This document shows positions 1 through 64,000 of a stretch of 64,000 nt of DNA, piece by piece. Where the stretch lies: positions 14,188-78,187 of the forward strand of contig CAUZEO010000001.1 in the NCBI GenBank assembly GCA_963578625.1. The letters run 5' to 3'. The notes under the pieces were generated by a model. It was not told the DNA's origin. It did not search any database and saw only the letters and a list, made by a program, of their open reading frames with translations. The position numbers were made by a program, and so were the translations under genes. This DNA comes from Kiritimatiellia bacterium. GTDB lineage: Bacteria; Verrucomicrobiota; Kiritimatiellia; SLOV01. The first letter of the stretch is position 1, and each line of letters starts with the position of its first letter.

Positions 1-806
1 GTGTAAATGTTCTTTTCCGGGGCGCCATAGATGACGGCCTGACCGCCTGGAGCAAGCGTCTTCAGACCGGCGACAAACATCGCGTCGGCCCCGGTTGCCT
101 CGGCAAAATAGTCCGCGCCGCGGCCTCCGGTCAGTGCCTTGACCACCTCTCCCGGATTCTCGCTGGTGACATTCACGCCGGCATTGGCGCCGAATTTTTT
201 CGCCAACTCGATCCGCTCGTCCCTCCGTCCCAGGGCAATGACGGTAGATGCTCCCGCCAGTGCCGCATACATGCAGATTGCGTAACCGGCCAGGCCCGTG
301 CCGCCCACCGCGATGGTCTTGCCTCCAAGAGCGCCGACCTTCCAACTCCAACTGCCGAGTTCGGCGAGACTAATGGCCAGGGAGGCGTCCAGAGGATCGA
401 GATCCAGCGGGGGCCGCATGTGGCGCATGGCCGTATAGTCTTCCTCGGGCAGCGTGGCCGGATCCCGTATGATTCCGTACTCTGCGAATCCGCCCCACCC
501 GCTGAAGTATCCGTCCCGGGATTCCCCGGGATAAATCGCGGCTACTCGCGTCACCCGGTCGCCGGCCTTAAAAGAGGTTACGTTCTTACCAACCTCCTCA
601 ACCACTCCTACGGACTCATGTCCCAGGATCGCCGGATAATTCTCCCGCGGATGATGAACCTGAATCCCCTCCACGATGTGCCGGTCGGTGGTGCCGCATA
701 ACCCGCACACTTCGATCTTCACCAGTGCCTCACCGGGCCCCGGCTCCGGCGGCGGGACGTTCTGAATCTCAACCCGACCCGGCTCTACAACGATTCCTGC
801 TTTCAT
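1..806 (-). CDS. Zn-dependent alcohol dehydrogenase (MDR family), 3' end beyond window start
   Basis: Reverse-strand translation from ATG at 806..804 gives MKAGIVVEPGRVEIQNV...EVCGLCGTTDRH...GHESVGVVEEVG...GGTGLAGYAICMYAALAGAS, the typical MDR catalytic plus Rossmann fold. The frame stays open to position 1. The start overlaps the stop of the downstream gene (ATGA). Confidence 0.6.
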   Translation of the reverse strand, partial: MKAGIVVEPGRVEIQNVPPPEPGPGEALVKIEVCGLCGTTDRHIVEGIQVHHPRENYPAILGHESVGVVEEVGKNVTSFKAGDRVTRVAAIYPGESRDGYFSGWGGFAEYGIIRDPATLPEEDYTAMRHMRPPLDLDPLDASLAISLAELGSWSWKVGALGGKTIAVGGTGLAGYAICMYAALAGASTVIALGRRDERIELAKKFGANAGVNVTSENPGEVVKALTGGRGADYFAEATGADAMFVAGLKTLAPGGQAVIYGAPEKNIY

Positions 807-1810
807 GACCGTCCCCAGTCAAAAACAATTCCGGTAAAATCCTGCGGTCGCTCCACCACCATCGCGTACGCTTCCGGGGCATCCTGCGGCGCAAAGGTGT
901 GCGTGACAAATGAATCCAACTTCAACATGCCCCCGAGCATCAGACGATGGCAGTACTCGTGGGCCTCCTTGGACTGCGCGCATGGGATCCGGATGAGCGC
1001 TCGCTTGCCGTGCAGCCCGTCAAAGCAGATCGGCGTCTCTCCCGGATAGTACCCCTGCAGAATGAACTGCCCTTCCATCTTCAGCAAGTCCCCGGCCTGG
1101 TTCACCACCGGGGCGACACTCGTCGTGTCGACGACGATGTCCGCGCCGGCTTCGGGGATCAGGCCCTTCAACTGCGGAAAGATGGGCCCGCCGTCGAGCA
1201 CCACGCCTTCGTCGCATCCCACCGACAGGGCCTGCTCCACGCGCGATTCCAGCATGTCGGCGACCACAACCCGCGCGCCCTTGGCGCGAAGCACCTGGGC
1301 GGAGCTCTGTCCGATAAGACCCAGCCCCAGGACAACCGCGACGTCGCTGGTCACCACCTTGACCATGTCCGCGCCTCGCGCGGAGACCGATGCCAGTCCG
1401 GCCATCGCCGCCTCGCCATCCGAAATGCCGTCGGGAATCTTGCAGACATACGGCGGCCAGTCGTCCGGCTCCCGGTCCGGCACCAGAGCGTGCGACACGT
1501 GCGTTCCCATCCAGCTGTTCGATGCGTAAGGCTCCGGAAGGCGCGTACTGAAGTAGAAAACCCGGTCCCCTTCGGAAAACCCTTCCCGGGAGGAGCCGAC
1601 CGTCTCCACGACGCCTACCCCCAGGTATCCGGGAATGTTGGGAAAGCTGATCTCCTGCCGCTGACTGATCAGGGCCCAACGCTCGGTGCCCACGCTGATG
1701 CCGGTGCACGTGGCCCGGACCACCAGATCGGTATCCGCGGGCTCCGGCATCTCGATCTCGCGCAGTCCGACCTTCCGATCCGCTTCAAAGACAATGGCTG
1801 TAGCTTTCAA
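803..1810 (-). CDS. MDR-family zinc-binding dehydrogenase
   Basis: 335-aa ORF with GroES-like N-terminus, CTGISVGTE motif and Rossmann motif VVLGLGLIGQSSAQV. Sits in tandem with the upstream MDR gene. Confidence 0.8.
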   Translation of the reverse strand: MKATAIVFEADRKVGLREIEMPEPADTDLVVRATCTGISVGTERWALISQRQEISFPNIPGYLGVGVVETVGSSREGFSEGDRVFYFSTRLPEPYASNSWMGTHVSHALVPDREPDDWPPYVCKIPDGISDGEAAMAGLASVSARGADMVKVVTSDVAVVLGLGLIGQSSAQVLRAKGARVVVADMLESRVEQALSVGCDEGVVLDGGPIFPQLKGLIPEAGADIVVDTTSVAPVVNQAGDLLKMEGQFILQGYYPGETPICFDGLHGKRALIRIPCAQSKEAHEYCHRLMLGGMLKLDSFVTHTFAPQDAPEAYAMVVERPQDFTGIVFDWGRS

Positions 1811-1938
1811 TATTCAAACCTCTCTTCGCTTGCAAGTTGCAGGAACCACCAAGTACACAAAATACCCACCGAAGCCAAGCCGTAACCAAACGGATTTTGA
1901 ACAGATTATTTTCTTTCTTTCGCCTATTTCGTGGTTCC

Positions 1939-2883
1939 TCACTCCGTATTGAATTCAGGGTCCCGTCCGCGGAATTCGTCTTCCAATCGTTCTCGGATTT
2001 CCGGTGAGAGGGGCGGCAGCGCAGTGGTTTCTATGCACTGGCGGGTTTGCTCCTCCGTTCTGGCTCCGAGGACGACGTTCGACACACCCTCCCGGTCCAG
2101 CGCAAAGCGAACGGCGACCTGGGTCAGGGTCTCATACGGCGGGACAACGGCCCATAGTTTCATCTCTTGAGCACACTGCAGGATGATAGCGAGGCTCTCG
2201 TTTCCCCATCTGCCCCGGGGATCATCAGGCCGCTCGAAGGAATCTCCCGGCACATACTTCCCCGCGAGGAAACCGTCTTCCAATACCGTTCGGGCCACAA
2301 TCCCGACATTGGCGTCCGAAGCTTCCCCAAAGATTTCGGCAGTCCCCTGCCGGAAAATGCTGTAAATGACCATGAGCACGTCCACCCGGCCGGACTGAAT
2401 TGCATTGCGGCAAAGCCCGATGGTTTGGGGCGTCACATCCGCTCCCTTGATTGATGACCCGATCGCCCGAATTTTCCCCTCTTGCCGTAGCTGCTCATAC
2501 GTGCCGAGGACAACCTCCAATTCCGCCGGATCAATCGGGGGTTCGTGCATGTAATAGAGGTCGATGCAATCGCGCCCGAGCAACCGCAGCGACTCCTCCA
2601 ATTCGCGCCGGATGTCGGCGGGATCTGTCTCCCAGGTCTTACTGGCGATGATCAGGTCGGCCGGGTACCCGTTCTTCCGAAAATACTCCCCGATGTATCG
2701 CTCGCTGTTCCCGTACCCGCGAGCCGTATCGATGAAGTTCCCCCCTTGCTCAACAAAGGACCGAAGTACAGAAAACGCATTTTCCTCAGAGATCCGGCCA
2801 TGGCCCGCACTGGCGATCTGCCCAGCACCCAAGCTGATCTCCGAAACCTCGAAACCGGTTTTACCTAGTACACGGCGACGCAT
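1939..2883 (-). CDS. Aldo/keto reductase
   Basis: Canonical AKR start MRRRVLGKTGFEVSEISLGAG, then IDTARGYG and a C-terminal AKR core. The ORF extends to 3057, but the internal ATG at 2883 matches the family N-terminus. Confidence 0.8.
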   Translation of the reverse strand: MRRRVLGKTGFEVSEISLGAGQIASAGHGRISEENAFSVLRSFVEQGGNFIDTARGYGNSERYIGEYFRKNGYPADLIIASKTWETDPADIRRELEESLRLLGRDCIDLYYMHEPPIDPAELEVVLGTYEQLRQEGKIRAIGSSIKGADVTPQTIGLCRNAIQSGRVDVLMVIYSIFRQGTAEIFGEASDANVGIVARTVLEDGFLAGKYVPGDSFERPDDPRGRWGNESLAIILQCAQEMKLWAVVPPYETLTQVAVRFALDREGVSNVVLGARTEEQTRQCIETTALPPLSPEIRERLEDEFRGRDPEFNTE

Positions 2884-2959
2884 GAGAATTGTGTTCAACG
2901 ACGAAATACACGAAACACATGAAAATCCGGATTCTGATCTTTTCCGGGCATTTCGTGGT

Positions 2960-3358
2960 TCAGCGAAGTTTGTTCCACCCCTGCTCCTCCTGCTTCGGAG
3001 GTCCCGGCGGAGGAGGGCTGAAGGCATAGTAGTAGCAGAGGTCTCCCGGGCCCTCATTGATCGACTGGTGCCGGACTCCCGCCGGAATGTACACCGTCAT
3101 CCCCTCCCGGACCGTATACTCCTCGTCTTCCAGCAAAAGTTTCCCTTCGCCGCAGACAACATAATAAATCTCCGCCTCCTTCGGATGAACATCCGGTTCC
3201 GACCGGTTGCCCGGCGTCAACCGCCACAATCCGGCGCAGATGTCTTTCGCACCGCACGCGTCCTCTCCAATCAGCAGGGATACCGTGCGGGACCCGTCGG
3301 GGGCCTGCCACAATTCCTGTTGTTCCGGGTCAATAACACAATTCTCATACTTGGGCAT
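2960..3358 (-). CDS. Cupin domain protein
   Basis: 132 aa with cupin motifs (HPKEAEIYYVVCGEG ... YIPAGVRH). Confidence 0.65.
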   Translation of the reverse strand: MPKYENCVIDPEQQELWQAPDGSRTVSLLIGEDACGAKDICAGLWRLTPGNRSEPDVHPKEAEIYYVVCGEGKLLLEDEEYTVREGMTVYIPAGVRHQSINEGPGDLCYYYAFSPPPPGPPKQEEQGWNKLR

Positions 3359-3381
3359 GCTGACTCTCCTTTATTATAGAA

Positions 3382-4137
3382 TTACACGAGAAGGGACCCG
3401 CCATTGACATGAAGGGTTGCGCCGGTCACATAGGTCGATCGCCCGGACACCAGGTAGAATACCGCGTCCGCGATCTCGCGCGCAGTGCCCTGGCGCTTCA
3501 AGGGCGCCGCTTCTTTAAATTCCTGCTTCTGGCACTCCCCGAAGCTGTCGGTCATCGGGGTGTCGATCGATCCCGGCGCGATTGCATTTACCAGGATCCC
3601 GTCCTTCGCATGTACTTTCGCGGCAGACTTGGTCATGGCGATCATGCCCGCCTTGCTCGCGCCATAGGCCGGATGTGCGCAGACACTCCCGAGCACGGCC
3701 CCGGCCGACGAAATGTTGACCACCCGCCCGTACTTCCTTGCCTGCATGTGGGAAAGAACAGCCTTGAAACAGATGAACGCGGAATTCAAGTTCGTGTTGA
3801 TGACATGATTCCAGTTGTCCAATGTCGTATCCGCCCACGTCGTCGTCGGCGCGATCCCGGCGACGTTCACCAGGATATCGATACGTTCAAACCGCTCTAT
3901 GGTGGAGGCGACCATGCGGTTGACCTCATCTTCCCTGGAAACGTCCGTCGCGGAAACCAGTACCTCCGTGGAAGTCTTTCCGCGCACGGAATCTCCCACA
4001 ACCTCCAGGCCGTCTGCATTGATGTCGGCCAACGTAAGTCCGGAAATGCCCTCCTCTGCAAGCACCTCGGCCACGGCTTTGCCAATGCCGGAAGCGGCAC
4101 CGGTGACAATCGCAACTTGACTGGTTAGTTCATCCAT
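3382..4137 (-). CDS. SDR family oxidoreductase
   Basis: VAIVTGAASGIGKA glycine-rich motif, NVAG, and YGASKAG catalytic Y-x3-K. Confidence 0.85.
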   Translation of the reverse strand: MDELTSQVAIVTGAASGIGKAVAEVLAEEGISGLTLADINADGLEVVGDSVRGKTSTEVLVSATDVSREDEVNRMVASTIERFERIDILVNVAGIAPTTTWADTTLDNWNHVINTNLNSAFICFKAVLSHMQARKYGRVVNISSAGAVLGSVCAHPAYGASKAGMIAMTKSAAKVHAKDGILVNAIAPGSIDTPMTDSFGECQKQEFKEAAPLKRQGTAREIADAVFYLVSGRSTYVTGATLHVNGGSLLV

Positions 4138-5092
4138 TACGAAGTGGCCCCAGGTCTCCGAAACTTCCCGGAGGCTTCCCTCTGAATTCGGGGCTCCGGC
4201 AGCGCAATTCCCTCGCCCTTTCGAAGTAGTCCGTCTTCAATTCTATCCCATACTCCTTCGCCAGGTCCTCCGCGCTACGATCCGCGAGGTACGACGTGAT
4301 CAACACATTTTCCTCTTTGTCCATTTTCACGATCGTCACACCCCCTCCGAGGTCACCCTCCATTGCTGCGATCTGCTCCTCGTTCCAATTGGCGTGGGCG
4401 ACAACGAAATCCAAGCCGATTTCGGCAGTCACGATCGGTCGGTCTTTACTACTCTCCGTCAACCAGCGCCCCAGCGGATCGACTACAAATCCTCCCTGGT
4501 ACCCACCTTCGCCGGTCACCTGCGCGGAGGCGATGTAGTATTGATTCTGGATCGCGCGAACGATGTTGTGCGCACCGGCATGGTAAAAGGAGGGGAAGAG
4601 AACGAGCTTGGCATGATGCTCCCCCAGGCCGTTCATGATCTCATCGAAATTCATATCGAAGCAAGTGGCGGCGCCGATGCGCCCCCAGGGGGTGTCGAAC
4701 ACCTTCACCTCCTCCCCCGGTACCACGCCGGCCGCTAACTCGCCGGTTGTCGGAAACATCTTGTCGTACACCCCGATGAGATCGCCCTTGTCATCGATCA
4801 GGAACATGGAGTTCCGATAACCGACCTCATCTTTCGAAAACGTCCCCCCGGCAACCCATGTACCGTGCTGGTTTGCGATCGCTCCCAGCCGATCCGTCAA
4901 CGGACCGGGCAGAGAATCCGCAACCGGCAGCGCCTCCTCGATCGGTATCCCGAAATACGGGAAGAGCTCCGGCAAAAGCACCAGGTCCGGGGATTCCGCG
5001 AGCGCAACCTCGAGATGCTGTACCGCAACATCGACGTTCTCCTCAATCGAGCGAACATCGCTGTACTTCAGACTGACGGTGGAAATCTTCAT
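4130..5092 (-). CDS. Carbon-nitrogen hydrolase (nitrilase superfamily) protein
   Basis: LVLLPELF (catalytic Glu region) and GAATCFDMNFDE (catalytic Cys) are typical of the CN-hydrolase family. Confidence 0.7.
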   Translation of the reverse strand: MKISTVSLKYSDVRSIEENVDVAVQHLEVALAESPDLVLLPELFPYFGIPIEEALPVADSLPGPLTDRLGAIANQHGTWVAGGTFSKDEVGYRNSMFLIDDKGDLIGVYDKMFPTTGELAAGVVPGEEVKVFDTPWGRIGAATCFDMNFDEIMNGLGEHHAKLVLFPSFYHAGAHNIVRAIQNQYYIASAQVTGEGGYQGGFVVDPLGRWLTESSKDRPIVTAEIGLDFVVAHANWNEEQIAAMEGDLGGGVTIVKMDKEENVLITSYLADRSAEDLAKEYGIELKTDYFERARELRCRSPEFRGKPPGSFGDLGPLRNG

Positions 5093-5892
5093 CCGGCAGC
5101 CGTGGTCTCGATTTCCTTCAATTGCCGTTGCCCGACAAGTTTGACTTCCGCATCCGCGGTTTTTTCGAAAGAGACGCGATTGTCGACATGCGCCTTGGAA
5201 TTATTCACCGAGACATTGCTCATCGTCGTGTAGCAACTGATAAACGACCAGCGCGCCTGCGCGCTCTTGTTGGCATCGGAGCGGTGCAGCATATTCCCGT
5301 GAAAAAACAGGGCGGTACCCGGATCCATCTCACAATATACTAGTTCAAGATGCTTCAACGCGTCCTCCACCCGCTTCAAATCGGCGCCGGCCTGAGTTCC
5401 GGCTTTTCCGTGCTCGACGCGGCCCATCCGGTGAGACCCGCGGATGACCTGCAGGCAACCATTCTCTTTCGTCGCCCGGTTGACCGCGATCATGCAGCTC
5501 GCCGTATCGGGAAACAGCAGACCGTCGTAATCGTCCTGGTACCAGTAGCCGTAGTCCTGGTGCCATTCCCACGCGCCGCCCACATGCGGATCTTTCAGCA
5601 TCATCTTGTGGTGAAAGTGGTACACCTTGTCCCGCAGCACCTGCTCGAGCGGGTTGACGATCCGCTCGCACTTCGCGAATGCGCTAAACACATCGTCCCC
5701 CAGTTCCTCGGTAAGCCAGATCCGGCTGACTCCGCCCTCGGCATCGCGGTCGGCGTAGGAATCTCGGGCGACCTGCTCGCTCTTCTCGGTGATGCGCTGC
5801 AGGAGCTCGACCTCCTCGGAGTCGAAGAGTCCTTCGACGAAGAGAACGCCATCGCGGTCAAATTGTCGAATCTGTTGTTCAGTCAGTGTCAT
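5089..5892 (-). CDS. Phytanoyl-CoA dioxygenase (PhyH) family Fe(II)/2OG oxygenase
   Basis: N-terminal MTLTEQQIRQFDRDGVLFVEGLFD, then HQDYGYW and HRSDAN motifs. The ORF extends to 5940; the internal Met at 5892 matches the family N-terminus. Confidence 0.75.
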   Translation of the reverse strand: MTLTEQQIRQFDRDGVLFVEGLFDSEEVELLQRITEKSEQVARDSYADRDAEGGVSRIWLTEELGDDVFSAFAKCERIVNPLEQVLRDKVYHFHHKMMLKDPHVGGAWEWHQDYGYWYQDDYDGLLFPDTASCMIAVNRATKENGCLQVIRGSHRMGRVEHGKAGTQAGADLKRVEDALKHLELVYCEMDPGTALFFHGNMLHRSDANKSAQARWSFISCYTTMSNVSVNNSKAHVDNRVSFEKTADAEVKLVGQRQLKEIETTAAG

Positions 5893-6634
5893 CTGGTTGA
5901 GAATCCGAAAAGCTGAAATTTCGACGCAAGGAGTTCTCACTCAAGGCCGGCAGGTCTTTGGGGTAAACGGATATAAGCCGCTTCCCCTCCTGCTGGTAAA
6001 GCATCTTTTTCTTATACATGCTCATATTGTATTGCGGGGTGTCCATGCCCCAATACTCGATGTACACATCCAGTTCAGAAAGATAAAAATCCGGACGGAT
6101 CTGGAATTCCTTAATGATCCGATACTTGGTGTCATATCGGTACGCAAGGCCCTGAGCCGTCAGCCATTCGGCGATCTTACCCTCGCCCTCGGACTGCACA
6201 AGCGTTCCATCGCGAGCCTCGACGGTCTTGTTGATCTCGACCTGGGTTTCGAAGTTTCGTCGTTCCAGGAATACCTCGTCGAAACAGCGGTCGTAGAAGA
6301 CGCGTTGAAAAGCTTCGCTGGAGCGGCCATGCTCCTCGGGCGAGACTGCGGTGTTGCAGCGCTGGCAGCGGTGCTTAACGCCGGCTTCGGTATCTTGAGA
6401 AGCCAGGTCAATGGCATCTGCAGTGGTCTTCGCGGCAGCGCGGACATAGTCGCGGCTCGCGGGGTTTCGCGCGAGGTCGCGGAGATCGTTGACCTGGGCT
6501 TGCGCCTCAGCGCCAAATTTTTTCAGCGCGCGGATCGCGTATTGCTGCGTCTGCGCATGCGGCCCTTTCAGCGCAATCGGCGCCAGCGCCGCTTGGTGCT
6601 CTTTGGGTAGCATCGGGCTTTTCATGGCGTCCAT
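5879..6634 (-). CDS. Hypothetical protein with C-terminal restriction-endonuclease-like (DUF559/Vsr-like) motif
   Basis: ORF continues to 6802, which would overlap the upstream gene, so the Met at 6634 is preferred. The C-terminus reads GKIAEWLTAQGLAYRYD...IRPDFYLSELDVYIEYWG, resembling PD-(D/E)xK / DUF559 cores. The N-terminus is HEAT-like helical. No database check was possible. Confidence 0.45.
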   Translation of the reverse strand: MDAMKSPMLPKEHQAALAPIALKGPHAQTQQYAIRALKKFGAEAQAQVNDLRDLARNPASRDYVRAAAKTTADAIDLASQDTEAGVKHRCQRCNTAVSPEEHGRSSEAFQRVFYDRCFDEVFLERRNFETQVEINKTVEARDGTLVQSEGEGKIAEWLTAQGLAYRYDTKYRIIKEFQIRPDFYLSELDVYIEYWGMDTPQYNMSMYKKKMLYQQEGKRLISVYPKDLPALSENSLRRNFSFSDSQPDDTD

Positions 6635-6794
6635 CCATCCACTCGCTGCCGCTCGCCGACTCGAAAGCCGGTCGCATCGGCAAGCGAAACGAGTCGGTGC
6701 GTGTTCTTTTCCAGCCAATTCATCCGCAGTCCACCTACTCGAATCCAGACGAAAAGTCGAGAGTTGGCCTGAAAATAGAGCGCTTTCCACAACC

Positions 6795-9002
6795 TCAAGC
6801 AAACTTCAAGAATGAATCTTCACACGTCAGCTCGTAAATCCGAACATCCGTCGCCGGCAACGCGGCAAGCAACTTGCCGTCCTCGATGCAGGTTTCCCCA
6901 CTGGAAAGCCATTCGTGGCAGGACTCGATTTGCGTGCCCTTCACCTCGACCGTACCGTCCCACGGCGCTTCGGCATTGTTGATCAGCGTGACCAGGAGCT
7001 TGTAGGGATCATCCGTTACATTCACGATCGACTGGATCGGCCGCCCCTTGATCTTGATGAGCGTATAGGATTCCAGCACGGATCCCACGATCTCCTGCAC
7101 CACCTTCAGGAAATTCACTGGGGGGAACGGCCGGCCCCGGATAAAGTCGTTCCGGTAGCTCATGTCCCAGGGCAGGTCCTCCCGCTTGTGCCAGACGTAG
7201 TCGGGCCGCTCGCCGTTGGCCCAGAACACCGGCGTCACAACAAACACATGGCCGTCACCCACCTTGTTCAAGCACACGAGCGGATGTCCCGCGTCGTTCG
7301 TTGCCAACACTTCCGCGCCGTCAGTCTCCACCAGGTCGTAAACGTATTCGGCCTCACGATAGGTTTTGCCGGTGACGAGGCTTTTTGCCGTGGCGTCCTT
7401 CAGGTCCTTGTCCTTCACCGTCACGCCCGCGAGGTCCGCGATGCCGCCGGTCATCTGCCGAGTACACAGGACGACCGAGCGGCCGGAGCGCACGAATGCT
7501 TCCAGGTTCGCCGCGAAACCCGCGTCGTCGGGCATCTGTCCCAACAGCACCACGGCCTGGTACTTCTTCAATGCGTCCTCCGACGCATTGTGCAGGAGCA
7601 CGTCGAAAGAATCGCCGAACGGGGTGGGGGTCAGGCAGCCGCGCTGATTTGGCGCATAGGCGTACTCGCCATACCCGGGATAAACCCAGTGGAAAAACTG
7701 GTCGATCTGGAAGTCACCCATATTGTAGGGGATGTTGCCCCATACCCGTTCCGGTTCACTCTGCCCCAGGCCCTTGTGAATGGGCGGGCACCAGCCGTGA
7801 TGGAAATCCAGAACCAGGGCCACTGGTGAGTACTGCACGCCTCGATTCGGACGCGCGCGCGTGATCCAGACCCACTTGCGGAATTCCCGGCCGAACGGGG
7901 TAAGGTTGTGCTCGAGATCGGAACCCCGGTGCAGGTTTCTCCGCTGCACGTCCGACGCCACGTCGCACACCGATGCGTTCTCCCGCTCCACCGGCAAATC
8001 GGGCCGGACGCCTTCCGCCTCGATTCCGGAGAAGTCCTTGGGCAGACCGCACATGTCGTCGTAGAAGAGTCCGCCCTCCGTGCCGCACAGACTGAATCCA
8101 TACATGTACGCAGCAAACCAGAGCCGCTTGGCCAGGTGGGTGGAAATTCCGCCGTCGGGGTAGCCGTATTGAAATTCGATTTTGATGCCCCGGCCTTCTT
8201 TCGGGTAGCACTTGGTACCATAGAAATCAGGCTTCTGCTCGATGCTCGGGATGAACATCGAGATGTGCCCATGTGTGAGCAGGTCGTACTGGCGGGAAGC
8301 GCCCCGCAGAAACGCGCATCGCATGATGCTGCTCTGCAGGCCGGTGCCGAGCTCCAGCCCAATCATGCGATGATTCAGTTCCGCATAATAGTGCGAAAAT
8401 CCCAGGCTCCCGATGGTGACCACGTAATGGTGAAACATCACGTCCAGGGTATCGCGGGAAAATCGAACAAAATCCTCGTAGGCTTCCTTCCGGCTGCGTT
8501 CCGGAGATTGTTTGGGCCAATTAAAGGAGCCGAAGACATATTGGCCAAGGTACTCCCCATCCTGCTCCCCGTTCTCCCACCCGAGAAACCGCGGGCCGAA
8601 GGTTTCCATCAGGAATTCCTGCACATCATCGGGCACCACCATTTCGCCGGAGCCCAGGTTGAAAGGAATGCCGTGGCGGATGCCCCAGATGCTGTTGATG
8701 ATCAGCCCTTTCTCGGCATACTTTTTCGCAATCTCGCGCCACCCCGGCTCCTCGCCGTCCTGCGGCCGGTTCACCCACATCCAGGCGGTGAATGGCCGGA
8801 TGGCGGTGGCAAAGTCATAGTCGAACATCGCGTTGTAGATCAGGTAATCGTTCCACCCCATCTGCACGCTCTCCTGGAAGTCTTTGGGAAGATCCCGCCT
8901 GGCCACCGGCTTCGGCTCGACCTGGTTGTACCGGGGGCTGTCCTCCGGCGTGATGGGCTTGTTGGGGATCGGGTGCAGGGTCAGTTCGGGCAACGTGGAC
9001 AT
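6795..9002 (-). CDS. Uncharacterised large protein, paralog family A, copy A1 (no signal peptide)
   Basis: 735-aa ORF collinear with 25429..27687 and 36320..38524. Shared blocks: DPKPVARRDLPKDFQESVQMGW, IWGIRHG, FGPRF.GWENGEQD, ERSRKEAYEDFVRFS, QYDLLTH, FVRSGR.VVLCTRQ. The layout looks like an N-terminal catalytic domain, an alpha/beta 'AVVLLG.MPDD' domain and a C-terminal beta-sandwich. Confidence 0.85.
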   Translation of the reverse strand: MSTLPELTLHPIPNKPITPEDSPRYNQVEPKPVARRDLPKDFQESVQMGWNDYLIYNAMFDYDFATAIRPFTAWMWVNRPQDGEEPGWREIAKKYAEKGLIINSIWGIRHGIPFNLGSGEMVVPDDVQEFLMETFGPRFLGWENGEQDGEYLGQYVFGSFNWPKQSPERSRKEAYEDFVRFSRDTLDVMFHHYVVTIGSLGFSHYYAELNHRMIGLELGTGLQSSIMRCAFLRGASRQYDLLTHGHISMFIPSIEQKPDFYGTKCYPKEGRGIKIEFQYGYPDGGISTHLAKRLWFAAYMYGFSLCGTEGGLFYDDMCGLPKDFSGIEAEGVRPDLPVERENASVCDVASDVQRRNLHRGSDLEHNLTPFGREFRKWVWITRARPNRGVQYSPVALVLDFHHGWCPPIHKGLGQSEPERVWGNIPYNMGDFQIDQFFHWVYPGYGEYAYAPNQRGCLTPTPFGDSFDVLLHNASEDALKKYQAVVLLGQMPDDAGFAANLEAFVRSGRSVVLCTRQMTGGIADLAGVTVKDKDLKDATAKSLVTGKTYREAEYVYDLVETDGAEVLATNDAGHPLVCLNKVGDGHVFVVTPVFWANGERPDYVWHKREDLPWDMSYRNDFIRGRPFPPVNFLKVVQEIVGSVLESYTLIKIKGRPIQSIVNVTDDPYKLLVTLINNAEAPWDGTVEVKGTQIESCHEWLSSGETCIEDGKLLAALPATDVRIYELTCEDSFLKFA

Positions 9003-9124
9003 GGCTCTCTCCTGTAGGCGAATTTTAAACTCCGGAAAATCTGCCCTAGCCTTGGAAGGATGTCGAGAATTTCACTCACGCCCTATAGATTACTTCGCCT
9101 TGGCCATGCGGAGAACAAATTGTC

Positions 9125-9844
9125 TCATTCGGGATATTCCGGGTCATGGCCTGTGATGACAGGAGCGTTCAGTCGGCGGATGCGTGCCAATCCCTGGAAA
9201 CAGGCCTGCAGGTCGCAGTTGTAACCCGGCGGCACGTCGTCGCGTAGATTCCGCGGGGTAAGCGCCACGTCACTGGTGAGAACCAACGGACCGGCGTCGG
9301 TCTGCACCATGACCGCCTGGGAACCCATGGTGTGACCGCCCAGCAGCAGCACGTTGATGCCGGGCAGGACTTCGGCATCGCCATCGAGGACGACCAGCCG
9401 GTCGGCACACCCTTTCAGGTGGGAATGCACGACGTCCACAAATGCGTGGGCCGCGAACCAGGGGTGGGGCGGATCAACGATCACATCCAACTCCCTGCGT
9501 TGGATGTACAGCCGCGCCTGGTCAAATGCCTTCACCACGGGCGAGCAGTGATCCCAATGCAGATGAGTGAAGATGATGTCGGTCACCTGGGAAGGCTCAA
9601 CCTGGGCTTGTTTGAGAAGGTTCAGCGGGCGGGTGGCTTCGGTCTGCCCCATATCGGGATTGAATGCCGCACCGTCGGCCTGGTCACAGCCGACGTCCAC
9701 CAGCACCGTTCGCTGGTTGTTCCGGATCAGCGTAAAGCGGTATTTCAAAGTGATGCTGCGCATCGGATCACCCAAAAAGTAGACGCGTGCTTCCGGTTCG
9801 ATGCTGCGTCCGAAAACCAGCGACTTGATCCGGTATGTGCTCAC
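9125..9844 (-). CDS. MBL-fold metallo-hydrolase
   Basis: HLHWDHCS metal-binding motif and a metallo-beta-lactamase-fold layout. The ORF runs to 10024, but that would overlap the upstream SDR; GTG at 9844 or a nearby start is more likely. Confidence 0.7.
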   Translation of the reverse strand: MSTYRIKSLVFGRSIEPEARVYFLGDPMRSITLKYRFTLIRNNQRTVLVDVGCDQADGAAFNPDMGQTEATRPLNLLKQAQVEPSQVTDIIFTHLHWDHCSPVVKAFDQARLYIQRRELDVIVDPPHPWFAAHAFVDVVHSHLKGCADRLVVLDGDAEVLPGINVLLLGGHTMGSQAVMVQTDAGPLVLTSDVALTPRNLRDDVPPGYNCDLQACFQGLARIRRLNAPVITGHDPEYPE

Positions 9845-9854
9845 CTCCGCAGCC

Positions 9855-10613
9855 TCACAGCATATACCCGCCATCCACAGGCACCAAAACGCCGGTGGTC
9901 CAGTCCGCGCCGCCGCCCGCCAGGTGAACCACGATGGCTGCAATATCTTCGGGCCGGCCCAATCGCCCCGCGGGCGTAGAGCGGATGATGCCGTCCCGGA
10001 CGCCGGGGCCGGCCAACTGCTCACGGTTGATCTCTGTTTCCACCGTGCCGGGAAGCACGGCGTTGACCTGAATGTTGTACGGCGCCAGGGCCACGGCCAG
10101 GGCCCGGGTCAGCATGTTCGCCGCCGCCTTGGAAGCACAATACACTACCTGTTGCGGGCTGGTCACCCCCTCGCCGGAAATGGACGTGATGTTGATGATC
10201 TTTCCGCTGCCGCGCGGCTTCATGTGCTCGGCCGCTGCCTGGGACAGCAGCAGCAGGGCGCGCGCGTGGAGATCAAAAGCAAGGTTCCATTGCTCCGGGG
10301 TCGATTCGAACACATCGGCAAGGATAGCGACACCCGCGTTGTTGACTAGAATATCCAGCGCCCCCAGCTGATCGATGGTCTGTTGGACGAGCCACGCGGC
10401 ACTCTCGACCCGGGTCAAATCGGCCTCCAGGAAAATGGCTCTGCGGTGCACCGCGCGAATTCGATCGGCGACCTGCTCTCCACGCTCACGGTCCTGGAAA
10501 CCGTGCACCGCGACATCCGAGCCGGCCGCGGCCAGTGCCCCGGCAATGGCCGCCCCGATGCCGCGCGAACTGCCCGTTACCAGGGCAACTTTGCCCTCGA
10601 GTTGCATGCTCAA
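9855..10613 (-). CDS. SDR family oxidoreductase
   Basis: VALVTGSSRGIGAAIA, NNAG, and YCASKAA catalytic Y-x3-K. Confidence 0.85.
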   Translation of the reverse strand: MSMQLEGKVALVTGSSRGIGAAIAGALAAAGSDVAVHGFQDRERGEQVADRIRAVHRRAIFLEADLTRVESAAWLVQQTIDQLGALDILVNNAGVAILADVFESTPEQWNLAFDLHARALLLLSQAAAEHMKPRGSGKIINITSISGEGVTSPQQVVYCASKAAANMLTRALAVALAPYNIQVNAVLPGTVETEINREQLAGPGVRDGIIRSTPAGRLGRPEDIAAIVVHLAGGGADWTTGVLVPVDGGYML

Positions 10614-11089
10614 GACTTTTTGGGTGTGGGATGAAAAACAACCGCATTGGCCTGGGGATCGAACTCACGCAGGAACGTGACCCCGTCGATCTTGCAGATG
10701 ATCGCGTCAGCCGTAGTGGTGACCGTGGCGCTTCCTTTGACCAGGTCCCCGCCATATAACCTTTCCTCGTCGACTACCGATACGTGAAGGTGGATTTCCA
10801 GCTGGCCGTCCTCGCGGGTGCAGACCATGCCCTGCCCGCCGGTGAAGGCAACCGGATGAGGCACTTCGATCTGCTTGGGTCCCACCCCGGACGGACTGCT
10901 TTTGTCCGCGACCGGAACGATCAGTTTCACGGCGTCGGCGCCGCCGATGAGAACCTCGATGGAACCGGCAGTGATTTCCTTTTCCCGGCATACTTCCAGC
11001 AGCCCTTCGGTGACATCTACCCCGGGCCGTAATCGCACCGCGATCAACTCTGATGTCCGTCCTTCTGCTACTAATGCATTCTGGTTCAT
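10610..11089 (-). CDS. PPC (DUF296) domain DNA-binding protein
   Basis: 159 aa with a PPC/DUF296-type beta-sandwich pattern (GVDVTEGLLEVCREKEITAGSIEVLIG...GDLVKGSATV). This is the only DNA-binding-type protein in the window. Confidence 0.6.
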   Translation of the reverse strand: MNQNALVAEGRTSELIAVRLRPGVDVTEGLLEVCREKEITAGSIEVLIGGADAVKLIVPVADKSSPSGVGPKQIEVPHPVAFTGGQGMVCTREDGQLEIHLHVSVVDEERLYGGDLVKGSATVTTTADAIICKIDGVTFLREFDPQANAVVFHPTPKKS

Positions 11090-12183
11090 CCTGTATTCTC
11101 CGTGGGCGGGGGGACGATCACCGCTTTGACACCCGCTTTACGGGCCAGGACATCCTTGATGCCCTGCTCGGCGTAGGCCAACTCATAGCGGTGCGTGACA
11201 AGTTGCTCCAGGGGGTATCGATTGCTTTCAAGCAAACGGATGGCCAGGTCAAAACCGTGCGCCTGACCCCAGCCGCCAATCACCGTTAATTCCTTTGCGG
11301 GAATCTCATCTTTGGTAATGGAGATCTGCGCATGTTCACTGTAACCGGCCAGAACAAATCGCCCGCGCCTTCGCAACATCTTAAGTCCCATCTCCACAGC
11401 GGCCGGCGCCCCCGACACCTCGATGGCAAGATCTACCCCCTCGCCGCCGGTGATCTGGCGAACCTGTTCCAATGGATCGCCATCTGCAGCGTTGATGACA
11501 TGGTCCGCGCCCAGGGTGTGCGCAAGATCCAGGCGTTCGTCATCACCGCCGGCTCCGATCAGGATCACTTCAGCCCCGGCTTCCTTGGCAACGATGGTAC
11601 TGCCGATTCCCTGCACCCCGGGACCGAAAATGGCAACCTTCTCCCCGGGTTGCACGTTCCCGCGTTGCTGCACCCAACGAACCGAGTTTGCCAGCACGGC
11701 GGTCAGGACCGCACGTTCCACCGGCACATCATTGGAAACACGGTGCGTGATCGAATTGGGATGAATGCATAGATACTGGCTGTAGGCGCCCCACAAATGC
11801 GGGGGATCGGCACAGGAAAACGAAACGCCATATTGCTTCTCATTCTCACAAAGGTTGTAGGCTCCACCGTGGCACATACGGCAGTACCCGCAGGGAATCA
11901 GCACCTCGGGCAAAAAACGGTCTCCCACCGACAGGCGGCGCCGGGATTGCGCGCGTTCGCCGATAGCCGCCACTTTCCCCACCATCTCGTGGCCCAGGAT
12001 CAGCGGATAGCGCGCGTGCGGATGCACGCCGCGGTAGGGCCCCCCGTCGCCACCGGCGCAGATGCCGCACATCTCCACTTCCATCAGCACCCAGTCCGGA
12101 TCGACCGAGGGAACTTCGAACTCCTGAACGCTTCCTTGCCCGGGTTGCTCCAATACGAATGCCTTGGAACTTCTAGCCCGCAT
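11086..12183 (-). CDS. MDR-family zinc-dependent alcohol dehydrogenase
   Basis: CGICAGGDG and GHEMVGKV zinc-ligand motifs and Rossmann motif GPGVQGIGS. Confidence 0.85.
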   Translation of the reverse strand: MRARSSKAFVLEQPGQGSVQEFEVPSVDPDWVLMEVEMCGICAGGDGGPYRGVHPHARYPLILGHEMVGKVAAIGERAQSRRRLSVGDRFLPEVLIPCGYCRMCHGGAYNLCENEKQYGVSFSCADPPHLWGAYSQYLCIHPNSITHRVSNDVPVERAVLTAVLANSVRWVQQRGNVQPGEKVAIFGPGVQGIGSTIVAKEAGAEVILIGAGGDDERLDLAHTLGADHVINAADGDPLEQVRQITGGEGVDLAIEVSGAPAAVEMGLKMLRRRGRFVLAGYSEHAQISITKDEIPAKELTVIGGWGQAHGFDLAIRLLESNRYPLEQLVTHRYELAYAEQGIKDVLARKAGVKAVIVPPPTENTG

Positions 12184-12204
12184 CTTTCACACTTTTATTT
12201 CCCA

Positions 12205-12873
12205 TTACTCCATCGCCACCACACGCACCGGAAACGCGTCCAATTTCTCTATCACCACGGGGAGCGCGGAGACAAAGACGCGGGTTTTCGATAACTGATC
12301 CAACCCGGTTAGATTCTCGATCAGCGGCACGCCGGCCCGAAAAATCGTCATGTGAGCTGGTCGTTCCGAATCCTTAGGATTCTCAATGCCCATCGCGTCA
12401 GCTCCCAGCAACTTCATCCCCTCATCCACCAACCATTGCAACGGCTCCGCCGTGAAATAGGGATTGTGCATGTACCGATCGTCGCCATAGTGCCGCGACC
12501 AGCCCAGGTTGGCGAAGACGATATCGCCTTTTCGAATTCCACCGTCCACCGCGGCGGCAGCGTCCTGCACCTGTTGCGCAGAGATCGCACTGCCCGCCGA
12601 CAACCCGCGCAGGTCCAGGATCACCGCTTCACCGACGAACGTATCAGGCGGAATGCTCGATAAGTCCAACCCGTCCTCCATGCAGTGCAAGGGGACTTCC
12701 ACGTGGGTACCGATGTGATTGACCATGTTGATGTAGTGCATGATATACCACTGACCCGGCCGCTGGATCACACCGGCGATCCGGTCAGAGTTAACCATCT
12801 CCACATCCATCCGGCGTTTTTCCTTGCCGGGGCTCAGCGGGTGCGAAAGGTCAATGATCCTTTGATATTGCAT
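12205..12873 (-). CDS. Cyclase-family protein (kynurenine-formamidase-like)
   Basis: HIGTHVEVPLH metal-binding motif typical of the putative cyclase family. Confidence 0.7.
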   Translation of the reverse strand: MQYQRIIDLSHPLSPGKEKRRMDVEMVNSDRIAGVIQRPGQWYIMHYINMVNHIGTHVEVPLHCMEDGLDLSSIPPDTFVGEAVILDLRGLSAGSAISAQQVQDAAAAVDGGIRKGDIVFANLGWSRHYGDDRYMHNPYFTAEPLQWLVDEGMKLLGADAMGIENPKDSERPAHMTIFRAGVPLIENLTGLDQLSKTRVFVSALPVVIEKLDAFPVRVVAME

Positions 12874-13093
12874 GCTACCTTTTAAGGTGTGATGTGAACC
12901 GTCACGGTCGCAGTCATGGGTCGGGCAGCAGTGTCCGTCAATTCAAAAGGATCGTTTACAACCTCAGTTCAAGGTCGACACCCAATAATTATATCGTTGA
13001 GGCTCGCAGAAAGACCACTGCGCAATCCTGAGAGGTAGGAGTTCCATTAGAACCTGTCTGTATTGGCTATTCATACCGGCGGTTGGGGTCCCG

Positions 13094-13623
13094 ATGAGCT
13101 TGGCCGATTCGCCGGTGCCGGAGATCCTGGCCGTGGATTTCGGTTACTGCCATCCGAGCCCGGAAGGCCTGGAGCTGTGGTGGTGTGAAGGCACGTACAA
13201 AGTGGGCCGTGAGAGGCCCCACGCCATTCGCAACCCACCTGGACGACGGCCATGGCCATCTCCCCGAATGCACATGCCTTCGGCAATGGAGACGGACTGC
13301 TGCTCTATCCGCCGTCCCGCGGCGTCCCGGACGATCCGATTATCGCGGGACCCATCAACTCCATTCGATGGGAAAACATCCGGGAAGGCTTGGAGGACAA
13401 GGAGTATTTCTGGCTGTTGGAACGCCAATTGGAACAGGTTCGGACACCGGCCCCTCTTGACGACAACGCCAAGGAGGCAATCCGCGAAGGAGAGGCGGCA
13501 CTGGACTCTGTCAACAGGCTCGTTCGGAGCTTGATCGACTACGAGACCGATCCCGGGAAACTCTACGCAGCACGCTCACTACTGGCGCATGCCATCGAAA
13601 ATCTTTCCTTCATCTCGAATTGA
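13094..13623 (+). pseudogene. Internal-deletion remnant of a DUF4091-like protein (paralog of 56324..58204)
   Basis: 13094..13230 encodes SPVPEILAVDFGY...LELWWCEGTYKVGRER, matching the N-terminus of the 626-aa protein at 56324..58204. 13252..13623 encodes GNGDGLLLYPPSRGVPDDPIIAGPINSIRWENIREGLEDKEYFW..., matching its last ~120 aa. About 450 internal codons are missing and the frame is broken. Confidence 0.6.
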
Positions 13624-13676
13624 TATTACCACTGTCGACGCCGTTAATGGCCTTGAATCCCACAGGAGATTTTACG

Positions 13677-14190
13677 TGAAACGATTTTTGCCCACAGGTC
13701 TGCTTATCGGATTCGCCTCTTCGGTTCTCGCCGCGAACCCGCTCGACGATGACCTGCGGTCGGTCGCCGACTTTGGCGCGGCAGGAGATGGGAAGGCGGA
13801 CGATACGAAAGCGCTCCAGGCGGCCATCGATGCCATTCCGGCCGCCGGCGGCATCGTCTTTCTCCCCGTCGGCATCTACCGAACGACCGCGCCGATCCGG
13901 CTGCGGCCGCAGTTGCGGTTGATGGGGGCCACGCGAAGATCATGGGGTTCCGCACCGGGATCCGGGACCGCGGCGCGGGCATGAATGTGATCCAGGGCAA
14001 CATGATCGACACGCAGGAGAAGGAAGGAATCGGGATCGACATGCATCCGGCGGAAGGGGCCCGTCCCAGCGTGGTCTCCGCCAACGTGATCGTGGCCGTC
14101 CGCGCCGGAATCCTCCGCCGCGAAAACGACCGCAACATTTATACCGGAAACGCCATGACGGACATGGAAGCTGGAAAGGGGCACCAATGA
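13677..14190 (+). pseudogene. Fragmented pectate-lyase-superfamily (right-handed beta-helix) gene
   Basis: GTG-start signal peptide VKRFLPTGLLIGFASSVLAANP, then DFGAAGDGKADDTKALQAAID. After a frameshift near 13940 come NVIQGNMI/SANVIVA beta-helix turns. Only ~170 codons remain of an expected 400+. Confidence 0.45.
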
Positions 14191-14262
14191 AATCCGGGAC
14201 CTCTGGACCGGCAACAGCGTCGCGTTCCTCATCGGCTCCAGCCTCGTGTGTATTCCTTGAAA

Positions 14263-14515
14263 TTAAGCAAACTTCAGAAAAGCTTCCTCGCACGTCAGCT
14301 CGTAAATCCGCACGTCCGTCGCCGGCAGGGCGGCGAGGAGCTTGACTCAATCACGGATCCAATGGTCTCCTGCACCACCTTCAAAAAATTCACAGGCGGA
14401 AACGGCCGGCCCCGGATGAAGTCGTTGCGGTAGCTCATGCCCCAGGGCAAGTCGTCGCGCTTGTGCCAAACATAGTCCGGCCGCTTGTCATTCGCCCAGA
14501 ATACCGGCGTGACGT
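14263..14515 (-). pseudogene. Remnant of a family-A gene
   Basis: 14263..14350 aligns to the 3' end of A1 (…CEDSFLKFA* region). 14351..14515 aligns to A1 7081..7250. About 220 nt between them, and everything upstream of them, is missing. Confidence 0.55.
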
Positions 14516-14523
14516 GGGGTTTA

Positions 14524-14557
14524 CTCCGCGTCTGTGGGCGCGGACTTCAGTCCGCAG
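14524..14557. repeat. 34-bp fragment of the 38941-type element terminus (inverted orientation)
   Basis: ccgcgtctgtgggcgcggacttcagtccgcagtg is the reverse complement of 38941..38974 with 2 mismatches. It abuts the family-A pseudogene breakpoint. Confidence 0.55.
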
Positions 14558-14666
14558 TGAGCAAAAAAAGAGGCGGGTCACAAACCCGTGCAGTAGTCGT
14601 GCCCGCCGACCCCGAAGGGTTGAGGCCCAGGAGCGCGATCATGGGGGAATGTTAACTTGCGAAGGT

Positions 14667-15347
14667 TCAGTATAGAAGCTCGTCCATGTTATCCGCAGTG
14701 TAGACTTGGTAGATGGCGTCGAATTCTTCGTACAGGTTCGCAAATTCTATGTCCGGATCATCAGGCGCATCCTGGCGTGTAAAAATGGCCATCTCTATTA
14801 CGCCTTGGCGCAGCAGCGCCGTAGGTCTGAACATCGGATCAAAGAATCGGGGAATAATAATCGGGGGGACAGACTCCGGTATGGAATTCAGTATCGCGAG
14901 ATCGGCCATGGGCGCACCCACGAGGGAAACGATTGCAGCAACATCCGGATTCGCTTCTCCAATCCTGATGTAATCGTCGACGGTCATTCTGCTCTCAGCC
15001 ACCATAGGCACGCCACGCTCTTGTGTGTCCCCCTGAAGCGTCTCCGACGCCACAATGTGTATGCCGGATTCCTTCAATGCCATTTCGAATACTTTGTCAT
15101 GCTGCACGAACGTATCCTCGACGGTTTTCTTGTCATGTATAAGCAGAACGACGCGCGCGCCTTGACCAAGATATTCGCCCGTCTTTTCTGCAGCGATGCG
15201 CCCGAACTCCACAAACCTGTCGTCGAACACCTTGGCGCTCTGTTGCGACCCCGATTTCAGGATCGAAATCAGACTGATGATGATGATCAGGATTGCGATG
15301 ACGACGACAATCGGGGCCTTCTCTGTACTCATCTTAGACCATGGCAT
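14667..15347 (-). CDS. Hypothetical membrane-anchored protein
   Basis: 226 aa with an N-terminal TM helix (IVVVIAILIIIISLISIL) and a short alpha/beta domain. Lower GC than its neighbours. Confidence 0.45.
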   Translation of the reverse strand: MPWSKMSTEKAPIVVVIAILIIIISLISILKSGSQQSAKVFDDRFVEFGRIAAEKTGEYLGQGARVVLLIHDKKTVEDTFVQHDKVFEMALKESGIHIVASETLQGDTQERGVPMVAESRMTVDDYIRIGEANPDVAAIVSLVGAPMADLAILNSIPESVPPIIIPRFFDPMFRPTALLRQGVIEMAIFTRQDAPDDPDIEFANLYEEFDAIYQVYTADNMDELLY

Positions 15348-15494
15348 TTTGATTCATCTCCATTTTGCTGTGTAGCCGCACCGTCCAAGTAACGCATAGC
15401 AGGGCCTCCAGGCGATAAGCAAGCACGTTCCACGCACCGTCAAGCTCATGGGGGCACGGTCTTTCCCTTTGCTGGTCGACCAGCTTATCCTCGG

Positions 15495-16049
15495 TTGGGT
15501 TATGGGCCGCGGCTTGTGACTGCTTGGACTCTTATGGCAGTGGCGATCGGATGGGCGCCGTTCGCGTACGGCGCAGGGAGCAATACGGTCGGGCGTATCT
15601 GCAGCACGACCAATGTTTCGCCCGGCTATACGCTGTTTTCCACCTTGCGGTACACCAACACCTATCTCGTCGACATGGAGGGAGATATTGTCCACTTGTG
15701 GCGCTCCGGTTTTCCCGCGGGCAACACGCATTACCTCCGCGAGAACGGCAACCTGGTGCGGGCCGCCGATCCGGGAAGCACCCATTTTGTCATCTGCGGC
15801 GATGCCGGCGCGGTGCAGGAGTTCGCCTGGGAGGGGAATTTGCTGTGGGAATTCCACTACAACGACGAGAACGTTCGCGCCCACCATGACATCGCGCTGC
15901 TGCCCAACAGCAACATCCTGATGATTGCCTGGGAACGGAAATCGAACGCAACAAGCCATCGGCACCCTGACTCATTTTACCGACACGGATCCCGTACGTG
16001 CCAACCAGAGCCCACCCTTCTACCAGGTCGTCGCGAGGCCGTGACCTGA
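15495..16049 (+). pseudogene. Truncated arylsulfotransferase (ASST)-like paralog
   Basis: The first ~155 aa (signal peptide, NTVGRICSTTNVSPGYTLF, HHDIALLPNSNIL) align with the intact downstream gene. After ERKSNA the sequence jumps to the 3' terminus of that gene (…THFTDTDP…) in another frame. This is an internal-deletion remnant. Confidence 0.6.
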
Positions 16050-16262
16050 GTATAAGCCTTTGTGGGCCGGGAGGGAGGGGTCTCCAAGAGAGCATCCATT
16101 GTGAAATTTGCAAGAGTCGTGTAGAATAAATGGATGATAGTATCCTGTCTTGGACCTTCCTGCCGGGACGAGGTGCCGCACAAGGTGCCGTGTCCGCTCC
16201 CATCTGGCCGTCGTCTTTCTTGTCACCCTTTCCGGAACAGGTGCCGGCGATTGTTGGCGTGG

Positions 16263-17819
16263 ATGGCTACGGCGACCGCCGCCGCACTCGCGCTGTCGAC
16301 GCCTGCCAACGGTGGCGGTGTCAACACCGTCGGCCTCATATCCAGTACGCCCGACGCCTCGCCCGGGTACACGCTATTCACTTGCCTTGTCTATAACGAT
16401 GCATACCTAGTCAATGTAGAAGGACAAATCGTTCACTCTTGGCGAAGCCCATACGCTTTTTCCTTGGCGCCGTATCTCAAGGAGAACGGCAACATGCTCA
16501 AATATTCCCTCCGGGCGCCCATGCAGGAATTTGACTGGGACGGAAATCTGCTCTGGGAGTATCACTATGAGAGTGCAAGCGTTACCATGCATCACGACAT
16601 CGCGATTCTCCCCAACGGCAACATCCTGGTGATCGCCGACGAGACAAAGTCAAACGCCGAGGCGATCGCGACAGGTCGAAGGCCCATTTTTTCAAGTGCC
16701 GTCGATGCACTGCATGTTGTCGAATTGATGCCGGTCGGTTCGAACAGTGCAACCATCGTCTGGGAATGGCACATCTGGGATCACCTGATTCAGGACTTCG
16801 ATACGAACCAGGCGAACTTCGGCGTGGTGGCGGATCATCCCGAACGGGTCGACATCAACTTCGGTGAGCTCAATTATCAAGATTGGCTCCATGCCAATTC
16901 CATTGATTATAACGAATCATACGATCAAATCATCTTGAGTATTCGTACCTTCAGCGAGTTCTGGGTTATCGATCACAGCACGACCACGGCGGAGGCCGCA
17001 GGACACACCGGAGGCAACAGCGGGAAGGGAGGCGACCTGCTGTACCGGTGGGGAAATCCCCTGGCGTATGACCGCGGGGCACAGGCGGATCAAAAGTTGT
17101 TTAAACAGCATGACGCGCAATGGATCCCGCAGGGGAAGCCCGGCGCCGGAAATATTCTGGTGTTTAATAACGGCGCCGGCCGCCCGGGTGGCCACAGCTC
17201 AGTCGAAGAAATCGCCCCCCCGGTAGACGGGAACGGGTGGTACACCAACCCGCTGCCGGGCGCCGCGTTTGGACCGGCAGCGCCGGTGTGGAGCTACACC
17301 GCCACCCCGCCGGGGAGCCTGTTCAGTTTTACTTTATCAGGAGCCGATCGCCAACCCAACGGGAATACCCTCATCTGCGATGGGGATGCGGGAACCTTTC
17401 TGGAAGTGACCATGAACGGCGAGCTGGTGTGGCATTATGTCAGTCCAGTCAACGGGTCGGGACCGATGCCCCAGGGCTCGCATCTCGTGGAGAGTAGCAC
17501 GTTCAGAGCCGATCGCTATCCGCCGGACTTTCCGGCATTTGCAGGGCGGGATCTTACCCCGAACGGTACCCTGGAATGGGACGCTTCCGACGCATTCCAG
17601 TTTCAACAGGTCGGCCGAACGGCATCCGAAGTGAATTTGTCCTGGGCAAGTCTACCGGAGTCGACGTATCAGGTACAATACGCGCTGTCGCTGGAAACCC
17701 CCGGGTGGACGACCATCTCCACGCAGACCGCCATCGGCACACGGACTCATTTCACGGACACCGATCCCCTTCGCATCAACCAGGCCGTGTCCTGCTATAG
17801 GGTGCTCGAATCACCATGA
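16263..17819 (+). CDS. Arylsulfotransferase (ASST)-like beta-propeller protein with C-terminal Fn3-like domain
   Basis: Signal peptide MATATAAALALSTPANG. HHDIAILPNGNIL and later blocks are typical of the ASST family. The ORF begins at 16134, but the Met at 16263 precedes the signal peptide. Confidence 0.65.
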   Translation: MATATAAALALSTPANGGGVNTVGLISSTPDASPGYTLFTCLVYNDAYLVNVEGQIVHSWRSPYAFSLAPYLKENGNMLKYSLRAPMQEFDWDGNLLWEYHYESASVTMHHDIAILPNGNILVIADETKSNAEAIATGRRPIFSSAVDALHVVELMPVGSNSATIVWEWHIWDHLIQDFDTNQANFGVVADHPERVDINFGELNYQDWLHANSIDYNESYDQIILSIRTFSEFWVIDHSTTTAEAAGHTGGNSGKGGDLLYRWGNPLAYDRGAQADQKLFKQHDAQWIPQGKPGAGNILVFNNGAGRPGGHSSVEEIAPPVDGNGWYTNPLPGAAFGPAAPVWSYTATPPGSLFSFTLSGADRQPNGNTLICDGDAGTFLEVTMNGELVWHYVSPVNGSGPMPQGSHLVESSTFRADRYPPDFPAFAGRDLTPNGTLEWDASDAFQFQQVGRTASEVNLSWASLPESTYQVQYALSLETPGWTTISTQTAIGTRTHFTDTDPLRINQAVSCYRVLESP

Positions 17820-17837
17820 CCCGCCTTGGTTCACGAC

Positions 17838-17872
17838 AAAAAGCGGGGCGGGTCTCTTGGACCCGCCCCGCT
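17838..17872. terminator. Bidirectional GC-rich hairpin terminator between convergent genes
   Basis: gcggggcgggtc-tcttgg-acccgccccgc. On the minus strand it is followed by TTTTTG, 25 nt after the LamG stop. Confidence 0.6.
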
Positions 17873-17899
17873 TGAAGTTCAATTTCTGTGTAAGGTTAC

Positions 17900-18793
17900 T
17901 TACCGTCGGCGACGAATCGCGAGGAGCAATCCGCCAAGGCCTAACAGGGCCAGGGTCCCGGGTTCGGGAATACTCATGTAAGTCTGAACCTCGCTCTGAG
18001 TCAGGAGACCGTCGAAGACCCTCAGTTCATCAATTTTGCCGAGGAATCCGCGGCCGGCGCCGGTGTGGGCATCGTGTCCACCGACTACGAAGTTTCCGCC
18101 CCAGTCTTGATCTATCCCTCCAAATCCCTGGGTGTCCTCCAGTACACCATTCACGTAGAGATGTTTTTCGTCCGAATCACTGTCCCACGTGGCTGCAACG
18201 TGAACCCATTCCTCCACGGCAAGTAGTCCGGATCCGCGGGCGGAGGCGACGTCACCGGCGGCTCTCAATTCAACACGCATGCCCGTATAGTTATGCTGAT
18301 TGTGCACGACGTAATTGAACGGATCGTTCCCCTTGACGACAATCCAGTTGGCATTATCCGGGTTGTTGAGGGCGTTATCGTTACCGTATCCAGTACCGTC
18401 ACCGTCGGTACCCCCGTCTTGCCTCATCCAGAACATGATTGATCCGCGGTTAGCCAACGCAAACGACGCATCATCTCCGAAGTACACGACGTCGCCAGTC
18501 GGACCTATAGGCATCCGGTCTCTCCGGGTCCCATGCACGGGAGGATCGTCGGCGATGCCGTCACCTCGTACGCCGTGGAACTGGAGGCCGCCCCCGCTAT
18601 GTCCTGTGGTCCAGTCCGAGTCGCTCTTCATGAACGAGAACTCCCCATGCTGAGGATTGGTGGCCACCTGGTCGAAGACGTTCGTTCCCGAGCCTTCGTT
18701 GAAGTTGTAATAGTGAGTCATGGTCACGCCACCCGCCTGGGCTATTCCTGCCGCGGCGAGAAACATAACGGTTACCGTTAGCATTTTCTTCAT
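17900..18793 (-). CDS. LamG-like (concanavalin A-like) secreted protein with PEP-CTERM anchor
   Basis: Signal peptide, LamG-like core shared with two upstream paralogs, and C-terminal IPEPGTLALLGLGGLLLAIRRRR (PEP motif, TM helix, Arg cluster). Confidence 0.85.
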   Translation of the reverse strand: MKKMLTVTVMFLAAAGIAQAGGVTMTHYYNFNEGSGTNVFDQVATNPQHGEFSFMKSDSDWTTGHSGGGLQFHGVRGDGIADDPPVHGTRRDRMPIGPTGDVVYFGDDASFALANRGSIMFWMRQDGGTDGDGTGYGNDNALNNPDNANWIVVKGNDPFNYVVHNQHNYTGMRVELRAAGDVASARGSGLLAVEEWVHVAATWDSDSDEKHLYVNGVLEDTQGFGGIDQDWGGNFVVGGHDAHTGAGRGFLGKIDELRVFDGLLTQSEVQTYMSIPEPGTLALLGLGGLLLAIRRRR

Positions 18794-19306
18794 TTTGCCA
18801 GTCTCTCCTTACTTTTTGCTACTTTTCGCCTGTTGGCGACAAACCACGCCTTAACTTCCTTCTCCGCACTACTTTACTACTTGCTTCACCATCTTCTGAC
18901 TCCCCCTAGTCCTTATCTATAATTTCACGACGGTAACCTGTCCGAATTTCCCTGTTCCGTCAAGACCTTATCTTTTTTTTTTTGCAACCAGTCATCTTGG
19001 CACTTATTAACAGCCAAGCTGTCAGCAACCTGTCAATAACCTCTCAGAAATGCCCCTTTTTCGTTAAAATCTTATCGTCTTTTTTTACTATCAGGGGGTT
19101 GAGGGGGGCAGGGAGCGAAAAAATCCTTGACTCATCGCAGGGTGTTTGGCCTAACGGAAGCTTCAAAACCGCCCTGTAGTAGAGGGTATCCTCGCCCGGA
19201 CTGGGGGGGGGCCTTTCGTTCAAGAAAGGCCCTGATCATCATAATGCCGGAATTTCCGTGAATATTTTGATTTCCGCTAAATGGAAGTGCATACACGGCC
19301 GCGTGT

Positions 19307-19433
19307 AGCTTGGTCCTCCAAGCCCGAGCCGGGGCAAGCGATGGTCATGATGTGGCGAATGCCTTGAGGCTTGCTCCAGCATTCGCTTTCCATGATCTCC
19401 TCCTGCCCGGGGTCGGGCTTGGAAACCCAACCT
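19307..19433. mobile_element. MITE-like element copy 1
   Basis: cttggtcctccaagcccgagcc … ggggtcgggcttggaaacccaacctac. Same termini and related interior (ttccatgatctcctcctgc vs ttctatgatcaccccttgc) as copy 2. Lies in the intergenic region between LamG genes. Confidence 0.55.
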
Positions 19434-19520
19434 ACTTTTCGCGAATGGGATAGCTTCTAGTATTGAAGCCACTTCATCGGGCCGTCGTCGCAAAGAACGC
19501 TTGAATTACTCGCAATAAAC

Positions 19521-19553
19521 AAAACGGGGCAGGTCCTGGAGGACCCGCCCCGC
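19521..19553 (-). terminator. Rho-independent terminator downstream of LamG paralog 2
   Basis: cggggcaggtcc...ggacccgcccc hairpin, followed on the minus strand by TTTTGTTTATT. Confidence 0.55.
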
Positions 19554-19600
19554 TCGAAGTTGCATTCCTTGTTCGTTAGCTATCGGCGGCGAATCGCCAA

Positions 19601-20686
19601 CTACTCCTCCAGAATCTGATACTGCGCCGTGTTGTCGAACCCGTTCGGATCGTAGAGACGCTGGGTCCCGCCATCGCCGACGATGCTGGCCCCGGCATCC
19701 AGGAACACGACGCTGGTGCTGTTGGAAACTTGCAGCACGTAATCTCTGCCGACCTCGCTATCGAACTGTAAAAACGTCGTGGGGCCCACCGTGACGGTTT
19801 CGAACCCGGGCCCCGGCAGGGGGATCGAGGCCATTTCAGCCTGCACGGCGGCATTATCCAGAAGCTCGTCGAAGATCTTCAGTTCATCAATCGCGCCGAG
19901 AAATCCGCGGCCGGTGCCTGTGTGGCTGTCATGCCCGCCGAGCACAAAGGGTCCCCCCTGGTCGTTCAATCCGCTCCAGGAATCGGCACTGTTGCCCACT
20001 AAGTCACCGTCGACCCACAGCCGTACCGAATTCGATGCCGAATTCCAGCCGACCACAAAATGCACCCATGTTCCTACAGGCAGCGGAGAAGGCGCTGCTA
20101 TGTTCGGGCCACCATTCAATTCGATGCGACCGTGGTATGCTGCATTCGGCTGATTGTGAAGGAGATACGAGAACGGATCCGAACCATGAACTACGAGCCA
20201 GTTGGAGTTATCCGGGTTGTTGATGGCTCCGGCTTCACCGTATGCACTACCGTCACCGTCGGGACCCGGGTCCTGCCGCATCCAGAACATGATGGTGCCG
20301 GTGCTGGTCAACGCGAAGGATGCATCGCTACCGAACCGGACCACGTCGTTCTTCGGACCCTGAGGCTCCCGGTCAAGCCGGGTCGGATGAACCTGTGGGT
20401 CATCGAGGATGCCGTCGCCCCGCACGCCGTTGAACTGCAGGGCGGTTCCGCCCCCGATCAGCGGCGAGTCCACCCAGTCGTTGGTCGGGTTCTTCCCTGC
20501 GCCGAACGTGCCGTGCTGCGGATTAGTGATCACCTGGTCGAACACGTTCGTTCCGGCCCCTTCGTCGAAGTTGTAGTAGTGAATCATGGCCGCCTGAGAG
20601 CCGGCCGCGCACAGGAAGCACGCCGCAGCCGCGGCGGCAATCACTGTGGCTGTCCATCTGTTCGTTTTCATCTGAATTTTCTTCAT
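19601..20686 (-). CDS. LamG-like secreted protein (paralog 2, no PEP-CTERM)
   Basis: Signal peptide and LamG core homologous to 17900..18793 (HYYNFDEG.GTNVFDQV.TNPQHG, GVRGDGI.DDP.VH.TR.DR), plus an extra C-terminal beta-sandwich. Confidence 0.8.
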   Translation of the reverse strand: MKKIQMKTNRWTATVIAAAAAACFLCAAGSQAAMIHYYNFDEGAGTNVFDQVITNPQHGTFGAGKNPTNDWVDSPLIGGGTALQFNGVRGDGILDDPQVHPTRLDREPQGPKNDVVRFGSDASFALTSTGTIMFWMRQDPGPDGDGSAYGEAGAINNPDNSNWLVVHGSDPFSYLLHNQPNAAYHGRIELNGGPNIAAPSPLPVGTWVHFVVGWNSASNSVRLWVDGDLVGNSADSWSGLNDQGGPFVLGGHDSHTGTGRGFLGAIDELKIFDELLDNAAVQAEMASIPLPGPGFETVTVGPTTFLQFDSEVGRDYVLQVSNSTSVVFLDAGASIVGDGGTQRLYDPNGFDNTAQYQILEE

Positions 20687-20708
20687 GGTTTCTCCACGTG
20701 ATTTTGAA

Positions 20709-21893
20709 TCAGTCCAAAATTTCGAATTGGTAGCTGCCGTTGGGGTCCCCGTCGGGGTCGTAGAAGTTGACGGGATCGCCTGTCCCCTTCACAAGAGGTC
20801 CTACTGGGATAAAGTTCCCCGCCACCAGGTCGGTGGCTCGCTTCAGCTGGTAGTTTTTGTTGGCCTTGGTGCTCAGGCTCATGATGACGGCACCGGTCAC
20901 CGGATCGGGGACCCAGGGAATCGTCCCCTCGGGCGCGGCCGGCACGATCGCCATTTCGGCCTGAACTTCCTGCGCGGTCAGGGCGGTATCGAAGATCTTG
21001 AGTTCATCAACGCCGCCAAGGCAACCACGTCCCGAACCCGTCTGGCCCGGCTGCCCGCCGACATACAAAGAGCCGGTCGCAGTGAGTAGACCGTTGAAAC
21101 CGTCGTTTACGGCGACTTCCACGCCGTCGACGTAGAGGAAGGATTCCCCGTCGCCGTAATACCCGCCGGTTTTCGTCCAGGTCGTGGCGATGTGGACCCA
21201 TTCCCCAGTCGGCAGCGGACTCGGTGACCTCAAATCGATCTCACCCATTTTTCCCTCGAACCGAAGACCCAGTCCTTGCGAAGGCTGATGGTGGAAAACG
21301 TATGGATCTATGCCGACGGGTCCCTTGTAAATAATCCAGTTCGCATTGTCCGGGTTGTTGATGGCGCCGTCGCCACCGTACGGGCTGCTGCCGTCGCCGT
21401 CGGGACCCGGATCCTGGCGGTACCACATCATGATTGTTCCCTCGTTCGTAAGATCGAAGGAGGCGTCCGGCCCGAATTGCACGTAAGCATTCTGCGGGCC
21501 CAGCGGCACCCGGTCACGCCGGGTTATATGAACGGGTGGGCTGTCTTTGATGCCGTCGCCCCGCACGCCAGGGAACTGAAGCGCGTTCCCCCCGTTCACC
21601 AGAGGGGAGGAGATCCAGGCGCTGGCTGGATCCAGTTGGGCTCCGAATGTCCCGTCCTGAGAATTGGTCTTTACCTCGTCCTTGGTCTGAGTACCGCCCC
21701 CCTCGTCGAACCGGTAGTAATGAACCAATGCTGCCGGACCGCTGACCGCGGCCACCAGCATCCACAGCCCCGCAACCGGAACCATGTAGCGCGTTGCTTT
21801 ACTTCTCATCCTGGTCTCCTTTCGCTGGATAAAACGACCGGATGAACAATCCGTACATCCGGCGATTGAATGCGACTTCGTCGGCCTCTCCAT
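20709..21893 (-). CDS. LamG-like secreted protein (paralog 3)
   Basis: Signal peptide, the same LamG core, and a C-terminal beta-sandwich extension. Confidence 0.8.
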   Translation of the reverse strand: MERPTKSHSIAGCTDCSSGRFIQRKETRMRSKATRYMVPVAGLWMLVAAVSGPAALVHYYRFDEGGGTQTKDEVKTNSQDGTFGAQLDPASAWISSPLVNGGNALQFPGVRGDGIKDSPPVHITRRDRVPLGPQNAYVQFGPDASFDLTNEGTIMMWYRQDPGPDGDGSSPYGGDGAINNPDNANWIIYKGPVGIDPYVFHHQPSQGLGLRFEGKMGEIDLRSPSPLPTGEWVHIATTWTKTGGYYGDGESFLYVDGVEVAVNDGFNGLLTATGSLYVGGQPGQTGSGRGCLGGVDELKIFDTALTAQEVQAEMAIVPAAPEGTIPWVPDPVTGAVIMSLSTKANKNYQLKRATDLVAGNFIPVGPLVKGTGDPVNFYDPDGDPNGSYQFEILD

Positions 21894-22121
21894 GGGCCAG
21901 AGGGCCCGACCTCGCGCAATCTAGGAAAGATACCTCCCCCGCAAACGGGCTGGCAACAAAAAAATCATTGAATATCGGCATAACTACGTTTAGCATTCCA
22001 TTGCTTAACGGAGCGGTGATCCGACCCGAAAATCGGGTCGCTTCCGTCGATGATACATCACGGATGCGTGACTACGGCAGGAGATCCGGAAATGCGTTTT
22101 TGCAAGAAAGTAAAGCAAAAC

Positions 22122-22949
22122 ATGGAAAGTTCCTCACGTAACTCAGCCCGAAGGTTCATTGAGTCGCTGGCTTGCCGGCCGAAGTCTTCTGTGCCCGCGA
22201 CTGCGTCGGTGGGGTGGAGGCAAGCCCGGTCAGGATTCACGCTCATCGAACTGTTGGTGGTCATCGCTATCATCGCGGTGTTGTCGGCGATTCTGCTCCC
22301 GGCCCTCCGGGAAGCGCGACTGCGTGCCTATACCGCATCCTGCCTGCCGAATATTCGAGGCGGGCACCTGGTCCAGACCCAGTACGCGCTCGATAACGGA
22401 GGCGAATATGCGGAGGCGCCTGAGCATTTGCCGGATTACTACCGGGAGGGAGGCCCATACCAGGGGAGCCGCCGGCAGAAGTTCGAGGATTATGTTTCGA
22501 ATTACAAGATCCTCTCCTGCCCCTATCACAACTATACGATGCGGAGATTTCGGGCCGATCGGCATTGGCGCCGGGAGTGGGCCACCAGCGGCCCCGCCGA
22601 CACCTACAATTTCTGCCACATGAACTACATGTGGATGGGCAACTACGTGAAGGGAATCTCTGCCTACTATAACGGGGAGCTCCCGTGGCCGAAGTCCATG
22701 GATGAAAGCACTCCGGACCGCGTGCTGGTCACCCACCGGATCAACCTCATCAAGGGATACGGAGCCCAATTCGAAAGCCACAACAATGCATTGGAAGTGC
22801 TGGGCGTCCGGCGGATCCAGCAGCCGGAAAAGGAGCTGGCCGGTTTGAAGGAGAACCCCGTTGGATATGCCGATGGTCATGCCCTCGTCATCCCGGCCGA
22901 AGACATCGTGCGGCGCGTAAAAACTGGGTCGGGAACTCTGTTTTATTGA
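22122..22949 (+). CDS. Prepilin-type N-terminal cleavage/methylation domain (DUF1559-like) protein
   Basis: [25 protein letters not shown] pseudopilin N-terminus, C-terminal …[13 protein letters not shown]. The ORF starts at 22050; the Met at 22122 gives a shorter leader. Confidence 0.75.
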
Positions 22950-22958
22950 GGTTGTGGA

Positions 22959-23729
22959 ATGGACGACGAGGCACGAGACTATGACAGTCTTGAAATCCGA
23001 GATTCGAAATCAGCCTTCACGTTGATTGAGCTTCTGGTGGTCATCGCTATCATCGCGGTGCTGTCGGCGATTCTGCTCCCGGCCCTCAGGGAAGCGCGAC
23101 TGCGTGCCTACACCGCATCCTGCCTGCCGAATATTCGGGGCGGGCACCTGGTCCAGACCCAGTACGCGCTCGATAACGGAGGCGAATATGCAGAGGCGCC
23201 TGAGCATTTACCGGATTATTTCCGGGAGGGAGGCTCATACCAGGGGAGCCGCCGGCAGAAGTTCGAGGATTATGTTTCGAATTACAAGATCCTCTCCTGC
23301 CCCTATCACAACTATTCGATGCGAAAATTTCGGGCCGATCGGCATTGGCGCCGGGAGTGGACCACCAGCGGCCCCGCCAACACCTACAATTTCTGCCACA
23401 TGAACTACATGTGGATGGGCAACTACACGGCGGGAATCTCTGCCTACTATAACGGGGAGCTCCCGTGGCCGAAGTCCATGGATGAAAGCACTCCGGACCG
23501 CGTGCTGGTCACCCACCGGATCAACCTCATCAAGGGATACGGAGCCCAACTGCTCAGCCACAACAATGCGCTCGACGTGCTGGGCATCCGGCGTCTCCAG
23601 CAGCCGGAAATGGAACTGGGCGGGTTGAAAGAAAACCCGGTCGGATATGCTGATGGCCACGCACTGGTCATTCAGGCCGAAGACATCGTACGGCGTGTGA
23701 ACAGCGGCAGGGGAGTCCTGTTTTACTGA
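22959..23729 (+). CDS. Prepilin-type N-terminal (DUF1559-like) protein, tandem paralog
   Basis: [25 protein letters not shown]. More than 90% nucleotide identity to the upstream gene across ~700 nt. Confidence 0.75.
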   Translation: MDDEARDYDSLEIRDSKSAFTLIELLVVIAIIAVLSAILLPALREARLRAYTASCLPNIRGGHLVQTQYALDNGGEYAEAPEHLPDYFREGGSYQGSRRQKFEDYVSNYKILSCPYHNYSMRKFRADRHWRREWTTSGPANTYNFCHMNYMWMGNYTAGISAYYNGELPWPKSMDESTPDRVLVTHRINLIKGYGAQLLSHNNALDVLGIRRLQQPEMELGGLKENPVGYADGHALVIQAEDIVRRVNSGRGVLFY

Positions 23730-23889
23730 GGTAGTGGATTCCGGGTTCAGCTGGGGTTGAGCGCTCCCCCCTTAGCCTGCCGTGACAATCGGGCTCCAGC
23801 TATCGGCGAAAATCCTCTGCGTTGCGGGGGGGCGGGGCACTGTTCAATGCCTACTGAGAGGCGTCCTCAAGGCTCCGAAGAGTCTTGGT

Positions 23890-24200
23890 AGGGGCGTTCT
23901 GTCTATTTTGAACCGGGGAACATACCGGGACGCGATAGAAACGCTGCTGACATGTGACGGGTTTCCTGAACCCTTTCTTCGCGGATCGAAAGCCGCCGAC
24001 AACCGTTGGGCATCCGTTTATCACCAGGAGATTCTCCGAGCCGATGTCCGGGATGCATTTGCCGTGAGGGATCTGGACTCTCTGACGCTGCTTTACGACC
24101 TGCTTGTGCCGCGGGTCGGGTCCCCGCTGTCCGTGACTCAACTCCCAATCCTACTCGTAACCGCAAATCGATTCGAGGTTCGGTTACAGTGCGATCAGGA
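23890..24200 (+). pseudogene. Fragment of a COG1373/DUF4143-type AAA+ ATPase
   Basis: …ETLLTCDGFPEPFLRG…YHQEILRADVRDAFAVRDLDSLTLLYDLLVPRVGSPLSVTQL… matches the DUF4143 region. There is no AAA N-domain, and the surrounding ORF (23782..24294) is largely unlike protein. Confidence 0.4.
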
Positions 24201-24315
24201 GGTGCCTGTGAGGAGTCTTGGGGTTCCGGTTGTCGTCCGCCACACGGGTCACACACCCGTGCTGCGAAAAAACCGCCCCGTCCTTCCTCCTTGATTCCAC
24301 CTGCACAATGATGCG

Positions 24316-25134
24316 ATGGATACTCTCGTGAGTACAACCGCCCATCTTCCGCTTAAAGTCCAATACTTCTGCGACGCCACTCCGCCGGGCATCGCCTGCC
24401 GCGAGGAAAACTTCGAACGCCGGGAACTTCAATTCGAACTGCCCGTAGCACAGACCGCCCTCGTCCTCGTCGACCTCTGGAACGTCCACCACATCGACAG
24501 CTGGGTGGAGCGGGAGACGGCCGTGCTCAAGGAGAAGATCCTTCCCGTCATCGAAGCTGCGAGAGAGGCCGGGCTGACCCTCGTGCAGGCGCCAAGCCCG
24601 GAAGTGATCCGGAACCAGGAGAAACTGCAGAAACGGGTCTACGGCGGGTGGTCTGATCCAAACATGAAGCAGGCCCCAGCCGACTGGCCGCCGACGGAGT
24701 TCAAGGAGCGCAGCGGGGGCTATCACGCCTTTCGACATCCGCGCCAGCAACCGCCGGGCGTCCAGCGGTTTTGGGACAAGCTGGAAGGACAGATGGACAT
24801 CAGTCCGCTCGTCGAGATCGCGGACTCCGATTATCTAGTGGCCACCGGCGACCAATTGCACACGCTGCTTCGGGAACAGGAGGTTCTTCACATCCTTTAC
24901 GCAGGTTTTGCCACCAACTGGTGCATTCTGGGACGCGACTACGGCGTGGCCCCGATGTATGGGCGTGGATACAACGTGATCCTGCTGCGCGACGCCACCG
25001 AGGGAGTGGAGTTTCCGGACACCCTTGAGCAAGGTTGGGCCACCGAATTGGCGGTGCGGGAGGTGGAGCAGAAATACGGGTATACCGCGACAAGTGCAGA
25101 CCTGATTGCCGCGTGCGGGAAAGCCCGCCCTTGA
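24316..25134 (+). CDS. Isochorismatase-like (cysteine hydrolase) family protein
   Basis: ALVLVDLWN … ILYAGFATNWCILGRDYG pattern is typical of isochorismatase-fold hydrolases. There is an unusual ~50-aa N-terminal extension. Confidence 0.55.
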   Translation: MDTLVSTTAHLPLKVQYFCDATPPGIACREENFERRELQFELPVAQTALVLVDLWNVHHIDSWVERETAVLKEKILPVIEAAREAGLTLVQAPSPEVIRNQEKLQKRVYGGWSDPNMKQAPADWPPTEFKERSGGYHAFRHPRQQPPGVQRFWDKLEGQMDISPLVEIADSDYLVATGDQLHTLLREQEVLHILYAGFATNWCILGRDYGVAPMYGRGYNVILLRDATEGVEFPDTLEQGWATELAVREVEQKYGYTATSADLIAACGKARP

Positions 25135-25428
25135 CCCGGCCGCTCCGGTAGTTGATTGGAAACCAAGCCCCGTCCGGTCCCAGCAATCAGTCTGGATTGT
25201 TAAAACACCGTCTAAACCCCACCGGGTTTATCCCGGTGGAGACGTGATCCTGTGCTACAATTCGGTGAATACCAAACACGAGCCCGAAAAGGAGCAATGA
25301 ATGAGTCTGGCTCTATTCTCGCTCCAACCGTGCATTATTGTTTCGTCCTTGGTTTCATCAGTGCAAGATCTAGTCCATGAGGGAACCCGCCGTCGCATTG
25401 GACTAGTACGAAATACAATTATTCCGCA

Positions 25429-27687
25429 ATGAACCACAAAACATCAGCGTCCCTGCCCAGGATACGCATCGCTCCGATCCACAACCGTCCCGTTGTCCCT
25501 GAAGAAAACCCACGGTTCGAGACGCTGGATCCAAAGCCGGTGGCCCGGCGGGACCTGCCCAAGGACTTCCAGGAGAGTGTGCAGATGGGGTGGAACGACT
25601 ACCTCATCTACAACATGATGTTCGACTACGACTTTGCCACTGCGATTCGTCCGTTTAGCGCGTGCATGTGGTTCAACGAGCCGGAGGACGGCGAAGTTCC
25701 CGGCTGGCGGGATGTCGCGAGAAAGTATGCGGAAAAGGGACTGATCCTGGAGAGCATCTGGGGGATTCGCCACGGCATGCCCTTCCGGTCCGGCAGCGGG
25801 GAAATGACCGTGCCGGAAGAGGTTCACCAGTTCCTGCTCGAGACGTTCGGGCCCCGGTTCTGGGGGTGGGAGAACGGTGAACAGGACCAGGAATACTGTG
25901 CGCACTATGTCTTCGGGTCGTATGGATGGACGCCACAGCCGTCCGAGCGAAGTCGCAAAGAGGCCTACGAGGATTTCGTGCGCTTTTCCAAGGGAACCCT
26001 CGACCGGATGTTCCACGATTACTCCGTCTCCATCGGTGCCCAGGGGTTTTGCCACTATTACGGTGAAATGGGCCTCCGGATGATCGGCCTCGAGCTCAGC
26101 ACGGGACTTCCCAGTTCGATCCTGCGCTGCGCCTTTCTGCGAGGCGCGTCGAAGCAGTACGATTTGCTCACCCACAACCAGATCTCGATCTTTCTCCGCA
26201 GCCCCGAGCAGAAACCGTTTTTTTCATCGTCCAGGGTCTTTCCCAGCGAAGGCCGTGGGCTGCGGGTCGAGTGGCAATATGCGCACCCGGACGGCGGCAC
26301 GCCGTCTCACCTGTTCAAGCGGCTGTGGTTTTCCTCCTACATGTACGGCGTCAGCGCGCTGGGCACCGAGGGCGGCCTCTTTTATGACGACGTCGCATCA
26401 TTGCCCCGTCACTATCAAGGGATCGAGGCCGTCGGGGTCCGGCCGCCATCAGAGGCGACGAATGACAAGGATTTCTACCACCCGACGGATGCATCGGGGG
26501 ACGCGTCGAGGAAATCCCTGAACCGGCCCGCGGAACTGGAACATAACCTGACCCCGCTGGGCCGTGACTTTCGCGAGTGGGTATTCACCACCCGGGCGCA
26601 TCCGGACCGCGGGGTGATGTATGCGCCGGTGGCTCTGGTGATGGATTTCCACCACGGATGGTGTCCGCCGGTGCACGTCGGCATGGGCCAAAGCCGGCCG
26701 GAGCATGTGTGGGGAAACATTCCCTACCAGCTTGGGGACTACCACATCGACCAGTTCTTCCACTGGATTTTCCCCGGCTACCTGGAGTTCGCCTATGCGA
26801 TCAACGGCCGGGGGTGCCTGACGCCCACCCCGTTCGGCGACTCGTTCGACGTGCTGCTCACGAATGCCTCGCTGGATGTGTTCAACAAGTACCAGGCCGC
26901 GGTGCTGCTCGGAGAAATGCCCGATGAACCGGACTTCGCGGCGACGTTGGAGGCATTTGTCCGTTCAGGCCGAACCGTGGTCCTGTGTACGCGGCAGATG
27001 ACCGGCGGCCTTGCAGATCTTGCGGGCTTGGAAATCAAGGATAGGGATCTGGAAAGCTCGACGTCGACGAGCCTGGTGACCGGAAAGAGTTACAGGGAGA
27101 CCGCCTATCTCTATGACCTTGTTGAGGCGAAAGACGCAGACGTGCTCGCGGTAAACGATGCCGGACATCCGCTCGTGTGCGTGACCAGGGTGGGAGAAGG
27201 TCTGATTTTCGTCATCACGCCGGTCTACTGGGCCACCGGCAGGCGACCCGATCATAAGTTGGAATTTATCGAGGGATTGCCTTGGGGCAAACATTTCATG
27301 AACGAATATTTTCGTGGCCGGCAGGCGGCCCCCGTGCACTTTCTGGAGGTGGTGCAGGAGGTCATCGGGCAGGTCTTTGAATCGTATTCGTTGATCGAGT
27401 TGACCGGGCGGCCTCTCCAGTACATCGTCAACGTGACCAACGAAGCGGATAAACTTCTGGTCACACTCATCAACAACGGCGAAGCTCAATGGGACGGTCG
27501 GCTCTCGGTGAAAGGACAACGGATCAAGCGATGCGTGGAGTGGCTCTCGAGATGCGAGACCTGCATCGAGGACGGTGCACTGTTGGCGGCCGTACCCGCC
27601 ACCGATGTGCGGATCTATGAATTGACTTGCGAGGAGTCGTTCCTCACTCTAGCCCCCCCGGCTGGAACCTTGGCTCCCGCACCATGA
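25429..27687 (+). CDS. Uncharacterised large protein, family A copy A2
   Basis: 752 aa, collinear with A1 and A3. The B1 gene starts 18 nt downstream. Confidence 0.85.
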   Translation: MNHKTSASLPRIRIAPIHNRPVVPEENPRFETLDPKPVARRDLPKDFQESVQMGWNDYLIYNMMFDYDFATAIRPFSACMWFNEPEDGEVPGWRDVARKYAEKGLILESIWGIRHGMPFRSGSGEMTVPEEVHQFLLETFGPRFWGWENGEQDQEYCAHYVFGSYGWTPQPSERSRKEAYEDFVRFSKGTLDRMFHDYSVSIGAQGFCHYYGEMGLRMIGLELSTGLPSSILRCAFLRGASKQYDLLTHNQISIFLRSPEQKPFFSSSRVFPSEGRGLRVEWQYAHPDGGTPSHLFKRLWFSSYMYGVSALGTEGGLFYDDVASLPRHYQGIEAVGVRPPSEATNDKDFYHPTDASGDASRKSLNRPAELEHNLTPLGRDFREWVFTTRAHPDRGVMYAPVALVMDFHHGWCPPVHVGMGQSRPEHVWGNIPYQLGDYHIDQFFHWIFPGYLEFAYAINGRGCLTPTPFGDSFDVLLTNASLDVFNKYQAAVLLGEMPDEPDFAATLEAFVRSGRTVVLCTRQMTGGLADLAGLEIKDRDLESSTSTSLVTGKSYRETAYLYDLVEAKDADVLAVNDAGHPLVCVTRVGEGLIFVITPVYWATGRRPDHKLEFIEGLPWGKHFMNEYFRGRQAAPVHFLEVVQEVIGQVFESYSLIELTGRPLQYIVNVTNEADKLLVTLINNGEAQWDGRLSVKGQRIKRCVEWLSRCETCIEDGALLAAVPATDVRIYELTCEESFLTLAPPAGTLAPAP

Positions 27688-27705
27688 CCAAGGAAAGGAT
27701 ACACG

Positions 27706-30700
27706 ATGAAGAAGGTCCGGTTTCTAATGCGCAGCGGGCAAATTGCTGCCTTGTGCGGCTTCCTTGCATCATCACCCCCCGGTTTTGCGCAAACGCCGGC
27801 GACCCTACTGGAGACCACACCCGGCACCTGGGTCGCAGCGGCAGACATGGGCTGGTACAACCGGCATGATTTTGCAGACGCTGTGCTGCAGCACTCTTCG
27901 GTTCACCTGAAAAAGCGGCTGGACCTGTCGTCCATGGACGAAACGGCCTGGGACGGAATCCGCGCGGCTGAAATCAGCGTCTTCGTGATGTCGGAGGGAG
28001 AGGCGGAAGATGAGAATTTCGAGATCGTCCTGAACGGTCATGTCTACACGTTCCCGGCCCGGGGTTGGGTCCACGAAGGGCAGGGTTGGTTCCAGGATTA
28101 CGAAGCCAGGCGCTGGTTTGATTTTCCCATCGAAATGAAACACCTGGCCCGGGGCGTCAACGAGATCGAGATTCGAATGGCGGAGGGCAAGGAAACTGCT
28201 CAGAACCGAATCAAGATCGGCATCGATATCTTCGAGGATCTCGGCAACAGCAGTGCATCGTTCGACGGTGGAAAGACCTGGCAGCAGGGGCCGCTGAACC
28301 AGGTTCTGAAACGGGTAGGCTACCCGCACTATGGCCACCGCGGCGAGTTGATGGTGCGGTTGAACCTGTACGAAGACGCCGGCGACCTCGGCGAGCGCCC
28401 TCCGTTCAGTCATGACGACCTGCCGGCGCTGCCGCCGATCGACCTGAACCCCCCGGTGAAACCGTTGGCCGTCCCCGATGCACAACCCGCCACCTACACG
28501 CCCGGCGAGCAGGAAGACGTTTTGGAGAACGGCTGGATGCGTCTGCACATCGGTCATGCCGGCGGCCTGTCACTGAGTCGTTTCGTTCACAAGCCGATGG
28601 ACGCCGACATCCTCACCCGGACGGAGAACCCATTGTTCGCGCTGGATATCGACGGCCGACTCGTCTCCAGCCGGGACCTGTCCGTGTTGAAACGGACGCA
28701 GGAGTCTGCCTCACCCGGCGAATGCAAGGTGAGGATCGGGATGCGCGACGAGCCAAGCGGTCTATCCGTCGAGCTTTCCCTTCGTTTGGGCACGGACCGG
28801 GAGTTGAGAGCCGGACTCTATCTCAAGAACGAGAGCGAAGAGACCCGCCTCGTGAAGGCCGCGTTTCCCCTGTTGTCGGGTATTGGATGGAGCGAGGGAT
28901 TCGCTGACGACTACTACATGTTTCCCTACGCCTCGGGCGCGATCGCAAATCATCCCGCGAAGTTTTTGTCTCCTTATGGCGGCGGCACAGGCTCGGGCGG
29001 AAGCTGGATGCAGCCCATGGCGTCGTATTCGCCCTCGGCCGGCGGCGGCGTCTACCTCTTCCCCCGGGACCCGAGCGGCGGCTACAAGGTGCTTCATCTC
29101 ACGCGCACCGACGCAAGCGGCGCCGACCCAGCCTTCGCCTTCCAGGGTCTCGTCTTCAACATGCTCAACGGGCAGGCCACGGCCGGCTACGCGCTCCTCG
29201 AGCCGTTGCCGGACATTCCGGGAACCGGTATGGCGGTCAGCTACATGCAGCGGGAACTGGAACCCGGCGACCATTGGATTCTCCCCACGACTGCGATCGG
29301 CGTCATGAACGGAGGCTGGCAGGCCGCCATGGACGCGTACCGACGCTGGTTCGAAAGCTGGTGCCACAAGCGGCCGTGGCCGGGAAAGCTGTCGGACCGG
29401 TTCGCGATGAGCGGCGACAGCTTTGCCCACCTGTACCGCGACAAGGCGGGGTATCACACAGAACTCCATCGCTGGGGAGATCTAAACCCGCTGGATATTC
29501 CCGGGTACTTCGAAAACACCCCTGATCTGATCGATCTTACGTCGTGGTGGGAATGGGATCACGTGACCGACGAGTACATGGAGGAGATGCGCGAGATCGC
29601 GCGCGGGGCAGGCATGGAATTCAAGCTCTGGCCGGGCCGGCATGGCGAAACCGAAGGCAGGCACTACAACTGGGGAAACCAGGGCGCCTACGGGCTGCAA
29701 GGCTATAACGAGCGCTGGGGTGGGCTGGCGGCATTCCGTCAATGGATTTCCGACATGAAGGCCCGGGATCTCGGCGTGGTGCTGTACATCAACGAGGGCG
29801 AAGCATGCCTGTCGAGCGAGATCGGCCGGAAACACGGCGCCGACTGGAGCATCATGTGGCCCGAAGGCAACTACTTCTGGCCCTTCATGATGTGGGAGAT
29901 GTGCGTCGACAATCCGCTCTGGCGCCGGCACCTCGCCGAGACCTGCAGCCGCATCGTGGCGGAAACGGGGAGCGACGGCCTGTTCATCGATGAGTTCGGC
30001 GGCGCAGCGCGTATCTGTCACAACCCGGGGCATGAACACACGTTTGCGGAACGTCCCGGCGACTATGTTACGTTTCAGGGTCAGGCGGAGGCATGCCGCC
30101 AGATCCGGCAGGCCGTGGACCGGGTCGACCCCGACGCGGTGCTTCTAACCGAATCCACCGGCATTGACGTCATGTGGCAATACCTGGATGGGTGCGGGAA
30201 CTACGACCTGTCGGCCAGTCCGCTCACCGGCCACCGGGCCGGGAACTGGGACGGGTTCGCGGGACTCAACATCGCGCGCTTCTACTTCCCCCGCCAAAAG
30301 CACTACGACTACGAATATGCGACGCGGCACCCGGAGTGGCGATTCTTCAATGCCACCGGCGCCTTCAACCGGGAGTTTGGCTACAAGAACCATGAAACCC
30401 AGATTTTGAGAGAGAATGCAGACGCCATCAGCACGCTGGAGCCGCGGCCGATGATTCCCACCCTTCTGCGGAGGGTCTACGTCAATGAGTTCCCCGCAAA
30501 GGACAAGACCATCTACATGGTCTACAACGCGCGCAGGGAACCCGTGGACGGTGATCTGATGAAGATCAAACACATGGACGGCTTTCACATGGTGGACCTG
30601 CTGCGATGCGGCAACGTAGAGATCAAAATCAACGGGTCCGGAGCCGTCATTCCCATCGATCTGCCCGCGCGCTCGGTCACCTGCCTGGCGTATCTGCCGG

Positions 30701-30948
30701 AATTCGCGAGCACCAGGAGAACCCGGAATGGCCTCCAGGTGCATGTTGCGGAAAGCTCAAGCGCGACGAAAGGCCGGATCGTCAATGATCGCGGCACGGC
30801 GCTCGCGGAAATTGAATTAACGCAGGGGCGGGCAAACGTTGAAACCGGAAAGGGCGCGGCATGGGACCGGGATTGGCTGGTGAAGGTGTACGAAGGGGAT
30901 CGCCTGGTGGATGCTCTCGCGCCGATCGATGACCCAATCGGAAAGTAA
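27706..30948 (+). CDS. Uncharacterised large secreted protein, family B copy B1 (putative TIM-barrel glycoside-hydrolase-like)
   Basis: 1080 aa with a signal peptide. Strongly conserved core with B2, B3 and B4: YGLQGYNERWGGL.AFR, LY.NEGEA.LSS, MWEMCVDNP.WR, DG..IDEFGGA.RIC.NPGHEHTF, NYDL, FYFPR.K..DY, FNATGA.N.E, PMIPTL, VYVNEFP. Confidence 0.85.
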   Translation: MKKVRFLMRSGQIAALCGFLASSPPGFAQTPATLLETTPGTWVAAADMGWYNRHDFADAVLQHSSVHLKKRLDLSSMDETAWDGIRAAEISVFVMSEGEAEDENFEIVLNGHVYTFPARGWVHEGQGWFQDYEARRWFDFPIEMKHLARGVNEIEIRMAEGKETAQNRIKIGIDIFEDLGNSSASFDGGKTWQQGPLNQVLKRVGYPHYGHRGELMVRLNLYEDAGDLGERPPFSHDDLPALPPIDLNPPVKPLAVPDAQPATYTPGEQEDVLENGWMRLHIGHAGGLSLSRFVHKPMDADILTRTENPLFALDIDGRLVSSRDLSVLKRTQESASPGECKVRIGMRDEPSGLSVELSLRLGTDRELRAGLYLKNESEETRLVKAAFPLLSGIGWSEGFADDYYMFPYASGAIANHPAKFLSPYGGGTGSGGSWMQPMASYSPSAGGGVYLFPRDPSGGYKVLHLTRTDASGADPAFAFQGLVFNMLNGQATAGYALLEPLPDIPGTGMAVSYMQRELEPGDHWILPTTAIGVMNGGWQAAMDAYRRWFESWCHKRPWPGKLSDRFAMSGDSFAHLYRDKAGYHTELHRWGDLNPLDIPGYFENTPDLIDLTSWWEWDHVTDEYMEEMREIARGAGMEFKLWPGRHGETEGRHYNWGNQGAYGLQGYNERWGGLAAFRQWISDMKARDLGVVLYINEGEACLSSEIGRKHGADWSIMWPEGNYFWPFMMWEMCVDNPLWRRHLAETCSRIVAETGSDGLFIDEFGGAARICHNPGHEHTFAERPGDYVTFQGQAEACRQIRQAVDRVDPDAVLLTESTGIDVMWQYLDGCGNYDLSASPLTGHRAGNWDGFAGLNIARFYFPRQKHYDYEYATRHPEWRFFNATGAFNREFGYKNHETQILRENADAISTLEPRPMIPTLLRRVYVNEFPAKDKTIYMVYNARREPVDGDLMKIKHMDGFHMVDLLRCGNVEIKINGSGAVIPIDLPARSVTCLAYLPEFASTRRTRNGLQVHVAESSSATKGRIVNDRGTALAEIELTQGRANVETGKGAAWDRDWLVKVYEGDRLVDALAPIDDPIGK

Positions 30949-31069
30949 ATTCATGTCCCGCGGCATGGGCTCCGTGGGCCACGGGCAGGATGCCCATGCC
31001 ACGGTTCCTGGGCTCCGCCCCGTCTGTACATCCTTGCCGGTGCCCCTGCGAAAACTCTAGAGTTCATCC

Positions 31070-31984
31070 ATGAGTACTATCTGTGCGTTAACGAGTTTCG
31101 CGAGCACCAGGTTGCTTGCGACGGGAGTGGCCCTTATCATTGTCTTTCAATGCACGACGCGGGCGGCTATGCAAGTCGACTCGAAAATGAAAATCCTACA
31201 AAGTGAATCACCCGACGGCGCGGATCTGGACGTTGTGTTGCCTGGCGCATCGTCGCCCGCATTTCGTATCCTGTTGCCGGAGGAGATCCAATGCACACTT
31301 CTCCCCGAGGACATCAGTCTGAAAATCGGCGGTCTGCACCGGCTGCCCGGCGTGTGGCGCCGGACCGAGCAGAAGACGACCGGCACCATGACAAAACCGG
31401 GCCTCCTCGAGCTGTCGATCGAACTCGAACACGGCGATTCGGGCGTCGGCATTCGCATGGAAGTCAAAAACCTGTCCCCGTGGACGCTTCACCACGTGGA
31501 GGCCGATGTGTGCGCGAATATCAATCATCTGCCGGGCACGCCCGCCTGGTGTAATCGCCGATTCATTCCCGACTCCATTCCGCTGGTGCGGAACGAGCAG
31601 GCGAAATTCTGGTTTGAACAGGTGACACCCGAGGGGCTGAAAGCATTTACGAGCCAAGGTTGGGAAAGCATGCACTTGTTCAAAGACAATCCGGACACGC
31701 GGCGAGTTCCGTCCTATTTCTTCATCGACAATCCGTCGCGGCCGGCCTACGCGTGTGCGGTGCCTTCGCTGGATGGGAAAACGCTTTTCTATCAAGCCTG
31801 GAACACCGGATGCCGCGCCCAGGCCCCGTTTCCCGGCAACGCGTGCATGCACCTGCATCCCCGCATCGCGGACACGATCGAACCGGGCGGGACCGCAAGT
31901 ATCCGGGGCCGCATCGGCCTGTTCGATGGCGGTCTGGACGGCCTGCAGCGCAAGATCATTGCTGAGTTGCGCCCCGAAACTTGA
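31070..31984 (+). CDS. Hypothetical secreted protein
   Basis: 304-aa ORF with a hydrophobic N-terminus and protein-like composition. The antisense ORF is Arg-rich and typical of GC artefacts. Confidence 0.5.
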   Translation: MSTICALTSFASTRLLATGVALIIVFQCTTRAAMQVDSKMKILQSESPDGADLDVVLPGASSPAFRILLPEEIQCTLLPEDISLKIGGLHRLPGVWRRTEQKTTGTMTKPGLLELSIELEHGDSGVGIRMEVKNLSPWTLHHVEADVCANINHLPGTPAWCNRRFIPDSIPLVRNEQAKFWFEQVTPEGLKAFTSQGWESMHLFKDNPDTRRVPSYFFIDNPSRPAYACAVPSLDGKTLFYQAWNTGCRAQAPFPGNACMHLHPRIADTIEPGGTASIRGRIGLFDGGLDGLQRKIIAELRPET

Positions 31985-31991
31985 ATCGTCT

Positions 31992-32040
31992 ATATGTCGA
32001 CTGCGGTCGATTGCAGTCGACCGCAATCGATTGCAATCGA
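31992..32040. repeat. Five tandem 10-bp repeats (yTGCrrTCGA) with nested palindromes directly upstream of the start codon
   Basis: atatgtcga ctgcggtcga ttgcagtcga ccgcaatcga ttgcaatcga. gcaatcgattgc is a perfect 12-bp palindrome. The array ends 2 nt before the ATG at 32043. Confidence 0.7.
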
Positions 32041-32042
32041 AA

Positions 32043-35000
32043 ATGACTATGATCAAGCTTCTCCGCTTCTCAGCCCTTTGCCTCGCTCTGAGTGCCATCG
32101 TCGCCACTGCCCTTGAGCTCGACCCCAATCCACTCGTCTACCACATGGAAGGCCGTCATGGCGGGGGGGCGAACATCGCGCACGGCAAGCCGGTGACATT
32201 CGGGCCCGGCACGGTGTTCGGCGGCGAGGATCCGCTGCAGCTCGTGAGCAATTCTCCTCACGATGCATCCCTTTCCGCGGAGGAGAGTTCGAAGGCGCCC
32301 GTCTCGTTTACCGTGGACCTGGGTCAGCCGGAGGACATCACGGCGATCCGCGCCATGACCCATCACCGCGGCGACGAGGGTACTTGGGCGGGGCTCGGGA
32401 AAATTTTGGTCAGCGAGGACGGCGAGCACTTCGAGGTACTAGCCGACCGTTTGTCCGGCTGCCGGGTCATCAGCACCTCGTGGGACACCACGCTGCAGAA
32501 TCACCGCACCCACACCCCCGGCGGCACAACCGTGATCCACGGGGACCTCGACGGAATCTACTGCTCGAAAGGAGTCCGATACGTTCGCATGGAGTTGCCG
32601 AACTCGAACCTGATCGGGCCCAAGAAGACCATTCGCTTCAAACCATGGCGTTCACTGTTCACCAAGCGATGGGTGGTGAACGGAATCCAGATCCGCAGCG
32701 ATCCCGCCGGCGCCGGGATGGTGATTCCGGGAGAGCGAGGTTCGTTTGCGGCACTCCACCTGGACAATCCCTGGCAATTTCGAATCGGAACCTGGGCCGG
32801 ACCCGAACAGCTCAGCGGTGTTGTCAAGCTCGCGATAGGCGAAGGCGCTTTGCATGTTTTTGCCGACGTAACGCAACGGGGACCGCACCGAAATGGATTC
32901 CGAGACTCGGAAGCGATTTCCGGGGATTGCATCGAACTGTTCCTGAACCTGCAGGACCTGCGCAACGTGTCGCCGATCGACTATAACGCGCAGATCTGCG
33001 AATTGGCGTGGTCCGGCACGGAGACGGAATCCGGGTTCGAATATCACCTGGTGCTGAATCCCGGGAGCGACGACAACCAGCCGCAGATCTGGTTCATGCA
33101 ACGCACCAGCGGGCTGGGCGCGATCGAACGGGAGCGGGTGCGCGGGACCAACGGCGCGGCGGCGGATGGGGGAAGCATCAAGGTCCTCACCAAGGAAGAC
33201 GGTTCCGGTTATGCCCTTGAGGCCACGATCCCGCTGCGGAATTTCGGGCGGGTGTCTTTCACGCCCGGCATGCTTGTCGGGTTGGATGCGGGAATCCGGT
33301 CCACGTCGTCCGGGCAGCTGGCGGCCATGACGTACCAGTGCGGAAATCCTTCACTGGAAGTGGGGCACTGGGCGCGGGCATTTCTGATTGAGCGGGAGGC
33401 GCGTCCGTCGGGCGGTAACCGGGCGATCATCGAGGTCGATGCCGACACGGTGCGCAGCTTCAACGGTCACGACACGATTGTCAGAGAAACTTTTGGCGTA
33501 CAGCCCAACGAGTCGGTGAGCATCCCGATGCGCGACTTGTGGCAGAAGGAAAGCGGTCTGTTTGGGCGCGTCTATTTCCAGTTCGGATATGCGTGGGGCG
33601 GATGGTCGTTCGAGGAATTCATCGGCAAAACCGAGGCCGAAAAGCGGGCGATGATCTACGACCCGGAATTCTGGAAGAACGTGGACATGGACAAGGCGGG
33701 CGCACCGTGGGCCCAGATCCGCCACCTGGCCGAGGCACAGCCGGACAATTTGTTCATGCTTCTCGCCTGCCGCGTGTTTCAGCTCGAGGCCGAGCCGGTT
33801 TTCGGGTCGCGACCGCCCGCGCTGACACCCGAGCAGTTGGCGCTTCTCGAACGTACCGGGCAGCAGCGATCGCTTGATTCCTTGCTGGAGCGAGTCGGCG
33901 AAGAGGACGAGGCGCCGCTGCTCAACAAGGACCGGGACCTGTTCGCCGAGTTCGTGGTGAACGTCATCGCCAAGGTGAAGGAGCTGATGCCCGATACGCG
34001 GATTTCCGTGACACTGGCCAACGAGACGAACGGAATTCACAACCATGCGTCAAAGAGGATCCTGGACGATTTCTGGAACTCCCTGGAGAAGCACGGCGAC
34101 TACCGCGCGGGTCCCGTTGCCGCGGAGGAGTGGCTGAGTCTCTACAATCCGCTCTACCGAAAGATCAAGGAACGTCATCCCGATGTGCAGGTAGGCGGTC
34201 CGGACGTGATCGGCATTCATTTCACCTGGGAGGAAGCGGGGCGGCGGAGTTGGTTCGATTACGTCATGCCGGTGCTGGACGGGGCCGAGGGCATGGATTT
34301 CTTCGATTTCCACTACGCTCTGAATCCGGAGGTGACCCAGATTTTCCTGGAACTGGCGGACCAGTACATGCAACAGAATCGCGGCTGGTCCGTGCGATCG
34401 GTGGACAGCGAGTCGGGATCGCTGACCTGGCACAAGGGAAGCGCATCGGTCACCCAGTACATGAACGCACTCAAGAATCAGCAGGAGTGGTTCGGGTATC
34501 TGCGGAACCCAGACTTGACCTTTGGCTGGGCGCCCATCGATATGCCCTCGTACTACGACGGCTTCGGGCAGGCCAAGATTCCGGCGTTGGGGCGGGACAT
34601 GTTCATGACGCTGCGGGGCCGGTATATCGACGTGCAAACGGACTCGCCGGACATTGAAACAGTCGCGTCCATGGACGGGGAGACGGTGATTTGCGTGGCG
34701 CTGAACAATCGGGGAAAACATCGCGACGTGGAGTTTCGCATTCGCTCTCCGCGTAATACGGGATTCGAAAGCGTGCAGGCCCGGATAACCTGGTTCGATC
34801 CCCGGGCGGAAGAGGCACGGTGCGCGGCTTTCGAACCGAAAATGGTGAGCGAAGCGGAAGGGTTGGCCGTGCGATTGACTCTTCCCCCGTTCGGCACCTG
34901 CGCCCTGGACGCTGTGCTGAAGGAGACCGGCCGCGCCGGCAGCGTGAATCGGGTACGGCGGCACATCGCGGATCGTGTGACGAAGATGGTAGAGCCCGGT

Positions 35001-36245
35001 GAAACCGAAACGTTTCACATAGAAGTTCCCGCCGAAGACCTGCTCGGCAACAAGCGGTACCTGCTGCGTGTCGGATACGAAGGCACGTACTACCAGGACA
35101 ACTATGGATATGTCGGCGTCAGGCCGGCGGAGGCCCAGGTCGACGTCAACGGCGTGACCTCCTTTGCGCTACCCCCGTACCGGAAATCCAACGGCTTCGG
35201 CCGGTGCCACTCCATCGAACTGGAACTAGACCGTTCCGTGCTTAGGGAACAGAACGAGCTTACTTTCTCCGCGGCGGACAACGGCCACCCGTTCATGGCG
35301 GTGGTCGCGTCTATCATTGTTCAAGACCGCACTCCATCACTTGGGTCCGGCGATCTCAAAACCGTATCGTTCGACGTTTCGTCGCCCTCCTGCACGATCA
35401 CTCGAGAGCCGAGCTTGACCTTACCGGACTGGTATGCGCCGAAAGGCACTGCACCCGAAGAGCTGCCGGACCCGGTCGCGCATTGGAGCTTCGACCGCCG
35501 GGAGGGCGAACGGATGCCGGACGACTCTGGAAACGGCCACGACGGGAAACTCCTGAACGATGCGAGGCTGGCCGCGGGTATCAAGGGCACGGCCCTGAAA
35601 CTGGGTGGCGGCGCGGCCATGGTCGTCGAGTCCCCGACCCTGTTTCAGACGAAGCAGGACGGCGATTTCGCCGTCTCGTTGTGGTTCAAGCTGCACGGAC
35701 CTGAATCCAGCGGGGTGATCCTGATGAAATCGACACTGCAGGAGAAACCGGTGGTCGCGCCATGGGGCACTCGCTATGCGAACGCGCCGGGCGTAACCCA
35801 GTCGGTCCGGCTCGCGGTGCAGTACTCCGGGGGTGAATGGGGCACGGACTATCCGGTACCGTCCATCGCATTCAACTATAGCTCTCCCATCTTCGTCATG
35901 AACAGCCAGGCACGGACGGGACGGGACCTGGCCGATGGGGAATGGCATCACCTGGTCGCGGTGAAGGACGGAACGCAACACATCGCCCTGGTGTATCTCG
36001 ACGGCGAATACGCCGGCAGCGGACCCGGCTGGATCGGCGCGGATCTCGATTTTACCGATCCGCTTTTCTTCGGTGTCAGCACCATCAAGAAGCAGGCATC
36101 CGGTGCTTCATATTCCTCCACCGATTCATTCGATGGCTTGATTGACGAAGCGGCGATCTATGACGAGCTGTTGACGCCGGAGAAGGTGGCGCGGTTGTTC
36201 GAAACGCATTGCTTGTCCAGATTGTCGGTGGAAGCGAGTCAATGA
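32043..36245 (+). CDS. Giant multidomain secreted protein (discoidin-like N-domain, central glycosidase-like region, C-terminal LamG-like domain)
   Basis: The ORF opens at 31755, but the start is taken at 32043 (MTMIKLLRFSALCLALSAIVATA), which gives a signal peptide and avoids overlap with the upstream gene. About 1400 aa. The C-terminal region (…LWFKLHG…GEWHHLVAVKDGTQHIALVYLDGEYAGSG) is LamG-like. Confidence 0.8.
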   Translation: MTMIKLLRFSALCLALSAIVATALELDPNPLVYHMEGRHGGGANIAHGKPVTFGPGTVFGGEDPLQLVSNSPHDASLSAEESSKAPVSFTVDLGQPEDITAIRAMTHHRGDEGTWAGLGKILVSEDGEHFEVLADRLSGCRVISTSWDTTLQNHRTHTPGGTTVIHGDLDGIYCSKGVRYVRMELPNSNLIGPKKTIRFKPWRSLFTKRWVVNGIQIRSDPAGAGMVIPGERGSFAALHLDNPWQFRIGTWAGPEQLSGVVKLAIGEGALHVFADVTQRGPHRNGFRDSEAISGDCIELFLNLQDLRNVSPIDYNAQICELAWSGTETESGFEYHLVLNPGSDDNQPQIWFMQRTSGLGAIERERVRGTNGAAADGGSIKVLTKEDGSGYALEATIPLRNFGRVSFTPGMLVGLDAGIRSTSSGQLAAMTYQCGNPSLEVGHWARAFLIEREARPSGGNRAIIEVDADTVRSFNGHDTIVRETFGVQPNESVSIPMRDLWQKESGLFGRVYFQFGYAWGGWSFEEFIGKTEAEKRAMIYDPEFWKNVDMDKAGAPWAQIRHLAEAQPDNLFMLLACRVFQLEAEPVFGSRPPALTPEQLALLERTGQQRSLDSLLERVGEEDEAPLLNKDRDLFAEFVVNVIAKVKELMPDTRISVTLANETNGIHNHASKRILDDFWNSLEKHGDYRAGPVAAEEWLSLYNPLYRKIKERHPDVQVGGPDVIGIHFTWEEAGRRSWFDYVMPVLDGAEGMDFFDFHYALNPEVTQIFLELADQYMQQNRGWSVRSVDSESGSLTWHKGSASVTQYMNALKNQQEWFGYLRNPDLTFGWAPIDMPSYYDGFGQAKIPALGRDMFMTLRGRYIDVQTDSPDIETVASMDGETVICVALNNRGKHRDVEFRIRSPRNTGFESVQARITWFDPRAEEARCAAFEPKMVSEAEGLAVRLTLPPFGTCALDAVLKETGRAGSVNRVRRHIADRVTKMVEPGETETFHIEVPAEDLLGNKRYLLRVGYEGTYYQDNYGYVGVRPAEAQVDVNGVTSFALPPYRKSNGFGRCHSIELELDRSVLREQNELTFSAADNGHPFMAVVASIIVQDRTPSLGSGDLKTVSFDVSSPSCTITREPSLTLPDWYAPKGTAPEELPDPVAHWSFDRREGERMPDDSGNGHDGKLLNDARLAAGIKGTALKLGGGAAMVVESPTLFQTKQDGDFAVSLWFKLHGPESSGVILMKSTLQEKPVVAPWGTRYANAPGVTQSVRLAVQYSGGEWGTDYPVPSIAFNYSSPIFVMNSQARTGRDLADGEWHHLVAVKDGTQHIALVYLDGEYAGSGPGWIGADLDFTDPLFFGVSTIKKQASGASYSSTDSFDGLIDEAAIYDELLTPEKVARLFETHCLSRLSVEASQ

Positions 36246-36291
36246 CGTGTTAAGCGGGTTAAGGAAGAGGTTTTCGATATCGTTTCAGACC

Positions 36292-36314
36292 AATGACGCG
36301 GAGTCGCGTTCATT
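36292..36314. terminator. Hairpin between convergent genes (weak bidirectional terminator)
   Basis: aatgacgcg-gagt-cgcgttcatt, 5 nt after the A3 stop and 47 nt after the giant-gene stop. No U-run follows. Confidence 0.35.
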
Positions 36315-36319
36315 AACAA

Positions 36320-38524
36320 TCAGGCGAACTCGAGGAACGACTCCTCACAGGTCAGTTCGTAGATCCGCACATCTGTCGCCGGCACGGCGGCCTTCAGCCT
36401 GCCCTTCTTGATCATGGCCTCCCCGCTGGAGAGCCACTCGAGACATGACTCGATTTTCTGGCCCTTGACCTTCACCGTTCCCTCCCAGGTTACCTCCCCG
36501 TTGTTGACCAGGGTGACCAGGAGTTTGCGCGGGTCGTCGGTAACGTTCACGATCCACTGGATGGGCCGCCCCTTGACCTTGATCAGGGAGGTTGACTCGA
36601 TCACCGAGCCCACGATCTCCTGCACGACCTTGAGGAAGTTCGGCGGCGGAAACGGACGGCCCCGGATGTAGTCGTTCCGGTAGTTCATGTCCCAGGGCAA
36701 ATCGTCCCGCTTGTGCCAGACGTAGTCGGGACGCTCGCCGGTGGCCCAGAACACCGGCGTGACCACATAGACGCTGCCTTCGCCCACCCGGTTCACGCAA
36801 ACCAGAGGATCGCCGGCATCGTTTACCGCGAGCACCTCGGCGCCGTCGGATTCGACCTTGTCGTAGATGTACTCCGCCTCCTTGTAGCTCTTTCCCGTGA
36901 CCAGGCTCTTCGAGCCCGTCCCCTTCGCGTCCGTTTCCTTCACGCGCAAGCCGGCGAGGTTTGCGAGGGTTCCCCTGAGTTGGCGCGTGCAGAGGACGAC
37001 GGTCCGCCCGGCCCGGACAAACGACTCCACGTTGGCCGCGAAATCCTCGTCGTCGGGCATCCCGCCCAGCAGGACCGCGACCTGGTACTTGTTGAGGACA
37101 TCCATCGACGCGTTGCTCAGGATCACATCGAACGAATCGCCGAGCGGGGTGGGCGTCAGGCATCCCCGGCCGTTGATCGCGTAGGCGTACTCGCCATAGT
37201 TCGGAAAGATCCAGTGGAAGAACTGATCGATCTGGAAATCGCCCAGGGTGTAGTCGATGTTACCCCAGACTTTCTCCGGATGGCCCTGCCCCATGCCTTT
37301 GTGGATGGGCGGGTTCCACCCGTGGTGGAAGTCGAGCACCAGGGCCACCGGCGAGTACTGCACACCGCGGTCCGGGCGCGTCCGCGTGGTCCACACCCAC
37401 TTGCGGTACTCCCGGCCGAACGGCGTGAGGTTGGCCTCCAGGTCGTGCCCCCGTTGGACGTTCTGCTTCTTCATCGCGCCCTTGATGTCGCCCACCCAGG
37501 AGTCTTCCCCTTTCACCGGGATCTCCGGCCGGATCCCCTCCGCCTCGATGGTCGAGAACTCCTTCGGCAAGGCACACATGTCGTCGTAAAAGAGCCCACC
37601 CTCGGTGCCGCACAGACTCAATCCGTACATGTAGCCGGCGAACCAGAGGCGCTTGGCGAGGTGGGTGGGAACGCCGCCGTCGGGGTGGCCGAACATGAAC
37701 TCGACCTTGATGCCGGGGCTGTTCCTCGGGAAACACTTCGTGTTGTAGAAGTCGGGTTTCTGCTCGATGCTGGGCATGAACATGGAGATGTGGGCGTGGG
37801 TGAGCAGGTCGTACTGGCGGGCGGCGCCGCGCAAGAACGCGCAGCGCATGATGCTGCTCTGCAACCCGGTGCCGAGTTCCAGGCCGATCATGCGGTGACC
37901 CATCTCGCCGTAGTAGTGGCAGAAGCCCAGGCTTCCAATGGAGACAACGTGGTGATGGAAGAGGGCGTCGAGGGTGTCCCTGGAGAACCGGACAAAATCC
38001 CCGTAGGCCTCCTTGCGGCTTCGGTCGGGTGATTGCTCAGGCCATTCGTAGGAGCCGAAGACATATTGGGCGCAGTACTCTCCGTCCTGCTCCCCGTTCT
38101 CCCATCCGAGAAACCGCGGCCCGAAAATGTCGAGCAGGAACCGGTGGGTTTCCTCCGGCACCACCGCCTCGCCGGTGCCGTTGAAAAAGTCCATCCCGTG
38201 CCGGATGCCCCAGATGCTGTTGAGGATCAGTCCCTTCTCGGCGTACTTCTTCGCGATCGCCCGCCACCCCGGCTGTTCGTCCTCGATCTGATCGGACCAC
38301 ATGTAGGCACTGAAGGGCCGGATGGCGGTGGCAAAATCGTAGTCGAACATGGTGTTGTGGATGAGGTAGTCCTTCCACCCCATCTGCACGCTCTCCTGGA
38401 AATCCTTGGGGAGGTCGCGGCGGGCCACCGGCTTCGGGTCCAGTTGTTCGTACCGCTCGCCCTCCTCCGGGACGATGGCCTTGTTGGGGATGGGCTGCAG
38501 TTTCAATTCAGGCAAATCGGGCAT
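36320..38524 (-). CDS. Uncharacterised large protein, family A copy A3
   Basis: 734 aa, collinear with A1 and A2. Confidence 0.85.
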   Translation of the reverse strand: MPDLPELKLQPIPNKAIVPEEGERYEQLDPKPVARRDLPKDFQESVQMGWKDYLIHNTMFDYDFATAIRPFSAYMWSDQIEDEQPGWRAIAKKYAEKGLILNSIWGIRHGMDFFNGTGEAVVPEETHRFLLDIFGPRFLGWENGEQDGEYCAQYVFGSYEWPEQSPDRSRKEAYGDFVRFSRDTLDALFHHHVVSIGSLGFCHYYGEMGHRMIGLELGTGLQSSIMRCAFLRGAARQYDLLTHAHISMFMPSIEQKPDFYNTKCFPRNSPGIKVEFMFGHPDGGVPTHLAKRLWFAGYMYGLSLCGTEGGLFYDDMCALPKEFSTIEAEGIRPEIPVKGEDSWVGDIKGAMKKQNVQRGHDLEANLTPFGREYRKWVWTTRTRPDRGVQYSPVALVLDFHHGWNPPIHKGMGQGHPEKVWGNIDYTLGDFQIDQFFHWIFPNYGEYAYAINGRGCLTPTPLGDSFDVILSNASMDVLNKYQVAVLLGGMPDDEDFAANVESFVRAGRTVVLCTRQLRGTLANLAGLRVKETDAKGTGSKSLVTGKSYKEAEYIYDKVESDGAEVLAVNDAGDPLVCVNRVGEGSVYVVTPVFWATGERPDYVWHKRDDLPWDMNYRNDYIRGRPFPPPNFLKVVQEIVGSVIESTSLIKVKGRPIQWIVNVTDDPRKLLVTLVNNGEVTWEGTVKVKGQKIESCLEWLSSGEAMIKKGRLKAAVPATDVRIYELTCEESFLEFA

Positions 38525-38646
38525 GGATCTCTCCTGTAGGCGAATTTTAAACTCCGAAAAATCTGCCCTAACCTTGGAAGGATGTCAAGAATTTCACTCA
38601 CGCCCTATAGATTACTTCGCCTTGTCCATGCGGAGAACAAATTGTC

Positions 38647-38940
38647 TCATTCGGGATATTCCGGGTCATGGCCCGTAATGACAGGAGCGTTCAGTCGGCG
38701 GATGCGTTCCAATCCCTGGAAACAGGCCTGCAGGTCGCGTAACCCGGCGGACCGGCGTCGGTCTGCACCATGACGGCCTGGGAACCCATGGTGTGACCGC
38801 CCAGCAGCATCACGTTGATGCCGGGCAGGACTTCGGCATCGCCATCGAGGACGACCAGCCGGTCGGCATACCCTTTCAGGTGGGAATGCACAACGTCCAC
38901 AAAAGCGTGGGACGCGAACCAGGGATGGGGCGGATGTATC
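38647..38940 (-). pseudogene. Truncated MBL-fold hydrolase (degraded copy of 9125..9844)
   Basis: Encodes …LERIRRLNAPVITGHDPEYPE* and HPWFASHAFVDVVHSHLKG…, the C-terminal third of the MBL gene. It has a ~57-nt internal deletion and ends abruptly at 38940 against a hairpin element. Confidence 0.6.
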
Positions 38941-39165
38941 GCACTGCGGACTGAAGTCCGCAACCACAGACGCGGGCTAAAGCAGTTTAAGGTAGCCCAT
39001 GGCCGCGAGACAGAACACAGGATTGGCCACAAAGAGGCACAAAAAATACCCGAGAGAAAATCACTTTGTGCCTTTTTGTGGCCATGAATTTTGCTTAACC
39101 TGCGCTAAAGCCCACGCTACCTGGAGGCGTAGCGCGGAATTCATTCCGCAGTCGTTAAGGCAGTC
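38941..39165. mobile_element. MITE-like element (~225 bp) with palindromic terminal inverted repeats
   Basis: Left end actgcggactgaagtccgc; right end gcggaattcattccgcagt (16/19 as inverted repeat). The interior carries further hairpins (ggccacaaagaggcacaaa…tttgtgcctttttgtggcc; gcgctac…gtagcgc). It encodes no protein. Confidence 0.5.
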
Positions 39166-39174
39166 GATGAGTTC

Positions 39175-40158
39175 TTAGCTCTTATATTCCCATACCCACC
39201 GGGAATCATTTTCGTCCCCGTGTATGGACAGACCTCTCGCACCCTTGAGCCCGTCATAGATCTCGTTCATTTCATCAATCGAATCAAAGAATCCGATGAC
39301 GTAAGCTGCGCCGAACGTGCCACCTGCCTTGACCGGACGGCCGCCGATCTCCTGGATGAAGCAGACGTACCCGCGTTGATGACACCAGCCTTCGTATGCG
39401 TCGGCGGGATCCAGGGTCATCCCCGCGAGCCAGGGATCGATTCCCGATTCCGTTCGTATGCGATAGGCGCGGATAAACCGGTCGGGAAGGTTGGCGTCAT
39501 CCCGCTGGTAGAGCGTCTTTCCATCCGGTGGAAAATCTTCGAGAAACTCCGAACTCGGCAGCGTACCCATGTGGCTGAGGTAGATCTCCGAAAATGAATC
39601 CGCGGCCCGGTGCTTCAAATGGCCCGGCATATCGATTCGCAAGATCAGCGCATCGGAATCGTTGACACTCGTGACCCGGTCACTCGCGAAAAAGTAGCGC
39701 CGCCCGTCGGGGAAAACGAGCACCTGTTCCCATCGCGAACCGGACTCGGACCCCTCAATCGACTGGTTCCAATTCCACCACTGTCGGACCGCAACAAAGC
39801 CGTCCCCGCGATAAACGGCGTAGGGAAGCCGCCTTGCCTGGGTGCAAATCTGGGGCAGTTCGATATATCGCTTGATCAGGTTGCCGTGTGACGGCTCGTC
39901 TTCTCCCCAGGGATAGGGATGCGTGGCATCCTGTTCAACGCCTTCCGCGGGCTCGAGAAGAAAGTCAATAATGTCGAGCCCGAATCCGAGGTCGGTTCCC
40001 CCCGTTTTCCGGTCCCGGAACGAACCGCCCTTCACACCGCTGACGAATCCTGCGCCGACGGACTGATCACCGATCGTATAGCCCTCCGTCGCGACAGTCG
40101 CGGTAAACGAATCCGTCTCGATTTGGATCTCGGTTCCATCAATTGAGAGATCCGCCAT
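39175..40158 (-). CDS. Hypothetical protein
   Basis: 327-aa ORF with good protein-like composition and no signal peptide. Co-directional with the downstream GH-like gene. Confidence 0.55.
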   Translation of the reverse strand: MADLSIDGTEIQIETDSFTATVATEGYTIGDQSVGAGFVSGVKGGSFRDRKTGGTDLGFGLDIIDFLLEPAEGVEQDATHPYPWGEDEPSHGNLIKRYIELPQICTQARRLPYAVYRGDGFVAVRQWWNWNQSIEGSESGSRWEQVLVFPDGRRYFFASDRVTSVNDSDALILRIDMPGHLKHRAADSFSEIYLSHMGTLPSSEFLEDFPPDGKTLYQRDDANLPDRFIRAYRIRTESGIDPWLAGMTLDPADAYEGWCHQRGYVCFIQEIGGRPVKAGGTFGAAYVIGFFDSIDEMNEIYDGLKGARGLSIHGDENDSRWVWEYKS

Positions 40159-40220
40159 GGCTCAGTCTTTCGGAGAGCAGATGAGTGGATATGAAAGGAT
40201 GAGGCTCATCAAATTTCGGG

Positions 40221-42236
40221 TCAATTAGAGTGCTCCAGAATGAACGATTCCTGAATCGCCAATTCCTTCGCCCGAAGGCGCACCCACGAACCGTTACGTT
40301 CGAGACCGATCTCCCTGTCGCGGGGCGCGCGAAGAATCCTTCGGACTTTTCCGACTCGGTTCTCATTGATCCATACCGTGACATTTGCGAGCGAAGGAAG
40401 ATTTCCGGGACGGTCATTCAACCCGGTGAGTATGGGGTAACGGTTGACGAAGTGCACGATGTGCCGGTTCCCCTGGCGGTTGACGATCACCTCGACGCCG
40501 GACGGTGCTTCGGAGCGGAGAAGTGGTTCCTCGATCAACAAGTGGATTAGATTCTCCACCATGAGCACCAGCCGGTGACGATGGCGGCTCTCGGGCTGAT
40601 CGGCTTCGGCAATTGGATATCCCATACACACGGCCGACCCGTTGCCGACACGGTTGCGAGTGATCGCAACATCCGATGACGGCGCGGGGCGCGGGGGATT
40701 GGGGCCCCACCAGATATACGTCTCGCGGGACCGTTCCGCGATCGGGTAAACGTAGCGCGCCAGCGATTCCGCGTCGGCGAGCTCCAGCTTCCACGCCGCG
40801 CCGTCGCTACGGACGGGCTCCCGGCTCATTTCGCCGATGACGTCGCCATGAAGATCACCGACGTAGTTGGTGCTGAACCCGGTTCCGGTCGCCCCGGACA
40901 ATCCCAGAAGGTTCATCAGGCGCTGCGGAGGATGGGCGGAAAGGACCCGGCCGTCGACCAGCAGGCTCCCGCCGCCGGAGACGAACGTTTCCAGCGCGTC
41001 CAGCGTCGCGTTTTCGAGGGGGAATCCATCTTCCACAATGAGAAGCCGGTACCGGTCGATGTCGATCCGGTCGGGCAGCACGACGCCGAAGGGGACGTGA
41101 TGCCGGAGCAATGTCAACGGCCACGCCGGGTTGTACTCGCGCGCGAACGGGATCAGGAGTCCGACGTCGTACACCGGTTCGGTGTTGATCACGTATTCCT
41201 GTCGCTCCCGCAGGAATGCCCCGACCTGGCCCAGTTCGTCCATCTGGTGCCCGGAAAAAAATCCGCCCGGTGTGACGTCGAATCCTCCGACGACCGAACC
41301 GCCGTGCGCGGTCAGGAGTGCGGCCTCGGAGAGAAGCATGTTTGTCGGCCGCGTGGTCCAGCTATTCACGCTATCGGAGACGGGGGTGTAGTGTTCGAAG
41401 TTGTGCTCCGGCTTCTTGCGCGGCGCGAGGAATCTCGGTGCGAAGCTCTTCGTTTCCGGCGCATCGGCTTCCGCGGAAAGGCTATCGCACAATGCGTCGA
41501 TCTCATCGAATCCGGGGAGGAGATTCGACCCGCATCCGTTGTAGACGAGGGGCCGACGCACCCCACCGCGATCCGCGATCTCCCGAATGGAGCGCATGAG
41601 ATCCAGGAGGTAGTCCCGGCTCCAGCGGCGGGTTTGATCCGTGCCCCACGCCTCGGCAAGGTCCGCGCCACCATGCGTATCGGCGAATGCCTGGCGGCAG
41701 TAATCACAGAAGCACCCGTCGCGAGGGTATTCCATGCTGTCCAGCCAGAACCCGTCGGGCTCGGCGGTTTCCAGAATCTCCTCCATCTGGCCCAGGATCA
41801 GCGCGCGGAAGCCCGGGTTGTTGACGCAGCAGACGCCATGGTCGACCGGATAGGGCGCGCCGAATTCGTGAGCCATTCCTTCCCGGTCGACGCAGCGCCA
41901 GTCCGGGTGCACCTCGGCCGACCAGACGTCGATCGTAACGGAATAGTAGGCCATGACACGCAAGCCCTGTTGGTGCGCTTCCGCGGTGAATTCCGCGATG
42001 TAGTCCCGCTTCGGCTGCTTTTCCCGGTACTTGGACTCGAAGAAGCAGATCCCGTCGTGGTGCTTGCAGTGCAGCACGGCAATCCGGAACCCCCCGCGCT
42101 TGAGCTTCTCGACCCACTCCGCGGGATCGAAGTCTTCGATCGGCTGTGCCCATCGCGGACTGAACCACGACATGTACGCCTTCCACGGATCCTGCGTGTA
42201 CCATTGGACTGGATTCGTCACGACCTGCTCAACCAT
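40221..42236 (-). CDS. Glycoside-hydrolase-like protein (GH29/GHL6-like TIM barrel plus GATase1-like domain)
   Basis: N-terminal block GGFRIAVLHCKHHDGICFFESKY…GLRVMAYYSV resembles the alpha-L-fucosidase/GHL6 barrel start. The C-terminal half resembles the trimerisation domain of GH42-type beta-galactosidases. Confidence 0.6.
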   Translation of the reverse strand: MVEQVVTNPVQWYTQDPWKAYMSWFSPRWAQPIEDFDPAEWVEKLKRGGFRIAVLHCKHHDGICFFESKYREKQPKRDYIAEFTAEAHQQGLRVMAYYSVTIDVWSAEVHPDWRCVDREGMAHEFGAPYPVDHGVCCVNNPGFRALILGQMEEILETAEPDGFWLDSMEYPRDGCFCDYCRQAFADTHGGADLAEAWGTDQTRRWSRDYLLDLMRSIREIADRGGVRRPLVYNGCGSNLLPGFDEIDALCDSLSAEADAPETKSFAPRFLAPRKKPEHNFEHYTPVSDSVNSWTTRPTNMLLSEAALLTAHGGSVVGGFDVTPGGFFSGHQMDELGQVGAFLRERQEYVINTEPVYDVGLLIPFAREYNPAWPLTLLRHHVPFGVVLPDRIDIDRYRLLIVEDGFPLENATLDALETFVSGGGSLLVDGRVLSAHPPQRLMNLLGLSGATGTGFSTNYVGDLHGDVIGEMSREPVRSDGAAWKLELADAESLARYVYPIAERSRETYIWWGPNPPRPAPSSDVAITRNRVGNGSAVCMGYPIAEADQPESRHRHRLVLMVENLIHLLIEEPLLRSEAPSGVEVIVNRQGNRHIVHFVNRYPILTGLNDRPGNLPSLANVTVWINENRVGKVRRILRAPRDREIGLERNGSWVRLRAKELAIQESFILEHSN

Positions 42237-42314
42237 CTTTCTGACAAATCATATTTCATTGGCATCCACGATGTGAAATCCTTGTGGCTAAGTCCAGTCT
42301 GAAGAATTTTTGCA

Positions 42315-43055
42315 ATGAAGCCATTGGATCGAATCAAGCTGACTCGCGAGTATGTGCGGCGCTTCGAGCAGGATGGTTTTCTGGTCATGGACCGCCTCCT
42401 CTCGCACGAAGAAATCGATGCATTCCTTGCGCATGAGGCGTCGAGACCCGAGACACCGGATCTGGGATTGCGAGCGCACATGGTTGATCCACAGTGGAAG
42501 CATTTAGCTACCCATCCGAACGTGGCGGGCATAGCCGCGCAACTTCTCGGCGGCCCGTCCCAGGTGGTCCAGACCATGTACTTGCCCAAGAAAGCGGGAA
42601 AAGGGGCGCCGGGAATCGCGCTGCACCAGGATACGCACTATCTGCCGAGCGAACCCAACACGCTGATGGCGTGCTGGATTGCCATGAGCGACACCGACGA
42701 GCGAAACGGGGGACTCTCCGTCGTCCCTGGAAGCCATCGCGAAGAACTGCGCACAACGCATAAATCCTCGCCGGATGACCACCACTCTTGGACGCAGGAT
42801 TACCTGATGCGAGACCAGGCCGGGAAAGAGTGGACGCAGACGTTTTATTCGTTCGAGATCGACAACCTGGACCCGTCGACTCTGCAAACCCTGAAGGTCA
42901 GAAAAGGCGGCGGTGTATTCTTTACCGGCATGACCATTCACGGCTCCTACCTCAACCGCTCCGACCACGACCGTCTCGCCTTCGCGGTCCACTACATCCG
43001 CGAAGGATCCTGGGTCTTCCGCGCCGACGTACAAGACACCATGCCCACATCATAA
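42315..43055 (+). CDS. PhyH-family Fe(II)/2OG dioxygenase
   Basis: LTREYVRRFEQDGFLVMD…ALHQDTHYLP…HGSYLNRSD. Close paralog of 45227..45967. Confidence 0.8.
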   Translation: MKPLDRIKLTREYVRRFEQDGFLVMDRLLSHEEIDAFLAHEASRPETPDLGLRAHMVDPQWKHLATHPNVAGIAAQLLGGPSQVVQTMYLPKKAGKGAPGIALHQDTHYLPSEPNTLMACWIAMSDTDERNGGLSVVPGSHREELRTTHKSSPDDHHSWTQDYLMRDQAGKEWTQTFYSFEIDNLDPSTLQTLKVRKGGGVFFTGMTIHGSYLNRSDHDRLAFAVHYIREGSWVFRADVQDTMPTS

Positions 43056-43084
43056 GCATCTTAATGTAAATAAAGGGGCAGGCC

Positions 43085-43217
43085 CGCTATTTGTGGGCTT
43101 CCAAGCCCGAGCGCGTGCAAAGGAAGTTCATGGGCCTGAGAATGGGTTGCGATTATCTCGTTATTCTCTTTCTATGATCACCCCTTGCTCCGGGTCGGGC
43201 TTGGAAGCCCAACCTAC
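43085..43217. mobile_element. MITE-like element copy 2 (~130 bp, 14–18-bp TIR gggcttccaagcccgagc)
   Basis: Left gggcttccaagcccgagc; right gctcgggcttggaagccc (perfect 14-bp inverted repeat). Related to 19307..19433. It overlaps and supplies the last ~19 codons of the 43161..45233 ORF. Confidence 0.55.
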
Positions 43218-45233
43218 ATGTTGCAATTCCTTACACAAGTCCGGGATCCGGCCTGTGTAAAACAGTTTTTGGATGGCGGCTTTCCGCTCAGGCTCAACAG
43301 CATCAAGCAGATCCAGCAGCACTTTTTCTTTGAGCCAGTACCCGTGATGATACTTTTCCCTCAACCCGGCGGCGGCGGTGAGCGATGCATATCCACGCAG
43401 AACGCGTACGTCTGTAATCCCCGCCTTCTCCTCGTTTGAGAGCTGCGGCGGCACCGCACATTCTTCGGAATGTTCACTCACGTTCAATCCAAGCGATACC
43501 GCCGTGTCATAAAGCATTCTCGCTTCAAGCCACTGACGGGCGCACAACTGCTCGTAGATCTTCTTGAGTTTTCGGTAGGCTTCATACGGGGCCGTGTCCG
43601 ACCAGTCCAGGATCGGTTCGCCGTCCCAGTTCGAGATTTTCCATCCATTCATCGGCGTATCGACTCTCAGATTGAATAGCGGCTGGACGTCGGGGTGAGG
43701 GTGTTCGGAATTGGCAAATGTTAGCAGGTTCACAGTCCGGTTCACACGCCACGTCTGTTGCACGTTTCCGTACTCCGCCAAACCATACTCAATGCGGTCG
43801 ATAAATCCGTTTCCGTCGGTGTCGTGGTAGCGTACGAGGTCGTGAAGGAGTCCTTTGCCGGGCTCCGGGCCTTCATCGGTTGTTGCGCCCCATGCGCTTG
43901 AGCGGTCGATGGCGCCTTTGAAATGACCATAGTAGTCAACGTTCCAGTCGGCTTCGTCTGCCCGGTACAGGTGGATCCTTCCGTCAAATGCACCGATGTA
44001 GAGCTGCCCTTTCCCGTCGAAATCCGTGTCGTGTTCGACCCGATCCCCCAGCTTGTCCGAGAAGATCCGGGTGTCCGAGTATTTGTCATTCCGGGCAAAC
44101 ATCTCTTCCCAACGATTGTCGTCATTGTCCTCATCAAAGAGCCACCAGGTGCCGATCCATCCGTCAAAGTCCGTCGCGATCTTGTACCCGTCCAGGTACG
44201 GAAGATAAAAGCGCCTGTCTTCACGCGCCATCTGCTCCCACCCGCTGCCGAAAAACTTCCGGGCATAGGCCGGCGCAGGCAGTGCTTCGATCTTGTCCAG
44301 GTAGTTCGTGAGAGGAAGCCCGGGCGTCCAGTACGCGGTATAGGTCAACTGGCAATCCAGGCTGTGCCACTTCTCGCGGCTCAGCTCGCCATTGAGCTCG
44401 AAGGCAAACTCGGCTTCATGAGCCCGGGCCGATTGCCCCTGCAGGTCATGGGTGGGATACCCTTCGTCGGCGATGCGCATGACCATCTCGGTGAAGCCGT
44501 CGTGATTGAAGTCATACCAGGCAATGGGCGTTTCCCAGGCCAGGGAGACGTCGCCCCAATGGATCCTGGTGTTGAGAAAAAATCCGCTGCCGTGGACGTT
44601 CTGAAAGTATCTCCCGCCCTCGGCGTAGCCATGCTCATTTCCGTAGCCGAACCCTGCAAAATTCAAGTGCTTGAAGTCACGCTCGCCATTCAGATTGACC
44701 ATGGTTTCGACCACCGTGTTCGCGCAAAAGTACTCCAGGTCCGGACTCCCGTCCTGGTTCAGATCCACAATCCGGTAATAGAAATCCGCCTTGCCACTGA
44801 ACTCCCCGTCGCCGTCGTTATCCGCCAGCAGCAAATAGCTGCCCCAGTTCGCGCGCAACGGGTTCCACACCACCGGCGGCTCGGCGCCGGCCGAGAAGGC
44901 CTCCGTCAATGTCTCTGCCGGGTCGAGGGATGCCGCCTGCCACCGCGGCAAAAAATCGCTTCCCTCATCGACCACCACGACTCGCTTTTGATTCCATAGA
45001 GTGTGAAGCGTATCGACCGTGCCATCTCCGCTCAGATCTTCATAGAAAGGCATTGCCGCGTCATCAGTCCCGTCTTTTTGAAGATCGGCAATCGCGGAAC
45101 CACTACCGGTCGCTGTGAAAACGCAGCAGAGCGGCAGAATTGCCCAAGAAAAGCTGCAATGCAGATTCGCCTTCATCAGCGGCAGCATCTGGCATAGAAT
45201 TAATGAAAGCAACGTCGAACACCCATATGACAC
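43161..45233 (-). CDS. Hypothetical secreted protein with Asp-rich (calcium-binding-like) repeats
   Basis: 690 aa, N-terminal signal peptide, DNDGDGEFSGKADFYYRIVDLNQDGSPD-type motifs. The 3' end is inside the MITE-like element. Confidence 0.6.
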   Translation of the reverse strand: MSYGCSTLLSLILCQMLPLMKANLHCSFSWAILPLCCVFTATGSGSAIADLQKDGTDDAAMPFYEDLSGDGTVDTLHTLWNQKRVVVVDEGSDFLPRWQAASLDPAETLTEAFSAGAEPPVVWNPLRANWGSYLLLADNDGDGEFSGKADFYYRIVDLNQDGSPDLEYFCANTVVETMVNLNGERDFKHLNFAGFGYGNEHGYAEGGRYFQNVHGSGFFLNTRIHWGDVSLAWETPIAWYDFNHDGFTEMVMRIADEGYPTHDLQGQSARAHEAEFAFELNGELSREKWHSLDCQLTYTAYWTPGLPLTNYLDKIEALPAPAYARKFFGSGWEQMAREDRRFYLPYLDGYKIATDFDGWIGTWWLFDEDNDDNRWEEMFARNDKYSDTRIFSDKLGDRVEHDTDFDGKGQLYIGAFDGRIHLYRADEADWNVDYYGHFKGAIDRSSAWGATTDEGPEPGKGLLHDLVRYHDTDGNGFIDRIEYGLAEYGNVQQTWRVNRTVNLLTFANSEHPHPDVQPLFNLRVDTPMNGWKISNWDGEPILDWSDTAPYEAYRKLKKIYEQLCARQWLEARMLYDTAVSLGLNVSEHSEECAVPPQLSNEEKAGITDVRVLRGYASLTAAAGLREKYHHGYWLKEKVLLDLLDAVEPERKAAIQKLFYTGRIPDLCKELQHVGWASKPDPEQGVIIERE

Positions 45234-45967
45234 TTCAAAATCGAATCAGGTTAAGCTTGGAGCAGGTCTCGCGATACGAGAAGGACGGATTTCTGGTCAT
45301 CGAAAATTTCGTGTCACACGAAGAGATCGATGACTTCATTGCCCACGAGACAACGAGATCAGGCACGCCGGATCTCGGATTACGGGCCCACGAGGTGGAT
45401 CCGCAGTGGAAACACCTGGCTATACATCCGGACGTAGCCGGCGTAGCGGAGCAACTGCTCGGCGGGCCTCCTCGGATCGTGCAATCCATGTACATACCCA
45501 AGAAAGCGGGCGAAGGAGAGGTCGGGGTAGCGCTGCACCAGGATACGCTCTACCTGCCCAACGAATCAAACACGCTCATGGCCTGCTGGATTGCAATGAG
45601 CAACACGGCGGCCGGCAACGGGGGCCTCTGTATTCTACCGGGCAGCCATCTTGATGGCTTGCGTACGGCGCATAAGAGCGGGGAGGGGGAACACAGCAGC
45701 TGGACGAAGACTCACCTGATGCGCGACCGTACCGGGAAAGAGTGGGAGCAGGAGTTTTTTTCATTTGAAATAAATGACATCGATCTGTCGTCCCTTGTGA
45801 AGCTGGATGTTCCGAAAGGTGGCGGGGTCTGTTTTACGGGATTGACGATTCACGGCTCCTACGCAAATCGATCCGATACCGACCGCCTTGCGTTCGCGGT
45901 TCACTATGTAAAAGAGGGCACCTGGGTTTTGCGGGCGGACGTGCAGGAAACGATGGCGGTGAAGTGA
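45227..45967 (+). CDS. PhyH-family Fe(II)/2OG dioxygenase (paralog)
   Basis: MTLQNRIRLSLEQVSRYEKDGFLVIE…ALHQDTLYLP…HGSYANRSD. The ORF opens at 45140; the Met at 45227 aligns with the paralog start. Confidence 0.8.
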   Translation: MTLQNRIRLSLEQVSRYEKDGFLVIENFVSHEEIDDFIAHETTRSGTPDLGLRAHEVDPQWKHLAIHPDVAGVAEQLLGGPPRIVQSMYIPKKAGEGEVGVALHQDTLYLPNESNTLMACWIAMSNTAAGNGGLCILPGSHLDGLRTAHKSGEGEHSSWTKTHLMRDRTGKEWEQEFFSFEINDIDLSSLVKLDVPKGGGVCFTGLTIHGSYANRSDTDRLAFAVHYVKEGTWVLRADVQETMAVK

Positions 45968-46059
45968 TGTACGTGCGTTTGCGGTTGGCCTATGCCGGAT
46001 TTCGAATTTCGAATTTCGGATTCGTCGGGGCCGCTGCGAGCCGCGAACCTGGTGATGAA

Positions 46060-47045
46060 TCATCGGCGCAGGTACGATTCAGGAGCCCCGCCGGACAAGC
46101 GCCGGCCGTCGACCTCCAGCGTGAAGAGGTTCTGCTCCAACGGCTCCCGGAGCGCATCCTCCCGCATGGACTTGTGCGTCAGCTTTTTCAGGGATATCCC
46201 GTTGTGATGTCGAAGCACGACACGCATCGCGCCGTTTTCAAAGGTATCGCTCTCATCGCCTTCCACAAAGCGGGGCGCCGTGTCCGGCGGTGCCTGCAGT
46301 GGGGTAAATTCCGGTGCCATATCGATCGCCGGCAGGGGCGGAAAGTCCTCGTGACTGAACGAAAGATCATCCTTGTTGGCGTTGCGGTTGAGGAGAACCA
46401 TCCGGACCATGTATTCGCCGGCAAAGCCGTCCTTATTTAGGGGGCGCGGCATCCACGTCGCGCCGGCATCGGTTGATCGGGAACTGCAGCCCTGATCCTC
46501 AAATATGTCGATGCTGATCACCAGCCGGTCGTCGTTCTCCGGTGAATCCGAGCTGGGGTGGATGACGATCTCATTCGGACCATGGACGAGCTGCTTCCCG
46601 GGAATGTCGAAGTCGAACCAATTGATGGCCAGCCGGATGTCGAACCAGCCCCATCCGGTGCTGACGAGGTTCTCCGTAGGGAACGTGTTGGTATGACCGT
46701 TCACCATCACCTGAAACGTCCCGTCGAGACCATCGCCCTCGTCGTCCTGCGCGTGCATGAAGATGTTGACCCGGGCCGACTCGATGGCGGCAAAGTCCTG
46801 ATCCGAGAGATCGGTCAGATCCAGGATTTTCTTGATTCGCTCCGCTGAGGGCCGCTGCGTGACGTGGCTGTAGTCCTTGTAGTTGTAGAACGAATAGTCG
46901 GCGGTGGCCACGAACACGCCGGGTTCGGGTTCGATGATGGTTGCAGGCTGCGCCGCGCTGACTACCGCGGATACCCGGGCAGGAGCAGAACAAGCGATGC
47001 GACGGCAGCATTCCGGACAAGGCACGCATGAGTCCCAACTGTCAT
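46060..47045 (-). pseudogene. Family-B N-terminal-domain remnant (frameshifted start, truncated after ~320 codons)
   Basis: Encodes the B-family N-domain (…VATADYSFYNY…FQVMVNGHTNTFP…ISIDIFEDQG…FSHEDFPPLPAIDMAPE…ENGAMRVVL…LFTLEVDGRRL) and then stops. The ATG at 47045 has an AAGGAG SD and a signal-peptide-like start in another frame. Confidence 0.55.
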
Positions 47046-47143
47046 TTCAATCTCTCTCCTTGTGTGTGGACTTCATCTACTCTTGGTCACCTACGCTGGG
47101 GGGGGGTGAGGAATCTACTCACGCGGATCCGTTTCGAGTGCTG

Positions 47144-49879
47144 TCAGGGAGCCGTCGAATCAGACCCCGGCCAAACGACCGCATCCACGAGGCGGTCGTT
47201 TCGGTGGATTTTCAGGACGAGGCCCGGCTGATCGCGTGCTTCGGCCGGCCAGTCCAGTCGCTGCCTTCCGCCGGTGAGCGGGAATTCAGCCAGCACGGTA
47301 CCATCATCGCCGACCAGCTTGCCGGTCATTCCTTTCGCGTCTTTGGGAAGATGCAATTTGCCGCCGTCGCGCTTCCACTCCACTTGTGCCAACTCAGGCA
47401 GTCGGGCAACGATAGCAGCTTTGCGGGCGGGAAGACTGATCGGGAGCACCGACTGATTACCCTTCCGGGAGGTAGACAATTCCGCATGGCGTAGCAGGTC
47501 GACAACGTGAGTGCCCGGTTTCGCATCCAGCAAGAGCAGATCGCCTTCCACCGCCTCGTTCCGCGCATTGTAGATCGTGTAGACCGTCTTTTCTCCCGCA
47601 GGAAATTCGTTGGCATAGACCTGCGGCATTAACGTGGGAATCATGGGTTTTGGGTATAACGCGCCGAAGGCATCGGCGTTTTCCTGCATGACCGCCAGTT
47701 CTTTCGGCGAGAAGCACCATTCCCGGTTGAACGCCCCGGTGGCGTTGAATATTCGCCACTCCGGAACTTTGGATAACACCTGGTAATCGAAAATCTTGAA
47801 GCGTGGAAAATAGAAGCGTGCGACGTTGATGCCCACAAATCCTTCCACCTCGCCGAACGTGGGAAGGATCTGCCGCCATTCGGATAGATCGTAGGACAGG
47901 GTGCCGTCGAAATATTGCCAGATCAGGTCGAAGCCGGGATTCTCGGTCATGAGCACCGTGTCCGGGTCCACCTGGTCGACAGCCATACGTACCTGCCGGG
48001 CGGCGGCAAGCTGGGCCTGGGCGTCGACCTGGTGATTCGGCTCACCGAATGTGTGCGTGTGGCGGTCGTTGTAACAGATCGGATTGTTCGCACCCATGAC
48101 GTCGATACGAATGCCGTCGGTCCCGGTTTCCACGGTCAATCGACGGCAGGTTTCGGCGATGTATTCCCGCCACTCCGGGTTGTTCATGTCCATGCCCCAC
48201 ATGGCGCCCATGGGCCACTGGTACCGGGGTTCGGGCCAGTCCTCGTGCTTTTCAATGACGCCCCACTCCGGGCCGTGGCGCGCACCGATGATGCTGGAGA
48301 GCGCGGCCTCACCGACATTGATGTAGAGCGTGACCACGTAGCCCAGCCGTTTCATATCATCCAGATAGCCGCGAAAGGCGGGAAGTCCACCCCACCGCTC
48401 GTTGTACCCCTGGAGGCCGTAGTCGCCCTGGTTGCCCCAAAAATACCGGGTCCCCTCCATGAATGGATCCCCCCGAATTTCCGGTTCGTGAGGAAATTGA
48501 AACGCAAATTTCCCATCCTGCATGATGGCGGACCGTTCCGACGTGACCACGTTGGTATGGCCTGCCTGCTCAATGGCGGTTTTCCGGTGTTTCTCAAGAT
48601 ACTCGTCGGTGACCACATCCCATTCCCAGTAGGAGGTGTGCTCCACCATGTCCAGCGGGGAGCTCAGATACTCGCGGGAGTGCTCGCCTTCGAAAATCGG
48701 GATGTGCCCCCATTGTCCTATATCAGTGTTGTACCCGTTTTCATTGTGAAAATGATGCGCCGCGCTGGTTCCCTCGAGGTTGAACCGGTCGATCAGTTTT
48801 CCCGGATGAGGCCGCTGATGCGCGAAGCTCTCGAACCAGGACCGGTAGGCCTCCATGGCCTGGCGCCAGTCCCCATTGCAGACGCCGAGCACGGCGGTGG
48901 GAAGAAACCAGCGCTCGTCGGGTTCGAGGTTACGTTGTTGATACGTGAACGCCATAGAGGTGCCGGGTTCCGCTTCCAGCGGATCGTGAAACACCAACTC
49001 TCTCACCAGCCGGCCATGCCTCATGGCTTCCTCGGTGGTCCGAAATCCAAACTCCGTCCGACCGTCGGGGACGTTTGCCTTGTTCAGGTGCATGATCTTG
49101 AATTCGCCGGTCTGATCTGCGGCATTGAGATAGAGCCCCCCGCCCTTGTCCGGCCGATAGGATGCCATGACCTGGAAGTAGGCCTGTCCGCCGCCGTAGG
49201 CATTGGCGAACACGGCAGGCGACTTGGATAGAATACCGGTGAGCAACGGGTAGAAGAAATGATCTTCCGTTGGGTCGCTGTCCCAGGCGATGCCGGTGAG
49301 CATGGGAAAGGCCACGTTGACATCTTTCGCGGCAGCGCCCGTATTCTGCAACGACAAGCTGATGCGGAGTTCCGGACCCTCGTCGGCGCGGATCTCCACG
49401 GTCGCGTGAATACGCTGATCGCTTTCCAATTCGTAGCGGACAAAGGCCGACCCGGGAGGCGAAACCGGTTCGGTCCGCGAGGCGACCCGAAAAGCGCGGC
49501 TGTCCACCCGGTCCCCGTCGATCATCAACGTGAAAAACGGGCTGCCCTCTTCTGATTCGATGACGGACGCCCCTGCGGGACGATGGTGGAATTCGCGGAC
49601 CGCCAGTCCCGGATCGGTCTCCATGAGCATACGGAACCACCCGTTCTCCAGCGTGTCCGCGCCGGATTGAGACGTGATGGTTGCAGCTTGCGATGCAGGC
49701 GATTCGAGTTCAAGCACCGGCGGATTCAAGTCGATCGACTTTGCTCCGCTCGATGCGGCATGAACCTGTGAGGCCACCAGGCAGGGAATGAAATACAGTG
49801 AATAAATGAGTGTGCGTGCCACGGCGAAGAACTCCTTGATATTTTGATCCCAATGCTTCCGGCGCGAGCCGACGGTCAC
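47144..49879 (-). CDS. Family B copy B3, core-only variant (own signal peptide, lacks N-terminal domain)
   Basis: 911 aa. Begins with the signal peptide TLIYSLYFIPCLVASQVHAA and then joins the B alignment at IDLNPPV. All core blocks are conserved. Confidence 0.8.
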   Translation of the reverse strand: MTVGSRRKHWDQNIKEFFAVARTLIYSLYFIPCLVASQVHAASSGAKSIDLNPPVLELESPASQAATITSQSGADTLENGWFRMLMETDPGLAVREFHHRPAGASVIESEEGSPFFTLMIDGDRVDSRAFRVASRTEPVSPPGSAFVRYELESDQRIHATVEIRADEGPELRISLSLQNTGAAAKDVNVAFPMLTGIAWDSDPTEDHFFYPLLTGILSKSPAVFANAYGGGQAYFQVMASYRPDKGGGLYLNAADQTGEFKIMHLNKANVPDGRTEFGFRTTEEAMRHGRLVRELVFHDPLEAEPGTSMAFTYQQRNLEPDERWFLPTAVLGVCNGDWRQAMEAYRSWFESFAHQRPHPGKLIDRFNLEGTSAAHHFHNENGYNTDIGQWGHIPIFEGEHSREYLSSPLDMVEHTSYWEWDVVTDEYLEKHRKTAIEQAGHTNVVTSERSAIMQDGKFAFQFPHEPEIRGDPFMEGTRYFWGNQGDYGLQGYNERWGGLPAFRGYLDDMKRLGYVVTLYINVGEAALSSIIGARHGPEWGVIEKHEDWPEPRYQWPMGAMWGMDMNNPEWREYIAETCRRLTVETGTDGIRIDVMGANNPICYNDRHTHTFGEPNHQVDAQAQLAAARQVRMAVDQVDPDTVLMTENPGFDLIWQYFDGTLSYDLSEWRQILPTFGEVEGFVGINVARFYFPRFKIFDYQVLSKVPEWRIFNATGAFNREWCFSPKELAVMQENADAFGALYPKPMIPTLMPQVYANEFPAGEKTVYTIYNARNEAVEGDLLLLDAKPGTHVVDLLRHAELSTSRKGNQSVLPISLPARKAAIVARLPELAQVEWKRDGGKLHLPKDAKGMTGKLVGDDGTVLAEFPLTGGRQRLDWPAEARDQPGLVLKIHRNDRLVDAVVWPGSDSTAP

Positions 49880-50054
49880 CCCTACTTGAAAGTTCAGTAA
49901 TAAATCGAGATGGTTATGACATTTCTGCGAATCAAGTCCATCAAACTACGCACTTTTTCTTTCACGCCGGCCTTTACGAAAGGATTTGCATTCCCGGTCC
50001 CCGGGTGGCATAGTCCCATGTCCTATCCCTATCCACGAGGAGGATCCGGAGCAC

Positions 50055-51059
50055 ATGGCGAAACCAGTAGACCTCGCATTCATCGGTTGCGGTGGCATCA
50101 CGCAGTCTCATCTTGACCAGGGCCTGGGTTCTTTTCCCGACGTGCGGTTTGTCGGTTGGTGCGATATCAACCTGGAGCAGGCGGAGGCCCGGCGCGCCCA
50201 GGTAGACGGCCAGGGGCTGGTTTTCGACGATCCGGAGAAACTGCTCGCTGAGACGAAGCCGGACGCAGTTTACATCATGCTTCCGCCCTTTGCCCACGGG
50301 CCCGTGGAGGACCTGGTGCTGGACCACGATCTTCCGTTCTTCGTGGAAAAGCCCGTGGCGATCGATGTCGAGACCGCCGTCCGCATCCATGAAGCGGTCA
50401 AACGCAAGGGTCTGACAACAACGGTCGGTTTCATGAACCGGTACCGGGATTCGGTGTTGCGGGTGCGCGAGCTTGTCAGCCGTTCCATGCCGGTCATGAT
50501 GCACGGAGGATGGCTCGGCGGAGGGCCGGAAGCGTATGAAGGGATCTGGAAATGGTGGGTGCAAAAGGACCAATCGGGCGGCCAGTTTCTGGAGCAGACC
50601 GTTCACACCATAGATCTTGCCCGTTTTCTTTTTGGCGAGGTGAAATCCGTCTACGCGACTCCGGTCAGGGACCGGAAAGATCGGCCGGATTTCTTTACGA
50701 TCGAGGATGCGTCAATGGTTCAGCTGGGGTTTGAGAACGGCGCGACGGGCAATCTGTACAGTTCGTGCTGCACGCCTGCCGGCGGCGGAATCAGCCTCGA
50801 TGTGTGGACGACTTCCATGCACGCGCGGTTTGATTCGTGGGAACACTCCGTGCGTATCGATGAAGAGGAGGGGACGCGGACTGAAATCAAGGGGGAAGAG
50901 AACATCTTCGCCAGGGAGGACCGCGCCTTCATTGATGCGGTCAAATCCGGGAGCGATGAAGGCCTTTTGTGCAGCTACGAGGACGGGTTGAAGTCGGTTC
51001 AAATTGCCTGTGCAGCGGACGAGTCGATGAAGACGGGGAAGGCGATAAGGGATTTTTGA
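50055..51059 (+). CDS. Gfo/Idh/MocA family oxidoreductase
   Basis: MAKPVDLAFIGCGGITQSHL…DAVYIMLPPFAHGPV…FFVEKPVA. The ORF opens at 49986. Confidence 0.85.
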   Translation: MAKPVDLAFIGCGGITQSHLDQGLGSFPDVRFVGWCDINLEQAEARRAQVDGQGLVFDDPEKLLAETKPDAVYIMLPPFAHGPVEDLVLDHDLPFFVEKPVAIDVETAVRIHEAVKRKGLTTTVGFMNRYRDSVLRVRELVSRSMPVMMHGGWLGGGPEAYEGIWKWWVQKDQSGGQFLEQTVHTIDLARFLFGEVKSVYATPVRDRKDRPDFFTIEDASMVQLGFENGATGNLYSSCCTPAGGGISLDVWTTSMHARFDSWEHSVRIDEEEGTRTEIKGEENIFAREDRAFIDAVKSGSDEGLLCSYEDGLKSVQIACAADESMKTGKAIRDF

Positions 51060-51315
51060 TTTGCGATTTTTGATTTGGTTGAATCGGCCGGTCTTTTATA
51101 GGAAATCGCGTCTTCTTGCCCCAACGGGGCATCGTAAGGATTCCGGGACCATCCCCACGACCAACCCCGAAGAGGGTTGCGTACGGGAGCTCAAGCGAAG
51201 GTCTGGGGTTGAGACGCCTTAGCCGAATTCTCAATCAGTCATCGGCATTTTTCGGACGGGAATTATCGGTAATAGAACATTTGTAGAAACCTTCGGCCTT
51301 GACGGCGTATTTTCC

Positions 51316-52221
51316 TTGCGTAAGAGCGTGAAGGGAGAGTACACGGAACCCATGAGTAATAACCACCATATTCCTGACGGTACAACCGTCCGTATGGGCG
51401 GGAAGGAGCTCGTGTTCGGGGAACACATTGTCAACCTCCCTGATGCGAGCTCAATGCTGGATGATGTAGAGACAATGCGTCAGCAGCTTGTTGACGAAGC
51501 GTTTCTTTTCATTCGGGGGCTCCACGATCCGAAGCTGGTGCATGGGGCGCGCCTGGAAATATTGAAAGAGGTAGAGAGGCAAGGCGGCATCGCGCCCGGA
51601 ACATCGCTTGATGATGCGGTGATTGCCGAGAACAACGGGTACCTTCCAGACGGAACCCGTATCGGAATTCAAGATGAAGTGGTTCGCCGGATGCCTTCGC
51701 TGCTCGGCCTTACGAACGGCGAACGAATGCTCGGGTTTTTCGACGGGCTCCTGGGTAGACGGGCCAACACCTATACCCACAAGTGGATCCGCATTTACCA
51801 ACGGGGCCACGCAACCGATATTCATTACGATGCACCGTACATGGGCCGAGACGCGCCGGAAATGGTGATCACCGCCTGGACCCCGCTGGGCGATATCTCC
51901 CTCGACATGGGGCCGATCACACTTGTACCCGGATCAAACCGGTTGGATCACTTGAAAGCTGCATATGGAAAGGAAGATGCGATCCGCGGCGAGTCCACCG
52001 GGTATTTGACGAACGATCCGTTCGACGTCGTAAACACGCATGGCCTCAAGTTCGCCACGACAATTTTCGAGCCCGGCGACATGCTCCTCTTCACGAAATA
52101 CATCCTGCACGGCTCCCTGGAGAACACCACGAACCGTTACCGTCTCAGCACCGACACACGGTACCAGCACGCCGACGAAAAGCATGACGAACATTATACG
52201 TTTGAGAAGCGTTCCGCCTGA
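51316..52221 (+). CDS. PhyH-like Fe(II)/2OG-dependent oxygenase superfamily protein
   Basis: HATDIHYD (H-x-D) and LHGS motifs with a PhyH-like layout. The start may be the Met at 51352. Confidence 0.55.
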   Translation: MRKSVKGEYTEPMSNNHHIPDGTTVRMGGKELVFGEHIVNLPDASSMLDDVETMRQQLVDEAFLFIRGLHDPKLVHGARLEILKEVERQGGIAPGTSLDDAVIAENNGYLPDGTRIGIQDEVVRRMPSLLGLTNGERMLGFFDGLLGRRANTYTHKWIRIYQRGHATDIHYDAPYMGRDAPEMVITAWTPLGDISLDMGPITLVPGSNRLDHLKAAYGKEDAIRGESTGYLTNDPFDVVNTHGLKFATTIFEPGDMLLFTKYILHGSLENTTNRYRLSTDTRYQHADEKHDEHYTFEKRSA

Positions 52222-52390
52222 GTAAGCAACGTTGTCATGTAGCGCGGTTTATACATGTATGATACTGTTTGGCTTCGTTTTTGATGCGCTCTGAAATTCT
52301 AACGTTTCGTGAATCAGCCCAGATCAAGATGCGCGGGGTTCAAACGGTGAACAGTAAGTTGTTGCTCCATTAGCGTACGGTCCTGCATTC

Positions 52391-55300
52391 ATGAACCAGA
52401 GATCAAGTTTCACTTCAGCTCGCCGAACCCTTTCGAGATCGTTGTCACCCATTATCGCAATCCTTGCGCTTGCGGCTGTGTCCACATCGCAGGCGAATGG
52501 CACCACAATTCTCCAGCCGACCGGCGGTGTCCACGTGGCCGTAGCCGACATGGGGTTTTACGATTTTCAAAATTTTGCCCACGTGGTACTCGCGAAGCCG
52601 TCGCAACGACTGAGGAAGGTGCTGGACCTGTCCGGCATTGATGAGCAGGCCTGGCAGAGGATCGGCGCGGCCGAAGTGAGCCTGTTCCTGCACGCCGAAG
52701 ATGCGTCAGGGGACGGACTCGATGAACATTTTGAAATTGTCGTTAACGGCCACGTGAACGTATTCGCTACCGAGGGCCTACGCCGTACTGGAATGGGATG
52801 GTTCGGGCACTACCTGCCCACCGGTTGGTTCGATTTCGCAATCAATGCGGACCAGCTTGTTCGTGGAACAAACGTGATCGTGGTTCAGAGAAGCGATTCC
52901 GCACAGGCCGGAGACGATGTATTAACCATCGGTATCGATATTTTCGAAGACAGGGGCCGGAGCTGGTGTTCGTTCGATCGCGGTTCCAGCTGGAGCCCGG
53001 GACCCTTGAACCGGCCGTTGGCGAGTGTGGGCTATCCCGACTACGGGCACTACGGAGAGTTGATGATTCGTCTCAATCTCTACGACGACGCTACCCGCCT
53101 GGGAAGAAAAGGATTTTCCCACGATGATCTTTTGCCGTTGCCGGCTGTGGACTTGAACCCTCCGGTAAAGCTGCTGCCGACTCCATCAACCTTCCCGGCA
53201 AGTGTTGCACTTGGAGGGGAAATCGACCGGCTGGAGAACGGATGGATGCGCCTGCAGATTGGGCATGCCAAGGGTCTGGCCCTGGAGGAGATAATCCATA
53301 AGCCCATGCGCAGGAACGTGGTAAAGGAAGGCCCAACCAGCCTGTTTGCGCTGGAGGTGGACGGGCGGCACGTGCAAAGCGCCGAACTGGAAGTGACGGG
53401 CCGCGAGCAGCTCGCTACGGGTTCGAGCGCGGTGAAGGTTGTTTACTTTCTCCGGGATCCGACCAGCGAGGTGGAAGCGAACCTCTCACTGCGACTGGAC
53501 AACGAGTCCGAGCTCACGGCAGGCCTGTATTTGAAGAATGCGGGTACGGCACCCCGCGGCATCAAGGTGGCGTTTCCGATGCTCACCGGCCTGGGGTGGA
53601 GCGAGGGATTCAAGGACGATTGGTATCTGTTCCCCTACACCACGACCGGAGTCATGCTGAAACACCCGGGGAAATTCGTAAATCCCTATGGCGGGGGAAC
53701 CGGCTCGGGGAACACGTTCTTTCAACAGATGACGTCCTACTCGCCTTCGATGGGTGGAGGCCTGTACATGAGAGCGAACGATTCCAGTGGCGGGTACAAG
53801 CTTTTTCATCTCACGCGAACCGATGCTACCGGATCGCCGCCCTCGTTTTCGTTCCAGGGAATCATCCACAATATGCTGCATGGCCAGGCCACGCCGCAGC
53901 TTGTCTTTCTCGAGCCCTCAAAACCGGCCGCCGGCACCAGCATGGCGGTCAGCTACATTCAGCGTGAATTGGCGCCCGGCGAGCGGTGGATCCTTCCCCA
54001 GTCCGTCATCGGAATCATGAACGGCGACTGGCGCCAGGCGATGGAGAGCTACCGTGCATGGTACGAAGGCTGGTCGCACAAGAGACCCTATCCCAGCAAA
54101 CTCGCCGCCGTCTTTAACCTCGACGGTGTCAATGCAGCGGGGGGCTACCACAAGGAGGATGGATACCATTCGGATTTCCACGAAGCGTGGAGCCGGCCCG
54201 CGGATGGGCTCGAGCACACATCCTACTGGGAGTGGGACGAGGTAACGGATGAGTACCTGGCCGAAATGCGGGAACTCGCCGCCCGCTACGGCAAGGAGTT
54301 CACCTTGTGGCCGGGCCGTCACGGGATCCACGGGGGAACACATTACTATCACGAAAGCAGAAAGGGAGACTACGGCCTGACCGGGTACAACGAACGCTGG
54401 GGCGGTCTTCCCGCGTTCCGGAAATACATCGATGAGGTGAAGAAGCAGGGCATTCTTGCCACCCTCTATGTCAACGAAGGGGAGGCCGGGCTGAACAGCG
54501 TTATCGGGCGGGAAAAGGGGCCGGACTGGGGCGTGATGTATCCGGACGGAGTTTACTTCTGGCCCTACTGGATGTGGGAAATGTGCGTCGACAACCCGCG
54601 GTGGCGAACCTACCAGGCGGATTTCTGCAGACGGCTGATCGCGGAGACCGGGGTCGACGGCTTGCGCATTGACGAATTCGGGGGGGCATCGCGCATCTGC
54701 ACCAATCCAGGTCATGAGCACACCTTCAACCGCCCCGGTCATTACGCCACGTTCGAGGCACAGACCGAAGCGTGCCGGCAGATCCGGATGGCCGTGGACC
54801 AGGTCGACCCCGATGCGATCGTGATGAGCGAGACGCCGGGAATCGACACCATGTGGCAATACCTGGACGGCGCGCTGAATTACGATCTCACGCAATCCTC
54901 GTACACCGGGGGCCGGGCCGCAAACTGGGAGGGATTCGTGGGGCTCAACATCTGCCGGTTCTACTTTCCAAGATACAAGCACTTCGACTACCAGATCCCG
55001 GAAAAGCTTCCTGCATGGCGGTTGTTCAATGCCACCGGGGCATACAACAATGAGTTTTTCTACGAGGAACTGGAACACTCCATTTTGAAGGAGAATGCCG
55101 ATGCGGTCGGTACGTTGAATCCCAAACCCATGATTCCCACGCTGCTGCCCAGGGTCTACGTCAACGAGTTTCCCGGCGAGGAAAAGACGATCTACACGGT
55201 GTATAACAGCAGGCACGCCGCTGTTTCGGGAGACTTGCTGGCGGTGCCGCACAGGCCCGGATTTCATTTCGTGGACCTGGTCAACATGGAAGAGGTGGGG

Positions 55301-55612
55301 TCACGGAAAGAGAAGGGCGTGGAGATTATTCCAATCCATCTTCCCGCGCGAAGCGCCACCCTCGTCGCCCACATGCCAAAGCTGTTAACGCTCAAGCGAA
55401 GCAGGGGGCGCGTCGATGTGAAATTGAATCGAGAAGTCCCGGGCGGAACGTTCCACGTGATGAAGCGCGATGGCCCCGTGCTGCCTCCTGCTTCCGTTGA
55501 AGGCCTGAAATTGAAACTCGATCACATCGAATTCATCGGGAACATCAAGGACCCGATGATCATCAAGCTGCAGGTAGGATCGAGGCTGGTGGATGCGGTG
55601 GTGGTGGACTAG
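52391..55612 (+). CDS. Family B copy B2 (secreted)
   Basis: 1073 aa, signal peptide, full-length collinear with B1. Confidence 0.85.
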   Translation: MNQRSSFTSARRTLSRSLSPIIAILALAAVSTSQANGTTILQPTGGVHVAVADMGFYDFQNFAHVVLAKPSQRLRKVLDLSGIDEQAWQRIGAAEVSLFLHAEDASGDGLDEHFEIVVNGHVNVFATEGLRRTGMGWFGHYLPTGWFDFAINADQLVRGTNVIVVQRSDSAQAGDDVLTIGIDIFEDRGRSWCSFDRGSSWSPGPLNRPLASVGYPDYGHYGELMIRLNLYDDATRLGRKGFSHDDLLPLPAVDLNPPVKLLPTPSTFPASVALGGEIDRLENGWMRLQIGHAKGLALEEIIHKPMRRNVVKEGPTSLFALEVDGRHVQSAELEVTGREQLATGSSAVKVVYFLRDPTSEVEANLSLRLDNESELTAGLYLKNAGTAPRGIKVAFPMLTGLGWSEGFKDDWYLFPYTTTGVMLKHPGKFVNPYGGGTGSGNTFFQQMTSYSPSMGGGLYMRANDSSGGYKLFHLTRTDATGSPPSFSFQGIIHNMLHGQATPQLVFLEPSKPAAGTSMAVSYIQRELAPGERWILPQSVIGIMNGDWRQAMESYRAWYEGWSHKRPYPSKLAAVFNLDGVNAAGGYHKEDGYHSDFHEAWSRPADGLEHTSYWEWDEVTDEYLAEMRELAARYGKEFTLWPGRHGIHGGTHYYHESRKGDYGLTGYNERWGGLPAFRKYIDEVKKQGILATLYVNEGEAGLNSVIGREKGPDWGVMYPDGVYFWPYWMWEMCVDNPRWRTYQADFCRRLIAETGVDGLRIDEFGGASRICTNPGHEHTFNRPGHYATFEAQTEACRQIRMAVDQVDPDAIVMSETPGIDTMWQYLDGALNYDLTQSSYTGGRAANWEGFVGLNICRFYFPRYKHFDYQIPEKLPAWRLFNATGAYNNEFFYEELEHSILKENADAVGTLNPKPMIPTLLPRVYVNEFPGEEKTIYTVYNSRHAAVSGDLLAVPHRPGFHFVDLVNMEEVGSRKEKGVEIIPIHLPARSATLVAHMPKLLTLKRSRGRVDVKLNREVPGGTFHVMKRDGPVLPPASVEGLKLKLDHIEFIGNIKDPMIIKLQVGSRLVDAVVVD

Positions 55613-56160
55613 CCGCCAACATCCACAGACCACCCGGATTCCGATGACCGCTGGGCGGCCTCAATGATCTTAATCGACTCGCGGACGCCGGCCGGATCCA
55701 CCGGAACCGGACCTTCTCCCATCAGGTGCGATGCGACCTTCTGATAAAACCCGCGCATGCGTTCGACGCCGGCGGGAGTTCGGCCCCTTCCACCCGGCGG
55801 CGCGGCTGAAATTTCTTTTTGGCCACCCGCGCCAACTCGACCCTTCGAGGGGACTGATGTGCTCGCGTTGCGGGCCGAATATTCCCGTAAATTCAATCAG
55901 GGAACAATCGAGGATGCGTCCGTTGCGGGCCTGTACGTACCCGTCCCAGCAGAAGTCCGTGTGATGAAAGGCGTGCTGGGCATACCAGAACCAGTATCCC
56001 CACTGGATGCGGATGGAATAGGTTTCTTTCGCGGCCGGACCATACCGGAAGAGGAGATCGCCGTCCTAACGAAACGTTCATTCGAAAATAGTTTGGAGGC
56101 ATCAATGATGGAATGTAATCGATCAGGCCCGGGATACGCATTTATGTCTGAGTTCCGCCT
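55609..56160 (-). pseudogene. Possible remnant of an oxidoreductase (Gfo/Idh/MocA-like C-terminus)
   Basis: Two minus-strand frames give …DGDLLFRYGPAAKETYSIRIQWGYWFWYAQHAF… and …GFYQKVASHLMGEGPVPVDPAGVRESIKIIEAAQRS…, joined only by a frameshift. There is no intact ORF. Confidence 0.3.
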
Positions 56161-56271
56161 TTAGGCGGAAGCAGTTATCCGGCTTCAGCCGGGAATACAC
56201 CGCCCGGAATCATTCCTGTTACCGGGTCGCTGAAGCTCCCCCGGGCTTCCGCCTGAAGGCGGAACTCAGAC
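56146..56271. repeat. 126-bp palindromic element with 27-bp terminal inverted repeats
   Basis: gtctgagttccgcctttaggcggaagc … gcttccgcctgaaggcggaactcagac (26/27). Each arm is itself a hairpin, and the interior holds ccggcttcagccgg. Confidence 0.65.
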
Positions 56272-56323
56272 CTCTCCCACGTCTGGACTTATCGCTGGGA
56301 AATTGGGTGCTTGTGGTGAGTTT

Positions 56324-58204
56324 TCAACGACCCGCAATAGCCCCCAGCCCTTCAATGGCCTCCGCAATTTGCGCCCGGGCCGCGTAGAGGTTGCGGGCAT
56401 CGCTGTCATAGTCCGTCATGCTGCGGACGAGCTCGTGGACGGTGGCCAGTGCCGCCTCGCCGGCGACGATCGCTGCGGCGCTGCGTGGATCTTCGGATCT
56501 ACCGGCCCGGGCACGTGCCAGGGCTTGTTCGAGCACCCAGAAATATTCCTTGTCCTCGAGTCCTTCGCGGATCATTTCCCATCGGATGGAGTTGACCGGG
56601 CCCGCGATCAGCGGCTCGTCCGGTACACCTCGGGCCGGTGGATAAAGCAGCAACCCGTCCCCGTTGCCAAAGTGCCCTCCGCCGGGTGAGATCGCCATCG
56701 CGGTCTCCCAGGGGTTGCGGATGGCACGATCGGCGACGGCTTCTCCGATACCTTTATAATAGTTCACGCTCCAGTAGAGGGTCCCGGTCACTTCGTATTT
56801 CTTCATCATCCAGAAATGAATCCGCTGGTTGATGGCGGGATGATCGATGAAATTGTTGGCGTACGGGTGCTTGGGGCCGGTGCAGATATACCACCAGATT
56901 TCATCGCCGGCCGCGCGGCTCTTTTGGGCCCTGGATTCGTCGTAGTGTGAGGTTAGCGGCACCCAGATATCAACTGCGTCGTCAATCTCGTGTCCGATCC
57001 CCAGCGTCACCAGGCGTTTCAGCCCGGGACAGATCCGCCGGACCAGTTCGCCTTCCTGTACTATCAGCGGAAAATCCGATTCGGGGGGCTCGTCCCACAG
57101 ATAACAGTAAACCCTGTCCTGCCAACCTTTTTGTTGCACGTGTTTCCAGATGGGACCGAGAATGAGTTCAAAATACCGGTCGTAAGCCGGGTCTTCGCGC
57201 CATTTCCCCTCGCTGCGTCGGGGGCTGAACCGCGGTGGTCCGAACAGGTCGTTGGGGGGCCAAAACAGGCAAACCGAATTGAACCCCAGTTCATCCAGGT
57301 AGCGGGTGGCCAACCGGTCGAACTCGGTGAGGTCCAGTTCCAGGTCGCCGGACTCCCGGTTCCTGCGATTCACCAGTTCGCTTGGGCTGAGCTTTACGCG
57401 GGCAAGATCCGTGAGGTTGAAGCCGTGCGTAACCGGAGAAACGCGATGCTCGGCGAAATTCTGCATGTAGAGATCGTGAACCTCTGCCCGCTCGGCGCCG
57501 GTTCGGAGGCCATGGTACGCGAAGTCGTCCATCCAGATTCCATACGCGCTCCGGGTGTGGGTATCCTCAGGCAATGTGAAGTCCCAGACCTTCAAACGGA
57601 GAGGCACCCGATGATCGTCGGTGCCGGTCCGTTGCAGAATGATGGTGCCCGCATAGTCTCCGGCAGCCGCGTCCGCCGGCACATGGATGGTAATCCAGAA
57701 CGGATTGTTCTTTCCGCCCGACAAGTCTGCCGGCCCGTCCGTCGGGGGCAGCGGATCCGGCCAGTCGCCTGCCGTGCCGAAGGCATCGGTTGAGTCCGTC
57801 ACGGGTACGTACTCCGCGCGGTCGATTCGAATCGACTCTCCACGAATGGACGCCGAGCCCGGGCCCTTCAGATCGCTGATGTTGATTTGAATTCCCGGCA
57901 TCGATTCCGCCGGCCGCAGTACGAGTTGGAACGGTTCGTACTCGTTTCGGGCGGCCGCGATTTCAACATGCGTTGTGGTTGAAGTGGGAGTCTCTCGTTC
58001 CCGGCCCACTTTATACGTTCCTTCACACCACCACAGCTCCAAGCCGTCCGGACCCGTAAGGCTGTAGCCGAAATCCGTTGCCAGGATCTCCGGCACCGGG
58101 GAAGCGGCTATACTCATCGGGACTCCGATAGCTGCCACGGACATCCACGACACCCAGGTTCGCTTGATTGGCATCATGCCTTCCTCTCTTATGCGTTCGG
58201 GCAA
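56324..58204 (-). CDS. DUF4091-like secreted protein (putative glycoside hydrolase)
   Basis: 626 aa with a signal peptide. GNGDGLLLYPP…IREGLEDKEYFW C-terminal block. Parent of the pseudogene at 13094..13623. Confidence 0.7.
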   Translation of the reverse strand: MPERIREEGMMPIKRTWVSWMSVAAIGVPMSIAASPVPEILATDFGYSLTGPDGLELWWCEGTYKVGRERETPTSTTTHVEIAAARNEYEPFQLVLRPAESMPGIQINISDLKGPGSASIRGESIRIDRAEYVPVTDSTDAFGTAGDWPDPLPPTDGPADLSGGKNNPFWITIHVPADAAAGDYAGTIILQRTGTDDHRVPLRLKVWDFTLPEDTHTRSAYGIWMDDFAYHGLRTGAERAEVHDLYMQNFAEHRVSPVTHGFNLTDLARVKLSPSELVNRRNRESGDLELDLTEFDRLATRYLDELGFNSVCLFWPPNDLFGPPRFSPRRSEGKWREDPAYDRYFELILGPIWKHVQQKGWQDRVYCYLWDEPPESDFPLIVQEGELVRRICPGLKRLVTLGIGHEIDDAVDIWVPLTSHYDESRAQKSRAAGDEIWWYICTGPKHPYANNFIDHPAINQRIHFWMMKKYEVTGTLYWSVNYYKGIGEAVADRAIRNPWETAMAISPGGGHFGNGDGLLLYPPARGVPDEPLIAGPVNSIRWEMIREGLEDKEYFWVLEQALARARAGRSEDPRSAAAIVAGEAALATVHELVRSMTDYDSDARNLYAARAQIAEAIEGLGAIAGR

Positions 58205-58325
58205 GGTAGTTGAATTTGCCGGGCATAGACAGACCGAATTCCAGTGGCCCGAAGCAAGACCCGCCTCATCTGGAGGGGCAACGGGGACGTTGCCCCACCG
58301 GGACGCTGATGCCCGTAACCTGCCC

Positions 58326-60206
58326 TCACTTCATCACCGGGATCACAATCCCGCGCATGATGATGCGTTGGGCGAGAATAAAGACGATGAGCGGGGGCAA
58401 CGAGGCGAGGGTAAGCGCCGCCATGACCAGGTATTCCGGATTGTACATCTGCAGTTCGTACAGAAAGACCATGATCGTCCAGAGCTCAGGATTCTGACAC
58501 ACGATAAATGCCCACATGAAACTTCCGTAGGCGAAGGTAAATGCGAACAGCGCGATAACGGCGAAAATCGGCAGGCACAAGGGCACGACAACGGTCAGGA
58601 ATATGCGCGCCTCCGACGCCCCTTCCAGTTCCGCCACTTCGAACAACTCCTGGGGCAGGCTGTCGAAAAATCCTTTGAGCAGGAATACGTAAAACCCGTT
58701 CACCAGGTTCGGCAGGATCAGGGCCCAGTAGGTATTCAGCAGGTGGAACTGCTTCAGCAGGAGAAAAGCGGGGATCATGGCAATCTCCGCCGGAAATGCC
58801 ATCGTCGCCAGAAGGAAAAGAAGAATCTTGTAACTGTATCGAAGCCGGTACCGTGACAAGGCATATGCGCAGAGGGGTCCAATGGTCACCTGCCCGATGA
58901 CGACCCCCAGGACAAGAACCAGTGTGTTCCAGAACGCGCGGCCGCGCGTGATCATGTATTTACCCATCATGCGGTAGTTCCGCGTCAGAAAATCCAGCCG
59001 AATGCCAATCTTGTTCCGGCTGAACGCCAGCACGTCGGCCTCCAGGTAGGGCGGGGCAATTTCGGAGAAGCACTCGTACTGTGTGCCGTACGCGGCATTT
59101 ACCTGTTCAGCGCTGCCGAACTTTTTCTCAAGGAAGACTCGATATCGAGTGTCGGCACTGTCCACGCGCAAGGTCTCAGCCGGAGTGTGCTGTTCCACGA
59201 ATTCCTGCCAGTCCCTGCGCGGCAGAGACTCGGAGGGCTCGGTGTTCGAAAGCTGGACATCGGCGATTTTCGCGTAGTGGCTGCCGTACTCACGGTTCAG
59301 CCGCTCCGCGCTGCCGTACTTATTGCGGAGATAATCAGTGAAGGCCTCCCCTCCGCCTTCGAGTGTGAGATACCGGAATGGCCATTTGCGCCTGACAAAT
59401 TCTTCCCAGTCTTCACGCGCTGCCCCCGAGGGGGGGGCGGTCACAACAAGCGGGACCCGCATAAAGGATGAGTAGCTGGACGCGTATGCCTCGTTCAGTG
59501 ATTCAAGCTGTAGATACTTCCCTTCGAGAAATTTTCCAAACTTTGCATCTCCCGACACAACGATCCGGTATGGATGGGGAAGGCTGTCCCGCAGTTCCTC
59601 CCAATGCCGCCAATGGGGTGTATCATCCGGATCCCATGAGCGGACCATGGGGTCCTCGTACGGCAACAATACGTCCTCGAATTCGGTATTCTGGTCCAAA
59701 TACACCCGGTTCAGCGCTTCGATGTCACCCCGGAAGCGGTTTCGCAGGGCGCCTGCATATTTTGAGGCTACCTTCACTTCGAAAGCCCGTTGGAAAAACC
59801 GGGACGGGAGGCTTTCCTTGAACTGAATCCACTCTTCAACGCGCGAGATCGTCCGGGCCGAGGTTGGATCGATTTCGTCCAGGTTCAGCCCCACGTCTTC
59901 GTAGCTCAGGAATTCGGTCCGGTAACAGTCGTTGAGGTTCTGAATGTTGACGCCCTGCTTCATGAAATTCTGGAAGTAGCCGTACCGGTCGTTGATGTAC
60001 TTCAGAAACAAGACATCATCGTTGAACAAATACCTGGGCACGAGCCGGTGCTCCGAAACATCGACAGCGCTGCAAATCGACGAGCCGAGCATCAGGCCGA
60101 AGGGATACAGCACGGTGATCGCGCCAAGGGTCAGCACGAGGTAGACCCCCGCGATGACCGCGCGTGTGGTCCAGGCTTTCCGGCCTACGGTACTGATAAT
60201 AGGCAT
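58326..60206 (-). CDS. Carbohydrate ABC transporter permease (MalG-like) with ~380-aa periplasmic domain after TM1
   Basis: The C-terminal half has 5 TMs and the EAA loop ELFEVAELEGASEARIF. The N-terminus has one TM followed by a large soluble domain. Confidence 0.8.
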   Translation of the reverse strand: MPIISTVGRKAWTTRAVIAGVYLVLTLGAITVLYPFGLMLGSSICSAVDVSEHRLVPRYLFNDDVLFLKYINDRYGYFQNFMKQGVNIQNLNDCYRTEFLSYEDVGLNLDEIDPTSARTISRVEEWIQFKESLPSRFFQRAFEVKVASKYAGALRNRFRGDIEALNRVYLDQNTEFEDVLLPYEDPMVRSWDPDDTPHWRHWEELRDSLPHPYRIVVSGDAKFGKFLEGKYLQLESLNEAYASSYSSFMRVPLVVTAPPSGAAREDWEEFVRRKWPFRYLTLEGGGEAFTDYLRNKYGSAERLNREYGSHYAKIADVQLSNTEPSESLPRRDWQEFVEQHTPAETLRVDSADTRYRVFLEKKFGSAEQVNAAYGTQYECFSEIAPPYLEADVLAFSRNKIGIRLDFLTRNYRMMGKYMITRGRAFWNTLVLVLGVVIGQVTIGPLCAYALSRYRLRYSYKILLFLLATMAFPAEIAMIPAFLLLKQFHLLNTYWALILPNLVNGFYVFLLKGFFDSLPQELFEVAELEGASEARIFLTVVVPLCLPIFAVIALFAFTFAYGSFMWAFIVCQNPELWTIMVFLYELQMYNPEYLVMAALTLASLPPLIVFILAQRIIMRGIVIPVMK

Positions 60207-60223
60207 TGCAAATTGATGAGTCG

Positions 60224-62923
60224 TTATTTCGCCGTGGTGAACTGAACCCGCTTTAGAATTCTCAATTGCCAGATCGCGAATCCGATCAGCAGGCTGGCAA
60301 GCACCCAGGACAAGGCGCTGGCGTAGCCGAAGCGCAAGTACAGGAATGCGTTGTAGTAAATCTCGAGTCCGAGCACGTGGGTGGCATAGGAAGGGCCGCC
60401 CCCGGTCATGACAAAGATGTTTTCCGTGGCGCGAAAAGCGCCAATGAAGGCGCCTACGAAATTGATGAGGATCAGCGGGGTGAGATAGGGGAGCGTCACG
60501 TGCAGCACTTTGCGCACGGGGGACGCCCCGTCCATGTCCGCGCTGTCATACAGATCGTCGGGCACGGTCTTGAGGGCCGCGAGATAGATGATGCTTCCGG
60601 GCCCGGCCGCGGTCCAGATGGCGGCGACGATGACGCTGAGCATGGCGAGGTCGGGATCCTGAAGGAATCCAAGCGGGGATTCGATGAGGCCGAACCTGAG
60701 CAGCCAGCTGTTGATGACCCCCACCGGTGAAGGGTCATACATATTTTTCCAGAGGAACATGAGCACCAGCATGCTGGTGACGGCGGGTAAATAGAATACG
60801 ACGCGAAAGAACAGGCTTCCGCGTGGAACTTCCTGTAACAGGATGGCGAGGAGGATCGGCGCGAAGAATCCCAGGCCCAGGGTCAGCGCCACGTAATACA
60901 GGGTGTTGAGGATCGACCGCCAGAAGATGTCGGAGTTGAGCATGTTGATGAAGTTGTCCATCCCGATGAACCGGCTGTCGCCGAGCACCCGGTAGTCCTG
61001 GAACGCCATGATAGCGACCTTGATGAGAGGATAGTATTGCCACACGGCGATCGCCAGCAGCGCGGGAAACATCAGCATCCAGGCCTCGAATTGGCGCCTG
61101 GGACGCGGATTCGGAGGCATCATGACCGCGTCCGCGTTGTCGCGGCGTCGGTAGGCTGCAAACCAGAGGCCCAGTGCGAAGACCACCGCCAGTACGAGCC
61201 CGATGGCCACGTAATTTGCAACTTTCCGCTTGTGCGCCATTTCGGCCGGATCCGATGCTCCGAGGAGAACCTTGTTTCCTCGATCCGCGCATGCATTCAG
61301 GAGTGCGCGCGCGTCCACGGATTCGATTTCGTCTTCCTTCGCATACAAGAGTGCGTCCACCGGCGCGGCGATATCCACCAGTACGCTCTTGAACCCGGTA
61401 GGCAAAGGGTCGTTGCGCCCGGTTTGCAGCAGCGTTTCGTAGGTCGACAGCCACTGGCGCGGGGCGTCGTCGAGGTAGTCGTCGTACCCGAATTTTCTCA
61501 GGTATTGCGGATCCACCAGTTCGCCGTATCCACTTTCCACGTGGAAATCCACCTTGATCCGTTTTGCCTGGTCGGAGGCAATATGCCGGATATACGCCCA
61601 GGCCGCTTCGCGCACTTCCGGGTCCTTCACCTGCGAATTTATGCCTCCGCAGTTGGCGCCGAATCCCGAGGCCGCGAAACCATCGGGTCCCTCGGGGAAC
61701 GGCGCGTACCCGAACAAGTTGGGCGGCTGGAAGACCTGGGCGCCGATGACGAATTCGCTGCAGATGTTGATCAGCATCGCGACCTGCCCGTTGAGCAGTT
61801 TATCGTTCATGTGATAGTAAGACGAGAGGGTCACGACGCCGGTGTAAATTTTCCGATCCGCCTTTTTCTGATCGAGAATTTCCTGCGAAAGGACATGGCC
61901 GTTCGGGCACTTGATGATTTCCGGCCTGACAAATTTTCCGGTTCGGTAGTCCACGCCACGCACATCCACCGGTTCGTTGTCCTCGGGACATCGCGTCCAC
62001 CGGCTCCATCGAAGTTTCTTGTAGAAATTCAGCGCCATGACCCCGGGGTCCCGGTTGAAAGCGACCTGCCACCTCACCGGTGCATCCGCCAGGGGGACCT
62101 GGTGTGTTGGACACTCGTCGGGGAACAGGTGGTTTTGTCCTTCATTGTCGAGCTCGATCGGATCCACGAGTTCCGCGCCGGCCGGGCACTCTTTGCCCGG
62201 AATGGCCAGACGCCCGCCCGCTTGATAGATGAAGGACGGGAAATACATCGACGTGTTATGGGGCCCGGTCATAATGCCGTACCCGTACAAGCCTCGATCG
62301 TGATCCGTCAGTTTCTGCGCGAAAGTATAAAGCTCGTCCCAGTCGTGAGGGCCCCGGTGGGGGTCAAGACCTGCATCGCGAAACCGGTCCCGCCGGTAGT
62401 AGAGGCCGGACAGGACATAATCGTAGGGAATCCCATAGATGTGCCCGTCATGGGTCAGGCCCGCGCGTATTTGCGGCAGGAAGATTCGGTCAAACCATTC
62501 CTTGTTTTCCGGTCGATTGATGAATTCATCGAGGGGATAAAGAAATCCTTCTTCCACATAGGTTGCCAGTGATCCGCTGTTGACCTGAACCACATCGGGT
62601 GCGGTGTTGCCGGCCATGGCCATCAGGAACATGGATTGCGAGGCCGGATTGGTCGAGTCCTCCATCTTGATGCCGCCGGCCTGCCGGACCTTGATGTGTG
62701 GATGCTTCTGTACGAACGCTTCGTAAACAAGCCGGTTCGGGCGTTCCAGTTTCCATTTCACCTTGGGCACTTCCCAGATCGAAAGCTCTACCGGATCGGG
62801 TGCGGGTTGGGCCGGGGCGGCGACCGCGGACTGGAGCCCGAAGAGAGCAAAACACAGGGCGAGGAAAAGTTTCGGGTGGGCGGGATCTTGACAGAAATTC
62901 GAATGTGTCACGGATAACAACAT
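60224..62923 (-). CDS. Fused sugar-binding protein (SBP family 1) plus ABC permease (MalF-like)
   Basis: Signal peptide (KLFLALCFALFGLQSAVAAPA) and a ~600-aa solute-binding domain. Then 6 TMs with the EAA motif DSADMDGASPVRKVLHVTLP in the same frame. The ORF opens at 63112. Confidence 0.75.
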   Translation of the reverse strand: MLLSVTHSNFCQDPAHPKLFLALCFALFGLQSAVAAPAQPAPDPVELSIWEVPKVKWKLERPNRLVYEAFVQKHPHIKVRQAGGIKMEDSTNPASQSMFLMAMAGNTAPDVVQVNSGSLATYVEEGFLYPLDEFINRPENKEWFDRIFLPQIRAGLTHDGHIYGIPYDYVLSGLYYRRDRFRDAGLDPHRGPHDWDELYTFAQKLTDHDRGLYGYGIMTGPHNTSMYFPSFIYQAGGRLAIPGKECPAGAELVDPIELDNEGQNHLFPDECPTHQVPLADAPVRWQVAFNRDPGVMALNFYKKLRWSRWTRCPEDNEPVDVRGVDYRTGKFVRPEIIKCPNGHVLSQEILDQKKADRKIYTGVVTLSSYYHMNDKLLNGQVAMLINICSEFVIGAQVFQPPNLFGYAPFPEGPDGFAASGFGANCGGINSQVKDPEVREAAWAYIRHIASDQAKRIKVDFHVESGYGELVDPQYLRKFGYDDYLDDAPRQWLSTYETLLQTGRNDPLPTGFKSVLVDIAAPVDALLYAKEDEIESVDARALLNACADRGNKVLLGASDPAEMAHKRKVANYVAIGLVLAVVFALGLWFAAYRRRDNADAVMMPPNPRPRRQFEAWMLMFPALLAIAVWQYYPLIKVAIMAFQDYRVLGDSRFIGMDNFINMLNSDIFWRSILNTLYYVALTLGLGFFAPILLAILLQEVPRGSLFFRVVFYLPAVTSMLVLMFLWKNMYDPSPVGVINSWLLRFGLIESPLGFLQDPDLAMLSVIVAAIWTAAGPGSIIYLAALKTVPDDLYDSADMDGASPVRKVLHVTLPYLTPLILINFVGAFIGAFRATENIFVMTGGGPSYATHVLGLEIYYNAFLYLRFGYASALSWVLASLLIGFAIWQLRILKRVQFTTAK

Positions 62924-63150
62924 CGCGGTCACCGACAATAGCCTGCACTCACATTGGTGTGCAATCCCTAACGCTGTAGATATGGGGAAAACCGAATGGC
63001 GCTTAGTTAAGCGCAGCTTTGGATCGAAGAGCGACGGAAGGCTGATTTGTAATCCGCCATTATCTACGATGTTTTCGGCCCTTTCACGGCGGATTGAAAA
63101 TCCGCCCTCCATCCAGCCATAATCGAACGCGGCCGTACTGTAGCGCGAAG

Positions 63151-64000
63151 TCAGGAATCGCCGGGGACCACTGCATCCACCAGCAGTTTTCCCCGGTAGA
63201 GTTTGCAGATCACTCTTCCTGAATCGGCAGGTATGGTAAGCGTCGCACGCCCGGTCCCCGCTTCTTCTTCCGCGAGGATTTTTCCAGAGAGGTCTACCAG
63301 TTTAAGCGTCGCGTCTTCGAAGTCATCCGACAGACGAACCGTGAGTTCGCGACCTTTCTGTTTCACCTTCATCAACTTCGACAGGTGGGCAATACAGGTG
63401 ACAGAGCGCGGTTCGAGCTCGATGGCGACCACGGTCTTGTCGCCCCTCGTGGAGGCTTTGACGTTGCGGTACCGGTACAGATCGACCAGGTGCGTGCCTT
63501 TGCGGGCGGGGATGTCCAGCAGAGCACCCTTTGCCGGGATGTTCGCCGCATTGTACACGGTCCACACGGTTTTGTCCTTCGCCGGGAATTTGTTCACGTA
63601 CACCAGGGGAATCTTTGACCTGATCATCGGCTCCCGATCCAGCGACCCGAACGCATCGCTGTTGTCCCGCAGGATATGCCGCTGGTGCTCGCGGTAACAC
63701 CATTCCCGATTAAATGCTCCGGTGGCATTAAAGAAACGCCACTCAGGCTGTTTCAGGCTGATCTGGTAGTCGAACATCTTGTGGCGGGGAAAGTAGAAAT
63801 GATGGATGTTGATGCCGACGAACCCCTCCCAGTTTGCCGCCACGTGGGCGGTGAACGGCTGTTCCGTCAGGTCGTAGCACAAACTGGCGTCCAGGTACTG
63901 GCCCAGCACGTCGATACCCTGGGACTCCGAGAGGAGGACCGAATTCGGATTCACGCCGTCCATGGCACGGCGCACTTGCCGCGCGGCATCGGACTGCGCC
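63151..64000 (-). CDS. Family B copy B4, C-terminal part (5' end beyond window)
   Basis: …VDGVNPNSVLLSESQGIDVLGQYLDASLCYDL…FYFPRHKMFDYQ…FNATGAFNREW…PMIRSKIPLVYVNKFPAKDKTVWTVYN matches the B core C-terminus. The frame stays open to 64000. Confidence 0.75.
   Translation of the reverse strand, partial: AQSDAARQVRRAMDGVNPNSVLLSESQGIDVLGQYLDASLCYDLTEQPFTAHVAANWEGFVGINIHHFYFPRHKMFDYQISLKQPEWRFFNATGAFNREWCYREHQRHILRDNSDAFGSLDREPMIRSKIPLVYVNKFPAKDKTVWTVYNAANIPAKGALLDIPARKGTHLVDLYRYRNVKASTRGDKTVVAIELEPRSVTCIAHLSKLMKVKQKGRELTVRLSDDFEDATLKLVDLSGKILAEEEAGTGRATLTIPADSGRVICKLYRGKLLVDAVVPGDS

Follow-up and report, generated by a model that had tools for sequence, protein, structure and literature searches.

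The stretch of DNA analysed here, 64,000 nucleotides of a contig assigned to an uncultured Kiritimatiellia bacterium (Verrucomicrobiota) and referred to below as the window, carries three intact genes of one protein family (family A; genes A1, A2 and A3) and the relic of a fourth copy (A4), in a glycan context that includes GH151-like, GH123 and DUF6259 genes. The features on which our analysis draws are as follows:

6795..9002, minus strand: A1, intact family-A gene, 735 aa
9003..9474, minus strand: A1 leader and 3' part of an intact Lactamase_B gene (9125..9874); the repeat copy upstream of A1
14266..14513, minus strand: A4, family-A relic of 248 nt, found by tblastn and nucleotide alignment
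25429..27687, plus strand: A2, intact family-A gene, 752 aa
27706..30948, plus strand: gene for a DUF6259 protein of 1080 aa, directly downstream of A2
36320..38524, minus strand: A3, intact family-A gene, 734 aa
38525..38972, minus strand: A3 leader and Lactamase_B pseudogene relic; a direct repeat with 9003..9474
40221..42236, minus strand: gene for a GH151-like (Pfam GHL6) putative alpha-L-fucosidase, upstream of A3, with a GH42M-type middle domain in common with family A

All four family-A positions agree with those of a preliminary description of this DNA, with the remnant now refined to 248 nt. The copies had also been described as collinear over their full length, and indeed homology is not limited to short stretches, as A1, A2 and A3 are paralogs that align end to end, each pair in a single full-length BLASTP alignment with an E-value of 0. 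Protein identities by BLASTP are 75.1% (A1-A3), 66.8% (A1-A2) and 65.5% (A2-A3), and the corresponding nucleotide identities are 76.1%, 69.9% and 70.5%; the range of 60-70% given at first fits both pairs with A2 and is slightly low for A1-A3. The dN/dS comparison that had been proposed gave omega values of 0.15-0.21 for each pair and each domain, with saturated synonymous divergence (dS 1.06-1.42 among the pairs). The duplications behind A1 to A3 are therefore old (dS of at least 1), and purifying selection acts on each of the three copies. Because the intact copies are this old, the suggestion of ongoing duplication finds no support. Divergence among the three is moderately higher in the loops of the presumed catalytic face (30-43%) than in the barrel core (23-32%), and their translations, read directly, contain no signal peptide. 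Searching the whole window with the three proteins by tblastn gave exactly one additional site, the relic, while the family HMM detected no other complete member there, its middle domain being shared only with the GH151-like neighbour.

Duplication and decay as such are borne out by the relic with its intact syntenic counterpart, a Lactamase_B relic, the upstream repeats and a contig with the junction expected of a deletion between them. In tblastn, the A4 relic matches A1 residues 589-645 (88%) and 710-735 (92%), and its two pieces correspond to A1 nucleotides 1765-1934 (14343..14513, 84.7%) and 2127-2206 (14266..14345, 82.5%). The first 1764 nt are missing, a further 192 nt have been deleted internally, and the two pieces are in different frames. 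An intact family-A gene on a related MAG contig (L005) is the positional counterpart of this relic, and the fourth copy was lost through a deletion of about 1.8 kb at the relic site. We considered the L005 gene as the ortholog of A1 and dropped this assignment, as synteny places it at the relic site; with respect to A1 it may be either an ortholog that moved or a paralog.

Upstream of A3, amino acids 271-299 and 171-246 of Lactamase_B are still recognizable at 38650..38736 and 38748..38972, showing that a unit of Lactamase_B plus family A underwent segmental duplication. Apart from an indel block, the segments upstream of A1 and A3 (about 410-470 nt) share about 96% identity, compared to 76% for the coding sequences. 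In a contig from another sample (L001), the upstream flank of A3 is joined to A1, with the crossover point inside 38525..38972, and this junction is the product expected from a 29.5-kb deletion, spanning about 9.5 to 38.7 kb, between the two upstream repeats, which presumably recombined. A3 is also 97% identical to its ortholog on the MAG contig L006, while the flanking genes are only about 83% identical, suggesting that the A3 allele was recently exchanged between lineages. Scans of the window for tRNAs and Rfam families were empty, and thus neither an integration hallmark nor a riboswitch is at hand to explain the relics and the conserved leader. Turnover of family A at this locus continues, and the locus offers a clean natural case of gene birth and death, with a syntenic deletion relic, a putative 29.5-kb deletion variant mediated by the repeats, and an apparent gene-sized exchange tract at A3.

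Each copy has its own gene context. A1 lies within a co-directional run of oxidoreductases and hydrolases (cyclase, Zn-ADH, PCC, SDR, Lactamase_B, A1, a 251-aa protein, PhyH, CN_hydrolase, SDR, and AKR). A2 is followed after 19 nt by the DUF6259 gene, and the two are also paired on L007, a contig of the related MAG. The window encodes four or more DUF6259 paralogs, and the DUF6259 gene also recurs beside close relatives of family A. A3 is located downstream of the GH151-like gene and a 327-aa gene, and homologs of the GH151-like protein adjoin family A elsewhere too, among other places in Latescibacterota loci. These distinct contexts, together with local multi-copy family-A arrays in 13 of 71 distant loci, fit subfunctionalisation, and it is plausible that A1 to A3 have diversified in substrate specificity, as had been proposed.

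Paralog expansion is routine in glycan-degradation islands, and we see the value of the locus in the family itself and not in the expansion of its genes. Judged by sequence searches, family A is a large family without a name in Pfam, NCBIfam, or the PDB. It comprises about 1,850 clusters at 50% identity, spread over Verrucomicrobiota, Planctomycetota, Latescibacterota, Armatimonadota, Clostridia, Paenibacillus, Bacteroides, and bins labelled archaeal, and members from many phyla are about 25% identical. The N-terminal ~390 residues had no match in Pfam-A 2025 for A1 to A3, or in NCBIfam 20.0 for nine members including distant ones. A phmmer search of A1 against the PDB returned nothing, and the family profile matched PDB entries (7bob and GH164) in the middle domain only. 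The source names we saw were "hypothetical protein" throughout, apart from one tail-domain label, and a literature search for a characterised member and a plasmid tBLASTn gave nothing useful. Genes for ABC sugar permeases occur in 18 of the 71 distant loci, and among the immediate neighbours of family A, GH78, GH63-like, GH20, sialidase-like, and solute-binding proteins are overrepresented. The homolog in Bacteroides neonati has a signal peptide, and the SusC/D locus to which it belongs also encodes a hybrid two-component regulator and a GH2 protein. When 74 family-A loci were searched with a middle-domain HMM, the matches were GHL6/GH151-like proteins only, with no GH42 genes among them. Many members are fused to a C-terminal xylose-isomerase-like (AP_endonuc_2-type) domain, namely 59 of the best 150 family representatives (~40%) and the family-A protein in 30 or more of the 71 distant loci. 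One such fusion is a 997-aa protein of Paenibacillus agaridevorans. Ten of the 71 loci contain Gfo/Idh/MocA genes, and in L079 and L082 such genes, along with stand-alone AP_endonuc_2 genes, lie beside close relatives of the family. These fusions and neighbours would fit non-hydrolytic chemistry, which goes against reading the proteins as glycosidases.

We examined an AlphaFold2 model of family A (pLDDT 86.6, pTM 0.91). The predicted domains are an N-terminal (beta/alpha)8 barrel, a GH42M-type domain (388-600), and a beta-sandwich (630-735), a plan which in this model is that of GH42, archaeal-type GH35, GH164, and GH151 enzymes. Consistent with this, the top Foldseek matches of the whole model were the GH35 enzyme IaSGT, GH42, and GH164 (E 5e-17 to 1e-14, TM ~0.5), and the Pfam GH42M profile (PF08532) scored 27.6 bits in A3 (cut-off 25.8), 23.4 in A1, and 14.1 in A2. 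A separate AlphaFold2 model of the barrel alone, compared by Foldseek to decide between clans, gave only weak matches to mixed TIM barrels (TM 0.3-0.38), including GH99, ketose 3-epimerases, the pyruvate carboxylase CT domain, GH29, and GH164, and as modelled the barrel has no close solved relative. Sequence and profile methods also linked the barrel to no glycosidase family, an observation that speaks against a glycosidase reading. Among 144 full-length members, eight residues stand out by their conservation: E146 (97%), D148 (97%), H204 (93%), E217 (94%), R233 (100%), E309 (89%), W421 (99%), and Y481 (100%). All eight, including the core acidic, histidine, and arginine residues, are retained in A1 to A3. 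The clade of members at >=60% identity departs from the family consensus at other positions, namely R47Q, W69R, D104S, N246H, and E453Q/G. The preliminary description had proposed mapping the acidic residues onto a predicted structure, and DSSP of two independent AlphaFold2 models assigns them within eight beta-alpha units, with D/E143, E146, and D148 following beta4, E217 closing beta6, and E309 following beta8. Strand beta7 (243-247) is followed by S248, which is 92% conserved, and there is no conserved acid at this position; all of these strand assignments are predicted topology only.

[quoted passage not shown] However, the GH42 catalytic domain (Glyco_hydro_42, PF02449) did not match A1 to A3 at E <= 1, and when the barrel profile of family A was compared by hhalign to four GH42 barrels of known structure, the probability was 0.2%; these four sequences were taken from PDB alignments, for which a B. 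subtilis GanA-like sequence served as bait only. Family A also lacks the NE acid/base motif and a conserved acid after beta7, and as the models place no such acid there, the beta4/beta7 scheme of clan GH-A appears to fail. E146 and E309 were tried as a clan GH-A pair, their spacing of 163 residues resembling the 157-158 of GH42, and this candidate was dropped given the null hhalign result and the position of E309 after beta8 in both models. The highest TM-scores for the full model (0.48-0.51, at 8-10% identity) belong to GH164 Bs164 (PDB 6T5O) and the GH35 beta-1,2-glucosyltransferase IaSGT (PDB 7VL3), and the GH164 middle domain matches the family-A profile (E 0.008). Bs164 is a trimeric three-domain beta-mannosidase that belongs to clan GH-A, its E160 lying on beta4 and its E297 on beta7 (PMC7105311), an arrangement that the models of family A do not share.

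GH151 alpha-L-fucosidases (ALfuk2, PDB 6TVK; Pfam GHL6) likewise combine a (beta/alpha)8 barrel, a Rossmann-like GH42M-type middle domain, and a beta-sandwich. Their catalytic residues are D154 on beta4, E235 on beta6, and a histidine from the middle domain of the neighbouring subunit (PMC10154630), and the candidate carboxylates of family A, which in the models follow beta4 and close beta6, may be compared to D154 and E235. Aligning the family-A profile to GH151/6TVK with hhalign gave a probability of 93% (E 2.8e-7) over residues 366-516 only, that is, the end of the barrel and domain B, and the middle domains of the two families are therefore homologous. The barrels themselves gave no hhalign match; in a greedy extension the strands came to lie 2-6 residues or less from D154 and E235, with negligible confidence. 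The GHL6 (PF14871) and GH29-type (PF01120) catalytic domains had no match in A1 to A3. Family A further differs from GH151 in its beta4 motif (G-x-[DE]-N-G-E-Q-D-G as opposed to G-I-F-L-D) and in a conserved middle-domain insertion of ~60 residues that is absent from GH151.

Taken together, we lean towards the view that A1 to A3 are old functional paralogs acting as cytoplasmic exo-acting glycosidases of an undescribed family. They would act on oligosaccharides that the ABC systems of this glycan-degradation island import, trimming them with catalytic carboxylates from the acidic cluster after beta4 (D/E143, E146, D148) and E217 at the end of beta6. This layout would be that of GH29 and GH151 and not the beta4/beta7 layout of clan GH-A, and the conserved insertion in domain B probably completes the pocket. 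In this view the chemistry, which residues catalyse it, the substrate, and the oligomeric state are all inferred. If family A does consist of glycosidases, it would define a new GH family whose catalytic layout is unusual, and it would help to decode loci in which nearly all genes are unknowns (DUF6259, GH151-like, PhyH). The frequent fusion to an isomerase- or lyase-like domain is a concrete, testable functional link.

This fusion is also central to an alternative that we regard as possible though unlikely, namely that family A is a non-Koshland sugar converter, metal-dependent or of the elimination/hydration type. It would take part in oxidation-elimination (3-keto-glycoside) cleavage with a xylose-isomerase-like lyase and a Gfo/Idh/MocA oxidoreductase, these partners being encoded separately from the unfused A1 to A3. 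Besides the fusions and the Gfo/Idh/MocA genes in distant loci and beside close relatives, the window itself contains a Gfo/Idh/MocA gene (49986..51059), D-tagatose and D-psicose 3-epimerases are among the barrel-only fold matches (E 2e-4 to 1e-3), and the E146/D148/H204/E217 set resembles a metal site. The oxidation-elimination pathway involves "sugar phosphate isomerase" lyases and Gfo/Idh/MocA enzymes, and variant operon architectures have been predicted (bioRxiv 10.1101/2024.03.25.586180). However, within family A the xylose-isomerase-like domain is restricted to other members, where it is a separate domain fused at the C-terminus; A1 to A3 do not carry it, and we found no separate gene of this kind in the window. 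The fold likeness of the family-A barrel to xylose-isomerase-like TIM barrels (AP_endonuc_2, including ketose 3-epimerases and 3-keto-glycoside lyases) is weak (E >= 2e-4, query-normalised TM 0.31-0.36), and Pfam AP_endonuc_2 (PF01261) does not match it. Epimerases carry an E, D, H, E pattern on beta4 to beta7, which differs from the conserved residues on beta4, beta5, beta6, and beta8 of family A. Taken as a whole, the protein has the architecture of GH42-type glycosidases, and fusion would be equally expected where a hydrolase passes its product to an isomerase. A broader form of this idea, which we consider doubtful, would make family A a new glycan-cleaving class with a barrel unrelated to known glycosidase clans, a missing component of non-Koshland oxidation-elimination breakdown alongside the fused lyase domain and Gfo/Idh/MocA enzymes, widespread from gut Clostridia to Verrucomicrobiota and locally amplified into arrays.

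It is much less probable that the proteins are non-catalytic, retaining a glycosidase-like shape for sugar-binding, scaffolding, or regulatory roles. Such a role would agree with a barrel lacking detectable sequence similarity to any enzyme family and with the absence of a canonical NE...E motif pair, but the carboxylates, histidine, and arginine at the strand ends are near-invariant across highly divergent members from many phyla. Purifying selection on all domains, the repeated placement in catabolic loci, and the fusion to an enzyme domain also argue for catalysis. Finally, the window matches metagenome contigs, and L001 joins the A3 flank to A1, as might be seen if strain variants had been collapsed or chimerically joined during assembly. 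We find an artefact of this kind extremely improbable as the source of the multi-copy state, as the proteins of the copies are 25-35% different, their dS is saturated, and each has distinct flanks. An independent MAG has separate contigs with orthologs of A2 and A3 and matching flanks, as well as an intact copy at the relic site, and the same arrangement is present in contigs from several samples.

Three intact family-A genes and the remnant of a fourth copy, as proposed in the preliminary description, were both borne out, as the coordinates of the three open reading frames are exact and a tblastn search of the whole window with the A1-A3 proteins gave a single additional match, the relic listed here.

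6795..9002, minus strand: A1, long ORF
14266..14513, minus strand: relic of a fourth family-A copy
25429..27687, plus strand: A2, long ORF
36320..38524, minus strand: A3, long ORF

In BLASTP, every pair aligned in a single alignment spanning the full length, with protein and nucleotide identities of 75.1% and 76.1% for A1-A3, 66.8% and 69.9% for A1-A2, and 65.5% and 70.5% for A2-A3. The relic is the counterpart of A1 nucleotides 1765-1934 and 2127-2206; the stretch equivalent to the first 1764 nt is missing, a further 192 nt are deleted internally, and its two pieces differ in frame. A family HMM run over the window found no full member beyond A1-A3.

Such an expansion is ordinary for glycan-degrading bacteria. 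What is noteworthy is family A itself, a large and broadly distributed family that entirely lacks annotation; no solved structure is close to its presumed catalytic barrel, and its conserved residues are out of keeping with the clan to which its architectural look-alikes belong. In Pfam, A1-A3 match nothing but the GH42 “trimerisation” domain, weakly and around residues 494-590 (27.6 bits for A3 against a cut-off of 25.8, 23.4 for A1, and 14.1 for A2), and the N-terminal ~470 residues have no match. NCBIfam gave no match for A1-A3 or six distant members, and no sequence relative of A1 was found in the PDB. Against solved structures, the family profile matched through its middle domain alone (GH5 7bob, GH164 6t5o, archaeal GH35, and GH42). 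A word-indexed search of 5.8 billion proteins recovered 33 family-A clusters, while an exhaustive profile search of 1.84 billion representatives yielded 1,848 at E <= 1e-3, of which 612 reached E <= 1e-30; all source names seen were “hypothetical protein”, with the exception of a single tail-domain label. In a genome scan, hosts included Verrucomicrobiota, Kiritimatiellia, Planctomycetota, Latescibacterota, Armatimonadota, Clostridia, Paenibacillus, Spirochaetes, Bacteroides and some bins labelled archaeal, the nearest genome being the uncultured Verrucomicrobiota MAG CAZTAB01. The clade of at least 60% identity that holds A1-A3 is small (~10 clusters at 90% identity), and its next relatives are at ~38%. 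No signal peptide was found in the translated sequences of A1-A3, which are therefore presumably cytoplasmic. Some members of 1,360-1,740 aa (P0202-P0208) carry Laminin_G_3 or autotransporter-associated beta-strand domains, so secreted or surface-bound versions exist beside the cytoplasmic ones.

An AlphaFold2 model built from a 30-sequence alignment was confident (pLDDT 86.6, pTM 0.91) and comprised eight beta-alpha units ending near residue 385, followed by an alpha/beta domain (388-600) and a beta-sandwich (630-735). The whole model matched GH35 IaSGT (7vl3), GH42 (3tts, 5e9a, 4oif) and GH164 (6t5o) in a Foldseek search of the PDB (E 5e-17 to 1e-14, TM ~0.5, identity 8-14%), all of which are three-domain glycosidases. 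Modelled by itself (pLDDT 83.2), the barrel gave only weak matches to mixed TIM-barrels at TM 0.3-0.38, including GH99 MANEA (2e-5), ketose 3-epimerases, the pyruvate carboxylase CT domain, GH29 and GH164. With four bona fide GH42 barrels from the PDB, hhalign showed no relationship. A GH151/GHL6 alignment that included 6TVK did match (Prob 93%, E 2.8e-7), but only within A1 residues 366-516, which cover the last barrel helix and domain B, the middle domain; relative to GH151/GHL6, family A has an insertion of ~60 residues in domain B. The likeness to GH35, GH42 and GH164 lies in architecture and the middle domain, not in the barrel, and we rate family A as a GH42/GH151-type three-domain enzyme.

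Conservation was counted over 144 full-length members, in A1 numbering. Position 143 is acidic in 84%, and E146 (97%), D148 (97%), H204 (93%), Y205 (84%), E217 (94%), R233 and G234 (both 100%), Q238 (94%), S248 (92%), K264 (85%), E309 (89%), Y481 (100%) and N675 (98%) are conserved, as are W404, W421 (99%), D430, Y444, E453, D464 and D467 within the domain-B insertion. By DSSP strand order in both predicted models, E146 and D148 follow beta4, H204 follows beta5, E217 lies at the end of beta6, S248 follows beta7, and E309 follows beta8. GH42 and GH164 follow the clan GH-A scheme, which uses beta4 plus beta7 (PMC7105311). No conserved acid was found after beta7 among the 144 members with either model, so on the predicted topology this scheme does not fit family A. 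A beta4/beta6 pair is instead the layout of GH29 and GH151; in ALfuk2 the pair is D154 on beta4 and E235 on beta6, and the site is completed by His503 from the middle domain of the adjacent subunit (PMC10154630). Family A is thus best read, we infer, as a putative glycosidase with the beta4/beta6 layout of GH29 and GH151, in which the conserved domain-B insertion may contribute to the pocket. A1, A2 and A3 each retain the core conserved residues of the family. Their clade departs from the consensus at usually conserved positions (R47Q, W69R, D104S, N246H, E453Q/G), which would fit a clade-specific substrate.

The surroundings of A1-A3 and of their distant relatives support a carbohydrate-active role, naming no substrate. 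Across 71 distant loci, the commonest companions were ABC sugar permeases (18) and GHL6 proteins (5), and the Pfam families best represented in 100 immediate neighbours were GH78 rhamnosidase (6), solute-binding protein (4) and GH63-like (4), followed by GH20, AP_endonuc_2 and sialidase-like BNR (3 each). In Bacteroides neonati the homolog carries a signal peptide, and its gene is part of a SusC/D locus that also contains a hybrid two-component regulator and a GH2 gene. Of the 150 best representatives, 59 are fused at the C-terminus to a xylose-isomerase-like domain of ~250 residues, as is family A in at least 30 of the 71 distant loci; in the Paenibacillus protein, Pfam identifies this domain as AP_endonuc_2. 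Separate genes for Gfo/Idh/MocA oxidoreductases lie nearby in 10 of the 71. On two contigs, L079 and L082, Gfo/Idh/MocA and stand-alone AP_endonuc_2 genes adjoin close family-A relatives. Both domain families drive a recently described route of glycoside cleavage by oxidation and elimination, “sugar phosphate isomerases” being 3-keto-glycoside lyases (bioRxiv 10.1101/2024.03.25.586180). As the fusions and neighbours are of the same two families, family A may belong to this route instead of being a classical hydrolase, although we regard this as less likely than the glycosidase reading drawn from the beta4/beta6 pair. Membership in a non-Koshland glycan-cleaving system is more doubtful still, but it would be considerably more interesting if true. 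The cultured Paenibacillus of loci L034, L037 and L040 offer organisms for possible study of family A. These three loci share a cluster of an ABC sugar importer, Gfo/Idh/MocA, a large extracellular protein of 1,480-1,716 aa and a family-A fusion whose partner domain is xylose-isomerase-like; the large protein of L034, the one searched with Pfam, is S-layer-anchored with GH101-like domains. DUF6259 genes recur beside the close relatives on L079 and L082, and URO-D-like genes accompany family A there and in 8 distant loci.

Two to five family-A ORFs lie within 10 kb either side in 13 of the 71 distant loci, from Armatimonadota, Verrucomicrobia, Phycisphaeraceae, Latescibacterota and Clostridia; the local multi-copy state is a trait of the family. 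Synonymous divergence among A1-A3 is saturated (dS 1.06-1.42) and omega is 0.15-0.21 overall, alike across all three domains: the copies are old and constrained. Of the proposed ongoing duplication and decay, duplication and decay are well supported, but the intact copies, being old, lend no support to duplication being ongoing; diversifying specificity is plausible. A Lactamase_B relic upstream of A3 (38650..38972) corresponds to a Lactamase_B gene that is intact and lies upstream of A1, and therefore the unit duplicated was Lactamase_B plus family A. In L005, from a related MAG, orthologs of window genes 15354..15965 and 14667..15347 are followed at 1,982 nt by a family-A gene that is intact, whereas in the window the relic lies 153 nt from this flank, so ~1.8 kb was deleted. 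The relic is 84% identical to A1 and 78% to the L005 gene, and is too short to tell which is nearer. Gene relics lie side by side over 13049..14513, with further fragments beyond.

13049..13216 and 13240..13620: relic of a GH123 paralog (aa 15-70 and 499-625) that has lost a large internal part; identity to the intact GH123 (56324..58204) is 62-71%
13678..14190: frameshifted pectate-lyase/rhamnogalacturonase-like N-terminus, followed by the family-A relic
15510..16041: arylsulfotransferase-like fragments, on the opposite strand to ORF 15354..15965

Flanking orthologs differ from the related MAG at dS 0.63-1.0. A3 (36320..38524) differs from L006 4532..6735 at dS 0.097, between adjoining genes at 0.68 and 1.0, and nucleotide identity of 94-99% falls to 87% and then ~80% exactly where the gene ends; A2, compared with L007 over 25485..27641, is a mosaic, with 88-96% identity in its first 1.4 kb and 80-86% in the rest. 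The low dS with its sharp edge, together with this mosaic, suggests that family-A alleles were recently exchanged between lineages in gene-sized tracts. The segments 9003..9474 and 38525..38935, upstream of A1 and A3, share ~96% identity once an indel block is set aside, in which the A3 side is a net 61 nt shorter; for the coding sequences the figure is 76%. These direct repeats, 29.5 kb apart, comprise a 122-nt leader and a Lactamase_B 3' segment. The leader likeness may reflect gene conversion or a shared regulatory element; Rfam gave no match in this region. In contig L001, from another sample, the genes upstream of A3 are joined to A1 inside the repeat, the product expected from a 29.5-kb deletion between the repeats, although it may be an assembly chimera. 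Such a deletion would remove A3, A2 and everything between the repeats. Recombination at the repeats is thus probably still continuing.

The window is a glycan-degradation island of mostly poorly known families. It holds a GH151-like gene (E 4e-18 to 6TVK across its full length), a GH123 gene, at least four DUF6259 paralogs, an arylsulfotransferase, an ABC sugar transporter, SDR, AKR and Zn-ADH oxidoreductases, and Laminin_G_3/PEP-CTERM and prepilin-type N-methyl proteins.

49986..51059, plus strand: Gfo/Idh/MocA oxidoreductase gene, beneath a minus-strand ORF (49974..50606) without a family match
5089..5940, 42315..43055, 45140..45967 and 51316..52221: four PhyH-type Fe(II)/2-oxoglutarate dioxygenase genes
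27706..30948, 47144..49879, 52391..55612, 63151..64000 and 46060..47025: DUF6259, a second expanded family
22050..22949 and 22959..23729: tandem duplicates of prepilin-type N-methyl-motif proteins, 89% identical
17900..18793, 19601..20686 and 20709..21893: three Laminin_G_3 proteins in tandem, 44-56% identical

A short Gfo-like fragment lies at 55612..55896 (minus strand), and two of the PhyH genes are 67% identical to each other. DUF6259 has three full copies (43-51% identity), a fourth that runs past the window end, and a separate ORF matching the N-terminal ~300 residues only; its proteins give weak GH66/GHL15-like matches. The ABC transporter ORFs at 58326..60206 and 60224..63112 look unusual, the 962-aa one joining a solute-binding domain to a permease domain and the 626-aa one placing ~430 residues with a weak Glyco_hydro_42 match before a permease domain; either these fusions are real or the ORFs were called too long. 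One of the tandem Laminin_G_3 proteins has a PEP-CTERM anchor, and this trio and the N-methyl duplicates are further local expansions.

Follow-up and report, generated by a model that had tools for sequence, protein, structure and literature searches.

How do two clearly diverged genes come to share an almost identical upstream sequence? Within the window (the whole stretch of 64,000 nt that was analysed), this question is raised by a pair of family-A genes, A1 (6795..9002, 735 aa) and its paralog A2 (36320..38524, 734 aa), both on the minus strand, as are all the genes at the two loci. NCBIfam and PDB sequence searches with A1 returned nothing, and the predicted GH42/GH164-like three-domain fold comes from a fold search, the only informative one. 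The two genes are 75% identical at the amino acid level and 76% at the nucleotide level, with a dS of 1.06 and a dN of 0.16 (omega 0.15).

The repeated module and its edges

Upstream of A1 lies an intact gene for an MBL-fold hydrolase (9125..9874, minus strand, 249 aa, Pfam Lactamase_B). It is the final gene of a Cyclase-ADH-PCC-SDR-MBL cluster, and its product resembles N-acyl homoserine lactone (AHL) lactonases, with scores far under the family cut-offs. The first copy of the repeated module, R1 (9003..9474, minus strand), consists of the last 350 nt of MBL (9125-9474) and the 122-nt MBL-A1 intergenic leader (9003-9124), while the second, R2 (38525..38935, minus strand), consists of a leader copy (38525-38646) and a pseudogene fragment of the MBL 3' end (38647-38935). 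Global alignment, BLAST and a repeat search all recovered this homology, which amounts to 96.4% identity (15 mismatches in 411 ungapped columns). Relative to R1, R2 has deletions of 4 nt (9217-9220) and 57 nt (9230-9286), and it is truncated distally at the position equivalent to 9474, inside MBL. The leaders differ at 5 positions, the neighbouring MBL portion likewise has about 96% identity, and the longest perfectly identical block found by sequence comparison spans 58 bp (9350..9407, partner 38811-38868). Terminal repeats and a target-site duplication were not found on the module. The initial annotation had described near-identical segments (~95%) at 9003..9478 and 38525..38940, made up of the 122-nt gap between the MBL stop and the A start, with its Shine-Dalgarno sequence, plus the 3' part of MBL, and had called the second MBL copy a deleted and truncated pseudogene; all of this agrees with the present results, apart from ends at 9478 and 38940 that lie about 4-5 nt too far out.

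At the gene side, the similarity drops abruptly. The maximum likelihood changepoint in divergence is at 9005, which is -3 from the ATG, with support from 9015 to 8999 (-13 to +4) and a likelihood-ratio statistic of 50. Divergence is 3.6% on the module side against a dS of 1.06 on the gene side, and even the first 50 codons, with a dS of 0.585, are still highly diverged compared with the module. A drop to about 70% at the A start codon had been proposed; its position is borne out, but the level is higher, at about 76-78% overall in a global alignment (within the A genes, 0.70-0.86 for windows of 50 nt). A uniform identity gradient across the boundary, which would have spoken against the proposal, was not found. 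The same edge is seen in independent assemblies, where three Logan contigs end exactly 32 nt upstream of the ATG of A1 or A2. On the evidence of their divergence, A1 and A2 are old paralogs with recently copied upstream sequence.

The distal junction of R2 is formed by an element of about 220 bp (38936..39155) that was not mentioned in the initial annotation. Small and without coding capacity, it carries terminal inverted repeats and, at its centre, a perfect 20-bp hairpin, all of them features shared with MITEs, and the DNA fold of the element has z = -4.6. The core of the terminal inverted repeat, CTGCGGAnTGAAnTCCGC, is found at 38944 on the plus strand and at 39134 on the minus strand. One full and one half copy of this MITE-like element are present in the window, the partial one (14520-14559) at another rearrangement junction. 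No clear target-site duplication is visible at its ends. The order U2-MITE-R2-A2 is repeated in JGI contig L008, with 1 mismatch in 9105 nt, and the U1-R1-A1 arrangement of the window is also found in a related strain (JGI, L023).

Donor, recipient and variants of the module

A different sequence at the recipient locus is found in MAG SRP092796_co2_739, from a related member of the Verrucomicrobiota (locus L028). Its counterpart of A2 is 97% identical at the amino acid level to that of the window; upstream it has GHL6-442aa-PhyH(reverse) and a 5' region of its own, without an MBL fragment or a MITE. At the nucleotide level the MAG and the window are homologous only as far as -2, and the native promoter region is diverged, with similarity at the level of paralogs. 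The dS between the two A2 genes is 0.097 while that of neighbouring genes is 0.45-1.0, so the A2 locus is a mosaic in which the order of events is uncertain, and the MAG is not a clean outgroup.

R2 is the derived copy and R1 the donor. The direction follows from the differences between them, 12 of 15 being GC in R1 and AT in R2, and from the state of the MBL sequence, which is a broken gene fragment in R2 and part of an intact gene in R1. The MAG locus, where A2 has a 5' region other than the module, likewise shows R2 to be derived. Recent conversion of the upstream module had been put forward initially, and recent, non-reciprocal copying independent of the coding regions is what is seen. Classical conversion, with homology on both sides of the tract, does not fit, as the distal end of R2 joins the MITE-like element and unrelated DNA; the copy event therefore had one illegitimate end.

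The proximal half of the leader probably carries a promoter for family A. A promoter-like sequence, TCGACA-N17-CAGATT (9038..9066, minus strand), is situated 64 nt upstream of the ATG of A1, and in R2 (38560..38588, minus strand) a C to T change gives the consensus -35 hexamer TTGACA. The same motif, TCGACA-N17-CA(G/A)A(T/C)T, is found at -63 to -65 both in the leader of the window and before three independent family-A genes (L027, L028 and L033), and this shared motif and offset suggest that it is a family-A promoter. Within the 64-kb window it is found only at the two leaders (0.02 expected, for a pattern that was drawn up after the sequences had been seen). The 17-nt spacer lies within the 16-18 nt of the sigma-70 criterion, but the -10 hexamer has only 3 of 6 matches, which explains why the motif is below the threshold of a generic sigma-70 scan in R1 and is not called in R2. 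Promoter and terminator scans of both loci gave no promoter and no relevant terminator. A Shine-Dalgarno sequence, AGGAG, can be read at 9009-9013 for A1 and, as a copy, at 38531-38535 for A2 (both minus strand). The earlier suggestion of a cis-regulatory leader thus survives in a limited sense, for the proximal ~65 nt with a conserved candidate promoter motif and Shine-Dalgarno sequence, and not as a structured RNA.

In public data, all copies of the module come from one species-level population, with two per genome only. A scan with a leader 28-mer found nothing in GTDB genomes and picked out four JGI contigs, in every one of which the leader is joined to the MBL 3' fragment, and in each of the six distinct contexts found the module occurs with this fragment and an A1- or A2-type 5' end. 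It is absent upstream of A3 and upstream of the family-A genes in L027, L028, L030, L033 and L034. A second case was sought in L030 (URO-D-A) and L033, in which A comes after a fragment of URO-D, and the upstream regions of the two were unrelated. Homologs of MBL align across 96% of its length, and there are only four close ones; the contexts L020-L022 have no A genes and no module. In a distant relative (L034), family-A and MBL genes are adjacent and the copied leader module is absent.

Variants within the population point to repeated exchange. In L024 and L026 an R1-like module is fused to A1-type codons 1-17, followed by A2-type codons; the A copy there is a truncated pseudogene with the A1-type tract reaching 50 nt into the ORF, whereas the A2 gene of the window is intact and the tract stops at the ATG. 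L025 has a mixture of R1 and R2 SNPs, without the deletion, and the R alleles fail the four-gamete test.

Reciprocal recombination between the copies

Recombination between the two copies, a point not raised in the initial annotation, is seen in contigs from a sister metagenome sample, ERZ27247695, assembled with MEGAHIT (k = 141). These are 99.92-99.96% identical to the window and represent a slightly different strain. Contig L002 has the deletion junction, U2-MITE-R-A1, in which R is of type 2 distally and type 1 proximally, and contig L007 has the circle junction, U1-R-A2, in which R is of type 1 distally and type 2 proximally and includes the deletion. Both switch between 9408 and 9349, inside the 58-bp identical block, with complementary SNP phases; within this block L007 also carries two SNPs that are private to it. 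The segment between equivalent points of the repeats, 29,461 bp (9350..38810), is missing from the deletion-junction contig and is found as circular contig k141_2466773, with a length of 29,602 bp (29,461 + 141) and with its first 141 nt equal to its last 141 nt (= k). Both reciprocal junctions thus exist in assembled contigs, and the direct repeats R1 and R2 have recombined reciprocally to give a deletion junction and a 29,461-bp circle. In vivo, to judge from the contigs, the latter may be an excised circle, a tandem array or a separate replicon.

The 29.5-kb segment contains ordinary glycan-utilisation genes and pseudogene debris. Pfam and precomputed domains for the larger ORFs between 9 and 39 kb revealed no integrase, recombinase, replication or partition domains in or beside it, and no tRNA gene usable as an att site is present. 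A plasmid or integrative element was considered for this segment and rejected, as it has no replication, partition or integrase genes. One consequence of the recombination is that differences in gene order at the R1/R2 repeat can be genuine among contigs of this population.

Origin of the repeat and comparison with known systems

The repeat is probably the result of a recent ectopic copy of the A1 upstream region that replaced the native 5' region of A2, in other words a promoter replacement or capture between paralogous loci. The copied DNA would have been the 350 nt at the 3' end of the lactonase-like MBL gene together with the 122-nt intergenic sequence that holds the candidate promoter and ribosome-binding site of A1, and would have overwritten the native 5' region of an old paralog, A2, in this lineage. 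The proximal junction would have formed where the two loci begin to share usable similarity, at a CCATG that both contain (-13 to +4 relative to the ATG), and the distal junction would have been illegitimate, within MBL at 9474 and beside the MITE-like element. A homologous or microhomologous end combined with an illegitimate end resembles homology-facilitated illegitimate recombination (HFIR) or template switching, and the original copy event may have occurred in this way. R2 would then have decayed as non-functional DNA, by GC to AT changes and a microhomology-flanked deletion, with occasional re-conversion from R1 in other strains. A2 would now be under an A1-type promoter, 5' UTR and ribosome-binding site, as predicted from sequence motifs, and the resulting direct repeats, 411-472 nt long and 29.5 kb apart, would permit RecA-type recombination to delete or loop out the glycan-utilisation segment. 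The closeness of the proximal junction to the start codon counts against this reading, and is not predicted by neutral recombination; a junction at the ATG would call for heteroduplex rejection, joining by microhomology, or selection that keeps the gene functional. The event is of a known kind and belongs to ordinary genome dynamics, with no new RNA element, mobile cassette or element class.

An ancient duplication of MBL, leader and A, with the upstream part kept uniform by gene conversion and with selection on specialised enzymes removing tracts that enter the coding region, would also accommodate the repeated exchange observed between the two loci, the tract that enters the ORF in the L024/L026 pseudogene and stops at the ATG of the intact A2, and the adjacent family-A and MBL genes of L034. 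It is considered unlikely, given the MAG A2 locus, which lacks an MBL fragment and has a native promoter region diverged to the level of paralogs, the relatives in which no A genes follow the MBL homologs, and the GC to AT decay and intermediate L025 allele, which fit a single copy event followed by decay. Another reading, one of the options in the initial annotation, is a promoter or leader cassette that is mobile in its own right and inserts before family-A genes. In its favour are the near-identical sequence before two diverged genes, which stops abruptly at the ATG, the adjoining MITE-like element and a similarity in the range defined for putative mobile promoters (PMC3575422), yet there are only two copies per genome, every public copy drags along an MBL 3' fragment and belongs to a single species-level population, A3 and the other family-A genes examined (L027, L028, L030, L033 and L034) have none, the module has neither terminal repeats nor a target-site duplication, and the MITE lies outside the repeat and is missing from R1. 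The cassette must be judged very improbable, and the suggestion is not upheld. Equally improbable is that the repeats are att sites of a site-specifically excising island, or that a 29.5-kb plasmid integrated at the 3' end of MBL. Integrative elements often carry a duplicate of their target gene's 3' end, and one sample has both the 29,461-bp circular contig and a contig with the corresponding empty site; nevertheless, the repeats measure 411-472 nt and have SNPs dispersed along them, the crossovers map to the longest block of identity, which is what homologous recombination predicts, and the segment, with its ordinary glycan-utilisation genes and debris, is without the integrase, recombinase, replication or partition domains of such an element.

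Least credible are a structured RNA and an assembly artefact. The 122-nt gap in an otherwise tightly packed operon and the high identity of the leader copies would be consistent with a riboswitch, attenuator or other structured cis-regulatory leader kept by selection. The copies available for comparison are all at least 93% identical to each other, and their similarity reflects recency rather than constraint, as the adjoining pseudogene is equally identical. A check of the RNA structure, as proposed at the outset, gave no support for such a leader: its minimum free energy is no better than that of shuffled sequences (z = +1.00 for R1 and +0.80 for R2, with 171/200 and 149/200 shuffles folding at least as well), terminator prediction is empty, and nowhere in the window does an Rfam hit attain the gathering score. 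With the limit relaxed to E<1, the sole Rfam match in 8900-9500 is the archaeal snoRNA sR38, which is on the opposite strand and, with 18.8 bits where the cut-off is 50, at chance level. The upstream regions of other family-A genes align with the leader at the promoter-like blocks only. As for chimeric assembly of the repeat or of the swapped contigs, the data are from metagenomes (MEGAHIT, k = 141), and repeats of ~96% identity can confuse assembly graphs. Against this, the parental junctions are found with independent assemblers and samples (JGI L008, JGI L023 and the Logan contigs ending at the repeat edge), the ERZ27247695 contigs come from a slightly different strain, and the products are exactly reciprocal, with a circle closure of exactly k bases. 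The longest exact repeat, 58 bp, is far under k = 141, so the recombinant 141-mers need real reads.

If the favoured reading, recent promoter replacement, is correct, the locus offers a clean natural example between old paralogs, in which donor, recipient, ancestral state and junctions can be read from the sequence, and the copy event, as a side effect, created direct repeats between which a 29.5-kb segment for polysaccharide utilisation is deleted or circularised in a natural population. It would also supply, in TCGACA-N17-CAGATT, a promoter candidate for an uncharacterised GH42-like family, in a phylum with poorly known promoters. More speculatively, the conserved promoter/5' block that family-A genes have in common and the module of MBL fragment and leader might serve as a recombination handle by which ORF-length family-A alleles are swapped with one shared expression signal in front of them and whole glycan-utilisation segments are looped out or amplified. 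Hints of this are the A2 ORF, an island of identity with the MAG whose edge is at precisely the ATG (dS 0.097, against 0.45-1.0 for neighbouring genes), the mosaic A1/A2 5' ends of L024/L026, and the circle and deletion junction in one sample. The idea is improbable; if true, it would mean cassette-like, recombinase-free variation of glycoside-hydrolase repertoires in a marine Verrucomicrobiota population.

'Putative mobile promoters' were defined by Nijveen, Matus-Garcia and van Passel (2012) as upstream sequences with at least 80% identity over at least 50 nt between -150 and -50, in a survey that left out gene pairs that are paralogs and that cites Blount et al. for promoter capture in citrate utilisation by E. 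coli (PMC3575422). R1 and R2 reach this similarity, with 96% similar sequence at -150 to -50 before two genes of one genome, and as in promoter capture or reuse the duplicated DNA includes part of a neighbouring gene and has transcriptional rewiring as a plausible effect. Unlike in the surveyed cases, the downstream genes are paralogs (76% nucleotide identity), there is one donor and one recipient instead of a family of sites, and the module does not travel to several targets free of flanking gene fragments. It differs from promoter capture elsewhere in that the sequence displaced by the candidate promoter is itself a native promoter, homologous and of like type.

HFIR was described for incoming linear DNA during transformation or conjugation (PMC3240628), and mismatch repair limits strand exchange between diverged DNA (PMC6382021). 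The present case resembles ectopic conversion and HFIR in its non-reciprocal transfer, its abrupt change in divergence and a tract that stays out of ~23%-diverged sequence, and resembles HFIR in having one junction at the edge of homology and the other illegitimate. It differs from HFIR in having a donor from within the genome itself, or from within the population, and the mechanism is read from the junction sequences alone.

Similarity to MITEs and REP-like elements is found in the terminal inverted repeats, strong hairpins and ~220 bp length of 38936-39155, which differs from such elements proper in lying outside the repeated module and in having no identified target-site duplication. RecA-dependent recombination between direct repeats leads to deletion, excision or amplification. 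As in such cases, repeats of a few hundred bp flank the segment, an empty junction and a circle are present, and the crossover lies in the longest stretch of identity. Unlike the usual cases, the repeats stem from the copying of a promoter module and not from IS or rRNA sequences, the variation is a natural polymorphism between metagenomes of uncultivated Verrucomicrobiota, and the circular product seemingly persists, as an assembled contig.

The repeated module and family A

Two family-A genes, A1 (6795-9002, 735 aa) and A2 (36320-38524, 734 aa), both on the minus strand, lie directly downstream of the two copies of the module. R1 (9003-9474) consists of the 122-nt leader (9003-9124) and the 3' part of a minus-strand MBL-fold gene (9125-9874, 249 aa, Pfam Lactamase_B), while R2 (38525-38935) carries the copied leader at 38525-38646. 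BLAST and global alignment of 6.7-9.7 kb with 36.2-39.2 kb revealed homology that starts at the 3' ends of the A genes and continues unbroken as far as 9474/38935, with identities per 50-nt window of 0.56-0.90 within the A genes and, one gap excepted, 0.94-0.98 across 9011-9460. R1 and R2 are 96.4% identical (15 mismatches in 411 ungapped columns), and R2 lacks the counterparts of 9217-9220 and 9230-9286. The maximum likelihood changepoint between repeat and gene divergence is at 9005, or -3 from the ATG (support 9015-8999; LRT 50). A1 and A2 share 75% aa identity (dS 1.06, dN 0.16; dS 0.585 for the first 50 codons alone). The near-identical module upstream of two diverged genes, as described in the initial annotation, is thus borne out, and the divergence changes in an abrupt step and not as a uniform gradient. 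The outer coordinates originally assigned were slightly off, and identity beyond the step is about 76-78%, not 70%.

The A1/A2 pair is an incomplete account of family A in the window. A third full paralog, A3 (25429-27687, plus strand), has 67% aa identity to A1 and an upstream region unrelated to the leader, and an 83-codon C-terminal remnant of a fourth gene, A', is found at 14265-14513 (minus strand). Beyond A' is a patchwork of gene fragments (12900-14260) including pectate-lyase-like pieces, where 13050-13212 is an inverted copy of part of the gene at 57999-58161. Among 5.8 billion proteins only 32 family-A homologs were found at E <= 1e-10, and none of them is a named protein. An AlphaFold model (30 sequences; pLDDT 87, pTM 0.92) matched GH42 beta-galactosidases, a GH164 beta-mannosidase and a beta-1,2-glucosyltransferase in a fold search (E 1e-14 to 1e-17, 9-13% identity), and because of the GH42/GH164 matches family A is probably an uncharacterised glycoside hydrolase with three domains. 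In a distant relative (L034) the family-A gene has URO-D, MBL, transketolase, cupin and SDR genes as neighbours, so the A-MBL neighbourhood has a functional logic.

Other repeats occur in the window. The paralogs 27706-30948 (DUF6259) and 52391-55612, both about 1075 aa, share 70-74% nt identity across 29221-30528 and 53933-55207, and the window is therefore rich in old duplicated glycan-utilisation genes. Tandem genes with N-terminal methylation motifs (22050-22949 and 22959-23729) share 300 nt at 94% identity (22230-22529 and 23010-23309), and are another paralog pair homogenised locally. GC-rich hairpins (AAAAGCGGGGCGGGTC...GACCCGCCCCGCTT) repeated at 17839-17887 and 19521-19569, downstream of LamG/PEP-CTERM genes, look like terminators. 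A conserved 62-nt stretch (82% identity) lies across the starts of two other genes (19381-19442 and 43163-43224).

Origin of the second copy

The window corresponds to ENA ERZ27247711 contig k141_2080754, and 100% identical contigs are present in JGI 3300031802 and the Logan assemblies of SRR9039920 and SRR9039963. The Logan contigs end 32 nt before the ATG of A1 or A2, which fits a repeat edge since a k = 31 graph would break exactly so. The GTDB MAG 'uncultured Verrucomicrobiota bacterium SRP092796_co2_739' has three family-A genes. The A2 counterpart (contig L028; 97% aa and 96.9% nt identity) and the giant LamG gene converge as they do in the window, and upstream of this counterpart are GHL6-442aa-PhyH(reverse) and then a different 5' region, nucleotide homology with the window ending at 38526 (-2). 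The counterpart of A3 is on L029. The full gene on L027 (order 203aa-226aa-A) lies directly downstream of homologs of window genes 14667-15965, and matches the position of A', not that of A1 (dS to A1 = 1.02). MBL homologs are rare (best non-self matches 72, 71 and 49% identity), and in the contigs that carry them what comes after SDR-MBL is an ADH gene or a convergent gene, in no case a family-A gene. Because A2 of L028 has another 5' region and the MBL homologs have no family-A neighbour, R2 is derived and has replaced the 5' region of A2 in this lineage specifically. Copying from R1 to R2 agrees with 12 of the 15 differences, which have GC in R1 where R2 has AT, and with the truncated and deleted state of the gene fragment in R2.

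The A2 ORF (36320-38524) is an ORF-sized island of 96.9% identity to L028 3001-5202, its 5' edge being the ATG and its 3' edge fading through the intergenic region into LamG. Relative to the MAG, dS is 0.097 for A2 as against 0.45 (A3), 0.63 (DUF6259), 0.81 (GHL6) and 1.0 (LamG), so A2 alleles have evidently been exchanged recently between lineages. The A2 locus is a three-part mosaic, and allele import and promoter replacement are compatible with either order.

The distal end of R2 adjoins a MITE-like element of about 220 bp (38936-39155), which has a perfect 20-bp hairpin at its centre (GGCCACAAAGAGGCACAAAA...) and is bounded by terminal inverted repeats (TIRs; core CTGCGGAnTGAAnTCCGC). With 4 TIR matches where 0.06 would be expected, the repeats are significantly enriched, and folding of the element as DNA gives z = -4.6. 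A half copy (14520-14559) adjoins A', at a second rearrangement junction, and in the strain of L002 (3664-3893) the element has an extra 26-nt hairpin unit.

It had been proposed that the module might be a mobile promoter/leader cassette. A leader 28-mer gave 0 matches in 185,579 GTDB genomes and matched four JGI contigs, never alone: in all contexts found, the leader is accompanied by an MBL 3' fragment and an A-type start, and this makes a free cassette very unlikely. L023 has SDR-MBL-leader-A1 from a related strain. L024 and L026 have the order 327aa-MITE, a C-terminal LamG fragment (592 nt), module and A 5' end, with the module starting <=2 nt from the MBL breakpoint of R2, and the A 5' end being A1-type in codons 1-17, A2-type to about codon 43 and then truncated. 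Their LamG fragment (L026 4750-5341, L024 5-254) matches window 35607-36198 at 89-94% identity, in the C-terminal LamG domain of the giant gene, and sits between the MITE and the MBL' fragment with GGGGCGG duplicated at its flanks; it looks like a microhomology-type insertion. In L025 the module has mixed R1/R2 SNPs without the deletion, and the A2-type 5' end is truncated at codon 88. The R alleles fail the four-gamete test (alignment columns 557 and 440), so exchange between the two loci recurs, and the end of the A1-type tract differs among strains.

Copying of the segment from MBL position 9474 to the A1 start into the A2 locus may have been akin to homology-facilitated illegitimate recombination (PMC3240628) or microhomology-mediated template switching. 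The proximal end would have joined at or beside CCATG, where the loci first align at useful identity, and the distal end by an illegitimate join beside the MITE. Other microhomology-type events in the region are the GGGGCGG-flanked LamG fragment (L026) and a 57-nt deletion with microhomology flanks. Strand exchange into coding DNA diverged by about 23% is strongly limited (PMC6382021), and selection for an intact A2 would purge tracts altering the enzyme. Either could explain why the A1-type tract goes no further than the ATG in the window, whereas in L024/L026, where the A copy is a pseudogene, it extends 50 nt into the ORF.

Recombination between the repeats

In a sister metagenome sample, ERZ27247695, the flanks of the two repeats are swapped. 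Contig L002 (k141_1382816) has the order GHL6-327aa-MITE-R-A1-downstream operon, and L007 (k141_2466773) has Cyclase-ADH-PCC-SDR-MBL-A2-LamG, with the MBL gene frameshifted by a 61-nt deletion. SNP phasing of L007 gave R1-type alleles to 9408 and R2-type from 9349 on, and L002 is its exact complement; both crossovers therefore lie within 9350-9407, a 58-bp block over which R1 and R2 match perfectly for longer than anywhere else. In this block L007 has two SNPs of its own (window about 9380 and 9359), against about 0.045 expected from the contig SNP rate, and they may be repair-associated changes or a third allele.

L007 is 29,602 bp long, or 29,461 + 141, where 29,461 bp is the distance between the repeats on the distal side of the deletion. 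Its ends were predicted from this arithmetic and then retrieved via the predicted partial gene product (start) and the neighbouring gene (end). The contig begins and ends with the same 141 nt, and the overlap is no longer than that, so L007 forms an isolated cycle of the k = 141 graph, and its content is exactly the DNA between the repeats. At 99.92-99.96% identity to the window, L002 and L007 come from a slightly different strain. The recombinant 141-mers must derive from reads, as the exact repeat (58 bp) is far below k, and the parental junctions also occur in JGI contigs L008 and L023 (independent support); for these reasons the parental and recombinant arrangements both appear to be real. 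The 29,461-bp segment encodes lectin-domain, N-methyl-motif and arylsulfotransferase-like proteins, A3, DUF6259, the giant LamG protein and pseudogene debris. Since integrase, replication and partition genes are absent from it, the economical reading of the assembled contigs is ordinary homologous recombination between the repeats.

The leader as a candidate promoter

The initial annotation regarded the leader as a cis-regulatory candidate. A structured RNA is very unlikely: the fold of either copy was no more stable than those of dinucleotide-shuffled sequences (z +1.00 and +0.80), no Rfam match within the window reached the gathering score (a sensitive scan gave one, at chance level), no terminator or attenuator was predicted at the leader, and the adjoining MBL pseudogene fragment is equally similar between R1 and R2, so the similarity of the leaders reflects recency, not constraint. 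A five-codon mini-ORF (ATG GCC AAG GCG AAG TAA; 9084-9101, minus strand) in the distal half, upstream of the promoter-like motif described below, is probably fortuitous; its copy-2 counterpart (38606-38623, minus strand) begins ATG GAC.

What stands is a promoter-like motif at a conserved offset in family-A genes. When the 130 nt before the ATG of window A1 and A2, the L027 gene, the MAG A2 (L028) and A3 were aligned, a block, CTCGACAT, was equidistant from the ATG in four of the five, A3 being the exception. The pattern TCGACA-N17-CA(G/A)A(T/C)T is at -64 (window), -64 (L027), -65 (L028) and -63 (L033, a family-A gene with 83% identity to A1), and the -35-like hexamer is TTGACA in R2 versus TCGACA in R1. 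TYGACA-N17-CARAYT occurs in the 64-kb window only in the two leaders, against 0.02 expected, a count that is not an independent test as the pattern was composed after the sequences were seen; it occurs once each, at the same offset, in L027, L028 and L033. Paralogous upstream regions are about 55-60% identical overall, and the shared position despite this indicates constraint. A generic sigma-70 scan did not call the motif, because CAGATT fits just 3/6 positions. Roughly the proximal 65 nt of the leader would then be A1's own putative promoter and 5' UTR, of which the family-A paralogs may have inherited versions. The whole module is absent upstream of other family-A genes (A3, L028), and the promoter-like block is kept in L027, L028 and L033.

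The original observation is confirmed and its interpretation supported in part. Among known systems, promoter reuse or capture (PMC3575422) comes closest, and the similarity found here falls within the range used in that survey. The module is not in the 'mobile promoter' class as defined there, because A1 and A2 are paralogs and the module is not independently mobile. The event works like ectopic conversion or homology-facilitated illegitimate recombination with a later repeat-mediated deletion or excision, all of them known processes, and the kind of event is already known; its main contribution lies in the reciprocal recombinants documented here and in a candidate promoter motif for family A.

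Follow-up and report, generated by a model that had tools for sequence, protein, structure and literature searches.

Why should several neighbouring genes, within about 3 kb, keep their two ends and lack the middle? A first-pass annotation of a 64-kb stretch of DNA (the window; all coordinates refer to it unless a contig is named) described three independent remnants, each joining the N- and C-terminal portions of a gene with an intact paralogue elsewhere in the window, and read them as the product of a repeated, end-retaining process and not of random decay. The relics, their junctions and the same locus in other strains were therefore analysed in turn.

Relic inventory and clustering

Four gene relics (R1–R4) were located at 13049–16049, surrounding one intact gene of 226 aa; R1–R3 were matched by tblastn and blastn against the intact in-window paralogues. 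They belong to a GH123/DUF4091 gene (R1), a family-A gene (R2), an ASST gene (R3) and a gene of the pectate-lyase fold (R4). The matches for R1, R2 and R3 bear out the earlier description of remnants with intact paralogues in the window. Joined N- and C-terminal ends were found for the GH123 and ASST genes, as described; the family-A relic is instead a 3' fragment, and the third join is that of the pectate-lyase-fold gene. Homology to the full-length family is present for every relic (R1, E 2e-48 and 3e-24; R2, 4e-32 and 6e-11; R3, 7e-40 and 9e-9; R4, PF12708, E 1e-14). The missing DNA amounts to 421 codons (R1), 588 codons plus 193 bp (R2), 1067 bp (R3) and 256 bp (R4), and the reading frame switches at or shortly past each of the four junctions. 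Central protein parts are absent, among them the mapped catalytic domains of GH123 and ASST, and several ORFs of 82–184 aa among the fragments had been called hypothetical proteins by gene callers. Judged by sequence, the four relics are bacterial pseudogenes, that is, remnants of once-functional protein-coding genes.

Self-comparison of the whole window gave only one gene fragment besides this cluster, a lactamase_B piece at 38748–38935, so the clustering is real. An Rfam search of 12700–16300 returned zero matches; repeats within the region were limited to short matches at chance level, and the four junctions shared no motif. In a promoter and terminator scan of the region, sites were no commoner than in shuffled sequence; the two noteworthy sites were a promoter-like site near the ASST gene and a terminator past the 226-aa gene. 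No intact orthologue of R1–R4 was present in the public data searched, so we infer the original intact locus rather than see it. A scan of a genome collection with the neighbouring ADH as query had a top match of 32% identity and yielded neither a related genome nor the orthologous locus.

The GH123 relic

56324–58204, minus strand: intact GH123 paralogue (626-aa ORF; PF13320, formerly DUF4091, E 1.8e-28, plus N-terminal domains), the reference for R1
13049–13216, plus strand: R1 N arm, aa 15–70 of the paralogue (tblastn 71% identity, E 3e-24)
13216–13623, plus strand: R1 C arm, aa 491–624 plus stop (13216–13617 matched; tblastn 60% identity, E 2e-48)
13213–13237, plus strand: R1 junction zone, in which ~10 nt (13213–13222) could be assigned to neither arm

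The N arm aligns by blastn at 84% with 58126–57999; its translation shows no start codon at the position corresponding to that of the paralogue. The gap of ~420 aa (1263 bp) preserves the frame of the paralogue: AIRNP continues in the frame of the N arm, and the shift comes with a 2-bp indel at 13236–13237, past the in-frame loss. Gene callers had annotated the C arm as a 123-aa 'hypothetical protein' (P0001, 13252–13623). The closest intact relative is only 60–71% identical, too diverged for the junction to be placed or its microhomology to be judged. The joined arms, used as a homology query, retrieved their own sequence and matches that were either distant or incomplete, and no intact orthologue.

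The pectate-lyase-fold relic

13676–13947, plus strand: R4 N arm, signal peptide and first beta-helix turns (PF12708, E 1.2e-14; aligned to L037/P0014)
13938–14190, plus strand: R4 C arm, C-terminal portion (~80 aa) of the beta-helix protein, read in another frame than the N arm
13938–13947, plus strand: R4 junction, GATCATGGGG, the sole kept copy of a 10-nt direct repeat

The gene at 13676–14190 had been noted as fragmented. It is a relic, and in fact joins N- and C-terminal ends, falling 256 bp short of its closest homologue (P0014, on contig L037), to which it is ~84% identical in amino acids (64 of 75 in the C arm). In L037, which serves as a proxy for the pre-deletion sequence at 84% aa identity and is not the true ancestor, GATCATGGGG lies at 1241–1250 and GATCCTGGGG at 1497–1506 of the contig, 256 bp apart and identical at nine of ten positions (P = 3e-5 for a match of at least 9/10 at fixed register).

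The family-A relic, the hairpin repeat and the intact gene

6795–9002, minus strand: intact family-A paralogue nearest to R2 (735 aa), the reference for R2
36320–38524, minus strand: further intact family-A paralogue in the window
25429–27687, plus strand: further intact family-A paralogue in the window
14343–14513, minus strand: R2 5' arm, family-A aa 589–645 (88% aa identity, E 4e-32; blastn 85%)
14266–14343, minus strand: R2 3' arm, family-A aa 710–735 (92% aa identity to ORF 6795–9002)
14337–14344, minus strand: R2 junction of a 193-bp internal deletion, with possible microhomology of ~3–4 nt at most (TTG/CTTG), the paralogues being too diverged to decide
14524–14561, no strand assigned: short hairpin repeat with core GCGGACTTCAGTCCGC, ~10 bp or less from the truncated end of R2
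14667–15347, minus strand: intact 226-aa gene of an uncharacterised family, with a predicted N-terminal hydrophobic (membrane) segment
14574–14588, minus strand: hairpin with a trailing T-run, resembling a terminator, downstream of the 226-aa gene

Homology of R2 ends at 14513, the first 588 codons are gone, and no similarity to the family-A N terminus was found anywhere in the region. As aligned, R2 is a 3' fragment, truncated on its 5' side and lacking 193 bp internally, and not a join of the two ends; it may be a partial duplicate that was never a full gene at this site. An inverted copy of the hairpin repeat adjoins the truncated lactamase_B fragment (38935|38942), and none lies at any junction of N- and C-terminal arms.

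The 226-aa gene had no match in Pfam, and a word-based homology search with its ORF gave nearly no word-sharing relatives. An exhaustive HMMER search gave 163 relatives, mostly of ~200–270 aa and aligned over almost the whole length, so the ORF is taken as an intact member of a family of roughly 220 aa.

The ASST relic

16134–17819, plus strand: intact ASST paralogue (PF05935, E 7e-23), the reference for R3
15495–15950, plus strand: R3 N arm, ASST aa 38–175 (15510–15950 matched; E 7e-40)
15946–16044, plus strand: R3 C arm, ASST aa 530–561 plus stop (15946–16041 matched; E 9e-9), frame-shifted relative to the N arm
15946–15950, plus strand: R3 junction, ACGCA, present where the N arm ends (codons AAC GCA) and in sister-strain sequence just upstream of the kept C arm (ACG CAA)

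The R3 arms are separated by a gap of 354 aa and stand in different frames. The relic does lie upstream of an intact ASST gene, as stated earlier, but this gene is an old paralogue and not its intact copy, the protein identity being 49% for the N arm and 62% for the C arm. The N arm is 73% identical in amino acids to a related ASST gene on contig L041, which carries its own, different deletion of roughly 125 aa and a frameshift. Sister strains lack the R3 N arm and have in its place the tail of a PEP-CTERM gene and a longer ASST C arm; the undeleted right side of R3 was taken from such a strain and is a proxy, not the true ancestor.

Authenticity of the junctions

An assembly artefact, in which the junctions are paralogue collapses or chimeras produced by a short-read metagenome assembler, would suit three observations: the k141 name of the metagenome contig that forms the window, the many paralogues in the region, and a contig of another sample that switches between two 188-bp repeats. 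Identical junctions are, however, present at 99.98–100% identity in contigs of other samples from three assembly sources (ENA, JGI and Logan): R1, R4 and R2 in L007 (Logan); R4, R2 and R3 in L008 (ENA); R3 in L011 (JGI); and R1 in L003 and L004. The R1 fragment was found in 14 contigs, and the R1, R4 and R2 junctions also occur in sister strains diverged by 0.7–2.4%. Furthermore, the arms are only ~50–88% identical to the in-window paralogues and so could not have been built from paralogue reads. Mis-assembly is judged very unlikely on these comparisons, and next to no weight is given to the artefact.

Timing, strain comparison and selection

Comparison with related strains, proposed in the first-pass annotation, was carried out: the R1, R4 and R2 junctions are common to the sister strains (L033–L036 and L121; divergence about 0.7%, range 0.7–2.4%), and the R3 junction is confined to the window type. 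From the shared junctions and the different ASST relic of the sisters it follows that the deletions did not coincide in time and that they continue. A single concerted event is ruled out, since the junction ages differ; processed or spliced gene copies are ruled out by the intact paralogues, which have no introns.

Between strains, SNPs number one to seven per relic (R2 ~2.8%, R1 ~0.2%, neighbouring genes 0–0.6%), figures that rest on very few sites. Arms and their relatives give dN/dS of 0.05–0.31 at dS 0.6–1.0, and no arm of any relic contains a stop codon; together these observations indicate genes that were once functional, diverged under selection and were inactivated recently.

In another sample, the 29.5-kb segment carrying the relics may be circular or tandemly duplicated via the two 188-bp repeats, or may be a graph cycle; the hybrid repeat there joins 38747 to 9475.

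The stop-free arms, the fragments that are ORFs of 82–184 aa called hypothetical proteins, and the few R1 SNPs between strains could point to fragments kept for a role, be it as small secreted proteins or as silent cassettes that donate sequence to the intact paralogues by gene conversion. Such a role is scarcely credible: the R3 N arm is dispensable, being gone in sister strains, frames are broken at or just past all junctions, R1 is without a start codon at the paralogous position, and R2 evolves fast (~2.8% between strains against 0–0.6% in neighbouring genes). The loss of central regions, including the GH123 and ASST catalytic domains, is the opposite of what known donor cassettes display, and ~50–88% identity to the paralogues is low for gene conversion. 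Silent donor cassettes were also rejected as a candidate in their own right, the relics having no central parts and no high-identity tract with intact paralogues (best, 85% over 170 nt). Cassettes for antigenic variation retain the variable centre of the gene, which is recombined into an expression site. Unlike these, the present relics have no centre, derive from enzymes of four unrelated families and bear no trace of conversion. They do resemble the msp2 'functional pseudogenes' of Anaplasma, described in PMC2789410 as silent cassettes for antigenic variation, in that partial gene copies are clustered and an intact expressed paralogue lies elsewhere.

The relics might alternatively have been partial copies from the outset, left where segmental duplications end or where pieces of genes were inserted illegitimately, without decay of full genes in situ. 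One clear case exists in the window, the lactamase_B fragment at the edge of the 6795–9474/36320–38935 duplication, and R2 is 5'-truncated and ends close to the same hairpin repeat. A duplication border, however, gives one truncated end and no N- and C-terminal joins, and an internal deletion is required anyway for R1, R3 and R4; moreover, sister strains keep more of the ASST C arm, which amounts to progressive loss in situ. The arms have diverged from the paralogues as much as the intact paralogues have from each other (dS 0.6–1.0) and are thus not recent copies of in-window genes. An origin as partial copies is decidedly unlikely.

Microhomology and the deletion process

Inspection of the junctions for microhomology, which had also been suggested, gave a positive result at R4 (GATCATGGGG/GATCCTGGGG, 9 of 10 nt) and R3 (ACGCA, 5 nt), with no more than 3–4 nt at R2. 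Microhomology of at least 5 nt is thus found at two of the three resolvable junctions (two of all four); by chance alone, this would be expected for two of three with a probability of ~6e-5.

The deletions range from 193 to ~1800 bp, with no motif common to their junctions, and two of those at the locus removed a gene end (the 5' truncation of the family-A gene and the loss of the ASST N arm in sister strains). When deletions of the observed sizes were placed at random in the inferred ancestral tract, the joint probability that all fell within single genes was ~0.32.

A dedicated or recurrent recombination that removes gene interiors and spares both ends, through lineage-specific template switching, end joining or an activity linked to the hairpin repeat, would account for three end-joining relics inside 3 kb, for microhomology at two junctions, for the hairpin repeat at ~10 bp or less from both truncation points that do not retain ends (14513 and 38935), and for a further ASST gene with an internal deletion (L041). 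It is strongly disfavoured by the different ages of the events, their spread of sizes and lack of a common junction motif, the two deletions that took a gene end, the random-placement null that is not rejected (P ~0.32) and the position of the hairpin repeat away from every join of N- and C-terminal arms. The ages, the lost gene ends and the null also speak against the earlier reading of a repeated end-retaining process in place of random decay.

Ordinary deletional decay is the likely explanation for 13049–16049. The decaying tract is probably a disused glycan locus, with four mutually unrelated carbohydrate-active genes: one for a GH123 hydrolase, one for a small protein of the pectate-lyase fold, one for a putative glycosidase of family A and one for a second arylsulfotransferase. 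Recently inactivated, these genes are being reduced by independent deletions of 0.19–1.8 kb, at least two of them between short direct repeats of 5–10 nt. The footprint matches that of RecA-independent short-homology deletion, by replication slippage or microhomology-mediated end joining; slippage, A-EJ and Ku/LigD NHEJ are not separable by their sequence footprints. Both ends would have been kept in three relics because the deletions were shorter than the genes; their survival may also reflect outer edges of the tract that adjoin promoters and genes still needed (the cyclase operon, the 226-aa gene and the intact ASST gene). The clustering would most likely be due to one glycan-utilisation locus that lost its use, leaving its genes free to decay jointly.

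Comparison with known systems

Replication slipped misalignment deletes DNA between short direct repeats independently of RecA. As in such deletions and in alternative end joining (A-EJ; Chayot et al. 2010, as cited in PMC6054270), one repeat copy is kept and the intervening DNA is lost at R4 (10-nt repeat, 256 bp) and R3 (5 nt, 1067 bp); the ~10 unassigned nt at the R1 junction would fit filler or later mutation.

In bacterial pseudogenes, 43% of deletions lay between microhomologies of 2–11 nt (Danneels et al. 2018, PMC6054270), and a deletional bias has been described (Kuo & Ochman 2009, PMC2817411; 2010, PMC2916853). Microhomology-flanked deletion is therefore a documented mode of bacterial pseudogene decay (PMC6054270), and no special process is supported here. 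The relics share with these cases (PMC2817411, PMC2916853, PMC6054270) that they are disrupted protein-gene relics losing DNA and framed by functional genes. They differ in that the deletions are large (0.19–1.8 kb), whereas published decay spectra consist mostly of small indels, and in that four relics are adjacent, one of them polymorphic among co-occurring strains. The published deletion spectra found come largely from host-restricted bacteria, symbionts and pathogens, whereas the bacterium here is environmental and uncultured, with a large number of paralogous glycan genes. Its PEP-CTERM, prepilin-type N_methyl and LamG proteins, together with numerous glycosidase-like paralogues, would suit a glycan degrader of the PVC type.

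In maize, 'fractionation' after duplication proceeds by short deletions flanked by direct repeats (PMC2893956); there, as here, redundant or unneeded genes of a paralogue-rich genome are lost piecemeal by short deletions. Unlike in this eukaryote, where the loss follows whole-genome duplication, the relics here are old, diverged paralogues (dS 0.6–1.0).

Implications

A lineage with unusually active short-homology recombination, continually pruning and reshuffling expanded glycan-gene paralogues, is unlikely; it could be proposed because deletion states are polymorphic between co-occurring strains, because the hairpin repeat lies ~10 bp or less from both gene-truncation borders, and because the 29.5-kb segment may form a circle or tandem duplication via the 188-bp repeats in another sample. 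If it were true, the disposal of unneeded genes by a free-living bacterium could be measured at this locus, as in a natural time series.

Read as ordinary deletional decay, the locus does not reveal a new mechanism, and its value lies chiefly in annotation: public 'hypothetical proteins' of 123, 102, 82 and 171 aa are pieces of four dead enzymes. It also provides a clean case, assembled several times over, of an environmental bacterium with microhomology-flanked deletions on the kilobase scale, one of which is caught in progress by strain polymorphism.

Gene content of the relic cluster

The window DNA belongs to a metagenome contig (ENA ERZ27247711, k141_2080754) and abounds in glycan-related paralogous genes. 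Three family-A proteins (about 735 aa each; weak GH42M-like domain) are accompanied by several DUF6259 genes and by the GH123, PhyH, LamG/PEP-CTERM and prepilin-type N_methyl families. Between a minus-strand cyclase operon, which ends at 12873, and an intact arylsulfotransferase (ASST) gene (16134..17819), translated and nucleotide self-comparison showed a 3.1 kb stretch to be composed of gene relics, with a 226-aa gene as its sole long ORF:

13049-13617, plus strand: R1, aligning first to aa 15-70 and next to aa 491-624 of intact GH123 gene 56324..58204 (formerly DUF4091)
13676-14190, plus strand: R4, small pectate-lyase-fold protein, N-terminal PF12708 part and C-terminal beta-helix part
14266-14513, minus strand: R2, matching the family-A paralogues at aa 589-645 and 710-735
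14667..15347, minus strand: intact 226-aa ORF, member of an uncharacterised family
15495-16044, plus strand: R3, matching the neighbouring ASST at aa 38-175 and 530-561

In the 64 kb self-comparison the only gene fragment outside the cluster was a lactamase_B piece (38748-38935). Public gene calls (JGI, NCBI and ENA-derived sets) treat pseudogene pieces as separate 'hypothetical proteins' (13252-13623, 13676-13984, 13942-14190 and 15534-16049; listed lengths 123, 102, 82 and 171 aa), so that protein databases hold pseudogene fragments as if they were genes.

A search of 1.8 billion representatives gave the 226-aa protein 163 relatives at E<=1e-3, most about 200-270 aa long and most aligned across nearly the whole length. 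An N-terminal hydrophobic (membrane) segment was predicted, no Pfam match was obtained for the protein, and a terminator-like hairpin lies 3' of the gene. The called product reaches 242 aa in sister strains, owing to the deletion of 2 bp at 15347-15348.

Verification of the assembly

Mis-assembly of the relic cluster, raised by the first-pass annotation, is very unlikely. Independent contigs were collected via exact-protein look-ups, and the junctions recur in ENA, JGI and Logan contigs at 99.98-100% identity. L007 (Logan, SRR9039920; window 15472..9378; 100%) carries the R1, R4 and R2 junctions, L008 (ENA, ERZ27247690; window 18736..13597; 99.98%) those of R4, R2 and R3, L011 (JGI, 3300031802; window 15346..26049; 100%) that of R3, and L003 and L004 (ENA; Logan; window about 11540-13330; 100%) that of R1; the R1 C-arm ORF is present on 14 contigs. 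The relic arms share no more than 50-88% identity with the paralogues in the window and therefore could not be assembled from paralogue reads.

Deletion junctions

The first-pass annotation had described GH123, family-A and ASST remnants that each join both gene ends, with a merely fragmented pectate-lyase-fold gene among them. This holds for R1 and R3, which match the N- and C-side segments listed. R2, however, is a 3' fragment that has lost its 5' part and, internally, a further 193 bp; translated comparison found no N-terminal family-A piece anywhere in the region. R4 does lie among the remnants but is more than fragmented: against its closest homologue, P0014 (251 aa, 84% identical, encoded at locus L037), it is a precise join of N- and C-terminal parts lacking 256 bp. 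Nor is the adjacent ASST the intact copy of R3; their identity is only 49-62%, so R3 represents an old paralogue.

L037 carries GATCATGGGG (1241-1250) and the near-copy GATCCTGGGG (1497-1506) at a spacing of 256 bp, and R4 has a single GATCATGGGG (13938-13947) directly followed by C-arm sequence. The R4 junction thus reads as the textbook footprint of a short-direct-repeat deletion; the deletion causes a frame shift, and the beta-helix part sits in another frame from the N-terminal part. The R3 N arm ends in ...TCG AAC GCA, and sister strains, which retain sequence upstream of the kept C arm, read ...TCC ACG CAA CAA GCC; the common ACGCA places the junction at 15946-15950. A looser 17-nt similarity exists between the two R3 breakpoints in the intact ASST paralogue. 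For R2 the possible overlap, inferred from paralogues, is at most 3-4 nt (TTG/CTTG). At R1 about 10 nt (13213-13222) are assignable to neither arm; its loss of 1263 bp is in frame relative to the paralogue, as AIRNP still reads in the N-arm frame, and the frame is broken by a separate 2-bp indel at 13236-13237.

In random sequence the chance of junction microhomology of at least 5 nt is 0.0046, and that of two such among three resolvable junctions about 6e-5. The microhomology-mediated deletion proposed earlier is supported for two junctions, R4 and R3. Replication slippage between short direct repeats leaves the same footprint as alternative end joining; it suits the two events of 193 and 256 bp more plausibly than those exceeding 1 kb. 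A systematic study found 43% of bacterial pseudogene deletions between 2-11-nt microhomologies and ascribed microhomology-flanked deletions to alternative end joining (PMC6054270).

Sister populations and age of the relics

Contigs of a sister population (L033/L034, JGI; L035/L036, Logan; L121, ENA) are 99.3% identical to the window over 6584-15484 and 97.6% over 15946-18882. In this comparison of related strains, likewise suggested by the first-pass annotation, the R1, R4 and R2 junctions were exactly alike, with no indels in 12874-15346, and the R3 site differed: window 15485-15945 (ASST N arm) is substituted by 285 bp (L033-L036, L121). These comprise the 3' tail of a PEP-CTERM gene (L033 9780-9908, minus strand; ...VPEPAAVRLLGLGLLIVTPRHRRAP*; 42-aa relic) and, convergent with it, a longer ASST C arm (aa about 476-561). 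This structural polymorphism separates populations whose samples bear neighbouring ENA analysis accessions (ERZ272477xx). Since the sister C arm is longer, the common ancestor must have carried more of this ASST gene; different parts of it were lost in the two populations, and the R3 events are younger than those of R1, R2 and R4.

A related ASST gene in another genomic context (L041 371-1689, Ga0310121_10049519), 73% identical in aa sequence to the R3 N arm, carries a frameshift and an internal deletion of roughly 125 aa after '...AEAVAAGR'. It is a pseudogene of the R3 gene lineage with an independent and different deletion. The equivalent of the intact ASST (window 16134-17819) is called at 441 aa in some sister contigs and at 518-522 aa in others (L035, L121, L136); the 441-aa call may reflect a start-site difference or a lesion.

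Against their closest intact relatives the arms gave dN/dS of 0.05-0.31 and dS of 0.6-1.0 (Nei-Gojobori), and no arm contains a stop codon. The four genes thus parted from their paralogues while purifying selection was acting, and their inactivation is recent. They are neither ancient junk nor recent duplicates.

Other repeats and rearrangements

A 29,602-bp contig from another sample (ena:ERZ27247695:k141_2466773; L002, L134) has an exact 141-bp end-to-start overlap. Its circumference of 29,461 bp is made up of window 9475..38747 and a single hybrid copy of a 188-bp lactamase_B direct repeat (window 9287-9474 and 38748-38935). One side of this hybrid is B-type, the other A-type, and it has two private SNPs. 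In that sample the relic-bearing segment is therefore circular, tandemly duplicated or else a graph cycle supported by reads. The 29,461 bp showed no gene for an integrase or for replication.

The segmental duplication 6795-9474/36320-38935 (family-A gene and upstream region) is about 77% identical overall, and its last 188 bp (5'-truncated lactamase_B fragment) 96%, which suggests recent gene conversion or exchange limited to this piece. A short hairpin repeat (core GCGGA(C/A)T(T/G)(C/A)A(G/T)TCCGC; conserved flanks CCGCGTCTGTGG...CAGTG) occurs three times in the window (0.04 expected):

14524-14561: copy
38942-38981: inverted copy
39134-39149: copy

Copies lie about 10 bp or less from the truncated ends of the family-A relic and the lactamase_B fragment; the repeat may be a rearrangement-breakpoint marker or a REP/MITE-like element. 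Tandem prepilin-type (N_methyl) genes (22230-22958 and 23010-23738) are 91% identical across 729 nt, far above the 65-77% identity of the window's other paralogue pairs. Between 19311-19435 (spacer downstream of LamG gene 19601..20686) and 43094-43217 (3' end region of ORF 43161..45233) there is a similarity of 73% over 125 nt; a further small relic or a 3' element common to the two sites may explain it.

Retention of gene ends

Six deletion events can be deduced at the locus: four were intragenic (R1, R4, the 193-bp deletion of R2 and the window type of R3) and the other two, the 5' truncation of R2 and the ASST loss of the sister type, each took away one end of a gene. When the observed deletion sizes were placed randomly in the inferred ancestral GH123/pectate-lyase/family-A tract, the probabilities of falling wholly inside one gene were 0.42, 0.86 and 0.89 (jointly 0.32). 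With this value and two end-removing events, the non-random, end-retaining process postulated by the first-pass annotation was not borne out; the pattern does not require a special end-sparing mechanism. At its outer edges the tract borders on upstream regions, those of the cyclase operon, the 226-aa gene and ASST, and R3 lies alone between the last two of these; longer-reaching deletions are, we infer, likely selected against.

That bacteria show a deletional bias and purge their pseudogenes is well established (PMC2817411, PMC2916853). The relic cluster is the same in kind, but differs in scale (kilobase deletions), in its setting in an environmental glycan degrader and in the polymorphic state caught here. 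As pseudogene clusters go it is ordinary, and it probably represents a glycan-utilisation locus that fell out of use and is decaying in situ.
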